A DNA stretch of 59,603 nt, filler included, from Moniliella sp. 'wahieum' (lineage: Eukaryota), in NCBI GenBank assembly GCA_003971905.1. It is 2 parts of 2 records of this genome, joined end to end, with 100 filler letters (N's around TTAATTAATTAA, not from the genome) between each part and the next. Parts side by side here need not be neighbours in the genome. Positions count along the whole stretch, not along the records: positions 1 to 31,591 come from RSEE01000192.1; 1 more part is not named here. One strand, written 5' to 3'. The notes under the pieces were generated by a model. That model had not been told where the DNA came from and did no database searches. It saw only the letters and a program-made list of their open reading frames with translations. Made by a program: the position numbers and the translations under genes. Shown here piece after piece: positions 1-59,603 of the stretch (its first letter is position 1; every line of letters starts with the position of its first letter).

Positions 1-222
1 CCAACCAGAGCAACCACAAACAAATCCACAACGACACACACACACACACAATTGTCAGCCGGCCGCCACATGTCACTTTCGATCACTGTCCGACCCACGT
101 ACCAGCCAGCCGTTTTTCCTCTCTCTGGGCAACACCACCACGCCTCGCTTTCCGGTTCGCTTTCCACTTCGTGTGCTTCCCCCACCGTCCCACTCGCTCG
201 GCCCGAGACCGAGGCCCCTTCG

Positions 223-1564
223 TCAATGGTGAGTCTCCCTCGGCAGTGGGCAACATCTCGGTCGAGGTGCCGGCATGCTGCTGGACCTCGTCGTCAGGAG
301 AGAATTTGGGAAGCCGAGGCTGAAGCCGTCAGCAGGGAGGGAGGTGGAGGATTGGTTTGCGTTCGCCCGCTCTGATCGCTCGGAGCGGTCGTTGAGTTCT
401 TCCTCGAGGCGTTCACGGAGGTAGGCAATGATGCCAGTGCCAAGGTACCCCCCTCTCTTCGTCATCTACTTCCTCCCATGGCACTGGCAGAGCGCGAAAC
501 GGATCCGGCCAGCAGGAGATGACAGAGCCCATCACTGCGTGCCTTCTCGTTGGTATCTCGCGGAAGGGTGGCTGGAGCGGGGGCTGGGCGTCTACCCGTT
601 GACCGAATCCGAGATTTCGGACGACGCCACCGGTTTCCCCTCCCTCCCAAGCCGCGAGACATTGTCAAGCGACTTGGCACGCGGTTTGAGCAACCCCTCG
701 GCCAAGGCCTGGGCGGACGCCATGGAGCGACGGGTATTGATGATCGCATTGATCGCCGCCAGTTCCTCCGCATCAAGCCAACCGTCTTCGTTGTCATTTT
801 CATTTTCATTTTCGTTCTCCTCATTGTTTTCTTTCTTTCGCCCTCGCTTATGCTCTTAGGTCGGCTGTGAAACCAGGACTTCGGCTTCTTCTTGTCCTCC
901 CCAGTCGGCGGATGGGCTTTGGCGCGAGCACGCTCGAGCGCAATCTGGCGCCGATCGGCCAGTTGGCGATTGCGTACCTGCCGCTCGGCTTCCCTCTTTT
1001 GTTGGAGGGAAGGGATGTAGGTTTGGGAGCCCGATCCGGTGCCCCATCCGCCGAGGATGGCCATCTGGCATTGAAGTTGATGTCGGCCATGCCAAGCAGC
1101 ATGGCCACCTTGCTCATCCCCCATAGCCGCTCAGCCTCGCGCTCCCGTTGGCGTGCCTCCTCTTTCGCGCGCGCTCTCGCGCGCGGCGTTCACGTCGCTC
1201 AGCCTGTTCTTTGCGCAGGGCAGCCTCCTGCTCTGGCTCGGCAGTAACGGCGCGGATCTGGGTGCGCACCACACCGTTCTTATCTCGACAGAAGGAGACG
1301 GGCTGAGCGCGGGGGACGTGGAGCGGGTTGTTGCGGAGGATGCCATGGCCAGCCGAGCGCTCGCTGGGGGCGCTGGAGGCAGCGGGGGGGGGACGGCGGC
1401 GGCGGAGGCGGGGGAGGCGGTGGTGTCTGCGTGGCTGGGCGGGGCGAGTCAGAGGGGGCTGAGACGAGGAGACGGTGCTGGGGGAGGCCGGCATGGACGC
1501 GGGGGCGGGGGCACTGGCACAGGTACTGGCACTGGCGGTGGGAAGGGCGGGGTGGGCGGGCCAT
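223..1564 (-). CDS. Hypothetical protein (Pro/Ser-rich N-terminus, charged helical and acidic segments), frameshifted
   Basis: Coding-like segments across minus frames: GILRNNPLHVPRAQPVSF..EQEAALRKEQAERRERRARERAR, TYIPSLQQKREAERQVRNRQLADRRQIALERARAK, GGYLGTGIIAYLRERLEEELNDRS. No family recognised and boundaries are approximate. Confidence 0.45.
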
Positions 1565-3399
1565 CGACTGGCCAGGCAGCAGGCTGGCGTGGTGGGGGGC
1601 GGGGCGATGTCGATGGTGGATGGGGGATGGAGGACAGAGGATGGCGGGGCGGCTCTGCCCTGTGCGGCCCTGTGCCCGCAGCACTCCCCCGCGGTGCGTA
1701 CCCCAGCAGCCCCAGACTGCCCCCCCCGCGCCCCCGCGTCCGCGCAGCCCCCGCGCCCGACACTGGCCCTGCGCGGCCGCCCTGACCCATGCCATGCGAC
1801 GCACCGGCCGCATCGATGGGATCGATGATCGATGAGATGAGATCGATGATGGATGCTACTGATCGGTGATCTGTGATTAATGAGTGCTGGGGTTCTTAAT
1901 CGGTTCTTGGCCCGGGCGAGGCCATGGCTCACGTGATGCCCCCGGACGCTGGCCAGTGCGGGAGTGCTGGAGTGCTGCGCTGCTCCGCCAGCGTTCGTTC
2001 AACGTACTCTCGTTCACTATGAGCCTCCGCCCTGGCCCGAACGCGAACGGGCGCCACCAGCGTACGCGCCGAACGATCGCGGGTCCATTGGGCCACACGC
2101 CCACCCAGGTCTCTTGCGGCCCCATGTGCCATGCCGCGATTACCTCCATTACCTCCCCCCCACGGCAGATACACCCGCCACCCACGCGTATTACCATCCC
2201 ATCCTGCCTCTCTCGGTATCCACAGCACACCGGGCCTACTCGCCTTCTTCCCGACAAGCTCCCTGCGCCCTCTGCCCTACGCTATAGCCAGCGCGAACGC
2301 CGTGCCTGTCAGACGCGTCCGCACCAAGGCACAGGCCTTGGCAAGTCAGCAAGGAGCACTCGGGCAGGGCCTGGCAGGGCCCCGGGTGGCCTCTAGGCTT
2401 TTTTGTAATTCCGATCGGTATACCTTTCCGGTTGCCGGTTGTGGGCGTCCTCGTAGCAGTAAGCTTTGCGATCTGGTCGGGCCAGGGTGGTGCCAAGCTG
2501 CCAAGCCTTGCTCTGATGCTCGATGCCCGGTGCCCAGAATAATACCAACCAAAATCGAGATTGATGCATGCATGATGCATGTCATGCATGACAGTTGGTG
2601 GGCTTGGCGTTTCGCAGAGGGGTCGTTAATTTACCAATGCACTCTCCTATTCCTCTTGATCGCATCTCTCGCTCGCGCTCCAACGTCGTTCGGGTCTTCG
2701 CTCTGATCCTCACTACCAGCGCTGCCGCATAGCCGGTGGTGGTCAATTGTGGCTGTCCTTGCGTTGCCCTGACCGGCCTGACTTCTAGGTCTGCTGGGCC
2801 GGGTATCATGATGATCGATGATCGATGAAGGCATAATGAATCGAGCGGGGGAACAAAAGGAACGTAAACCTTACACAGGCCGCCGTTGATTACGTGATCC
2901 CCTTACTGACCATGGAGGCACTCCAGCTACGGACCGGCTGAAGCAGTGTCGGTCGTGGAGCCACAGAGAAGAGGCAGAAACAGCTGTTGATGCACCAAGG
3001 AAGACAGGTGCAGGCACCAGGGCAAGGCACAGTGGGAATATAATGCCAGCGTGGCAGCCGGACTGTCAAAGGAACTCTCTCCCACCACAAAATCTCCACA
3101 GACGCTCAGATCCTCTTCAACATCACAATAAAATACCTTTTACATTGCTGATCCCTCTCGTTTTGTTGAGTCATGTTGGGCGCGCCAAGCGCGCCGCGGA
3201 GAAGCATCGGAAGAATCACGAACAACTCGATACCCTCAATCATCAGTCCGCCTGTCACTCGTTCTTGATTCCTGTCCCCTCTCCCCTCCGCCCACATACA
3301 CACCACAGACTGATAACCTGCCCGCAACCGCATGCGCCACACGACAAAAAGAACCCGCCCCAAAAGGAGTGTATACACGTTCGTCATGCCACGTTGGGC

Positions 3400-4436
3400 T
3401 AAGGCCGGAGCGGGTCAGCTGAGGGTGGGTTATGAGTCCTACCGGAACGGTGCTGCGACAGATGCGGGATGGGCGGGAGGGGGCTGGAAGGAGGGGGACC
3501 GGGGCGGGAGGGGAAAGTGCGTAGCTTGCTACTTCGTTTAATAGATGGTCCTGATGGGTGGGTGCTAGGCACGATGGGGGAAATGAGGGCGGGTGGGCTC
3601 GTGAGGTTGCGGTTGAGGTCGGAGGGGGCAGAGGGAACCGGAGCAGGGTATCGCTCCAGGGCAGGTTGATGGGGAGGCCCGAGGCGTGCTGAGGTGGACG
3701 AGATAGCAGGGCCGTCGAGTTCTGTTCAGGGTCCCCCGGCGGGATAGGATGGGGCAACCCACGATCGACTCTGCGCAGCGACCGTGTTGGCTTTCCCCGC
3801 CGCACTGTGCAATCCATGTCGCATGAGGTGCAAGCCGGCGAGCCGTCGGGTGAGGTGGCGGCCACCTCCCATGCGGTCGGGTTAAAGGTAAGCCCGAGCA
3901 TGGCGGCCACTTCAACGGCGGACTGGACAGACAGTCGGCCGAGGAGGAGCTAAAGGAGATTGATGGTGGCGATGGGTTGCCCTCCCCAGTCACACTGGAA
4001 GCAGGACTGGAGCTGCCGAGCGGCGAGTGTCAAAAGAACAGGTCATTGGGCTGATCGACCGGCTGGGGAGCTGGATCGGTTCAGCGCACTCCCAAGGGTC
4101 AATCGGGGTCAGAGGCAACGGCGCATGGCGTCTCTTGCCAAGAAAAATGCTTTTTGGACTCGGACTTGGGCTTGGACTTGGACTTGAAGTACCCTGACTT
4201 CGACGCAATTCAGGGGCGGTGCGAGAGAGAACATCGTAGGCCGAGATGCTTGTCCATCCTGGCACCGGAGCCTGGTGGTCAGGCGGTTGGGGGTGGCGTA
4301 AGATCGAGGATGTCAGAGTGGACAGATGAAAACGCCGGGGCGACCGGGAGGAAGAGACTTTGGCTTGGCGAGCCGCTGCTTCGGCGACAGCGGCAGCATG
4401 TTCAATCTCCTCGGATACATCGGAGATGTGGCCCAT
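3400..4436 (-). CDS. Hypothetical Ser/Pro-rich protein, frameshifted
   Basis: ATG at 4436 after a pyrimidine-rich leader (MGHISDVSEEIEHAAAVAEAAARQAK...), continuing through overlapping minus ORFs 3990-4436, 3565-3993 and 3236-3910. The 3' end is approximate. Confidence 0.4.
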
Positions 4437-6065
4437 GGAGGGGAAAGAAGAGGAGGTGCGAGGAGAGAGGGGAAGACGCGGTGGGATCGGATGGTGGAGG
4501 GGGAAAAGGGTCTGGCATTTTTGTTATAGGTCCCCGGTCCGACAAGGATGAACGCAAGGAACTGACCAGCACCTCGTTTTCCTCTCCCAAGCCACTCCAG
4601 GAGGTGAACAATCCACGGGTCACAACCCCGCTCTCTTGAGATTGGGGCGAGACAGGCCCCGTATCTGTGGAGCAGGAACGGAACCAGTTCCCAAAAAGCG
4701 GGTACCCTCTTTTGACCCTTTTGACCCTTCGGGTAACAGTACAGATGACGTCAGTGTATAGTGGAAGGGTGGTAGTATACGTGAAAAGCCCCGCAAACGA
4801 GTCCCTGAACCTTGTGCTGATCAAGGTTTTTGGCTGACTGCTAGGTCGGGACAGTAACCAACGGGGGAAGATACCTTAACGGTCGAGGACAGAGGGTCAT
4901 GCGTCAGGGCGTGCCGGATACTCGATAGTGGGCGTGTCTCTGAAACGGGCGGATCAAACGGAGGAGGGTTGCACACACAGGTTTAGATCTGTTTTGACTG
5001 AGAAGATAAGCACGAAAACTAATGCTGTCAGGTACGCGCACCAGAACAAGAGAGGTTGAGCGAAGTGCTTTTTTTTGAGTACATACGAGCCTCTTTTGGT
5101 GCATATTGCCGGTGCTCTCATATTAGGTGTACGAGGCCTGAAAGGCTTCGAGTATCATATATCTTGCATCATGCATCAACGTTCAACAGTACTCAGTACG
5201 TCTTCAGTACCCTCAGTACACAGTCTGAGTATTACTCCAGTGTACTCAGTACCAGTATCTATAACTAGATTCCACCTCGATATAGCCATAGTCCTAGTCG
5301 TCGGCCTAGTCAGATAAGTCAGATCACGATCACTCTATCACTAGTCACTAGCTAGTCACTAAAGTCACTATAGTCACTAACAACCCGGTCCGACCCACTG
5401 ATCCACGGTCCACTCTGCTCGTATGTCCGGTTTAAAACACACAGCCCTCGCACCTCGCCTGTGAGGGCCTGGGCGCCTTGGGGGGAAATAGTGAAAGCGG
5501 GAGGCATGGGGGCAGTGTGACATTTGAGGTCATGTTTGCCCGTCACGCGTCACTAGTCACTGGATCTGTGGTAACATGCAACAGTGGTCCAGTGCATACA
5601 AGAGGGGGTCTCACCCAGTTGATTTGTTCGGGGATATTGTCTTACATATTACGCCCACAGGAGTCAGTCACATATGTATGCACGTCGAGGCAGATACAGC
5701 TGCAAACGTCGACGCCGACATAAATATCTTGATGCAGACACACCACACCACTACGCCCAAGCCCATCCATGTAAAACAAGCGAATGCAGGTATGTGCCCC
5801 AAGAAATGTGAGATGGAGGAAGGAGAGGCAGGTGGACTGGTTACACAATCTACCGAGAGGGACGATTTGAAGTGTATTTGCCTCTCACTGCCAGCTGCCA
5901 GAAAGGAAGGGAGCACAGCTGTGAGGTATGAGGTGTGAGAAGTCGGTATTGGATCTCTCAAATCTGATAGGAACCGCACCATGCGGCCTATATATTGCGG
6001 TCCTAGTGATGGGCGTAACATGTCAGAAACCCATCGCCTGGGCGCCGGTAGTTTATGTGTGTGGG

Positions 6066-6251
6066 TGTTATAAGGTTGGCTGATCTCTTCGCTCCCATTT
6101 CCAATTTCTTCGTCTCGGGCGTCTCGCTCTTTCCCTGTTTCCTCCACTTCGCACCGTGTCCTCTGCTCTTTCTTCTTCCCCACGAATGATTGCTACACCC
6201 CCTGGCCTAGTCCCAATTCTCGTCCCCCGCGTTAGCCACCCGACTGTGACA
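6066..6251 (+). mobile_element. Solo-LTR-like dispersed repeat, copy A
   Basis: TGTTATAAGGTTGGCTGATCTC...CCCGACTGTGACA is homologous along its length to the reverse complement of 7998-8177. No target site duplication (TSD) seen. Confidence 0.75.
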
Positions 6252-7587
6252 ATGTTGGGAGCACAGCATAAGGTACCCTCGCCGCAACAACCAAAATTCT
6301 CGTAGGATATGGTTCGTGGCCCTCTCTGCTACAGCTCTCGCACTAATGCACTCACTTCTGTGTTGGAGCTTGCAGCACATACTAGGTATGGCACACCTTC
6401 GACGTGTGTGCCAGCCACATCCACAAAAGTAACGCACTCCAAAACGCAGGGTCACATATGTGTCACACCGGTCACCGGCAACCGTCCCTCAAAACGGTCA
6501 AGATTTGTTTTGTTCATCACCTTCATTGCGTTCATCCGTCTCCCATGGACGATGTTAGGTGGCCGGTGGAGACTCTCCAAAATGGGTGGATATGGGGGTA
6601 AAATGTGCATGATGTCGACGAATGTCGTCGTCTTCATCGTCACCATGTGCGCCATATCTCGATGTTAAACGTTAAAAACACACGTTAAGCCTTAAAGTTA
6701 AGCCCAGAAGCGGTACACGCAATTTTGCGTGCTATTACTGCTGCTGTGGTTTCACTATCTATAGCGTTACTATAATCGGTACCCCCCGTGGTTCTAGATT
6801 ACCACGGTTAGCCTCTCGACCATGTCATATATCTCCGTCATCTCTCTTCGATCATCCGCCTCGACGACCACACGCACTTGCCCGGCGCCAAAAAGACCTT
6901 TGATTTCAGAGAGCCCTTCAGGGCCGAGCTCAGCTGGAGCTATATACGACATTGACTGATATGGAGGGAGACCCAGGACGTCTAGATTACAGCGTTTACA
7001 CTGGTCGCCTTTTCTGACTGAAAGAGCCAGCGTCTGTGCATGAAAAGAACTCTCAGATCATCGATAATCGATAAAGGGCCTTATAGCGTTGGTCGGTGAT
7101 GTATGATGCATGATGCATGATGATCGATGATCGATGACACGATGGGGCTTGACGCGTGACGGGTGACGCGTGACAGTGTTGTGACACACAGAAGCCAAAC
7201 GCGTGTGACATGTACATGTGACATGTGACAGCTGTGATCATGTGACAGGTACGGGTTACCGGTACCACTTAGCACCTAGCGCTTACGCGCTTACGCGCGC
7301 CTACCGGTTACCGGTTATATAACCTCGCTTAATGTGGAATTCATGTTCATGTCACCGTCACATGTGACATGTGACCTTCGGTCCTTTCCCTGTCTGGACT
7401 CTGGTTGTCACACTCAGGCCACAGCGCCACATGGGCACACGTGTCACATGCATCTTGCCCCTATCGTGCAACGCAGGCTTCAAGCTTCAAAAGCTTCCGC
7501 GGTTCCAGAGCTCCAGCTTCAAGCTTCTTGGCAACCGACGGCCGTCAACACCTATATAGCTACCCTCGTTCGGGTACAAAAGGGTGG

Positions 7588-7862
7588 TGTAATATGGTTT
7601 TTGGCTGATCTTTCACGCCCATTTCCAACTTCTTCGTCTCGAACGTATCGCTCTCTTTATCTCTGTTCTTCCGCTGTGCATCCATATCATTGACAAAGCA
7701 TAAGGCTGCCAGAACAGAGAAACGCTATTACGCCTAAATCGACCGTTATATCCTCTGCCCTTGTTGTTGTTTATTAGTTGTCCCCACAAACGATTGCTAC
7801 ATTCCTTGATCTAGTCTCGACTCAGGTCTCTTCCTTCGCATTTATTAGCCCCGACTGTGACA
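7588..7862 (+). mobile_element. Solo-LTR-like dispersed repeat, copy B (diverged, with internal insertion)
   Basis: TGTAATATGGTTTTTGGCTGATC...CCATTTCCAACTTCTTCGTCTCG...ACGATTGCTAC...AGCCCCGACTGTGACA, with extra sequence at about 7685-7750. Confidence 0.7.
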
Positions 7863-7997
7863 ACTGTGGTGTGGGTTCTTCGTAATTTCAACGATTTTGT
7901 GATGTTGGGGCGCTCCGTGCATCTCCGGACACCGAACCCCCCATTTCGTAGACCTTTCATGGAAGCACACGCCAGCCCCGCGACACTTGTGAGTAAC

Positions 7998-8177
7998 TGT
8001 CACAGTCGGGGCTAAGGCGAGGGAGACCAGGATCGGACTAGGTCAAGGGGTGTAGCAATCGTTCGTGGGGAAGAAGCAAGAACAGAGGACATGGTGCGAA
8101 GTGGAAGGAACAGGGAAGGAGCGAGACGATCGAGACGAAGAAATTGGAATGGGAGCGAGATCAGCCAAACTATGACA
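7998..8177 (-). mobile_element. Intact 180-bp solo LTR, copy C, with 5-bp target site duplication
   Basis: TGTCA...TGACA inverted termini flanked by the perfect direct repeat GTAAC (7993-7997 and 8178-8182). Strand is given relative to copies A, B and D. Confidence 0.88.
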
Positions 8178-10224
8178 GTAACAGTCAGCACGAACAACTT
8201 GTCGCGGCTATTTTCCGCGAAGCGTCACAGGAAATGACCGGACTTATATCCGCGGCGTACAGTCTTGGTAGAACCCCACATCTACTGCACCCAGAAGATC
8301 GCAGTACGGTCATAACAGGCCGCCCTTTACCTCTTACTAAGATTCCCTTCCTTCTGTTAATGCCTGTTTTGATGTTACGGTATATAAGCAGCCCTGTCTG
8401 AGGCTTGCTGGCAGTGATCCTCACCGCCCAACCCATGTAGTCTTCCCCCCGACTTCTCTCTCCACTCTTCACCCTTACTCTTACAAATTTACGACTTGCG
8501 TCGACCATTCTCGCAAGCTGCGGTTACTATCTGTAGCGCTTGCTCTTCTTTAGGACTCTGTCTGTTCCCGCCTACTACAGCGTACCGGGTGTGGTAACGC
8601 CGCGAGGAACAAAGTAACTTCGGAGGTCCCGGACCCCTTCAATTGGTCTTAAGACCTACGTACGCGGCTCCTACCTCGGAGGGTTTGAGCCGCGGTCTTT
8701 GGACGCAGGCAGCCACCCAAACTAGAGGGTCTCTCCCTTGCCTCTACACCCGCTCGACGGTTCAACCAGGATCTGAAGCAGGACCTAACGTGGTACGTAT
8801 AACTCATCGAATGTGGAAATGTACGACGGAAAAGGCTCCTATATGGATCTGATCCCTCGTCCCACTGTTGATTTTTGTCCATATATAGTGGAGATTGAGT
8901 AGCGGTTATAGGGGGTGAGAAGCTAGCCCTTTTACTCCTGGACGGCACCCTCAGCGTGCCTTCCCTTGCAGAGACACGCTCTCCTCCCCCGCTGTGGTGC
9001 ATTTGGCTGTATAGTATAGCGATGGAGAACCTTGCCCTTTCCCACGCTACCGGGCTTATTGCCTCACATTTCCTTTGCTGGCAGTTCTAGAAAGCCAGGG
9101 CCACTCTCTCGGCATCGGGATAAATCATCGAGTCGCGCTCGATGTACTCCTCCAACCAGGCATACTGTACGGATACAACCAACTCCAGAGTATCGTGGGT
9201 GAATGGGCTGGCAAAGCGTTTTTGTATGAAGTGGTAGATAGTTGTCCGGGATGTGTTGGATAAAAACGCCTTATTTCTTAAACACGCGTGATGCGGAGGG
9301 CGAGGACATGCAGTGCGGGGTACTGTGGCCACTGCAGCTTCTATGCTCAGATTCAGACGTACTATACGCGTAACGCCGCGGACTCTTGCTTTGCCCTGTG
9401 CAGCAAAAATGAGCTGTTAATGACGACGAGGGAGACGGAAGGCGGTACTGGGCACACGCGGGGCGGGTGCTAACCAAATAGCTTAACCAAGTACTACTAC
9501 CGTGCGTTATGCGGCGGTCAGGCCACTGGGGGAGGTGCAGTGTGTGTGTGGGTTTTATAGTTGTTGCCGCTAATCTGCCAGCTGTGCACTCTGCAAATAT
9601 AGCCCCAACTCAGCACCTGCTGCGCAACGCCAGGGACGAAACGCGGGGTCTGGCATGGTCTGGCATCAGACCATCAGGCCTCAGGGGAAAGGAGGGCTTG
9701 TTTGGTCTGGACAGAGGGGGGCCACTAAGAACGGCGCAGTGGTCCGTGCTGGAGCGGGGATTACGCGGCACATCAGCGATAATATGATGGGGATGGATGA
9801 TGGGTTATGGCTTAGCATATGCTGGGGTAAATGAGTGCCCCACACTCTGACCGAAGTACCTGACGAGGCCTGGGCCTGACAAAATTGAGGACGGAATAGA
9901 TTTACTGATGGGTCCGGGAGGGGACGTGCCTGTGGCGGGCGGGATGGGATGGCAGGGAAATAGTTGTCGAGCGATACGCATCAGCTCTGTGCGGGTGGTA
10001 GCGTCGGCTACTACCGCATATATTACGCTGCCGAATATGACGGAGGACGCTTTCTGAGGGTATTATTGTGGTTTTGTGTGCCCTCCCTATATGCCCTCAC
10101 CTCCGCACGATCGGAGCAGAATACGGTTCATATGTTTATCCCCCCTGCTCCCACCTGCCTCCTAACCCCGCCCCGTTTATCGTTTAAGCCGATCCTCATA
10201 TTCGTATAAAACCCTCTCCCCCAA

Positions 10225-12095
10225 ATGCAACCCCCACCCCACTTCCCCCCGCCGCCACCCCTCATTGTCCTCCTTCACATATGCCCCCGCTGGCTCCGTC
10301 GCTTGCACCTCGCTCCTGGGCCCAGTCCGTCGCCCACCAGCTGCGCCCGTCGCCCACCCCGCCCTCGGCGCCCACCCTCACCCTCCTCCTCGCCACCACT
10401 GCCGGCTACCGGCCTTGCCACCCTTCTTATCGGCCGTGCCTCTGCGCCACGCCGTCTACGTCGTGTGCTGGCCGCTCGCACCCGTGCCACGGATCTCCTG
10501 CACAGCAAACTCAATGCCGAACGAATGTTCCGTGCTCAAGCCGAAAACCAAGTTAAACGCGTCCAGCACGAAGCTAACTCGCCGCTCGCCACTACACCCC
10601 CCCTCCCTCCTCCAAGCCCAACCACAACCAGTCCGTACCTCCTTTCCTGCTGTAGGGTCAACCGCAGCTGCCGACCCCACGCCGACAGCGCCTTCGCAAC
10701 AATACGTTACCTCGCCTTCCAATTTACCCATTGCTGGTGATATCCAACTCTCTTCTCCTTGTACTTATCCACTGCCTGCACCCTAAGCATTGCTCAGAAC
10801 TGACTTTTTTGTACTTTCCACTGTGCCCACACCTCCGCCTCAGGCTTGTATGGCAAACCCAAAGATTCAACTCGGAGCCGTTTCTGCCTGGTTTCGCCTG
10901 ATGGATCGCCCTGCGTATCGGCATCGGTCGCGGTGGTCGATCGCCATGGCAATAAAGATAGGTCACCCTTTTCCCCGTGTGTACGTTCATTACGGCCCTT
11001 CTAGCTCTTCCACAGACCTAAGCACTCACCCTGTTTCTGTTCCAGATAAACGGGTGACGGAGGAGAGAGTCACCAAACCTGTCGGACCTACCATTGCGTT
11101 GCCCCCATCTGCTCCCATCGTGCTCAGTCGGAGCAACGAGATGAGGGACAAAGCCCACAGAGAAAGAGTCCGAGAAAGGCTCTGGATCTGAACCTGATGT
11201 CGTGCCGCGACCCTTCGTCCCCGCGTTCTCCCTCGCCCCGTGACAGTTGCAGCGACCGATGCCAACAAAGCCAGCGGTACAACACTCCCTTTTGCACCCA
11301 GTCCTAGTCCGGCTGTGAAGAAGACAGGGACTAATGCCAATCAACCTCCTGTCACCATGTATCAAGCCCCTACTACACCGCGTCCCACCACGGCTATCCC
11401 ACCGCAAACACCTGTCGTGGTGCAACGCGCGCGAGACCCCAAAGCCGAGCCAGAGACATTCAGTCAACAAGCCGCATCCCGTCCCATGGCGTTACCGCCC
11501 AGACCCCAGTTGTGGTATCGCCTACGCAGGTCCAAAACAAATGCATCTACTGCGTGTGGCGGCACATCAAGTTGCACCCACCTTCAGTCCACCGTGGTTA
11601 AAGCTGATTCCGTACCACGTCCGACCATTGCCTGCCCCCACAAACTCCAATTGTGGTGCAAGCTGCACGAGGACTTGAGGGGAGAGATCGACCCTTGCCA
11701 CTCCCCGACCAACCATGGCGATCCCCCCGCAGACGCCTATCGTGAAGCAGGCTGCGTCGCTTGCCAGTGGCACGGCGCAATCGACCCCTTTTGGTACTGA
11801 AAACTAACTCCCTGAAGAAGTCTGTAAGCAATGGGCTTGTGCCCAACCGTCGACACGGACGTCGCGGCGGGTCTCGATTGTCCCGACTCCACTTTGTTGG
11901 GTGTGGTGGGATGAGGACCAACATGGGATTATGCCGTCTACAGTGCAAGACACGACCGTGCCCGTAGAACGGGATACGGCGCACGACGCAATGGTGATGC
12001 TGGAAGAGATGGTGCGGAAGCACCAAGACGAGGCGACGAAGAGTACGGCGGGCCGGCTCAGTGAAGACAGATTGTCGAGCCCTAAGCATGAATAG
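10225..12095 (+). CDS. Hypothetical Pro/Thr-rich protein with internal PPQTP repeats, intron-containing and frameshifted
   Basis: Chain of plus ORFs (10225-10740, 10790-11191, 11240-11800, 11901-12095), a short coiled-coil-like segment LHSKLNAERMFRAQAENQVKRVQHE, and repeated RPTxAxPPQTP(V/I)V units. Confidence 0.45.
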
Positions 12096-13070
12096 AGAAG
12101 CGGCCTGGTTGAAGACCTCTCCTGTTGCGGACAAGAAGGAGAAGTGAGGGTGAGCCTTGGGAATTGTATATAAGCCGAATGTTCCCCCCCTTTTATTCGT
12201 TCTCTCGTTCCTTGTCCATCTGGGGACATGGAAGCTGTACCAATACATTGTCTATACGTTTCGTATGCTTTCCTCGATTGACAGGAGAACCACGCGGGGT
12301 TTTGTCGTTATACAGTGTCAGCGTGTAGTGTGGCGCCCCACACACGCTCTCTTTGCCGCTCCTTTTTTGTTTGTAGGGCAAGGAGAAGTATATTTTCACA
12401 GAACCAAAATGGATTGTCTAAACGTCTGAACTGTGAACTGCTAACCGAGATTGGACAGGAATGAAAACGATGAGTTTGCCTATTCTCCTTATCCACCCTC
12501 CGACGTCACAAACAAGATACTGCTTGAATGAGAGTCCAATGGTTGCGCTTGGATCAATTGATGACCCTCAACATTCGACTTCAGTCAAGAGACCAAGCCT
12601 CAAGTCCTGGAACGAGCCTATGTAGTATTGGGGAAATGCACTCTCCACACACACCCCATATATATTCTTCCAAGGGTTGGCCTTTGCGTAGCGTCACATG
12701 TGTGCACAAACCGGACAGCGAAATTCGATGGGAAGCAGTAAAGGCTGCACCATATGCAACGAGGGAGAACGATCTGCATAGTCAGCCAGCTGCCCCTTCT
12801 CGTTATTCCACCTCGTGTCTGCTGTGTGGAGCCTCCGCGACCATTCCAAAATCCAATGGCGTGCAACGTTTCGCAACCCGCCCGGATACTATAACGGGGT
12901 CAAATTTGAAACTGTGCACGTTCGTTGCCTGCGTCAATTGATTATGATTTCCGGGGCAGTATTTGAGTTGTGAGTCACAAGTGCACAAATCTCCAAGTCC
13001 CAAGCCGGGTTGCGCGCCAAAGGCAGCGACTCCCACACCACCACCGTCCCCTCTCTACTCGTCAGCCGCG

Positions 13071-15219
13071 ATGGGCTCTCTCTCCGCCAGCCCGTTTCCC
13101 ACGTCCCCCACACCTTCTGGTCCCCAGTACGTGGCGCCTTCCGTCGCACCAGCCAAGTATACGGCCCAGTCTGCGCCGACCCAGATCTCTCCCACCCTCT
13201 CCTCGGTGCCCTTGGCGGAGCGCAGCGATGCCGAGCGCAATGTGCTCATCACCTCCGCCCTCTCCTATGTCAACAATGTGCCCCATCTCGGCAACATCAT
13301 TGGATCGACGTTGAGTGCGGATGTGTATGCTCGTTACAGCCGCTCGCGCAACCGCAACACGTTGTACATTTGTGGCACGGACGAGTACGGTACGGCGACC
13401 GAAACCAAGCATTGGAAGATGGTGTGACGCCACAGGAGCTGGTGGACAAGTACCACGCCCTTCATAAGATTGCCTACGACTGGTTTGATATTGGGTTTGA
13501 CTATTTTGGTCGCACCACGACCGAGTGGCAAACGAAAATTGCCCAAGACATCTTTCTCAAGCTCCATGCCAATGGCTTTGTCGAGGAGCGCACCATCACC
13601 CAACTGTACTGCGACAAGGACCAGCGCTTCCTGGCGACCGTTACGTGGAGGGAATTTGTCCCAAGTGTGGTTACGAAGATGCTCGTGGCGATCAGTGCGA
13701 CAAGTGTGGCTCCTTGTACGATGCGATGGAGCTGAAGCATCCGCGGTGCAAGACGTGCAACTCGACCCCGCTCCCAAAGAGACCAAACATATCTTTCTCC
13801 GCATCGACTTGCTCAACCAGCGACCGAGACGTGGGCGCGCCAAGCGGCCGTCGAAGGAGCTGGAGCAGCAACTCTGTCCACATTACCGAGAGCTGGTTTA
13901 AGGAAGGCCTGCGACCGTTTAGCTGACGCGTGATCTCAAGTGGGGGGTGAAGGTGCCATTGCCCGGGTACGAGGACAAGGTATTTTACGTGTGGTACGAT
14001 GCACCGATTGGCTATCCATCCATCACGGCCAACTATGCGCCGAGTGTATGGGAGGCGTGGTGGAAGAGCCCGGAGCAAGTGTCGCTGTACCAGTTTATGG
14101 GCAAGGACAATGTTCGCTTCCATACTGTCATCTTCCCCTCGACGTTGATTGGCACCAAGGACAAGTGGACCAAACTGCAACAGATCAGCACAACCGAGTA
14201 CCTCCAGTACGAAGGAGGCAAGTTCAGCAAGAGCCGCAACGTTGGAGTATTTGGTGATAAGGCGGCCGAGACAGGGGTACCGGCCAGCGTATGGCGGTAC
14301 TATCTCTTGGCCAACCGGCCTGAAACGGCGGATTCCAGTTCTCCTGGGCCGAGTTTATTGCGCGCAACAACAATGAACTCTTGGCCAATCTGGGCAACTT
14401 TGTCAACCGCGTTCTGACTTTGTCGCCAAGATACCAAGGGATCTTGCCTCCCGTTCCAGCCGAGCTGACCGATGCCAAAGCCGAAGGACACGCGCTCTAT
14501 GCGGCGCTGGTCAAGGACGTCAATGTGCTGCTGGGCCAGTATGCGGACCATATGGAGGCGGCCCGGTTGCGCGCTGGGCTTCAAACCGCAATGGCCATCT
14601 CGGCCCGGGGCAACCTGTTTTTAACCGAGTCCAAGCTGACCAAGGCGCTGTTTGTCGAGCATCCCACCACGTGCAACGCCGTGGTTCATGCGACAGTCAG
14701 CCTCATCTACCTTCTCAGTGCCGTCGTTGCGCCCTTTATGCCGTCGACTGCCAATGACATTTGATTCAGCTCAACGCACCACCTCGGGCTCTACCTCTTC
14801 CCCCAGAGGCCGGACAGAAGGGTGGCATCGGCCATTGGGCCCCGCCAGAGCTACTGGCCGATCACACCATCGGCAAGCCTAAGCACCTTTTCAAGCCCAT
14901 CGATCCCAAAATGGAAGAGGTGTGGCGGACCCAGTTTGGCGGAGCCAAGCCAAGGAGAGACGGCCAAACCGGCTCTGAGTAAATCACAAGCAGCCAAGCT
15001 TGCGAAAAAGGCCAAAAAGGAAGCAGAGGCGCGGCGGCGGCCAAGATCCCCAACACTCCCGAAGCCAAGGCGTTGCGGGCCAAGATTGAAGCACAGGGCG
15101 TGGCCGTGCGCGAGGCTAAGGCAGCAGCCAAAGCGGATGACTCCAAGCAGGCGGCTGTCGATGCCAGCGTCCAAGAGTTGCTGCAGCTCAAGGAGCAGCT
15201 GGCTAAGCTCTCGGTTTGA
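13071..15219 (+). CDS. MES1: Cytosolic methionyl-tRNA synthetase (frameshifted in assembly)
   Basis: [24 protein letters not shown] (HLGN = HIGH motif), [15 protein letters not shown], zinc knuckles [42 protein letters not shown], anticodon domain [12 protein letters not shown]. Stop TGA at 15217-15219. Confidence 0.97.
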
Positions 15220-15390
15220 CGTCGTGGTCCCACCGCTGTGGCTACTGGTTTAGTTTTTCCCCTCCTTCATCCATCCTCCTTTCCCCAGTACATTGGACCA
15301 GGACAGGACAGACCTAGCAGATAGTCAAGGGTATCGTATATCATCGTTGCACAACAAGACGCAGCATGCGAGGGATCGTCGTCGCTGGGC

Positions 15391-15759
15391 TCACACCAGG
15401 CGCCAAACCAACCAGAGCAAGATGACGCTGGCCATGACGGTCAACGTGAGGCGCCAGCCCTGCAGATTGACCACCTTTTGGGTAAGACTGGTCGAGGAGC
15501 GCTGCAGGCTGCGGCCGAGGCCGTCGAGCGCGCGCTCGGCCCCAGGAAGGAGCGAGGTGCGCTGGGCCTCGGCATCGGCGTGGATGTCGACGGTGACCGC
15601 GTGCTGGAGCGAGGGTGGGGGCGGCGTGGTCAGGGAGCAGCGCCGCGCGGAGCAGCGCAGAGGAGTGGAGGATACGCACCAGATTGCGCACCTGGGAGTG
15701 GAGGGCGCCCAGGGCAGCGTCGTTCTGCTGCTCGTACGTGCGTGCGCCGTCGAGGACAT
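15391..15759 (-). CDS. BET1: Bet1/Sft1-like Qc-SNARE (ER-Golgi), one intron 15604-15679
   Basis: YEQQNDAALGALHSQVRNL|HAVTVDIHADAEAQR is a SNARE-motif start typical of Bet1, followed by a C-terminal TM anchor LTLTVMASVILLWLVWRLV*. Intron GTGCGT...CTGAC...CCAG. Confidence 0.8.
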   Translation of the reverse strand: MSSTAHARTSSRTTLPWAPSTPRCAIWCVSSTPLRCSARRCSLTTPPPPSLQHAVTVDIHADAEAQRTSLLPGAERALDGLGRSLQRSSTSLTQKVVNLQGWRLTLTVMASVILLWLVWRLV

Positions 15760-17865
15760 GGCGGATGGCGGCGGCTGGGCGGCCTGAATGCGTATCGCCG
15801 CGCCACCCATGACGCAACGTGGCAGCGGAATCTGCCCTGCCGCTTCCGCCTCGCGACCCAGAATGGGTGATCCAGTTTTTTTCGTGGTGGTGAATGTTTC
15901 ATCTCACGTTCTCCCGTTCTCCCGCCCGTCAACTACCTACGGTTTGCCCCTGGGGCTAGAGAGTGTCTGTCCTACGCGTGCCGGGCAATTGACGATGGGC
16001 CGTGGCTACCACTGGGCTGTGCGCCCCTGGCGCAGGTAGCGCCGATACGTTTTGCACTATGCATGGACAGGTCCAAAACATATACGACCGTTCAAAACGT
16101 TAACAAACGTCAGACGCTGCGCAATAAGCCGAGCACTTGTCATTCCGTGATCTGCCCAAATAATGCAGCGCACACGTGGCTTTGGCCTGCTGCTGTGGCT
16201 TGTCCAGGTTCAAGCTCTAGAGAGTTCAAGCTGACGTTCAGGCCTTCAGGTCGACGTGACCCGCGTGTGACCGACCAGGAGGCCTGCTCAGGCGGAGGCC
16301 GCCCCTAATGCGCCAAAACTGAGGACCCCTCAGTGCCTCCGCCTCATCAGCCTCTTAGGTCTCATCTCAGGGTCTCGGGCTTCTGGCCGCAGTATGGCGG
16401 CTTCAGCCCCAGGAGGCCTCAGGCCTCAGGGACTCTCAGATCTCAGATCTCAGGACGTAGGTAGTTGGAGGACGTTTCGTGTCTTGCTCCAACAAATGAC
16501 GTGCTCGTTTCTCCCCCAAAGTTGACTGACATGTGACACGTTGACCCCGCCCCCCAGTCCTGTGCTGCACACAAGACTGTACATTCGGTTGGTGTACCGA
16601 TCACTCAGGCACTCTCGGTGGGCATTTCGTACCTATGGGCAAACCTGCATCCACACTATATGGCTAAATTGATTATTGCTGTGGCTTTACACGAGTTTTA
16701 ACCCTGTCTCCACAAAAGCTTCGTAAAAGTATAGTAGGATGCGACTCGGTAAGAAATATATGGCCCCTTGAAAGTCTGAGGCACCGCGCTCCACACTACT
16801 TGGGATGAATTCGCCGCGCAAGATTCGTCCAGATGGCATGGCTGGCATCATGGCAGTAGTGGGTGTGGGTGTGGCATATACCGCAGGGGGGCTATGGCGT
16901 TGGGTGCAGTAAGTATAGGATGGCGGGGCTTGAAGCTTGAAGTTCAAGCGTCTGCCAGCAGCGCCGTCTCGGTGCCTTTGATTGATGCGCGGGGACATGG
17001 ACAGTAGATCCATCGGCGCAGACACGCTCTAAGGCCGAAGGGGGGAAAGGCGGCTTGGTGACTCTACTGTGTCGAGCGAAAAAGAGAAAACAAAAATTGA
17101 TCATCGATGATTAATGATTGGGTGTCACCGGTCACCGTCACCATCTCACCACACTGGCCACACTCCTCCTCTCCCACAAGGCGCTGAACCTCCGGCAGCA
17201 GGCACGGCGCCTGTGCCCCCGCATCCAGCCTCGTATCGTTTGTCCCGTGGTGCGAGCTATTTTGCCGAAGCGGCGGGACCAGGAACCACCAGCCAGCAGC
17301 GCCCAGGCCTGCCAGGTGTCAGCACATGCCGTGAGGCACTCGTGAGGCCTGAGGCCCTGTTAGATCGTAGCGCTTACAGCCGGCATCTGCCTGCTGTGGT
17401 TTGGGTAAGATTGCGTGCGCGCTGCGTGAGACCGCCTTTTCATCCGTGCACTGTCCAGTCGCCTCCCTACTCCCACAGCCACACGCCAAAACTATAGTGC
17501 CTTCTGCCTCTTGCCTCTCTCTGTCTCTGAGCAGGAGTGTGCGTGGCGGGCCTCCCAAAATTCTCTCTGACGCGGGTTTATTTATAAGAGGCAATATCCC
17601 CCCGACTCCACACCTCCTTTTGTTCTTTCCCGCTTCAAACACCCGCACCCTACTCTCGTCCCTCTACCGCTTTGCCCGACCCAGCAAGCAGCCAATTCGC
17701 ACAAGATCTTCACTTGTGTGCCGTGTGCTTTCCTACCGTGGCCCGACGCCCACTCGAACCTTGAAGCTTCTCCCTAGCCCCCTTCGCACCAAGCTTCAAC
17801 AAGAACCTTCGCCCATTTACCGTCCATCACTCCATCTCGTGCACATTTCCGCCCACACTTTTCCC

Positions 17866-19459
17866 ATGTCGGTCTACAGTCCTCATTCGGATAAGTTCTC
17901 CGATCACAGCCCAAGCGCAGGCACGACCAAACATCCATCTCAAGCAAGAACGGCTACAGCCACACCAAGGCAGAAGGCCACCCGGACCAGACCATTGAGG
18001 AGGCCTTTTTTGACCCGAACAATGCTGATTCTGCCAAATACAAAAAGTTGTCCTGGTTTCAACTGGGCTTGCTCTTGCTCGTCGAGGCGGTTGCGCTTGG
18101 CAGTTTGTCCCTCCCAGCATCCTACGACACGGTCGGCATGGTAGCCGGTGTGATTATCACCTTTGTCGTTGGGCTCCTCACCCTCTACACCGCCTATGTT
18201 GTGGGCGCGGCCAGCAACAAATATGCTGACCGTGTGGTCTCTTACAATGATCTGGTTGCCCTTATGTGGGGGCCTGGGGCGGTGAGCTGTGCGGAATTGC
18301 CTTCGTCGTCTTCCTAACGCTCGCCAACGGTAGCCACGCTCTCACGGGCGCCATTGCATTGGAGACAATTTCCGATCAGCGGGGGTGCAACCTTCTCTGG
18401 TCTGGTGTCTCTGCCATCGTCTTGTTTATCCTCGCCCTGCCCCGGTCCTTTTCTGAGCAATCCTGGCTTGGCGTGGCCGACTTTATCAGCATCATCACCA
18501 GCATCTTGATTACCATCATTGCTACTGGTACGTCTTTTCTTCCTCTCCCAAACTCATTCAGCGTCCTAGTGTATATCTCATTACTGATCCTCGTTTTTGC
18601 TCCACACCAGGTGTGTCTTCCCACGGTGGTAAGGGAATTGATATCTGGGTCGGCGCCCCGACCAACCCAAGCCCTCCATTTTCTGAAGTCATTGTGTCGG
18701 TTGTCAACATCGCCTTTGCCTTCAGTTTTGTAGTCAACCAACCCTCGTTCCAAACCGAACTCAAGAACCGTAAAGACTACATGAAGGTACGAACATCACC
18801 CTTCCCCTGATTTGGCATTACCTCCATTAGCCACAGGATACTGACCCGGGTGCCTCTGCTAGTCGGTTTCGTTGCTGATGGCAGCGGAGTGGATCATCTA
18901 CATTCTGACTGGCGCCTTGATTTACGCCTTTGTGGGCAAGGGGGTGCCTTCCCCTGCGCTTCTGGCATCTAGCCACACTGTTCGTCGGATCGGATTTGGT
19001 ATTGCTTTGGTCGTCATCTTTGTGTCGGGCTCATCAACACGGTTGCGCTGCCCGTTATGTGCATCACCGCATCTTCAAAAACACGCCTCACAAGTACATC
19101 TCCACCCCTCTTGGAATTGGGGCGTGGGTGGCGATTGTATTTGGCTTGACCGTGATTGGCTGGGTGGTTGCTGAGGCCATCCCGGCATTCAGCCTCATTC
19201 TTAGCATCATCTCTGCCATTTGTGTGTCCGGCTTCTCGTTCTATTTGCCAGGCTTCATTTGGTTCTACCTCTTGCGCGAAGGCGCCTGGAACAGCTCGGC
19301 CAAGAACATCGCACTGAGCATCCTCAACACTTTCCTTATTCTTCTTGGATTCTTCTTCTTTGTCGGAGGGATGTATGGCTCGGTGGTCCAGCTGCGGGAC
19401 ACATACCGTACAACGAGGCCAGTACTCCCTTCTCGTGCCAGTGGAACCACAGGTCATGA
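17866..19459 (+). CDS. Neutral amino acid permease (AAAP/Aa_trans, Mtr-like), introns 18528-18610 and 18787-18862
   Basis: KKLSWFQLGLLLLVEAVALGSLSLP, GSHALTG, LFILALPRSFSEQSWLGVADFISI, VVNIAFAFSF, WVVAEAIPAFS, FSFYLPG, and the ending PFSC. Canonical GT-AG introns. Confidence 0.9.
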
Positions 19460-20238
19460 GAGGCGGCTCTTTTTTGCTGATGTGTGGAGATGCTGCAACC
19501 CCATCTTTTTTTACCCACCCGGACCGGTCGCTATTACCCCCTCCTTTCTCTCTAGCGTTTACGTTGGTTGCGATGTTCATCACGACTTGATCTTAATGCA
19601 GTGTGTGCGAAACAAAACGAACTCAAGTGAACAACTATAGCCATACCTGTTTTTATAGCGGTTATAGCAGGGTGTAGTATGTCGCCCATCTCTGTGGTCA
19701 CGTGCAACGGGGCTCATTACGCCAGCGCTCTGTTTTGCGTGGGAGGGTTGGGTGTGTTTTTGGGTTAAATTAGTATAGCCGCTGCTGTTCGCTCTCGGCT
19801 GTTCTGGCCACATCAGTTCCCACTTCCTCCTCGGTCGCTTGTGCGTCTGCCTCCCTCCCACACACCACCACTCCCGAGCCCCTGTGTGCTGGATCAGGTC
19901 CGATGCCCTCCCCTGTCTGGTTTCGGCGGACCACGCCGACGCGGAGCACAGCCACTGTGCATCAAGCAACTTGGGCACCCCCCCGGCAGTCGTATTGCCA
20001 TCACCACGACCGTCCCATGCCAGGAGGCAGACTCCCCTCTTCCTTCTGACGTTACCGACACCCGATTGGTGATGGTACCCCCCTCGCTGTCTCCTCGTCG
20101 AGACCAATGACGCACCCCTCGTCTTCACGCCCCGCCCCAATTCCTAATCAATTACCACTTCTGTCGCCCACCATTCGCGTGGACGGTTCACGCGAAAATC
20201 CACACCATCAGGACAGTCTCACCACCGACGAAGGCAAT

Positions 20239-23200
20239 ATGGCTTCCAAGTTACCATTCACCCTTCCAGGCGTGATCGAAGGGGATAGTGGCACGCATAC
20301 ATTAGTGGGCGAGACGGGATTGTCTAACCTCCAACGCCAGCTTGTGGCCCAAGACTCTGAATCCTCTTCATCTCTCAACACCTTTTACTCATCGATAACG
20401 GCCGAGATCCCCCGAATGACAGTCTGCTGGATGAGTCCCAATGTCTGGACGCTCTTCGGCCTCACAAATCAACCAACGGTTTGAGTCTCAAGAGAACTGA
20501 GGGATACATCGAAGCCCTGAGGAATCAAAATAGTGATCTCAAGCGCGAGGTTTTCTACTTGCGCAGCCAACTGAGCAACATAAAGAACAGCCGAAAGTGG
20601 TCATCCAGCTCATTGAGGCACAGAACATATTGCCAAGCTGCGCATCAGAACGAGAAAATGAAAAAGAGTATATCATTATGTGATCGTCAGATCAAGTGCC
20701 TTAAGACCGAACGCGATAAGCCGAAGGCCCACCACTCCCCAACAGGAGGTACGTGTTTCTCACTTCTTTCCCTGATTACTATCATATACTTTTCTCAGTT
20801 ATTATATCTCTTTAATCAACCTGTTGGTTCCTCGTTTGTTAATAATTCTCTCTCGTTGATTCTTATTCGCAGGAATTGTTGGACCAACTCAAGAAAGAGC
20901 ATGCCAAGGAGCTTTCCCAGATCAAGGCGGAGCGGGATCAACTGTCTCTCAAACTGGCTGACACGAATTGCCGCTTGGATAAGAGACAATCCTCATCAGA
21001 CTTGACACGGCAACACAACCAGGAGATTGAAGAGGCCCCCCGTGCTCAAGTTGGGGAACTGGAACGTGAACTCGCGTTGGCGTTGCAGAGTCGGGAGGAA
21101 CAAGAGGGCCTGTTGAACCAACAAAATAAAGAGTTGAAGGAACGCTTGCTGCTGCCTTGGAGCTCAGAGCAACAGAACAGCCATCATCTAATGATGTTAA
21201 TCTCAAGCCCGTCTTTCCCAATTGACGAAGCCTATGATCAATTGCGAACTGAGCTGAACGTTGCTCACACACTCCGGATCAAGACGGAGGAACAAGTCAA
21301 GTGGGAGCATGACGAAGTCATAAGGTTACGTCGCCAATGCGAGCAGAAGGACCAGTACAGGGATCAACTTTTGCTTTGTATCGAGGATAATCAACGCAAG
21401 GCCAACATGACATTGAACTGGCGCGTGCCTTTCAACTTGCGCAAGAAGAAGAGTGAAGATGCTGGAAACAAAGTTGAGAAAATCAGAGACAGAGGCGGCT
21501 CACTGGGAAACCAAGCCAAGCATCTGCAAGACCAGCTGGTCAACCGTGATATCGACCTTGATACGGCGAGCCGTCAAATGGCTGAGAGGTCGGGGCAAAT
21601 GCAAAAGCTGGAAACCTGGATTGAAGATCGTGATGCTCGCCTCCATGCTCAAGGGGAAGAGATCGAGCGACTGCAACCCCAGTTGAGGGGGGCCCAGGCC
21701 AAGTTCAATCAGCGGAGCTATTCAACGAATCGCTCCGAGCTAGACTCGCTACTGCCCAAGAGAGAATGCGCCCTCGAAATCGCTTGGTCGAGAGCAACAA
21801 CAAGATTGAGATACATCAAGCCGAAGCGGAAGCCCAAGCTGAAACGGCCCAGAAGACGCGTGCCGAGTTGAGTACAGTCAAAGCTGATTTGGCCACTGCG
21901 ATTGAGCGTCTCGGCAGTGAGCAGCGTGCCGCTGCCCAGAAGACCCAAGAACAAGGCCGAGTTGGCACGTGAGGACGAATATCGAGTCAAAGCAGTCGAA
22001 AAAGAGCATGAGTGCAGATTGCTGGATAAAGCGCTAGAGGAGCTCAAGCACGGATGCAGCAACAGGTTCAGGACCAGCTTCAAGCCGAACTCGCAGTGCT
22101 GCAAGCACACAATGTAGAATCGTTTGCCGCCGAGAAGCACATGTTGGATCTTGAGATCGATCGCCTCCAGAGTAAAATTGCAGAGCTTGAGCGCGAGCTG
22201 GAGAAATGCACCAAGGAAGTGGAACGGAAGTCTGACTTGGTGAAGGAGAAAGACCTAGGTTGGACCCAAGCGGTACGCTTCTTTCTTCTCTCTCTTTTCT
22301 TTACTGGATGGGGAGTGGCATCTCACTGATCTATTCTCTTTAACTCTCTTTGTGCTGCAGAAGGCCAAGCTTTGTGAACTTGCAGGTAAATTGTCGGCGG
22401 AAGAGCAAGTGAGCAAAGGCTTCTCGGAACGGTTCGACGTGCAAAGCCGGGCCTTGTTGAAGGCACAAGAAGAATTGGACGGGCTCAGGCCAAACTGGAA
22501 AGTGTGGAAACAGTTCGGGCAGATGAGACGCGTAACCAACGCCGTCAGTGAACAAGTTGCCCAGCAGCTAAGGAACGTGATGCGTTGCTGATGCACATCT
22601 CCCAGCAACTGGGTCGTGTCATGGGGCCCGGGAATGGAGCCAGCATGCACACGAGGACGACGCATTTACCAACTTCCCGTCTTAAATGAGCGATCATGAC
22701 TCTTCTGAAGAGTGTGAGCGAATACGTGTACAGTTCGAACAACGCATCAAGGGTATCGAGGATAATATCACAGATCGTTTTAGGTAGGGCTCCCTCCCCC
22801 CAGGTATATACTCGGTCTCACCTGCTTACATTCGATTCACTCGTTTTCTCTTTTTCGTTCTCCAGTACGGTACATCGGCAAAAGACGCAAATACTACACG
22901 GATCAACCAGCTAGACACATCCATCGAGATGATTAAGGACAAACAGGTCTGTGGCACAACCGTATCGCAGCCAAACAGGCTGAGCTGGACGCTCTCCGCT
23001 CGGCTAACAACGAGCTGCAGATCCAAATCGGGTCAATGAAGTCGGCCCAGAGAATGGGACGAGTTTAAGCCCGAATACGACTCATCGCCCCCACTCCAGC
23101 TAGTTTGGAAAGCATGTTGACCGTTGCAAAGCACCAGCTGGCTGAGACTGAAGACCGGATGAAGGAAGCTCAGGTCCGTCACGAGCACGAAGAAGCCAAG

Positions 23201-23449
23201 TGGAAAGAGGGGTAAAGGAACTGAGTCGCAAGTTGAGCAAAGCTCTTCCCGTCCTTCCTTGGAGCAGCGCACAAAGGGACGGAAAAATGGTCTGACTACA
23301 AGAAGGAGCTTAAGCACCAGATTCGTCGAACACGCGAGGAGATGGAGCGAACCAAGAAGCACTCCAAAATGTTGGACGATTTGTTGGCTGTCGAAGGTGG
23401 TGGTATACCGCCTCCCCGACCACCAGAGCCGGAAGAGCCTACGGCATGA
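20239..23449 (+). CDS. Large coiled-coil gamma-tubulin-complex receptor (centrosomin motif 1; Mto1/ApsB/Pcp1-like), multi-intron and frameshifted
   Basis: The N-terminal SLK.TEGYIEALRNQNSDLKREVFYLRSQL resembles the CM1/Cnn_1N motif. About 3 kb of E/K/Q/L heptad-rich sequence follows, with a C-terminal KW..RVKELESQ helix. Introns begin near 20749, 22273 and 22783. Confidence 0.65.
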
Positions 23450-23602
23450 TCACATTTCGTTGCCCACTCGGGGATACTGGACTAGTCGGGGATTACTGGA
23501 CTAGGGTCTGTTGGTTTCGGTTTGTATCGTGTAGGGTCGATACCTTTTGTATTAGTCTTGACTCTCGAACAGTGTAGATGGGATGGTATAGCAGACACGC
23601 GT

Positions 23603-24493
23603 TCAGTAGATCTAGGCAAACGCGGTGGTCAGCACAGAGAGGAAGAGCCAATGCCAGGGTGGAACGAACCTCCTCAAAGGGCCGCGTGTCGTTAAAGCAA
23701 CTTTGAAAGACATCATTCACAATTTCCTTGGCGTGGTCCTCGCCCTTGCACGCCGGATTTCCCATGATCGACAGCACAGCGCGGCGACGTGCACATTCTT
23801 GGTGCTGCTTCATCACACCAAAGTGTAACCGACGCATTTCTCGGCCCCAACGACAGTCGCCCGACAAGGACGCCGCCCGTACTTCTGAGCAGGCATGCTG
23901 ACGTAGATCGGACCAGTCCACCTTGAAGCGACAGTTGTCCCACCAGTGCACCATTTCGTGCGCCACGTGTCTTCGAGGTGTTTCTTCGTCTGAATCCGGT
24001 TGCTGCAGATCAAGATACCGCTCTCACTGGGGGGATGCCCCTCGGGGGGGGGGAAAAGCCACCGGCAATTGTGGGTGGGCACGGACCGACGGCAATCTTG
24101 GGCATGGCGGATGGGGACACATCGGCTTCATCCAATGGTTGCAACCAATCACGGCAAGTGCTTGGTCATGAAACGATCATCGGGCTGGTTTCAGCGCAGT
24201 GCGGGGAGCGGGACGAGTCGGGAGCACCCATGCCGTCAAGTCAGAACGGATGAGACGAAAAACACAAACACAATCGGATACAAACGAACTATTGGCCAAA
24301 AGGGACGCGCCCACTTCTCTACCTGGATTCTTCGCTGAAACTCCTCTTCGGTTTCGACATGCTTGCTCCAGTCCTCGACCTCTTCCGGGGTGGCCATGGC
24401 CGGCGCATCACGGTGTTGGTTTCGACCACATCGGTGCGGGAGAGGATGGTGGGGAGGGAGGTGATGGGTGCTGAGATGGGCTTGGAGCGGCAT
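23603..24493 (-). CDS. ATP23: Mitochondrial inner membrane metalloprotease Atp23 (Peptidase M76)
   Basis: [55 protein letters not shown] (HExxH), [26 protein letters not shown]. Introns at about 24202-24263 and 23612-23669. Confidence 0.95.
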
Positions 24494-24964
24494 GGGCGCT
24501 GTAATATACCATACAGGCGTCCCGCCACGTGTCAAAGTTGGACGCCGAAGCCATGACCGTGATGGAAGTGAAGGTGGGGCTGCCGGTCAGAACAACAAGA
24601 CAATCCAATATCCATCGGTAACGGCAAGACAGCACGGGCTATTATGTAATGGTGCCGGATGGGCCAGGGCTGTGCGCCCTGACGAGCTTCCTTCAAGCTG
24701 CACTAACACTCGCAGTCAGCAAGTTACGTATGGGCCTATGGATGGGCACGAGAGAAGGGTGGCCACACCCCCGAACAGCCAAGTCGGGACAATTTTGGGG
24801 GGAGTGCAACATATGCATGTGCATAAGGTGCTCAGGCCTTGATTATCGCCTCACCAGGGCCATGGGCATGTGCGCCAGCCGATCATCCAACAGACAAGGG
24901 AGGCACAGGTTGTCCCATCATTCCATGAGACACCCCACCACGCATCAATAGACCACAGGACTAT

Positions 24965-26078
24965 TTAAGGAGCGTGGAGGAACTCAAGGAACTTGGGGTT
25001 GAGCGCCACTTGGCCGGTTGGCAGCGGGCTTGTAGGTGCCAGCAGCCTTGGCGGCGCGATGTCAGCCTCGATCTTGCGCTGCACCTTGGCGTACGGGTTA
25101 AGACGGTCCATGACGAACTTTTGCGCTAGCGGGTTCTTCTTCTGGGTGAAGGGGCGCTTGGTCGCCTTGGGGCCAGCCGGACGAAGCAGCCTGGATCTCC
25201 TCCGAAGCAGCAGACGCGACACGTCCGTGTTGGTGATCTTGGCGCGGGGAAGGACGAAGCCCTTCTTCTGCGCCGAGGCAGCATCGTAGGTGCCAAAGAT
25301 CGAGTCGAGCTGCTTGAAGGCAGCCTCGGTCCAGATCACAAAGCGGCCAAGGTGACCACCGGGCGCGAGCTGGAGGAGGTTAAGGCGGTGAACCGACACG
25401 AGCTCCACACCGGGCAGGTTGCGGAAAGCGCGGTAGATGCCCTTGTCCTCGTTGTACACAACGAGGGGGCCGCGGCGCTGCACGTGACGACGGTTGCGCA
25501 GCTTGCCCTGGCCAGCACGGATCTTGCGCGAGTTGGACACCTTGAGCACATCGTCGTAGGCGTTGAGCGCCTTGAGGAGGGCAACCGCCTCCTTGGTCTT
25601 CGAGTAGGACTCGACCTCGGTGGGGACAACGAGGGGACCTCGGCAACCTGCTCAACGCGGTGGCCGCGGGCGAGAACGAGGGACGGCACGGCGGTCGCAG
25701 CCAGAGCCGAAGCAGTCGCAACACGCTTCTGGTTCTGGTTCGTCTTCACCCACCAGCGGCGCCACACCTTGGTGGGAGCAAACATGTGACCGCCACGGGC
25801 CATGTTACCGAACGCTGGCCAGCACGGTGGGTGCCCGAGCCGCCCACACGAGGGATACGGGCCAGAGCACGGCCGGTGCCCCACGACTCGGCCGAGGTCT
25901 GGTGGCCAGCCTTGGTGGAAACGGCGTAGGGTTGGCGCTTGTTCTTGGCCACCTGGGTGTAAGTAATCTGCACCACGTCGGAGCGGATCGGAGCGGTGAG
26001 AACGGCGGGCAGCGGCAGGCTTGCGCCGCTGGCACTGCCGTCAGCAGCGCGGACACTGACAGTCGCACGCGAGGCCAT
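24965..26078 (-). CDS. RPL4: 60S ribosomal protein L4 (uL4), apparently intronless, frameshifted in assembly
   Basis: [115 protein letters not shown]. Confidence 0.98.
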
Positions 26079-27357
26079 GATGTTGGAGAAGGTGCTGCTT
26101 GGTGGCGAGGCCGTCACCGACGCTGCCAGCTGCCCCCCCCGGCCACCAGCGGCCGTTCGGCGGGGCAGCGGCACCAACACAGGCGCAGTGCCTACACTGG
26201 AAAGCAACTGCGGCAGTGCTGGCGCTGCGGAAATCATTGCGCCGGGGGAACAACCCTAGTGAATATTGATGTCCCTCCGGGACCATGCTGGCTCGGTGAT
26301 TACGCGCACGGTGATGTGCCATTGGCGCTCAATCACATGTCACAACCTCCACATGGTTGGCTTCCCCGCATGGGCACCTCAGCCTGCTTCGCTAACTTTC
26401 GTTCCATAGGTGGCGTATGATTTGTAGCCTGGCACCTGTGGACGAGGTGGAGGGAAACCAGCTCGCTGCTCCCATTTCCCAGTGAATCCTCCAGTGGATG
26501 ATGCAGCCAGCCGTCCCTGCTCCCAACGTCTCCTTCTGGCTCTTTTACCGTGGCTGTAACGGACGGATGCGGGGTAGATAGTGTTGTGCCTGATGTAGCT
26601 GGAGGTTCCGAAAAGCTCAAGACCCAACAAGCGTCGCATGCACTGGCTCATCTATTTCGCCTGTCAGGACCTCATTCTTATCTTTTTGGTGAGCACTGCT
26701 GCGTCAACGACGGATCTGTGGACCGGACGCGGAGGAGCTGTGGCTAGCAAAGGCGATGTTGGTTTAAAGCCCGTGATGCATCATTTCCGTCGGCAGCACT
26801 GCGTGGACGCACCTGCGAGAAAGAGACGGTTGCGGGTGGATTGTCGCCTGGTGGAGAGGGCATGGCCTGGACATGGGGCAGGCATATATAGCGTGGTTTA
26901 GCTGAAGGGTGGCGCTGCTCTGGTGCAGCATGTGGAGCGTCCGGCAGGCACCGGGCGGGGGTAGCATGAGGCGAGTGTGGGGGAGCCGCGCAGACACTGC
27001 CGCGTGGCGCCGCTCTGCTGCGGCTGGAGCGCAGACGTGGCATGGCTGGCGTGCGGCCTGGCTGCGCCCGGTTGCCACCGGCCACGGCGCCACCCGGAGC
27101 GGAAGCGCCGGCTGCAGGCTGCTGTGACATGTGACGCGTGACGCAGCACTGCAGCCCTCCGCCCTTACACTGCCCCCGAGCGGCCTGGTGATCGGCAGGC
27201 AGGGTGCACTAGCTAGCTACCGCTGCCCATCTGCATCCAACGCAGCCCACAGGCCCTCCATCGCCCATCTCCTTCGTCTTCGTTTGCGTCTTCATCGTCG
27301 TCTTCGTCGCGGTCTTCGCCTCCGCATCCACCGTCGCCCTCGAGCGCTTCGTCTCTC

Positions 27358-30300
27358 ATGCTGTCGCCGTGGTGCGTGTGACACGTGCCCTGCTCCGGCA
27401 GGCCACCCGCACGCCCATCGAGAGCATCGTCGTCGTTGCCATCGTCGCAACACTCGCCTACTTCTCCCTCCTCTTCGCCTTGTCGCGCTCCCATTGGATC
27501 GACGCCGTGGCTGCCTCCGCCGGCCTGCCCGCCCCCTCCTTCGCGCCACCCACTGTGTGGACACACTCGGCCTCTGGCTGGTCACGTGCTGGCGCCAGCG
27601 CCTCTGCGGACGCTGCGGTGCGTCCTGTCTTCTGGGTCGACACGATCGGCACCCTGCCCCAGCAGGCTCCAGCACCCAGCCTTCTTCACTCGCCCAGTCG
27701 TTCGCTGCCCAACATCCTTCCGTGCCTTCCCTGTCTACGCCCTATGTCCTGCCGGGTAGCCCCCCTGTGGTGGCTTGGACCCCTCGTTTGCCTCGGCCGA
27801 CTCTGCTCAAGAGACGGAGCTTCTGCAGCAGCTCGCTACCCCGTCCAACGTATCACCCCTTCGACACCTGGCGCATTGTCCCTGCAATGTCCCCTACTAC
27901 ATGGACACGCGCAGGGCGCGCCCTGCAGCAGCTTCGCTCATCGCCGCCGTAACAGTCCAGGCTGACTCGATTCGCTTGGGCTTACGCTTCTCGCGCTCTC
28001 TTCGCTCGCTTTGGCCACCTGATCCGAGCCGCCGATTCTGCCGATATCTTTCTCATGCTTTGTGTCTACATCTTTATGCACGCCACCTTTGTCAATCTTT
28101 TCTATCGATGCGCCGCTTTGGCTTCCACTTCTGGCTTGGTACGTTGCCCTCTTCTCTGTCTCCGCCTCGTCGGCGAGCTGACTAACGTTCGGTATTGTTC
28201 AGGTGCATCGGTTTTGATTTCGTGCACTTGTGCGTTTATTTTGCTCTCGTCTCGGCCCACTACCTTGGTGTGCACATCGACCCAGTCCCACTGAGCGAGC
28301 TCTCCCATTTTTGGTCGTGACTGTCGGGTTTGACAAACACTATAAATTGACCAAGGCTGTCTTCACTCACCCCGCTTTGCTCCATCGTCCCACCTGCACG
28401 AGGTCCCAACGTTCTTAGATGTTCTGAAGCCACCTTCGCGTTCGGTAGGAGCTAGCGAGGGAAAGCCGGCCTCAATGGGAACTCCTCCGCCGATACACCC
28501 AAGTCGAATGAGGATGCCTTTGTTCGGGCCCTGACTGCCCGCTTGCGCGAAAATCCCGATCTCGATGGGAGCTTCCCCGTCCACTGGCTGCCCGTGACGT
28601 GTTGGTGGGTGCATATGACAGTGTTGGCCAAGAAATCGTCGTGACTATGCGATCGAGTTGGCCTTGCTGCTTGCGGGCTCATGCATTGCTCCTAGTGGCC
28701 TGCATGATTTTGCCAGCTCGCGGCACTGATCCTTTTTCGATGCCATTCTTCTCCACACGTTTTACACTGGCATCCTGACCGTTATTGTGAGGTACTGCGG
28801 ATCCGGATCTTGCGTAAGCGCCGCCACGCTTCCCTCCCAGCCGCATCGGCCGTTAACAAGGAAGCCGCGCCACCAGCGGCGGCGTAGCAAGCGCTACGAC
28901 GACCGGCTCGGTTACCCCTACAATCAGGGTGCGATAGCGCAGCAAGCAGTCGTGTATCTTCCATCTCGATCACTCCTTCAACTATGTCTGCCCCCCTTTG
29001 GCTGGGATGTCAGCCCAGCTGCGTCACCGGCAGCATTCTCGGTCCCGTCGGGTCCGTGGGCTCTGGCACCGCCTGGTTGGCTCCAACTCTAAAAATAACC
29101 CAGTGGGCCGGCTCAAAATCTTGTTGATTGCTTCCTTCATCACGCTACACAGCCTCAACCTTGGTACCATGACAACACAGGCTTCTCGCACTCGCTACTT
29201 GCGTGCTGCCACGTCCGAAGTTGCCTCTACCTTACGTCCCCGAGCGCTTCCGTGAACGATCCGTACCAGCTACTTCGTCAGCGACACAGTTCAACTTGTC
29301 CTTAACCCCTTCCTCGCCGGCACTTGCGCCAGCGCTCGAGCGCTTTGCTCGTTCCCATCCCACTGGCGCCCGCTTGCAGATCCATGACCCGGTTTTCCTT
29401 TCGGTGATCGATTACTCCCTCACCAACCAGGTGTCGGCGAGAAAGCTGAACTTGCCAAGACATTGCCGAGGCATATGAGCAGCAATTCCCCTCCTGACAG
29501 TGTCGATCGCCTCATCGTCCTCGGCAACTCATTCAGTTCATCCTTCCTTCTCGACTAACAGCTCGCGCGGATCGACAGGCTTGCTTTCGCGCCACCAGTC
29601 GCTAGAGGTCTTGGGCAGCCTGATGACGGAATGGACCTCAATTGTTGGTGACCCTCTTATTTCCAAGTGGCTTCGATCGCGATGGCAGTGAGCATCTTTC
29701 TAACGCTACCTGCTCCGAGGCATTGCTCAAGGCAACGCAGCTATTGCCCGAGGTAACGCTATGGGTGCCGCTGCTTTTGCCGCTGCTCGATGCTGGGCGC
29801 TCATTTGGATGAAGCCGAGTCCCGCATCGCCAAATCGTCCCGTTCCAACTCATCCAATGCCAATCCTTCCCGCGCCTCCGCTCCCACGGTGACATTTATG
29901 CCGCCTCCCCCTGCGCTGATTGTGCCAGAGGAGAAGATCCTACACCTCCCACGGCGGGCGTGGACGCTTCGCAGATCCGTTCGTTCGAGGAAGTATTGGT
30001 GTACGACAATGGCGCCGGTGTGCTCTCTTGCGGACGAGGAAGTAGTGTTACTTGCCAGCGGGGAAAGATTCCTGCTTACGCGTTGGAGAAGGTACTTCAA
30101 GACCCGAGCGTGCTGTTCGTGTCCGCCGCGCTTGTTTCGCGTGCCAGCTTGACCAAAACGCTGGAGACGGGCAAGTTGCCATTTAAGAACTATAACTATG
30201 CGCAAGTCATGGGTGCATGCTGTGAAATGTTGTGGGCTACCTTCCTTTGCCGCTCGGCATTGCGGGTCCTCTTCACCATTGACGGCCAACTTACGCCAAT

Positions 30301-31368
30301 CCCGATGGCCACGACGGAAGGTACGCTGGTTGCATCCACTTCGCGTGGGTGCAAGGCGCTGAATGCGGGGGGGGCGTGACAACCGTTTGACGCAAGACGC
30401 CATGACACGCGGCCCCGCCGTCGATTTCCCCACTGCGGCCGAAGCGGCGCAGGCTAAGAGATGGATCGATTCCACCACTGGTGCGGCGACGATCAAGGCT
30501 GCCTTTGACTCGACTTCCCGCTTTGCCCGACTGGCCAGTTTGCGCACCGCGCTAGCGGGTCGAACCCTGTTTATTCGCTTTGCACCTCGACGGGGGATGC
30601 GATGGGCATGAACATGATTTCCAAGGGGTTGAGCGTGCGCTGACATTGATGGCCCCGAGCACTTCCCCTCCATGAAGGTTCTGGCCTATCGGGTAACTAC
30701 TGTACGACAAGAAGCCCGCTGCGATCAATTGGATTGAAGGTCGGGGCAAATCGGTGGTGGCCGAAGCGGTGGTACCCAACAAAGTGGTGAGCTCGGTGCT
30801 CAAGACCTCGGTGCCGCTTTGGTGGATTTGAACCTGAAGAAGAACTTGATTGGCTCGGCCATGGCCGGCTCCATTGGCGGCTTCAATGCCCATGCCGCCA
30901 ACATTCTTACTGCCATCTACCTTGCCACGGGGCAAGATCCTGCGCAGAACGTCGAGTCGAGCAACTGCATGACCTTGATGGAGGCCACGCCCGAGGGGAC
31001 TTGCGCATCTCGGTTTCCATGCCCTCCATCGAAGTGGGAACGGTGGGCGGGGGGACGGTGCTGGACCCACAGAGGTCGATGCTCGAGCTGCTGGGCATTG
31101 CTGGGCCGCACCCTTCCACGCCAGGCGCCAACGCTCAACGGCTCGCCGCCATCATTGCCTCCGCGGTGATGGCAGGGAACTATCGCTCATGTCCGCCCTC
31201 GCGGCCGGACATCTGATCAAGGCCCACATGGCTCACAATCGCTCCGCCCCTGCTTCCGCTGCCCACCCGGGCCATGTAAGTCCCAACCCAGGTCGAATTG
31301 CGGCGACGATGACACCCTTGGTCGCGCCCAGTATTCGTATGACCAAGGCGAATGGATCGGGCCGGTAA
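27358..31368 (+). CDS. HMG1: HMG-CoA reductase (class I, sterol-sensing membrane domain plus catalytic domain), frameshifted
   Basis: N-terminal [33 protein letters not shown], catalytic [73 protein letters not shown]. Intron at about 28139-28203. Confidence 0.97.
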
Positions 31369-31591
31369 ACTAGGTGCGCAACGTTCTGTTTCTATTGCGC
31401 CTCGCCTCCTGGGCGGCCGTCATCATTGCTCTTCGTACAAGCCCCTTTGTCTGCCCATTTGCCTGATACCGTCATGCCCGCTCTGTATGGGCGAGGCAGG
31501 GGCTCAAGCCATGCAATTCATCTCTGCATACTCCCATGGACCGTATCCTGCCACGGATCTGAGGCTACCGACCGTTTGCCTCTGCCATCTG

Positions 31592-31691
31592 NNNNNNNNN
31601 NNNNNNNNNNNNNNNNNNNNNNNNNNNNNNNNNNNTTAATTAATTAANNNNNNNNNNNNNNNNNNNNNNNNNNNNNNNNNNNNNNNNNNNN
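31592..31691. other. Artificial contig-joining spacer
   Basis: 44 N + TTAATTAATTAA (stops in all six frames) + 44 N, exactly 100 bp. Confidence 0.97.
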
Positions 31692-31713
31692 CCTAACCCT
31701 AACCCTAACCTAA
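31692..31713. repeat. Telomeric repeat (CCCTAA)n at the start of the second contig
   Basis: CCTAA-CCCTAA-CCCTAA-CCTAA immediately after the spacer, with the C-rich strand on + as expected for a left chromosome end. Only about 3.5 units are retained. Confidence 0.7.
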
Positions 31714-34358
31714 CTCGTAAGATTCGAACTCCTCGTCTTGTCCCACGCGTAGCGAAGGAGGAAATGCTTCATGGCCTGCATGGAAATCAGCACGCCCGTC
31801 GGGGTCAAAGCGCAATGTTCCCATTGGATCTGGGCATCGTTGTGCATGCAGGAAAAAGGATAGACGCTCGGCTCAATCCACCGCTGGATCACATGGGGCT
31901 CCCCATTGGGAAGGACAGAAAATGGGCGAAAGGGCAAGGTGGTGCATGTGATTTCCTGGGGCTGCCGCGCATGGGTCCAATCCAGCACATTGACCAGCAA
32001 TATCCCCATTTCGTTATTTCCCTTGCGCACATTTTTAAGCGGAGTAAATGGACCTACGCCCCGGCGCGGCGCCAAAGTGGGGCCGTTGGGTGCAGGCGGG
32101 GAATGAGGGATGTCGTAGGCATGGAGATGCAACATGCTTGGAATGACGGCGCGACCATTGCATCCACGAGCGATGCGAGTACCACAAGTCGCTTGGGATG
32201 GAGGCGCCCAGCCGGTGGCGTGTGTGGCAATCGAGGATGGCAAGCCAGGCCGGGTGGCGGTGGACACGGCCAGTAAAGGCATGCTTGTAGCCCTTCAGCA
32301 CACCCAAGTATAGGCCGAAAGGAAAATTCAGTTTCACATGCTCTTTCATAAACTCGGCATCGTCGGCGTCTTCGTCTGCCAACAGGGCTGGACTGGAAAA
32401 ACAAAACACGAGCGTTTCGGATTCAGGGTGGACTTCAAATCCAAACACATCCCTAACCGCAAAAGCGTCCTTCACCTGCTCAACGCCGGGGAACGCGCGA
32501 TTCTTGCCCTACCAAGAACAACAAAGAGAGAAACGAAAAAGAGGAGGGTTAGTCACTTGTCGTCCTGCTTCAGCAACCAGTCCGGAACGCGAAATACATA
32601 CAGGATTTGCCCTTTTCGGCAGCGGTGGCTGGATCAAATCCACTGTGGGCTGCCAATGAGCATTCGGCTGCGCTGGGAATCGAGATGATACTTGGACGGA
32701 TCAATGAGGAATTCGTTCACCGAGAACAGGATCTTACCTGACTCGGCGTCGTGCGCAACCAAGGTGTTGAATGATCGCTCCCACTTAATTGTAGGATCTG
32801 GTGTTTTGCCGTTCCAATCTAAGTGGGAAAAGAGCATTCGGGGCGAAAGACCAAAAGGCTCAAGGGAGTCAACCGCCTCGCCTGTCGTTAGATTAAACAT
32901 GGAAATGATTGTTTGCCGGGAGGTACATTGGGGTCATCAACGGCCGGGCCACTTGGAAGGGGGGGTAGGCGAAGGAATGTACGTAACCAAGACAGATCGT
33001 GTAGCCACGCTAAAAAGAGAGACAAAAGTGGGGCCACCATAATCATCCCCATCACCAGGCATTCGAGCACAAGACGTACCAAGCAACCAAGCGATCATTC
33101 CCTACCAGGGCGAATCGGATTCCCAACAACGTTAAATCCGTGTCGCGTATCCCCCCGGGAATGTCCAAGACGGTGGTCTTAAGCGTCGAAGAGGGAAAGA
33201 CGGCGTCATCAAAAGACGTGGTGTCGGTCGCAGCATCTGATGCAGCAGGTTCAATTGCAGTCGAAACAGCGAAATCATGCGTAACAGCAGCAACTGCTTC
33301 TTCTCCTTCAGAGTGATCGTCTTTGGTGGTATCGCAGCTCATTTTTGCGATCGTCCTTGACCTATTGTGCTGAACTAGCAAGTCCCAGCCACCATGGTGC
33401 ACAATAACAGATACGTGCGTATTGTTCCCAGGATCATCTGTCGCAAAAGGTCAGAAAGGGGTCCAGTAAAGGCGGGCAGGGATAAAAGTAACAATGTGAA
33501 GAAGAGCGCCCAAACCAGCAACATACCCCGAAGCCAAACGCTCAGAAACGGTCCCTCATAGACGACATCGCCCCATAAAGCCACCAACCCTTCGGTGCGT
33601 CATAGGTATACAACTTGGTCTCGTGCTCCTTGTCCCAATACACCATCTGATTGTCTTCCAACTCTATCAGATCACTGCAAAAGTTCAACCCGCCATACTT
33701 GCTCTGCGGTTGGACATGCGTGTTGGTCCGTTCCTCCGCCGGACCCCCATCTCGTTCGAGCACAAGAGGGTTGACGAGCGGGTGCAGAACAAAGGGGTTG
33801 GTAGGATTGGTGGTGTCCATCTCGGTATGGGGCGGGGGGGCATCGCCTGTGGCTAGTGCCTCCGTGTCGGGGGCCCCATCATTGCAGGAGGGCGGAGAGG
33901 GATGTGCGGCGGGAGAAGGAGAGGGGCGAGGATGAGGAAGCGGTGTGCCGGACAAGCTCCATCCAAAGGGAGCGTGGAGGAGTTCGTTGGCAATGACCAA
34001 CGCTTGCCATGTGCGCGGCACAATGTCCAAGCCGCAGGCATGAGTAGCGTCCTCGAGCGAGAACGGGGGCGACGGGGACGAGGCGGGCAGACGTAGCAGC
34101 CGGTAGGCGATGCGGCGCCAGAGCGTTTGGTTTTCGTAGAGAGATGCACGTAGTCCTATGTGTGGATTAGACGCGAAAGGGTCAGCAGCCAGTGGGGCAG
34201 GACAGCTGTTGGCAAGAAGAGACAAAAGGGAGGCAGACGTTCACACGACGACACGTACGCTTGCATGTCGCCGCCAGGCGGACCACATCACACGGCTCCA
34301 GCAGCTCCGAGGCGGCCACTTGCCAGAAGACCTCGGTGGGCAGAAACTCCAACTTCAT
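31710..34358 (-). CDS. F-box domain protein, transcribed toward the telomere
   Basis: MKLEFLPTEVFWQVAASELLEPCDVVRLAATCK|RLRASLYENQTLWRRI is an F-box consensus split by a GTACGT...CACATAG intron (about 34156-34258). A second intron lies at about 32498-32601. The remainder is frameshifted and unassigned. Confidence 0.75.
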
Positions 34359-37129
34359 CGAATCCGTAAGTGTTTCACACGTGTTGCAAGGCGGAGGGGT
34401 ATCAGGACACGAAGGAAGGCGAAGCGAGGACCCGGGGCCCGAGGATAGATATGTGCATTAGATTCCCCCTTGGGGGATGGGGCGGCGGACTTGGGAGGGG
34501 CTTGGCGCAGCCTGAGCGCTTGGGCCTGAGACAGCAGAGGATGCGGAGCTTTGCACAGCAAGCATAGCCAACTGATTTGACACATTTGACAGCCGGAGGA
34601 GATCCGAGATCTGAGATCTGAGATACTATGGAGGACACAGGAGGATTGGGCGCTGTGTAAGTAGCATAGCTTTTTGCCATTTTCTCCACACCATTTCACG
34701 CCCATTGATAACGTACTGAGTACGAGTGTCATATAGTCATGCATCATGCTGCTCGTACCGAGTACAGCGTCCTGAGTGTGAATATAGGAGGCGTGGAGCG
34801 TGAAGCGTGAAGTATCCTTGGCGCTTGAAGGTCTTGAAGCCTGGGGACTACGTACAGAGGAAATGGTGCAATGCCCGTGAGACATGCTGCACTAGGCCTG
34901 AGGCCTGCCGCGCCCTGACGATGCGGGGACCGGTGACATCACAGCTCAGATGCTCCGTTCGTGCATCCTGGGCACGGAGCCAGTGACGGGGACACAAGCA
35001 TGTTCCTAGGCAGCCTGCGGCGATGCATCACATACATGTCACACACCACACACTCTGCGCCGCGTCGCATGCCCCGCTGTCCCATTCGCACATGTCGCAC
35101 AGCCGGCGGTGGGCAGAAGGGCAGACAGGCACTGCGAGGATGCGATGCGGGGTATGCGAGGGTACATGGCACACGTGTACTCAACGTACTCAGGTGTAGA
35201 AGACCAGAGAGCAGGCAGTTGATGGTGTATTGGCTACAGAAGAGAGGCTAGGAGACTATTTGCTAGGTAATATGCAGGCTTTACTACGTATATCGGGGGC
35301 GTACCAGCCCAGACTTCGTGCCTCGTGGATTGTGGTAGTGTTGCGCAGTGGTTGCTCAGCCTGAGGGCCTGTTGCTCACATCGAAGTCGATCGGACGGGC
35401 GGACGCCACACGATCGAGAGAGCACACATGTGCCACAGTGGCCCAAATGATCGATGACCGGATCAGTACCGAACACGTTGAACTCATAAAGTCAGTACAA
35501 GCACGCATCTGGGCGCTGGAGCGACAGCTGTGGCCACTTGGATTGTGTTGCCAGTGACTCTCGACCGCACCATGGGCAGGGGGATTGTTGGGGGTTGGCC
35601 ACGTCAATGTGCTGACACAGCCCTGTCGCCTCAGTTGTGGCTGCCTGTGCTCGGATCCTGGCTCGGATCCGACACGCAGAAAAGAAGTCTTCTTTCTTCT
35701 TTCTTGCCTCTGCCGTTCTGTCGCGAGGATGAATGGGTGCGGCAGGAACAACCTGCCGACCGACGAATGCCCACCCTCTTGCCCCGCAGAGAACGCTCGC
35801 CAGTTCTGGCCTTGCCTGCCTTGCCAGTGGACTCGCCTCGCATGCCGAGTGTACGCCTATATATAACAGACCCGAGAGGCCCTGGTACGCTTCATCGCCT
35901 CAATGATCATCCCGCGCGGTCGGGGGAGGGGGAGGAACGGGGGGGGCTGGTTCTGCGCCCAGAAATGGGGCACGACAGGGCACGACCCCCCAAGCAGTGG
36001 TTGAGCCCATTGTTGGGCGTGCGCATCTACCGCCGCCCTCAGGTTCCGCATTCCAACCCGTCCCGAACCCACATGTTATTCTACCTGCCTACATACATAC
36101 CAACCTACGTATCTCTCTCGCCCAACGCCGGCACGGATGCCGAAGGCTTTCCGTGCACCAAGATACAGATCGAGCGGATGGCATGGGATGAGAAGCGCCC
36201 ATAGATAGATTTGGAAGGAAGATACTAGCGCTGTTGGGCTGCAACGATCCTTTTCGTACCGGCCCTCACGCTCAAAGTTCAACAAAACTAAGAAAGCAGA
36301 AAGCAGAAAGAAAGTCGGAAGGTCATACCTGAGAGCCCATGAGCCAACTCCAACTGCACTGCCTGAAACGCCAGAGGGAGAAAAGATGCTGATGACTCCA
36401 CGGTGAAAACAAAAGTGGAATGCAACGATACACTGCAAGGACACACTGCACAGCCCTTCCTGCCCCGGGTCGTCGGGATGATACGAGCGCGGTACTATCG
36501 ATGCAACAACGAAGATGGTCACCGTGCTGATTCGGAACGGGACGATCCTTTCTGAAGTATATTCTCCTTGAAGACGGTTAATCGTTGATCGAATCGATTG
36601 CATGCAGACCATCTACCACACTGTCTCCTTCGTAGATATCGTGTACTATCCTCCGGTGTGGACCCAAACGGCGTGCACCAGAGGGTCCTGACCTATGCTA
36701 TTACCGGCGCCCCTGGTTTCCTACCTACGCTAGTACCAGTACGTCGCATACACCGAAGAAGCCAGAGCAAAAGTACCTAATACCCAGCAGTGTACTTGCT
36801 GCGTGAATGAGCTGGCAGTGGGACCATCGGTGGAATCCGTGCGTGCATGCGTTGACAGTCGAACCATCCGCGGAGCCCGTATGCCTTGTGCGGACCTGGT
36901 TCCCGTGGGAACGGGAAAGGCATACTATACAGGAAGGGAAGGGCACTTCCCTTCTATGGTCTTTTGTAGACATACGGGCAGCGCTGGGATCTGAGAAGCT
37001 GGGAGAAGGGTTGTCAGCGCCCCCCTCCCGCCCCTGTGTCCGACGCGACGGTCGAGGGGAGGGAGGAGGTCCACGTTTCTCCGTGACACTTTGGACTCCT
37101 TCCTGCGTAGGGAAAAGAGGGATGGAAAG

Positions 37130-37188
37130 GGAGAGGGAGAGGGAGAGGGAGAGGGAGAGGGAGAGGGGAGAGGGAGAGGGAGAGGAGG
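37130..37188. repeat. (GAGAGG)n polypurine microsatellite
   Basis: Directly visible tandem hexamer. Confidence 0.95.
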
Positions 37189-37896
37189 GAAACAGCTGCT
37201 TTTTGGACCATGACCGCAATTGGCTCGCTCTACGTTCCTGATACCTGTGCTCAATCTGATTAGGGCTGGCACCGATGGGTGAAACCGACACGGACACCGA
37301 CGCCGACAGCCAGGAGGATGCAGCCCACACTCACGCGAACGGGGGGGGAGTGTTGGGCGCGTTCTGACAATGACCTGCACGCAACCAACAGAGGGAGTGC
37401 CGTACTACAACAGTAAGTGCCAGTTACTAGCCAACGCAGTGGTCGCTACAGAGGCTCTCTCTTAAGTTCTTCTTGCCTGGGTATCGCAACCCCCGCAGAC
37501 CGGATCGCCTTCACCATCATGTGTATATCTGCTCGGGTATCCCTACGGCACAACTACTTAGACGCATGCCTCTGAATCGATCGATCCGACTGTGGGAGAC
37601 ATGCTCAGTTCTCAACAGACCGTGGTTTTATCAGCATGGGTTGTCAATTGGTTATGGCATCGTTTCCACCCCCATACGCACGCACTTGACATCACCGTAA
37701 CCGTCACCAGAAAGAAGCAGCATGGTCTACTCACCGACAAAACCCAACCCAACAGTGCTTGTGGACAAACCGCGCATCTAGACACCAACCTGATGGACCA
37801 CAGAACAGAGAGGAGAGCAAAGCAGCCCACAGTTGGGCGTGTCAGCGCACCAGGGACAAAGGGAGGGGGGGGGGTAGACGGTAAACCTAATTTCTT

Positions 37897-39751
37897 TCAT
37901 AGGTCGAGCACGATTTGTCCCACGCCCCTCGAAACGCACGAGAGCATGGAGGTTTTTTTCTTCGCCCCAGAGGGCCACGCCGCGATGCTCGACGCGGCCG
38001 CGGTACGGCACGACACAGGTCCCGCACGAGCCTGCCTCGCAGAACGACGGCACATCGATCCCGGCTTCGCGCAACGTTTGGAGCAGCGAACAGCCCGCTG
38101 GTACCTGCAGAGTCTGGTGCCGCTGGGCCAGGTAGGCAGTAAACGGATCGCCGCCCACAGGGGTGGTAAACGACTCAAAGTGGACGTACTGGTCTGGGAT
38201 CTGCAGCTGCGCCGCCGTTTCCGATACGCCCTCCATCAAGCGAAGCGGGCCACATACGTACACGTGCGCTGCAGGTGCAGGGCAGTGGCAGTGGCAGTGG
38301 CAGTGGCAGATGTACTTGTACTCTGGTGTGCGGGGGAAGCGCGGCGCAGAATCTGCTTCAAATGCATGGGGCGCCCTTGGGCTTTGGGGTAGATGGTAAG
38401 ATGCGGGGCGAGCGGGCGAAGCAAGTGGAGGAAGGGCACGTCGGACTCGGACCGAACGGCAAGGTGCAAATGAAACGGGGAGCTGATTCTGCAAGCAATG
38501 GTGGGCAGCCTGGATGAACGCCGTGATGCCAATCCCGCCCGCGACCATGATCCGCAGGGGGGCGGGGGCAGGAGATGCGTCGGCGTCGGCGTCGGCGTCG
38601 GCTCTCGCACTGGTGGCCTCCAAGCCAAAGGGGAACGTGGTGGAAATCTCACCAACGGGCACAACGTCGCCTTGCTGCACTTGGTGATGAAAGTAGCTGC
38701 TGCCGCCCCTCGACTGATCATCCAGAGCCACACCCAGTTGGAATTCGTGCCGAGTCCCCCGGACGATGGAGTAGACGCGCTCCAACTCACCGAGCTTGAC
38801 CTTAACGCTGGATCCAGGCGGAAGTTGTTCCAGTTCCGGTTCCGGGTCCTTCTGCTCTGGCTGCTCGTTCCGCTGCTGATGTTGCTCTTGGGCTTGCGTC
38901 TCCGGCTTGCATCTCCCCCGGGGTGGAAGGGGCAGGTTCGTTGGCTCGAAGGACAAACGAAGTGATTCGGTCAGTTTCGACGTGCTTGCACTGGACGCTG
39001 TAGGGGGTCCAGGAGGGCAAGGCCATATCTTGTCCGCCGTAGAGACGGCCCTCCATATCTTCGGCCGCGTGGCTGGCAAGACGGTTGGACAAGATGGTGC
39101 GTACCTCTTGTGCCAGGGGCGGGAGGTGGATCAAGGTGGTGAGCGCGTGGGTGTTGCGCAGGTCGGTGTACATGTAGTGCTGTACGGCAGCGATGGTCCA
39201 TTGCGGGTAGGGGCGGTGCAGGAGACGGATCGTGTCGCCTGGTTGGACGGGGCCCGGGCGGAGGACACGGGAACAAGCCGGTGCGGCGCTGGTTTGAGCC
39301 TGGAGCGCCATGTCGCGCACGCCGAACCGGTGGTTGAGTTTGAAGCACGGTTGCCGCGGCTGGCTCACCTCCAGCTCGGCCTGGCCCACGGCAAACCGAT
39401 CGCCAATGCAAACCGTGTGTTCATCGTACTGCGCCGCGACGAGGTTCTCCCCAAACCCGCGGGCACGAACAGCTGGTTCTCTGGCATCTCCTCTTTCCAT
39501 GCCGCGTAGTGCGCGACGCAGTACTGCAGCACGGCCTTGTCCACCCCGCCGTGATCTTCGTACGCCTGCTCGTCGCCCTCCAAGCCGAGCGGGGTGATCT
39601 GGACCGGGTCGGAGCGGATGGCCTTGTGGATGGCCGAACGCAGCGGCAGACGGTTGAACTGCTGCACCTTGCCCGTCCGCACCTCCAGCACCTTATCCTC
39701 CGGCGCATCTGGTGCGGCCGCAGCAGGAGGCGAGGCAAGGGCAGCAGACAT
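37897..39751 (-). CDS. MOSC (YiiM-type) + 3-alpha + FAD/NAD ferredoxin reductase + 2Fe-2S ferredoxin fusion (PDR/VanB-like tail), intronless and frameshifted
   Basis: GLEGDEQAYEDHGGVDKAVLQY, GFGENL, CIGDRFAVG.AELEVSQPRQPCFKLNHRFG; reductase motifs RVYSIV, SRGGSSYFH, AGGIGITAF, HVYVCGP, HFESF; ferredoxin SFCEAGSCGTC...MLSCVSRGVGQIVLDL*. Confidence 0.92.
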
Positions 39752-40507
39752 GGTGGTGGTGAGGAGGAACGGGGGGGGATGGACCAGGGCTGGTAGGTCC
39801 GAAGTTGGTGGTTTATTATACCGCTTGGTTTCTTCCGATTTCGTGCTGGTTCATTTTTTTTACCCAGCCAAGCCAGCTTCGGAGATTGCGATGTGCCAGC
39901 CCCGAAACGGATCCTAAGTCCGAGGATTACGATTGTGCGCGAGTTGATCATTTCAAACGCAGGTATCTGGGGCCATCGGGGGGTTGCTCCCTTCGTCGAA
40001 ACCGTCCAGAAGAGCAGGACTTTGGCGACCAACACTGGCCCTTGCGTCTGTGGCCCTTGCACTACTTGAGTCGCATACGCGAAGCACGCCTGTCCCACCG
40101 GCTGCAGGATCGTCGATCAATATTCAATCTCAATTGCCCAAGCTGCCAGTTCGCAAGAAGGAAAGGGTGCGCGAAACAATAAACCCGACCGAATTAACAC
40201 TACTAAACACGGCTTCAATGAGAAGCATCTCTCGCATCATCCTCCGTCAGACCTCAGGCGCCAGGACTATATACGCGCAACCCCTACCTACGCGAGCGGG
40301 ATGGGACGCCGCACGTTGAGCATATGAAGATGAATATTGAACGGCAAGAACAGCATAGTAGTGATTCCATGATCCAAGCAAACTGAGCAACCCCGAGCAA
40401 CAAAAACACGCAAAAGGCGGGAGCACATGAAGAGACAAAACGTTACCACGACTGGATCCCAAATTCAGCAGTGAACCTGAACCCAGTCAGACCGTACGGC
40501 GGAGCCA

Positions 40508-40566
40508 GCCAAGCCAAGGCCAAGCCAAGCCAAGCCAAGTCGAGCCGAGCCAAGTCGAGCCGAGCC
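40508..40566. repeat. (CCAAG)/(CCGAG) pentamer tandem repeat in the amine oxidase 3' region
   Basis: GCCAAGCCAAGGCCAAGCCAAGCCAAGCCAAGTCGAGCCGAGCCAAGTCGAGCCGAGCC is directly visible. Confidence 0.85.
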
Positions 40567-40583
40567 GCATCGCGCCGATTTTT

Positions 40584-43113
40584 TTAGAGCTTGGACTTGC
40601 AGCAGTGCTGCGTGCCGGCCGAAGCGTTGGCGGGGATGGACTTTTCGTCGCTGGTCGGGCGCACGTCGAGGAGCGGATTCCTAGTGAAGAAGCCAGTGGG
40701 CCGGAGATCAAACATGACCTTGTCCGTGGGCATCACGGGCGCTACACACACACACAGAGTCAGTCAGTCGCAGTCCCCACAACAGGGAAACAATGCAAAA
40801 AACGAGGTTGGGTGGGGGATGCAGTGGAGGATGGTAGGGGGACGTACCATCTTCTGGCCTGGGGATGTGAGTCAGGCCGACCTGGGCAAAGATGACAATG
40901 TCGGTATTGCGAACATTGTCATTCCCGTCGCCGACCCAGGCGGTGATCGAGTCGGGGGGCGTGTCGGTGGTTTGGACAACATGTTGCCGGCTGGGTAGAG
41001 CTGGTTTTCTGGTAGGGGAGGGTGAACCAACTGTGCTTGGCAAAGGGTGCGCGACGGGCAACAATCGAGTCGGGAGCGGCCCACAACTTGACTTGTGCAC
41101 CGGGCGCGACAAAGCGGTAGGCGACCGGGTACCCGACGCGTGGTGCTTGTGGTTCTCATTGACGATCGACCAGTACCGTTCCGAATCGTGGTCCGTGTCG
41201 CGCACCGCGTCGCCGGACGTGGCGAGCAAACGCCGTTTAATGTCAAACGCGTTGCCAGCCCAGTTCATCCGGCTGCCCGTCGGGTGCGGCGAACGCTCAA
41301 TGTGCGTCTCTACCACACTGTTCTGCGGACCGTCGAGGTGCGGGTCGATGCGCACACTGTCCAGGCGCAAACGAAGGCGGTTAGTCAAACGGACTTACAA
41401 AGGGAACCCATAACCCCGCAGGACACGCATAGGGGAGAAGACGAAAGAACAAGGGTTCGCAAGGGTTACCACGTACCTGAAAATGTGCTGGTGCAGCTGC
41501 GCCTGGATCTGGGGCATGACCTCGATCGCATACGTTGGCTTTTCGCCCGGGGCGAGCAGGTTGAGGTTGAGGATGCCCGTCAGGCCCACCTCGCAACCAA
41601 GGGTGCCGTCCATGTGGAGACGCCAGCCGACCTGAGGAACAAAAGATAAAAAAACGTTAGCACACGTCCAAACTAGGGCAAGGCGGGGAAGAAGAGGAAA
41701 GGAAGATGCCCGTCGGCAACGTACCCGGTACTCGTAGTTGGCCACAGTGTACACGGACGAGATTTCAAGGATGCGTTGGCGCACGGCGGCGCCCTGGCCG
41801 TCGGGGCGGAAGTCGGTGTGTTTCCAGCCGAGGCGCCGTCGAGCTCGTGGATGCAGATGGCATTCTTGATGACCTGCGGGGTTCCGTCGTGGGCGACAAT
41901 GAGGCCGTCCATGTACTCGATGCTGCCGAGGCAGTCGCAGCCCAAGTCGAGCGAGTTGGAGACAGTGCCCAGACCATATTCGCCCACGTCAAAGGCAAAC
42001 TTTTGTAGTGGGGGAAATCGGGGTGGGCATAGGGCACCACCATCTCGGCCATGCTCACGCGCCAAAAGAGCGGGCGCTCGGTCGGGTTGGCCTTGGACGC
42101 CCCGGGCGCCTCATCGTCCTTGTACGAGATGGCCGAGAGCACAATGCCCTCGCGCGGGTGGAAGGCGACGTGCAACTTCCACTTTTGCCATTCCAGCACG
42201 TTGCCCGTGCGGGTAAACGACACGCCTTCCGGCTGGACGACCGAGAGCGGCTTGAGGTCCTTGCGGAACTCGATCGGGGTCTTGCCGTCGGGCGCGGTGG
42301 CGCGGTCCGGGTGCCAGTCCGAGTGCAGACGCGGCGGGGCAAAGCGGGGCCGGTTCTGGGACTCGGAAATGTCCCATTCGGGGCCGTCGGGCGGGGCAGT
42401 GGTGCCACGGGAGGTGATGGTGAGCCCGTCGATGCGGAAGGACGGGTAGTCAATGGAGATGACCTTGGCGTCATTGACATCAATCACGGCGAAAAAGTCC
42501 ATGGGGTGCGAGTAGTGGTTGTCGTGGTAGTTGTCAAAGCGGGCAAACATCAGGCCCTCCATCAGGCGGCGGCCGGGCCAGCGAATGTCGTAGCCAATGC
42601 ACCAGCCGTCGGCAAACATTTCCTCGGGCTTGATGCCGACCTTGGCGGCCTCGGCGCAGCAGCGGGCGTCGTTGCGGACAATCTCCTCGGCAGAGATGAT
42701 CTCTCGGGGGTGAGGGCGGGCTGGACATGCTGCGGCAGGAGGACCTCGCTGGCGACCTCGGGGGCCGGGGCCGAGGGCGGGAGGGTGACGACGACCTCCC
42801 AGGCGCGGGACTCGTAGCGGTCGAGGACGATGACCTCGACCTGGCGCTTGATGGGCTCGGTGGCGGGAGTGAGGGCGCGCCGGGGAAGCGGATGGCCTCG
42901 ATGACGGCGTTCTTGGGGGGCTCCTTGAGGTAGGCGTTGGTGACCTTGACGCCGCGCTTGCCCTGGCTGGCGATGTGCTGGGCGGCGGTTGGCGGCGAGC
43001 TCGATCTCGATGGGGCTGGGCGGGTCGAGCGGGTGGAGGTGGTCCCAGGAGCGGTGGAGGTGGCCGCTGGACGCGGGGGCGGTGACGGTCTGGGCGGGCG
43101 AGGGGGGCGCCAT
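40584..43113 (-). CDS. Copper/TPQ amine oxidase with peroxisomal PTS1 (SKL), three introns near the 3' end
   Basis: HPLDP N-terminus, DNHYSHP, VVQPEGVSF, WQKWK, EMVVPY, AFDVGEYG, LGCDCLG, active site TVANYEY (41728-41751), Cu ligands HQHIF and THIPRPED, last exon PVMP..GFFTRNP..HCCKSKL*. Confidence 0.96.
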
Positions 43114-44027
43114 GGTGGGGGTGGGGTGGGGAGGAGGTGGGGGTGGGGGTGGCGGCCTGGAAGAAGCGGTGGGGGGGGGGGGATATATACACGCCCAATA
43201 CTCCGTCGGCGCAGACAGGCCCAGGCTTCTGAGATCTGAAGGCACACTTGTGGGGCGCTGCAGGCGCTGGGCAGCCTTTAGGGCCAGAAGTTCGCAGATA
43301 ACACTTCCCCCGATCGACGCTGAGGCACGCTGCCTAGTCTGGGGCAAACCCTCCAACCGGCAGTGTGCCTGGCCAGCCCCCGTTCGGTGCAACGGCGCGG
43401 ACGCAGCGCGGAGCGCGCGGCTATGGCGGTGATCCACACCCATCCCAGCCCGCGTCAGCCACGCAGCGCGCAGCGCATGCACACAGCCCCCCGCCCGGCG
43501 GCTGCGCGCTAGCCGCTGGCTGACGTCAGCGGCGGCAAGCGCCCGCGCGGCGCCGAGCACCCGCCGGCGGCCGCCGCACGGCGCGCGTGTCCAGGCGCCG
43601 TGCCATGCCGCCGTGCTTCTGCCAGAGTAAGCCCAACCCTACCCGCACCGCCGCACGCGCCGCACGCAACCCTACCCGCAGGCTGGGCACTGCGCCTGCG
43701 TCCCATCCGCCATCCATCCATCAGCGCATCAGCCCATCGACCAGCCCCCATCGCTCACAACCTGATCGCGCAGAGCAGATAGCTGCTGCTTCTCTTGGCG
43801 CCAGCGGCCCGTCTTCGGGCCAACTCTCCGCCACATCTCCGTCCCCACTGCCCCCGCACCACAGTGGGACGACTACGCACATGCTGGCACTCGCACGTGC
43901 ATCGCTTTGTGAAACACCTTTTTGCCGCTCGCACCGCCTCGACTGTCCTTCCTTATGCGCACCAGAGCACCAACCGAATACATTCAAGCCAGTCCTCCCC
44001 CCCGCCCCGTCGTTCTTCAGCACCCAG

Positions 44028-44155
44028 TGTCATAATAGTTTGGCTCATCTCGCTCCCATTTCCAATTTTCGTCTCGAGCGTCTCGCTCCTTCCACTTCGC
44101 ACCATGTCCTCTGCTCTTCCTTCTTCCCCACGAACGATTGCTACGCCCTGGGCCT
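44028..44155 (+). mobile_element. Truncated copy D of the 180-bp LTR-like repeat
   Basis: TGTCATAATAGTTTGGCTCATCTCGCTCCCATTTCC...CCCCACGAACGATTGCTAC closely matches the reverse complement of 7998-8177. The last ~50 bp are missing. Confidence 0.85.
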
Positions 44156-44385
44156 CCTCCGATGCTGAATACCAGCACTATGATGGATAGGCGGGACGGT
44201 ACATGATGGGTGCCACGACCGCACATGCAGTGACTGACGTTAAGCATTGAGCTGGCGGAGCTCGCGGTACTAATCGGTTAACGGGGACCGTACGAGACGC
44301 AGTGGGTCTGGTTAGCGACACAACCACGACGCTGGTGATCGCCTGATCGTTTTGCTCAGCAGCCCAGCACTGCGATTTGGTCCCA

Positions 44386-44417
44386 ATCCAATCCAATCCA
44401 ATCCAATCCAATCCAAT
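44386..44417. repeat. (ATCCA)n microsatellite
   Basis: Directly visible. Confidence 0.95.
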
Positions 44418-44847
44418 CTCCAGCTCGAACCCGTGCCAAAGGTGTAGTGTAGTATGGTGGGGACGCAGCCATGCAGGCACGGTAGTCAGACGCTTGCTGC
44501 TGTCCATGTGTATGTCCATTTCGGCCCTCCCCATCCTCATCCCCATCCCTATTCCCCATTATATCCCGACCCTCAATGTCCATACCAGTTTCCTGTTCAT
44601 TCCCCGCCCCGCCCCATTCCCGATCCAATTCCCATTCCCACTCCCATTGCCCGCCCCGGTCCTACTCCCATTCCCCACCCCCTCACTCACTACGTTGGTT
44701 CGCCTGTTCCCTGGGCGCCATTTCGGCCGTGGTGCTTGGTCGTGAGTCAAGGCGGTGCCCTGGCGCCCTGATGCGCGTCGTGTCGCAGGACCGGGAAATT
44801 GGCACGGACGAACAATGAGCAGGGCACTAGGCACTAGGCACTAGGCA

Positions 44848-46284
44848 CTAGGAAGGGTGCGCCTGCGCCGTGCGGTCCAGTACGCACGCCAGCCGAGCCA
44901 CTTGCCGCAGCGTGACCGATCCGCCTGCGCGAAGATGGGTGAGCAGCTGCGCAGCCTCCAGCTCCCGCTCTGGCCGTCGGGAAACGGACCGACGCACGTC
45001 CACGTCCGTTCGCGAGACGACAGCAGCAGTGATGTTGGCGGTGCGGCAGCGCCAGTTCATGCTCACGTTCATGCTCAAGCTCATGGGCAAGTGCAAGCGG
45101 CGTTGGATCCTAGCTTTGCGAGCGTGCGATCCGCGCGCTGCGTACCCAGCCGGGCGGAGTGCGATAGCTTGCACCGCGAGCGAGACGCCGTCGTGTGTGT
45201 TGCCCCAGGATCGCGACCTAAGTCCTGCCCGCACCGAGCCACGGTACGCCACCAGACGCGGTAGCACCCGGACCGTCACACTCAGGTCAGGGCGGCAGTC
45301 CCGTCGGCCCTGCAGCTACCCCCCCGTCCCGCTCACCGTCGAGCGTGGGGTTGAGCGTGGGGGTGAGGGAAGTGTGCCGTGAGGGTGGCAGGCAGGCCGG
45401 CAATCCAGGGGGAGGCGGCTGGAGCCCGGTCCAGCCCGAGTGGATGCACATGGCGAGCACGTCGAGTCGTCAGTGTACACGTCGGTGCCCCAGATACGGC
45501 GTTTCTCGATCCCAGCCAGCGCGAGCCCGCGCGCCGACGGGGGCGGAAGGATGTGTGGTCCTGGTGGTCCTGGTAGTGTGTGGTGGTGTGCTGGTGGTTG
45601 TGCTGGTGGTTGTGCTGGTGGTTGTGCTGGTGGTTGGGGTTGGGGTTGTGGAGGTGCGGGCGGGGGGTCGGGCGCAGCAGGCCGCCCGGTACGCGCACCT
45701 CGATCGTTGCCTACATGCTTGCGGAGCACGTCGCCGGGCAGGAGCGGGGATCGGTTTGGGTCGTAGCGCACCCAGCCCAGGTGCCGCTGGCGATCGCGCG
45801 GCAGACGACGCACGCTCGCCACACACCGCGTCCGAACGCGCCAGGGGAGAGAGCAGGGCGCGGTCTTGCGTCGGCTGGCGGGGGGGCGACAAGGCGGGGA
45901 GGCGGCGCGGGGTATAAGGGGCGTGGGGGGGAGAGAGGGCCAGGGGGGAGGGTATGCCGCTGGGCGGCTGTGGTTCCGTGGGGGGATGGATGTGGGTATG
46001 TGTCGGTTGGTCTGCAGGGGGATGGTGGTGGTGGTGGTGGTGGTGGTGGTGGTGGTGGTGATGGTGGGTGTGAAAATGAGGATGCGAATGAGGATGAGAA
46101 TGCGGATGCGAATGAGGATGAGAATGCGGATGAGGATGAGGATGGAGGTGCGGGTGAAGGTGCAGATGCGGGTGGGGTGGAGATGGACGAGGCGGAGGTG
46201 GTGGTGGTGCGGGTAGATGGCGGTGGCGGTGTGGAGGTGGCGGTGGCGGTGCTGAGGTGGCGGTGGGGTGGAAGCCGCGGGCAT
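44848..46284 (-). CDS. RXT3: Rxt3-like subunit of the Rpd3L histone deacetylase complex, with a His/Pro/Ser low-complexity N-terminus
   Basis: RRIWGTDVYTDDS.VLAMCIHSGW and VTVRVLPRLVAYRGSVRAGLRSRSWGNTHDGVS are the Rxt3 signature blocks. Confidence 0.88.
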
Positions 46285-46442
46285 GGTGGGCAGGTTGGGC
46301 AACTCACTAAGCAACCCACAGCCGCTCCACTTTAATTTCCCCGCAGCCGCCCCTAACCCTGCTGACGTCAGCCCTGCCCCTTCTTCCCGCACGTCGGCCG
46401 ACCAATCCGAGCCCCACCACCACCACCACCACCACCACCCCC
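46285..46442. promoter_or_regulatory. Compact bidirectional promoter region between RXT3 and SRP68
   Basis: 158 bp between divergent ATGs, containing CCCTAACCCT (46351-46360), the palindrome GCTGACGTCAGC (CRE, 46361-46372) and CCAAT (46402). Confidence 0.6.
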
Positions 46443-48981
46443 ATGGACGTCGACTTCAGCACGCCGCCCGCGGCCGGCGTCGCGCTCGCGCCGCTCGGCG
46501 TGCTCGCCGTGCTGAGCGAGGCGCGCGCCGAGCACGGCCTCCGCGCCGCCGACTACACCCGCTACCGCCACTACTGCGCCAAGCGTGCGCACCGGCTGCG
46601 TGAGCTTGCGCACCTGACCCATGCCGACGCTGCCCACCAGCCCAAGTCCAAGTCCAAGCCCGCCGCCGGAGCGCCGGCCTCGGCCTCGGCCGCGCGCGGG
46701 CGCAAGAAGCTGCCTGCGCGTCCGTCCCGCGCGCAGCAGTCTGTCGCCGCCTCCGACTGGGTGGCAACACGTTTACGCGCGTCGCCGTGTCGACGTCCGA
46801 CCTGACCGACCACACGCTGCTGCTGTTCCTGTTTGAGGCGGAGCGGCACTGGGCGCACGCGCAGGCGCTCAAGGCGGAGCAGGCGCAGGGCCAACCGGTC
46901 AGCGCCAAGCAGCTCGCTGCGCGCGCCAAGCGCGCAGTGCAGTGGGCCAAGTACCTGCAAGCTGCGGCCGCCGCGCTGGGCGAGACGGATGCGCTGGATG
47001 CGCGCTCGCAGCTCGAGGTGGGCGCGTACACCAACCTGATCCAGGCGTCGGCGTCGTTGGATGCGGAGCGGTACGCGGCGGCGGTGGCCGAGTAGCGCGG
47101 TGGCGAGGAAGACGCTGAGCTTGCTCGCGGGCCATGCGCCGTCGGCCAAGGACGAAGCGTATGCGCATTCGTTCCTGGACCAAGCCGAGCCCGGCATGCG
47201 CTACGCCGCGTACCAGCTCGAGATCGACGAGGCGGACTTGGACGTGGTGGAAGCGGCGGTGGTGGATGACGCTACGCTGGACAAGCTCCGGCCGCACTAC
47301 CACACCCTCGCCCACCGCATCCAAGACGCCGGCGCCGACTCCCGTGGCCCGACCCAAGTCACCTTCCGCGCACACACCATCCCCATCCGCAACCCGAGCT
47401 GGTCGTTGCGATCCAAACGCTGGACCGGGAGCGCGAGGCGCTGGATGTGGCGCTGGCGCAGGAAAATGAGGACCAGCAAGCGGCCAAGTCCAAGGCCAAG
47501 TCCAAGGCCACGGCCAAGTCTCAAACCGACACCAACCGCCCTGCCCCGGTTGGCATCGCGCGCCACACGCACGCCGAACGCAATGCGCGTCGCAAGGCGG
47601 CGGGAGCGCACCGCTTCCGGGGCGGCGCGACGACGGCGCGTACAGAGCTGGATCCATTTGACCGTGCGCTGGCTGCTGCCGGCGACGCAGAGACGCTCGC
47701 GTCGCAGTTGGTCCAGGACGAAAAAGGCAGCATTGGCGCGGTCGCAGTCGTCGCGCTATGCGGCGGCGACGGCGCCGCTGGCGCAGGCCCACGAGTACCT
47801 GGCGTTTGTGCTGGGCTGCTGCGTGTGCAGCGCAACGCGCACCTGGCCGCGCGGGTGGAACACAATGCGCATCTGCGCCAACGGCGTGCCGAAGCGCTGA
47901 TGGGCCCCAAGCTGCGTCGCGCGCAGCTGGGCAAACGCACGCGGCCCGGCAAGAGCGGCAAGCGCAAGGCGCGTGCTGCGTCGGTCGTGCCGCACACGCG
48001 CCCGACCGCTCGTCGGACCAAGCGGGCCACCTCGAAGCGCGCCAAGAAGCCCAAGCCCTTCCACCGCCGTCCGGCGCGGTCGGGCAGCAAAAAGGTGCGG
48101 CAGACGCGCGGGGCGGAGCGCATGGCGCGTCTGCGCGCCGTGGCGCACGAGCGCGCCGTGCGTCGTCGGTCGCGTGCGCTGCCCGGTGTGATCCGGCTGC
48201 AGGAGGGCATCGAGAGCTCCTTGGCGGCGCTCTCCAGTCTCGAGCTGGTCGAGGCCGACGCGGACCTGTCGTCGCTGCTGGACGCCAAGCTGTTCTGTGC
48301 CGTGCCACGCTCACCGCCCACTTGGCCGAGGCGTACGCCGCGTCCAAAGCCGAGCCCCAGGCGATCGTGCTGCTGGACTACTCGATGCGCTTTGTCAAGC
48401 AGGCCGGGGGGGCGCTGGCCCAGGGCGTGGAGGAAGAAAATGCACTGCTGCCGCCCGCGTCCACCCTTCCATTCTCGACGCGCGTCTCGCCCACTTGGAG
48501 CACACCAAACGCGTCTACCAGCTCGCTTTGCTCCGCCACCGCACGGGAGGTGGAGCCGAGTGTGGTCACTGGCGCGCTCACCGACTCGCTTTCGGGCGAA
48601 GTGCTGCGCACGACAACGGCGCGCTATGTGACGTTTGATCCCGTCCTCCTCGCCGCTGCCAGTCAAGTTCCGGCGGATGTGCAAGCGCAAGCCGAGGCGC
48701 AAGCCGAGGCCGCAGCCGTGCAAGCGCAAGAGCAGAAGCAAACGTGCTCCGTGCCACTGTCTGGTGCCAAGCCCAAGACGACGCACGCCTTCCGGCCCCT
48801 CGCGGTCTTCTGCGGTGGAGGAGGAGGAGCTGGAGGAAGAGGAGTTTGCCGAAGCGCCGAGGCGGCCGATAGCGGCGATGAGTTTGCCGAAGCGCATGAG
48901 GGCCCCACGTCGCCGGTCGCGTCGCATGCTGCGGCCCAGCCGCAGAAGAAGGGCTGGCTCAGCTCGCTCTGGGGGCGCTGA
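46443..48981 (+). CDS. SRP68: Signal recognition particle subunit SRP68, frameshifted
   Basis: EARAEHGLRAADYTRYRHYCAKRAHRLR, LLLFLFEAERHWAHAQALK, EPGMRYAAYQL, and the C-terminal KKGWLSSLWGR*. Confidence 0.93.
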
Positions 48982-50732
48982 GGGTCAGGACAGGAATGCA
49001 ATCTCGTTTCCCTTTGGGCTGCTTTTCTTCTAAGGGATGTACGTGTAGCGAGAAGAAAGGAAAGAATGCAGGAAAGCGTTGGGGTTCTTGGACGGCTGCA
49101 TGTTGTCCCAAACGTAGAAATGAGGCGAGACAAACACGAGTACTCAGTCCATCGGCGCGTGCTCGAATGAGGCACCCGATTGGTGGTGCACTGTCAGTAG
49201 TTTCCAATGACCTCCCTCTGAAGCTCCGCGCCTATTCGTTTCCAAATCGGACGTAGCGCAACTGTGGGAACGGACTGGTATAAGCGTTGTGGACATAATA
49301 ATGTGCATGGCAGCCGTGAGCTAATCTGTTCCACAGAGAAAAGACGCGTCCGTACTGAGAACCGTAGGTCCTCAGGCAGTGTTTGATTCACTCCGGTCGT
49401 TTTGACAGTTGCGGCGGTGGTGGAGTAGGTCGAGTGCCAGAGTACCCGCCCGCATAACATGACGGCCAGGGGGAAGACAGCAGAGAACACAGATCTTGTG
49501 GGCGGGTTCTTCTGGAGTGCCAGGCTCCAGTTTTGGACACGCCTTTTCGCAATGCCGCCGTCAGTTTTGTGGCTGTGCTTCAATCTTCTCGGCTGTGGGC
49601 GTTCCCCGACGTCGACGCGTTTGGCGGCCTGGAGTCTTGCGTTGCGCGATGTTGTGGTGTGCGTCCTTATTGTCGGAGTCCTGGTCCCACCCCCTCTGGA
49701 AAGAGTATAAGGTTGCCTGTATGATGAGCGCCGGCCGTCGATAGGACGAAACCAATGCATTCTCCTCCATGCAGCATGACGGGTCGTTTTCTTCGCTGAA
49801 TGTTCCCGAAGGCCAAGTAAAGCGGTCGAAACCCCCACCTTTCACTTCTCACTTCTCACTTCTCACTAGTTCTCATGGAATCCCGAGTCGATCGCCAGCT
49901 CAACGTCAACATCATTGCCGGATCAGGATCGGCCTAATCCTCCGCATCCGATGGTTTCTTCGGTGCCCATCCTCACCAACCGATCTCGATCTCTTCCTGC
50001 AGTGTGGAGCTGAGTCCACACTCCGACTCGCCCTCCCTCTCTCCCTGACTGTGTCACCGAATGACTAAGCTTGCTCCAATTTCCCATTCTGCATCCTCAG
50101 TGTCTCTCACTCTTTCACTGCAGTAGTTCCTTTTGCTTCTGCTCTCTGCCCGATGCTCTATTTCCTACTCCCACTCGAACGATCTTGCCATTTCCCCTGT
50201 TTCTGACAGGACCTTCAATGGGGTCTCCCTCAGTGGTTTAGCCCCGACTGTTACTCCCTGCACCCCCCGAAATCTACCATCACCCTCCTTCAAGCACCCC
50301 CACCTAGTCCCGCTAGGAGGGGTAGATGCCCTGCGCCCGACCCACGCCCTGCCAACTAAAAACGAACGCCTGTTGCCAGGCAGGCGGCCGAGCACCAACG
50401 CGAGAACCACTGAACGCAAAATAGATAATCGTACATATCCAGGAGCCAAGGACCAGTCGCCAAAGGTGCACTAGGAAAACACGGCAACACAAACCACAGG
50501 AAAGGGTGGCAGTAGTAGCTGGAAGCGAGTAAGCTGTGAAAAGAGGGGGAAACGGTGGGGGAAACGGCGGGGAAACGGTGGGGGAAAGGGAGGGGAAAAA
50601 GGGAGGGGAAAGGGGAAGGGGGGGGGAGGGGAGGACGGAAGGAAGGGACAGATCAAAAACTCAAAACACGGTCGGTCGTCGCGTCGCCATTCGCGCGGTA
50701 TCTATGCGTGTCCCTTGTCCTTGCCACACGTA

Positions 50733-53700
50733 TTAGTGGCGGACGACGAAAGGGGGGTAGGGGGGTGGGGGTGGCATTGGAGAGACGCCCAGCAGAGGAG
50801 CCAAATCCAGATCACCATCACCATCACCATCACCATCACCATCACCATCACCATCACCATCACCATCACCATCACCATCACCATCACCATCGACATGGAG
50901 ATCAACATCTGCGGCCGCGACCCGAGCCGACGCGGAACGATCAGGCCTCAGGGGAGGAGGGCCAAATGCTCGCCATGCAGGACATGGTTCGTATCCCACC
51001 ACGCGTCGCCGGGGGGTTTAGCGTGTCGGGCGGGCCGGGCGGCGGCGGGTCAAAGGGCGAGGCCTCACCTTCGTCGGACGAACTCAAATCCAAGCCAGCA
51101 GCGAGAAAGTCGGTGGTGCTAGGACGGGAGCCTGGGCGGGGCATGCCCGCCGCCGCTTCCAACGCCGGGGTCGCAGCACCGACACCGACTCGTCCCCGCC
51201 CGCCTCGGGCTCGAGATCCACCACATCCGCTTCAAAGTCAGGTAATTCATAATCTCAATCTCGCGTGCGGCGTGCGCGGCAGCGGCGCGCGCGGCGGTCG
51301 GGTCGTCGGCCAACGTGGGGGCCGAGGCGCTGCTGCCGCCACTGGAGGCGTTGGGACATTAGGACCGCTGGGACCGCTGGGACCGTTGGGCCCAGGGGCC
51401 CCCGTTGCCCCCCGCGTCCAGCTGGCCCACCAGCGTGCCGAGAAGTGGGCTCCCACGGCGCAGGCGGTTGGTCCTTGGTCTGGCCCAGGCTGGCCAGGGC
51501 AAAGGGGACCATGGCGGCTGGGTCCTTGGGGGAGGGTTGGACGGCTGTCGCAGCGCCGCCTGTGCCGCGCCCACGTCCGGCACGCCACGGACGCCTTGAT
51601 GCCCGACAGGGTGGAGGAGGAGGAAAACGTGGGGGAGGCAGCAGGCGAGCGCCGGGCTGGGCATCGACGAGACCGAGTGGGACGAAGCGTGTGCTCTGGC
51701 ACCACGTTTCCCGCTGCCGCGGCCAGCGCATCCCCGCGGCCGCGCTTGCCACGCACCGGCACTCGTCCGGCGCCGACAGCGGCGCGGCCGGAGGCAGCAT
51801 CGACGGCCCGGGGTCGAGGTCGAGGCCGAGGTCGATGGCGGCGTGGCGGCGGCCTGGTTACGCCCGCGCTTCGACACGGGCTTGCCCGGCTCGCCCTCGA
51901 GCGACGCCCGCTTCGCGGCCAGGGGCGGCGTGCCGTGCCACTGTCCGCCGCGCTGCTGTGCTGCCTGCGCCTGCGCTTGGGCGTGTGCTTTGGCCTGTGC
52001 CTGTGCTTGGGCTGGTGCCTGGGCCTGCACTTGCGCTTGGGCCTTGCTTGCGCTTGTGCGCGCGCCTGCGCTGCGCGCGGGCTTGCGCTTGGGCCTGTGC
52101 CTGAGCGCCTGCGCCTGCGCGGCCGGCAGCTGCGCCGGAACAGCCTGTCCCGCCGCGTTCGGCGGCTGCGAGGACGCTGGCGGCGGCGCCGGGGTGGCTG
52201 CGACTGCGACGGCGGGAAGCCGAGCGCGGCGCCGACGCTGGTGGTGATGTGCTGGACGTGCTCGGGCGCCTTGGCGCGGACGACCTGGATGATGCGGCGG
52301 AGCTGGAGCATGCGCGGCTCGAGGTCGCGTAGCGGATGATAAAGATGCCCTGGGGCGCGAGGCGAATCTGTTCGCGCAACAGCAGCAGGACTGAGCCAAC
52401 TGCTTGCTAGCCAGTCCGCGCTGGTCCAGCGCCCACAGTAACGGCTGCAGCGCGCGCGCTAGCATTGTCAGTGCCGCAGCTGGCTCAGCGAAGCTACCAC
52501 CTGGATCTTTTCGACTCGGGCATGTCCGAGATGGGTTGGAACGGACGCGCTTCCGCGTCCGCTGCGCCGCCTCTTCCACCATCAACGTCGCCCGACGTCC
52601 TTCCTCCACCATCTCGGGCGTAATCGTCAGTGCCGACGGCGCACCGGGCGCACCCGGTGCAGCCGTCCCGCCGGGTCCAGGCCTCGCTGCCCCTGGTGCC
52701 CCCGGTGCTCCCGGCGCTCCGACGGTGCCAGGCGCGCCATTGAGCGCCAAACCGGGGGCGGGCACAGGCTGGCGCATGGGCTGAGACGACTGGGACATGG
52801 ACGGAGCAGGAGCAGGAGGGCGGCGCAAGTCCTTGCGCAAACGGCGAAGACTGAGCCTGCGGGTGGGCCTGGCTGGGCGGCCGCTGCTGGTTTGGCGGGG
52901 GCTGGTGTCGCTGTTGCTGTTGCTGTTGCGGATGCTGTTGCTGTTGCTGTTGCTGTGGTGGCAGATGTTGCTGCTGTTGTGGCGGTTGTGATTGGTGTTG
53001 CCGTGCTGCTGCTGCTGAGTGTTGGCTGCTGGTTGCTGCTGGTGCTGTTGCTGTTGCTGTGCTGTTGTTGTGCGGCTGCTGCTGCTGAGCCAAGGCAGTT
53101 TGCTGAGCGTTCCTCAGCAAGGCATTGAACTGCTCCGGCGTGATGCTCATCGAAGCCAGCTGCTGGGGCGTGATTTGCGACAAGTTGGCCAGCTGGGCAA
53201 ACGGTTGCGAGGCCTGGGTTGGAGGCTGAGGTGTGGCTGTGGTTGTGGCTGTACCTGAGCCGGAGCCGGAGCCTGTACCGACGGCGGAGCAGGAGCCGGC
53301 TCAGAGGCAGGCGGCGCGGCCGGGGAACTGATTCGACCGTCGGCCCACCTGGCCCACCTGGCCAGCTGGCTCTCGCAGCCTGCTGCTGCAGTCGCGCCGC
53401 CTGCAACATCTGGTGCTTTCGCACGACCATCTTCCACGCCTCCTCGAACGGCTTGACGTACTGCGTGTAGAGCTGGAGCAGGGCGGGTGCGACGTGGCGC
53501 GCGGCGGGCGGGACGGTAGGTGGGCCCGGTGGGCGCGGGACGAGGTCCAAGGCCATCGCTACGCTCGGCCACGCGTCCGCCGCACTCACCGCATCCGAAC
53601 CGTTGTACCCGGCCACAGTCTGGTACAGACGGAACAAGTTGACCGGCACATTGTTCACGCGCGGATCTGCCGGCCACGCCGAGCCGCGCTTGGCCAACAG

Positions 53701-54360
53701 TTCGGACGTGATGTGCTTGAAACGCTCCTCCGTCAGGCTCTGCCGTGTCGCCTGCAGCGTCGCGGCCATGATCTGCTGTTGCTGCGCCGGCGTCGGCGCC
53801 GGCATGGAGGCGAGCATGCCCTGGGGCGGAGTTCCCTGGCCCAGTGGGCCAGGCGTTTGGCCCTGCGCTTGGGCTGTGCTTGCGCTTGCGCCTGAGCCTG
53901 CGCTTGCGCCTGGACCTGCGCTTGCGCTTGCCTTGCGCTTGCGCTTGCGCTTGCGCCTGGCGAGCCAGCGTGTGGTACTGCATCACCTGCGCACGCAACG
54001 TCGAGCACATTCATCCGATCTGCGATCAGACGCTCCATCTGGCCGCGCTCCTCATTGGTCTTGGCCTGGTTGAGCTGGTCGCGTTCGCGCGAAATTTGCT
54101 GGTTGAGCTCCATCATGCGCGCATACAGCATGTTGTACTGCTGCATCGCCACCGCCGCCGTATCCGTCATGGCCGGCGACCTGCCCGGTGCTTGCGACGG
54201 CGCAGGCTGCGGCTGCGCCTGCGGTGTCATGTGCCGCGGCCGCGCGGGCTGCGCCTGCGCCTGGGCGAACTGCGAGAGCATAGGAGAGGCCGTGGGTTGG
54301 GACGACTGGGCCTGAGCTTGCGCATGTGCCTGGGCTTGCGCCTGAGCTTGTGCTTGCGCT

Positions 54361-54392
<32 letters not shown>

Positions 54393-55612
54393 GGCTTGAG
54401 CCTGGGCTTGGGCTTGGGCTTGGGCTTGGGCCAGCGCCTGTGCCTGCGTTTGCGCCTGCTGAGCATGCCGGCCAACGTCAGTGTCAGTGCGGCGGGGGAG
54501 AAAGACAAGACAGAGACAGAAGGAGGACGTACCGCTCGCTGTAAGTTAGCGCTGTTGGAAAGCCAAGCGGCCAACGGCGTGCTGTTCTGGCCCAGAGGCA
54601 GCGCGGGCGTCTGGCTCGGCGTGGCCTGTTGCTGGGTCGGAGTGCCGAGCTGGCTCGAGAGCGCAGCAAACGGATTGGAGCTCGGGTCGGACGACGCGGC
54701 GGCCGCGGCGGGGCATTGTTGGGATTGGGATTCGCATTGGGATTCGCATTGGGATTGGCATTGGCACTGGGATGGCCTGGGCCTGGGCCCGGGGCGGCGG
54801 CCGTGCCCGCCCGCTGCGCCAGGAAGGACATGTTGCTCGCGGCGAGGTTGGAGGCGAACGACTGGGCTGGCGCTGCGGCGTGGGCAGCTGGGCCTGGGCC
54901 TGGGCCGGCGCGGGCTGCGGGGTGCGGTGCGCAGCAGGCGAGGGCGACTGGCCGGCGGTTACGGCCTGCGACGCGTGCAGCTGCTGCTGTTGCTGTTGCT
55001 GCTGCTGCGCGGCGGCAGCCCAGGGCGAGCCCAGCATCTGCGCCGGATTGACCGTCGGCGTGGCATGCATCGCGCCCGCACCTGCGCCCGGAGCAGAAGG
55101 CATGCTGGACGCCGTCGGCATCCCGGGCATGCCCATCGTCGCAGCAGGCGTGCCGAGGCCAGGCGCAAAACGCCGCCTGCTGCTGCTGGCGCTGGCGCAG
55201 CTGCTGGAGAAGCAGCTGCTGCTGGTGGGGCGCAAGCTGGGTGCCGGGCGGGAGCCCCATCATGGCGGCAAACAGGGCGGGGTTGGGGAGTGTCTGCTGT
55301 TGCGGTGTTGTGTTGTTGTGTTGTTGTTGTTGCTGTTGTTGTGTTGCTGTTGCAGTTGTTGTTGTTGTTGTTGTGCTGCTGTTGCGTGCTTGCTGTTGCG
55401 CTTGCTGCTGGGCTGGAGCTGGACGAAGGCATGCCGGCCGAGAGACCCGACAGGACCGAGGCAAAGTCGGGTGGGACTGCGGCGGCCGAGGGCCACTGGC
55501 TCGAGGGCGGCTGGTACATGGTTGGGGGGGGGGTGGCGTTGGTGGTGCCGGGGCCAGTGCCCGTGGCGGCAGGCGGGAAGAGGGAGAAGGGGTAGGCGGG
55601 CGGCTGGGCCAT
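50733..55612 (-). CDS. ARID/BRIGHT-domain, Gln/Ala/Pro-rich transcriptional or chromatin regulator, frameshifted
   Basis: ARID at about 53420-53740: [15 protein letters not shown]...[24 protein letters not shown]...WPSVAMAL...[16 protein letters not shown]. Poly-Q and (QA)n tracts, an intron at about 54459-54532, and an acidic tail with (DG)n. Confidence 0.8.
50811..50890. repeat. (ATCACC)n hexamer, probably encoding (DG)n in the ARID protein C-terminus
   Basis: About 13 tandem units. The minus frame reads [12 protein letters not shown]...DLDLAPLL. Confidence 0.9.
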
Positions 55613-56399
55613 GGCGGCACAAAGTGATCAGCGATCACACAGTCTACGGCAGCGCGCTCATGGGCTGGCGCAGGCGGGGGGCAGGGAGGAGCAGCAGCAG
55701 GCAGCCAGGTGCGCGGTAGGGGTGGTGGTGGTGGGGTGGTTGGTGGCGGTGGTGGGGACGGTGGTGGCGGGGAGGCGCGGGCGGTGGCGGGGACGGCCGT
55801 GGCGGTGGTGGAGAGCGCTCTGGCGATGGCGACGGCAACCACCTGGAAGAGACGACGACGCGCCCAAAACGCCGACGAGATGCGGCCGCGCGGGGAGCTC
55901 TGACCGGTGACACCCCGTCACCCATCCCCGTCCCCTCACTCCGTGCCCACACAATACCCCCACCGCGCCAGTGTCCCCGCCTTGTGTCTTACGTAACACA
56001 GCTCGCAACCCTACCCACCGCCGGCCGCACAAGGCCAGTGTGTGACGCGATGGCCTGCACCCACACAGGCGCCATGCCGTGCAGGGGAGCGGCCGGCGCG
56101 AGGGCGCCCTGGTGCTGCCGCGGGGCGTGTGCCCAGTCACTAGTCACTAGTCACTTGAGCCTGCAGAGGGACGCGTGACGCGTGACCAGTCCGTCCCCTA
56201 ACCGCAGCGCTACTCGAGCGGAACAGCGTGTCTGCGTTCCGCCCGGGTGCGCCTGTCGTTTAACGTTTAATTAAACGTGTAACCAACGCTGTCTGCTGCG
56301 ACACCTCCACCGAATCCACTACGACACCCCCCAACAACGATGTACGAACAACATCAAACAAACAACAATACAAGCCCTAACCACTACTCGCAACCAGGG

Positions 56400-57821
56400 C
56401 AAGCGGGCAGAGCTAAGCGCGCCCTCGCTCGCGCCCACGGGCCCATCCAGCTCTGGGTAAAGGTGTGGGTCTAGCGGGGGGTCAGCACACGCATCCGCAC
56501 ACGCGTCCGCGTCCACGCAGGCAGCCACGGCACCGACGCGTCCCACCCAAGCGGCAACGGCAACGGCAACGGCAACGGCACCGACGCGTCGCAACCCACC
56601 GGCGAGCCAGGCAAGCTCTCGAGCGGCATGAGCCACGTGTCGATCCACGGCTGCGCGTCCGGTCCTGGGCAAGACCAAGTGTGCTGCGACGAGGGCAGGG
56701 AGCCTCCAGTGTCCGTCGTGGTGGCCGGGCATGGTTCCTGCTCCGCGTCCTCCACGTCCAGCATGAGCGCGGCCAACGTCTCGGGCGGAGAGAGAAGCAC
56801 GTTGGCGGTGTCGGATGAGGCTGGAGCTGGTGCCGAAGCTGGGGCCGGGACGGGAGGTGGGACCAGAGTCGGGCTAGCGCCGCGGGGAACAACGACGCGA
56901 GGTCAAGCGGGGTGGGCAAAGTGGTGGCTGAGCAGGACGGCGTCGTGGGCCGCAGCGGCACGGGCGTCGAGGGCGAGGGAAGAGCGCTCGCAGCGGGAGA
57001 TCGCCTTCACTGCAGGAAGGCGAGCGCTCAATTCCGACGTCTCGGGCCCGGCCGAAGCAGCGCAGGGCACGTCGCGGTCAGCCTTATCCCGGTCCGATGC
57101 TGGTGGTGCTGGTGCCGATGCCGATGCTGGCGTCGCAGGTGGCGCGGGGGCCGTGCTGGACGCAGCTGACGAGCCGGGGCTGGCCCACACGCGGGCAAGA
57201 CGTGCGTGGTGGGATTGGCGAGGGTTAGATGTGGAGGAAAGAGGGGAGGCTGTGGGGCTGGTGCTGGGTCTGGTGGAGACGAGCTTCTCGCCTTCGGGGG
57301 GAGCGGAAGCGGAAGAGCAGCAGCGGGAACGGGGACGGGAACGGTCGGATCGAGGGGTACCGGACCTGGCTGGCCGACGGCAGCGACATAGGCCGCTACC
57401 TGACGCAACGTGTGCCGTGCGTCGTCCGTAGCGTTCGCGCCAAGCAGCACGCCAATCGTGTGGAACCGAGTCTCGTAGTCCTGCAGCTGTGCCACAGCTC
57501 AGCCTGGTCTGCGACAACTGCGCGTGCTGCCGCTCCAGCTGCGACACATAGTTCTTCTTCTTGTCGCGGCTGGCCTGGGCCGACAGGCGGTTGCGCGCCG
57601 GCGCCTCCAAGCGCGCTGCCGGTCCGGCGTAAGCACCTTCGGCCGTTTGCTCCCCGCGGTCAGGGTGGTCTGGGGGGATCGTCGGGGACCAGAGGCGGAG
57701 TGGGCCGCTTGCGTGCCCGGCCGGCTTCGGGGAGGCCGAAGCAGAGGGTGAGAGGAAGAAGCCGAGGCGAGGCCGAAGCCAGCGCAGCAAGCCCGTCTGT
57801 GTCGGTGGCCACCGCGGACAT
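56400..57821 (-). CDS. HAC1: Hac1/Cib1/Hxl1-like bZIP transcription factor of the unfolded protein response
   Basis: Basic region ARLEA..ARNRLSAQASRDKKKNYVSQLE resembles Ustilago Cib1, with an Ire1-type hairpin at ARLPA and an acidic C-terminal region. The 3' end is uncertain. Confidence 0.85.
57001..57023 (-). promoter_or_regulatory. Ire1 5' cleavage hairpin of the unconventional intron
   Basis: The mRNA strand reads UCGCCUUC-CUG|CAGU-GAAGGCGA: a perfect 8-bp stem with a 7-nt loop matching CNG|CNGN. Confidence 0.85.
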
Positions 57822-57906
57822 GGGGGTGGGCGGAGTGACGATGGCGGTGGCGGTGGCGGTGGCGGTGGCGAGAAAAAAAGAAAAGGGCGGGGAAAGAGAA
57901 AGGCGG

Positions 57907-57914
57907 TGACGTGG
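57907..57914 (+). promoter_or_regulatory. UPRE-like element TGACGTGG upstream of the bZIP gene
   Basis: Exact TGACGTGG about 86 bp upstream of ATG 57821, and a second ACGT-core palindrome GCCACGTGGC at 58001-58010. Confidence 0.55.
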
Positions 57915-59124
57915 CACCTGTTTCAGAGGGGGCGCAGCGCAGCGCCAACGTCCCCCGCAGGCCGACGGTCCACACAGCGCCCGTGCCTGGCTGCTGCCGG
58001 GCCACGTGGCACAACCTAGCCCCTGCTTTCGAGGGGGAGAGCGACGGCGTGAAGGGACACTGCGCCTGTGCTGCGCGGCTGGTGCAGCGGGGGGGGCACT
58101 GTCCCTGTCGGGGGAAGTGCGAGCTGCCCATCCAGCCGCGGCCAGGATAACCGGTAACCCAACAGAGGCTGTCGATGGCCAGCGGAGGCGATACTCGACG
58201 CGCCCGTTGGATGAGACAGAAGTCTGCGCGAGACGCTGCGCTACCCATTCTCGAGGAGAGGAGGCAAGAGGCGAGAGAGGAGAACGGAGTGCTGTGCACA
58301 CTACATACTGTGGTTGGGAGTGCTGGCGTTGGCGTTGTGGCGCAGCGTCACAGAAAAAAAAACGAACCTGGCTGAGCAGATGGCAACATGGCAACACGCA
58401 GGCCAGAAAAGCCAAAGAAGGATCTGTCTAGGACGGTGGGAGTGTGGCATGCGATTAATGATTCCTGCCAGTGTGGCTTCGTCGGGGGCTTGGCAGAACG
58501 GTGGACCCAGCCGTGTGAAACAGCCGATGGGGGAATAGGTTAGTCTGGTCCACGTGATGGACAAGCGGAGGATGCCGAGGATAGGCGAGGGCGTGCTGAG
58601 GGGGGCATGAATGGGAGGAGGCCAAGGCGCACAACACGTGTCTTCGCGTCCATGTGGCGGGGAGGGCGGAGGACATGGGGCGCGAGCAGAAGAGGGTGTG
58701 GACAAGCAACGCATGGCGGGGCAGGAAATACGTAGGGTAGGCCTGGATAATCGATGATGATGATGATGATGAGGATGAGGATGATGTCTGATGAGGATAA
58801 TCCTGCGCCTGATAGCAGGCGCTAACAAAAACACTGCCCCCTGCCGCCCTGCGTGGGTGCTCGCAGCCGAGGCCCAGTGTGGGGCAGCGGCGCTGGGCCT
58901 GCACACTGGCGCCGTGCCGCAGGCTACCGCATGGGCCAGCGTCCCATCCATGCCAGCCCAACACAGCACTCTGCGCGTGGGTATTATCCGCGTCGCCATG
59001 GCCATTGGGAGTGTCAATGGCATTGTCATCGCCATCGCCATCGCCATCGCCACACACCACCACCATACCATCTCCACCACCACCTTCTCCATCACCACAC
59101 TACTCTCCTCCCCCCCCCCGCGCC

Positions 59125-59603
59125 ATGCCTGGCCACGCGCCCGCGTTCAGCCAAACCACCACCGCCTCCGCCTCCGCCTTCACCCCCTCTGACGCCTTCT
59201 CCCTCCACAGCCTCAAGCCCGCGCCCGAAGAGCACAGCATGCGCATCCTCGAGCCCCATCTCGTCGTGCTCGACGCTGAGCCGCCCGCCTCGCGCACCGA
59301 TCTCGAAAGCGACGATAAGACCCGCCCTGTGCCCTCCAGCCGTGCCGCCAGCTGGCGAGTCCGACCCGACGCGACCGCCCAGTCTCAACTACGATGGCGT
59401 GCCCGTCGTCTTCCTTTGGCCTGAACAGTGCGTATGCCCCCTCTCGCCCTCCTGCGCCACCGTCCCCCTGCTGACACCCACCGTGCTGGCCTCCCACAGT
59501 CTTGGCCCTGGTCTTTTCAATGCCATCTGCCCAACATTATCTTCTACGTCCTTCTACCATGGGGATACGGACCACATTGCCGTGGCGACAACAGCAGTAC
59601 GCA
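59125..59603 (+). CDS. 5' part of an uncharacterised fungal multi-pass membrane protein (runs off the window)
   Basis: ATG 59125 (MPGHAPAFSQ...), P.SLNY..RARR followed by hydrophobic LALVF..AI.PNIIFYVL. Intron GTGCGT...CTGAC...CACAG at about 59428-59499. Confidence 0.55.

Follow-up and report, generated by a model that had tools for sequence, protein, structure and literature searches.

Heptamer arrays at the locus

The window, as we call the whole stretch of DNA analyzed here, is 59,603 nt long and consists of two joined contigs of the Moniliella sp. 'wahieum' assembly GCA_003971905.1, in which contig 1 occupies positions 1 to 31,591 (RSEE01000192.1), and all counts given below are those within this 59.6-kb window. 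The source assembly is unpolished and contains single-base deletions; the MetRS gene carries single-G deletions in GG runs near 13405 and 13636, and several other genes are split over frames. Arrays in which a T-N-A triplet (TNA) alternates with a 4-bp palindrome were found on both contigs and are summarized in Table 1 together with related joints.

The block at positions 7050-7530 stands in a gene-poor stretch with repeat relics. A preliminary description of this DNA had pointed it out as the densest block of the pattern, and counting bore this out: the bin 7001-7500 held 11 of the 48 matches with the same N in both triplets, the highest number in the window, and the next bin held 4. The strings that had been listed for the block were all in place (ATGCAT-G-ATGCAT at 7106, ATCGAT-G-ATCGAT at 7123, ACGCGT-G-ACGGGT-G-ACGCGT at 7152-7171, ACATGT-G-ACATGT at 7214 and 7360, ACCGGT-T-ACCGGT at 7303 and GCTTCAAGCTTCAA at 7477-7490). 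Ten of the 41 canonical events defined below fell in this block, where +7 scars made up 14% of the bases (about 0.5% of the window).

Table 1. Arrays, variant joints and the RPL4 gene in the window
Positions	Feature	Details
5165..5187	Two scars flanking one common TCA (ATGCAT-C-AACGTT), different cores	Minus-strand 5167 TGATG ca TGATG; plus-strand 5176 TCAAC gt TCAAC; regex match 5171
5330..5380	Repeatedly scarred AG-TCA-CT site	AGTCACT copies abutted or with fillers AGCT (2+2), AA, AT (1+1); 5343 (2,2), 5354 (other), 5363 (1,1); TRF rows
5541..5561	Two scars on one TCA (ACGCGT-C-ACTAGT)	Minus-strand 5541, plus-strand 5550; regex match 5545
7058..7074	TAA + TCGA array (ATCGAT-A-ATCGAT), W-type TNA	Exact 15-nt period-7 run 7060-7074; T.A-pal4-T.A at 7058, 7065; canonical 12-mer 7063, minus strand
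7097..7122	TGA + TGCA array, 3.7 units, one C>T mismatch (TGTA)	TRF period 7, 3.7 copies, 94% matches; canonical 12-mers 7104, 7109, 7111
7119..7137	TGA + TCGA array, 2.7 units, joined to TGCA array via TGA-TGA	Exact 19-nt run; canonical 12-mers 7119, 7121, 7126
7150..7174	TGA + CGCG array, 3.6 units, middle filler CGGG (one mismatch)	TRF period 7, 3.6 copies, 88%; canonical 12-mer 7150
7204..7230	TGTGACA 7-mer x 3	Copies 1-2 split by 6-bp palindrome TGTACA (3 + 3 flank-templated bases), copies 2-3 abutted; 7204 class (3,3), expected 0.000; 7217 class (0,0)
7279..7298	+8 variant: non-palindromic GCTTACG repeated + one C (complement of first base)	TRF period 8, GCGCTTAC x 2.5; 7281 class (0,1); site 7283
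7302..7317	TTA + CCGG array (ACCGGT-T-ACCGGT)	Exact 16-nt run; canonical 12-mer 7306, minus strand
7358..7375	TGA + CATG array (ACATGT-G-ACATGT)	Exact 16-nt run 7360-7375; T.A-pal4-T.A at 7358, 7365
7477..7490	TCA + AGCT array (GCTTCAAGCTTCAA)	Exact 14-nt run; canonical 12-mer 7478, minus strand
16414..16453	TCA + GGCC array beside TCA + GATC array	Exact runs 16414-16430, 16434-16453
17101..17137	TGA + TCGA / TTAA chain, then TCA + CCGG with +6 variant (TCACC-G-TCACC)	Regex match 17103; canonical 12-mers 17108, 17125; 1-nt left-P 17132
24968-26255	RPL4 gene	Minus strand
27123..27144	Two scars on one TGA (ACATGT-G-ACGCGT), upstream of RPL4	Minus-strand 27123, plus-strand 27132
34606..34624	TGA + GATC array, contig 2	Exact 19-nt run
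56135..56186	TCA + CTAG array (3 units) and TGA + CGCG array, contig 2	Exact runs 56135-56155, 56170-56186; 4 events in 56100-56300

Palindromic tetramers between direct TNA copies

Expected regex counts were obtained from 200 dinucleotide-preserving shuffles within 500-bp blocks. The regex suggested in the preliminary description, two A....T hexamer palindromes separated by a single base (A-pal4-T / N / A-pal4-T), was indeed enriched over this control, with 19 matches in the window vs 0.415 expected. The spacer base was G in 12, C in 5, A in 1 and T in 1 of these matches, and the two cores were identical in 15 and different in 4 (expectation for different cores, 0.385). TGA-N4-TGA occurred 39 times vs 14.4 expected, and N4 was palindromic in 26 of the 39 vs 0.83 expected; palindromic N4 was likewise in excess between the other TNA pairs (17 vs 0.88 for TCA, 2 vs 0.12 for TTA, 3 vs 0.10 for TAA). 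The ten control triplets gave 0-2 palindromic N4, at chance level. Palindromic spacings of 2, 6 and 8 gave 0-1 match per triplet vs about 3.2, 0.2-0.3 and 0.04 expected, with no clear enrichment. TGA at a spacing of 2 was under-represented (3 vs 13.7 expected), and directly adjacent TNA-TNA pairs (spacing 0) were at chance (15 vs 14.5 and 13 vs 13.8 expected).

The middle base of paired TNA was copied directly (GG 26, CC 17 vs CG 4, GC 1). This is left unexplained by a nick and snap-back process at TCA/TGA, an alternative raised in the preliminary description, and the evidence favours excision scars over it. Among 36 canonical arrays, the middle base was S in 31 vs W in 5, with available sites at about 2.2 to 1. 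Thirteen different palindromic tetramers were found between T.A triplets, and 12 among the 36 arrays. AGTACT, one of the cores listed before, did not occur in a TNA context by the criteria used.

A....T hexamer palindromes numbered 215 overall vs 153 expected. Those flanked by TNA on both sides accounted for the whole excess (59 vs 7.4 expected), whereas those in one-sided TNA contexts were near chance (34 vs 24 and 19 vs 25) and those standing alone were not enriched, indicating that the palindrome was made at these sites rather than found there. There were 39 exact tandem runs with a 7-bp period and a length of 14 bp or more. In 25 of them the unit contained a 6-bp palindrome, whereas random cyclic 7-mers would be expected to do so in about 11% of cases (7/64, by our own arithmetic); 23 of these 25 were of the A....T type and 20 had a C or G spacer.

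The +7 unit and its variant joints

The arrays can be described by one elementary change, pq-TNA-wx to pq-TNA-wx-x'w'-TNA-wx, or by its mirror form, pq-TNA-q'p'-pq-TNA-wx, either of which adds seven bases. The window contained 41 such canonical +7 events, whereas 30 shuffles gave 0.40 on average and never more than 2. Contig 1 held 31 of the events and contig 2 the other 10, in line with the earlier statement that both contigs carry the pattern. The two mirror outcomes were equally common (class (4,0), 26 vs 0.14 expected; class (0,4), 25 vs 0.13 expected), and 51 canonical 12-mers contained the direct copy of TNAwx. Seventeen 12-mers were isolated, with flanks that break the period, and in 16 cases the period-7 run was only 12-13 nt long, less than two units; exact runs of 14-17 nt were present in several arrays.

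These short runs bear on the possibility that replication errors alone, namely heptamer slippage and template switching that perfects quasi-palindromes, produced the arrays. Arrays of up to 3.7 units would suit this explanation, and tandem runs of periods 6, 8, 9 and 12 also exceed a rough uniform expectation. However, slippage copies whole units and can give neither runs of 12-13 nt nor two inverted nucleotides, and replication errors offer no reason for the TNA anchor with ten other triplets at chance, for 12 different cores in 36 arrays or for the lack of enrichment of isolated A....T palindromes; we regard them as a very unlikely sole cause. The preliminary description was right that slippage of one motif is inadequate, because 16 runs are shorter than two units and the cores are diverse. 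An ordinary slippage microsatellite, in which whole units of any sequence are repeated with no anchor, was rejected on account of the 12-13-nt runs, the palindromic units and the TNA anchor.

In pairs of the form TSAwx..TSAwx, the 2-nt gap was the reverse complement of wx in 46 of the 61 cases, indicating that the palindromic filler is templated by the flank, and it was the reverse complement of the TS end alone (right-flank P nucleotides alone) in 0 of 61. Pure 5-bp duplications of TSAwx were seen only four times. Rarer joints consisted of two whole nnTNAnn 7-mers around the symmetric palindromic fillers AT, AGCT and TGTACA (1+1, 2+2 and 3+3 bases); for AGTCACT/AT, AGTCACT/AGCT and TGTGACA/TGTACA the expectation was 0.000 each, and these symmetric two-sided fillers were confined to sites that were palindromic already and can also be parsed in other ways. 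One-base fillers were found at the non-palindromic 7-mers GCTTACG/C and CATCAGC/G. Whole nnTNAnn 7-mers were copied at 5343, 5363, 7204, 7281, 34799, 43719 and 49847, so that about 41-51 canonical joints compare with some 7 variant ones. Three of the four chains with different cores consisted of two canonical events each, one on either side of a shared TNA (5167/5176, 5541/5550 and 27123/27132).

The minimal 12-mer can be read as exactly 5+2+5, and even-centred palindromes agree with hairpins formed without an offset. Both would suit a Transib/RAG-like element that duplicates 5 bp of target (TNAwx) and whose two flank hairpins are opened differently, one of them 2 nt away from its tip and the other at the tip itself, for 5 forward and 2 inverted bases. 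The target of such an element would have to be asymmetric and the processing strictly confined to one side (46 gaps of one polarity vs 0 of the other alone). The element does not predict whole 7-mers with the two-sided fillers AT, AGCT or TGTACA, which favour 7 bp, or the joints GCTTACG/C and CATCAGC/G. The rarity of pure TSAwx duplications and the depletion of TGA at spacing 2 also speak against it, and we consider it quite unlikely.

Genomic setting and search for an element

Long stop-free frames leave 29% of the window uncovered, and 32 of the 48 events lay in this share; the events avoid DNA that is likely coding. Some arrays are located upstream of genes, for example RPL4 and an amino-acid transporter. 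This mostly non-coding position, including sites upstream of those two genes, would be expected if the arrays were binding sites under selection, recognized by a factor through direct repeats of TGA/TCA with a 7-bp period. On the other hand, the constant part comprises three bases only, the filler is dictated by the two neighbouring bases, which no binding code requires, and the densest block itself is situated in gene-poor DNA with repeat relics. The earlier suggestion of a factor reading TGA repeats found no support, and selected binding sites are an extremely unlikely explanation.

An artefact of assembly or basecalling deserves mention since the long-read assembly is unpolished, with essential genes such as MetRS broken by single-G deletions in GG runs and other genes frame-split. 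The errors seen are 1-nt homopolymer deletions, however, and not 7-nt insertions partly reverse-templated from the flank; artefacts would neither avoid coding DNA nor depend on a TNA anchor, and this origin is hardly credible.

No mobile element was recognized in the window. Pairs of terminal inverted repeats with flanking duplications were chance-like only, none having TNA, and a Pfam search of the 190 stop-free frames with 130 codons or more detected no transposase, integrase or reverse-transcriptase domain, the matches being to host genes only. The CTCACTG motif was at chance (6 vs 9.9 expected), and the only two copies in inverted orientation (21499/21915) sit within a coding frame. An Rfam search of positions 4500-10000 gave no match. 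Alignment of the repeat copies at 6040-6260, 7570-7720 and 7990-8210 revealed no copy-specific 7-nt insertions.

Iterated excision footprints as the favoured reading

Footprints of excision through flank hairpins are characterized by a direct target duplication retained at the scar and by flank-templated palindromic (P) nucleotides at the joint, both of which were found here, and by a matching element at unexcised sites together with a transposase, which did not turn up within the window. Judging from the sequence, a cut-and-paste DNA element, or a family of them, has probably produced the arrays as footprints of repeated excision. Hairpin-type transposon excision scars had been among the possibilities proposed beforehand, and they are favoured by the flank-templated palindrome and by the symmetric fillers between whole 7-mers.

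The element would insert via a 7-bp staggered cut centred on T-N-A, with nnTNAnn as the target and G or C preferred at its middle, so that the 7-mer is duplicated. At excision, both flanks would be sealed as fully paired hairpins with no offset, and a Pso2/Artemis-type nuclease would open each hairpin on its 3' side, 2 nt from the tip. The 3' overhangs thus formed (wx x'w' and q'p' pq) would be self-complementary and 4 nt long, and the recessed 5' ends would fall exactly at TNA. Published hairpin opening by fungal Pso2 occurs 2 nt from the tip, in agreement with this 2-nt step. In end joining, one overhang would then be ligated to the opposite flank at its recessed 5' end while the second overhang is discarded, for a net gain of 7. 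The resulting scar would have two TNA sites, one of them within a perfectly palindromic 7-mer. Since the scar recreates the target, arrays could grow; at the palindromic site the overhangs would be identical and cohesive, so that later rounds would add +7 in phase and build arrays, and rounds on the other side of the same TNA would give chains with different cores. Slippage may later add or remove units.

Several observations count against the excision reading. The series of 12, 19 and 26 nt would yield exact runs 14-17 nt long only if a point mutation followed or the palindrome was there beforehand, and the window contains neither an element nor a transposase. In Candida albicans, the passages of PMC5873905 on Ac/Ds excision give 28 different footprints in 128 revertants, and the scars here are far more uniform.

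The extreme uniformity of the product, the 59.6 kb with no element or transposase and the gathering of events in gene-flanking and gene-poor DNA would fit the same chemistry operating with no mobile element, in which a host or domesticated nuclease would repeatedly break nnTNAnn in open chromatin, either through staggered cuts or through hairpins, and the +7 would arise in the repair. Two hairpinned flanks that each carry a full 7-mer, however, require that the target was duplicated beforehand or that a segment was excised, and a simple break at one site does not give both; we therefore think this alternative unlikely. The more specific proposal that a resident, perhaps domesticated, hairpin-forming nuclease keeps cutting nnTNAnn in open chromatin, so that the scars would be a running record rather than relics of a vanished transposon and each repair would provide a better, palindromic target with cohesive ends, appears rather unlikely. 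If true, the system itself would write and extend heptamer repeats beside genes, a self-propagating variation of promoters.

Comparison with known systems

Returning to the iterated-excision reading, the closest parallels are the transposases that hairpin the flanks. The hAT target is an 8-bp nTnnnnAn, and the Transib duplication is 5 bp. Coding joints of RAG/Transib and Ac/Ds footprints of hAT likewise retain the duplicated target, bear short palindromic additions templated by the flank end and vary in length at a reused site, as do the joints at 5330-5380. The scars described here differ in their period of 7 with TNA at the centre, unlike the 8-bp hAT or 5-bp Transib target, in their nearly uniform outcome and in that they regenerate the target and grow into arrays. 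The hAT signature, as given in the relevant passages of PMC5873905, is the replacement of the bases next to the element by their complements; in the window, joints with both adjacent bases complemented numbered 0 and those with one complemented 2 vs 0.29 expected. A footprint of the hAT superfamily was excluded by the period of 7 instead of 8, the even-centred palindromes and the absence of the offset signature.

Two lineages of Basidiomycota DNA transposons, hAT7 and Kyakuja, are described with 7-bp target duplications in the sections of PMC12730594 that deal with them. They match the scars in duplication length, and according to the same sections they come from rusts and mushrooms rather than smuts. 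The window held no element or transposase of these lineages, and the hAT-type offset is absent from the scars.

In PIF/Harbinger (3-bp TWA duplication), a T-N-A triplet is likewise copied directly on both sides of the joint; this superfamily was excluded by the preference for S over W, by TNA-TNA pairs at chance and by the two further bases copied. The footprint of Tc1/mariner has a constant filler derived from the element's own ends. As here, one stereotyped footprint of fixed length dominates in Tc1/mariner, whereas the scars have a filler that the flank dictates and that varies between sites (12 cores). Among Cryptococcus elements, T1, described without a target motif in the part of PMC9942834 consulted, did not fit, and neither did CNIRT6, CNEST and KDZ1-3, whose duplications are 3, 2 and 4-8 bp according to the consulted part of PMC12810828.

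The preliminary description knew of no named feature of this kind, which may be too strong. The '10-bp repeats' of Ustilago maydis (Laurie et al. 2012, cited in PMC4081816) are presented in the citing passage as small intergenic repeats of a smut fungus and proposed transposon footprints. Their length equals that of TNA + 4-bp palindrome + TNA (10 bp), and they may be the same thing as the scars reported here. That passage of PMC4081816 gives no rule, mechanism or link to heptamer arrays, and the text supplements searched do not mention the repeats. In the literature searched, we found no description of the TNA + 4-bp palindrome rule.

Implications

If the reading as iterated excision footprints holds, a measurable share of the non-coding DNA would have been written by one stereotyped reaction of break and repair, and transposon excision would seed short tandem repeats and palindromes beside genes. 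The scars would also provide a sequence read-out of fungal hairpin opening in vivo, 2 nt from the tip, and past transposon traffic would become countable per site in genomes that today seem almost free of DNA transposons.

Results

The preliminary description had reported chained A....T hexamer palindromes in the block at 7050–7530, and every string that it named was present where it had been placed. Its regular expression for two such hexamers separated by one base (A-pal4-T / N / A-pal4-T) gave 19 matches, where 0.415 would be expected according to 200 dinucleotide-preserving shuffles inside 500-bp blocks, the spacer base being G in 12, C in 5, and A and T in 1 each. TGA triplets four bases apart (TGA-N4-TGA) were observed 39 times versus 14.4 expected, and N4 was palindromic in 26 of these (0.83 expected); palindromic N4 was also found between TCA (17 versus 0.88), TTA (2 versus 0.12) and TAA triplets (3 versus 0.10), and 0–2 times for each of ten control triplets, as chance predicts. 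Palindromic fillers of 2, 6 or 8 bases showed no clear enrichment (0–1 match per triplet). The unit was palindromic in 25 of 39 exact 7-bp tandem runs and took the form A....T plus C or G in 20. The block was indeed the densest place, with 11 of the 48 same-N matches in bin 7001–7500 versus 4 in the next bin, and the pattern extended over both contigs (31 and 10 events); 32 of the 48 matches fell in DNA not covered by long stop-free frames, which makes up 29% of the window. The pattern is a real, strongly non-random feature.

The middle bases of the flanking triplets agreed (GG 26 and CC 17 versus CG 4 and GC 1), indicating that TNA was copied directly and not inverted. In 16 arrays the period-7 run was only 12–13 nt long, and these are not simple tandem duplications because they are shorter than two units. 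Such short runs read TNAwx + x'w' + TNAwx, a 5-base repeat whose 2-base gap is the reverse complement of wx (w and x are the bases beside TNA, primes their complements). Among 61 TSAwx pairs (S, G or C) with a 2-nt gap, the gap was the reverse complement of wx in 46 and of the TS end alone in none, and the remaining 15 had other gaps, some one mutation off the rule. This gap, together with 17 isolated 12-mers whose period was not continued in the flanks, indicates that the palindrome was made by the event. In agreement with this, A....T hexamer palindromes were in excess (215 versus 153) solely through those flanked by TNA on both sides (59 versus 7.4), those with TNA on one side being near chance. 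Iterative removal of 7-nt insertions counted 41 events in the window, versus a mean of 0.40 and a maximum of 2 in 30 shuffles; 10 of them lay in 7040–7540, amounting to 14% of the bases there.

Mirror products were equally common (filler wx x'w' 26, 0.14 expected; filler q'p' pq 25, 0.13 expected; p and q precede TNA), and three of four different-core chains were paired events flanking one common TNA. Rarer joints repeated whole 7-mers, nnTNAnn, with symmetric fillers that were reverse complements of both ends, and fit a 7-bp TNA-centred duplication with palindromic additions from both flanks. Other parsings are possible, since every symmetric-filler case sits at an already palindromic site; a 5-bp duplication with one-sided additions does not predict whole-7-mer joints. 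At 5330–5380, copies of one 7-mer were linked by four joints that differed from one another, the outcome expected of repeated breakage and end joining and not of slippage.

Coordinates of joints, arrays and neighbouring features
Feature	Position	Details
Event pairs round one TNA (different-core chains)	5167/5176, 5541/5550, 27123/27132
AGTCACT/AT/AGTCACT joint		1+1 filler; 0.000 expected
AGTCACT/AGCT/AGTCACT joint		2+2 filler; 0.000 expected
TGTGACA/TGTACA/TGTGACA joint	7204–7223 (within block)	3+3 filler; 0.000 expected
GCTTACG/C joint	7281	non-palindromic 7-mer; single filler base complements its first base
CATCAGC/G joint	43719	non-palindromic 7-mer; single filler base complements its first base
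Clean duplications of two other non-palindromic 7-mers	34799, 49847
Four joints between copies of one 7-mer	5330–5380
In-phase arrays	7097–7122, 7150–7174	longer arrays, one mismatch each
In-phase array	7119–7137
~170-bp repeat	6040–6260 (+), 7570–7720 (+, partial), 7990–8210 (−)
Inverted pair	6099–6213/8035–8149	115 nt, 90% complementary
Open frame	6797–6952 (−)	52 codons; ATG at 6952 (MSYIAPAELGPEG...)
Perfect 16-bp palindrome	56263–56278	ACGTTTAATTAAACGT
GGCACTA x 4.3	44823–44852	GCA + CTAG
(ATCACC)13.5	50811–50891	microsatellite
(GGAGAG)10	37124–37185	microsatellite
(AGCCA)12.8	40503–40566	microsatellite
(CCAAT)7	44383–44418	microsatellite
N runs joining the two contigs	31592–31635, 31648–31691
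Linker between N runs	31636–31647	TTAATTAATTAA
Telomere repeats, start of contig 2	31692–31714	CCCTAA-type
Essential genes with frameshifts, without introns	13380–13680, 24968–26255, 29813–31213, 40711–43333
GG runs short of one G	near 13405, near 13636	methionyl-tRNA synthetase gene

The outer copies of the ~170-bp repeat form the inverted pair, which surrounds the block; this repeat lacks an ORF, matches no family and could be the relic of an LTR or a MITE. The 52-codon frame ends ~100 bp from the block and may be a first exon, or nothing. The 16-bp palindrome adjoins a TTA + ACGT scar array, the GGCACTA array keeps the palindrome rule with G replacing the T of TNA, and the four microsatellites lie outside the TNA rule.

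The genes found in the window are of the eukaryotic housekeeping kind and encode methionyl-tRNA synthetase, ribosomal protein L4, HMG-CoA reductase, SRP68, an ARID protein, Rxt3 and a copper amine oxidase. Those for L4, HMG-CoA reductase and copper amine oxidase each extend over several frames, and the frameshifted essential genes look like an unpolished long-read assembly. Such visible lack of polish, with missing G's and split genes, would favour the arrays being an assembly artefact, which we consider very unlikely because 1-nt errors differ in kind from flank-templated 7-nt insertions that spare coding DNA.

Discussion

The best reading of the feature is that transposon excision, over repeated rounds, left scars following a precise, unusually uniform rule. 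An element would insert by a 7-bp staggered cut at nnTNAnn, and upon excision each flank would be closed into a fully paired hairpin. A cut made on the 3' side at a distance of 2 nt from the tip, a step that agrees with published hairpin-opening enzymology, would generate 3' overhangs that are 4 nt long and self-complementary, while the recessed 5' ends would fall exactly at TNA. One overhang would be joined to the recessed 5' end of the opposite flank and the second lost, for a net gain of 7. The scar holds TNA inside a perfectly palindromic 7-mer, where the two overhangs would be identical and cohesive, so that later rounds would add 7 in phase and produce the in-phase arrays.

Against excision scars, TIR pairs with a TNA duplication were sought in the window and none was found, and the 190 stop-free frames that reach 130 codons or more held no transposase, integrase or reverse-transcriptase domain. 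The joints are also far more uniform than hairpin footprints described in the literature consulted; in Candida albicans, 128 Ac/Ds revertants carried 28 distinct footprints, of which the two most frequent were present in 35 and 18 (PMC5873905, available portion). Exact runs of 14–17 nt were commoner than the 12/19/26 series predicts, and point mutation in longer arrays explains some of them, for instance at 7097–7122 and 7150–7174, not all.

The pattern shares the logic of P-nucleotide joints, as in RAG/Transib coding joints and hAT footprints. The features tested do not place it within hAT, the period being 7 instead of 8 and no joint being centred on the complement of the element-adjacent base, the hAT hallmark. 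PIF/Harbinger shares the TNA triplet; unlike in that group, plain TNA-TNA was at chance in the window and a G/C middle base was favoured (31 versus 5 arrays, with sites available at ~2.2 to 1). For Basidiomycota, 7-bp duplications have been described in the lineages hAT7, from rusts, and Kyakuja, from mushrooms, the latter having CA..TG ends without TIRs, and the available portion of PMC12730594 contained no account of excision footprints for either.

A literature search found no description of the TNA + palindrome rule. The Ustilago maydis "10-bp repeats", proposed as transposon footprints (PMC4081816, available portion), match TNA + palindrome + TNA in being 10 bp. On this reading the scar rule is a variant of a known scar type, and the pattern may already have been glimpsed in the smut literature.
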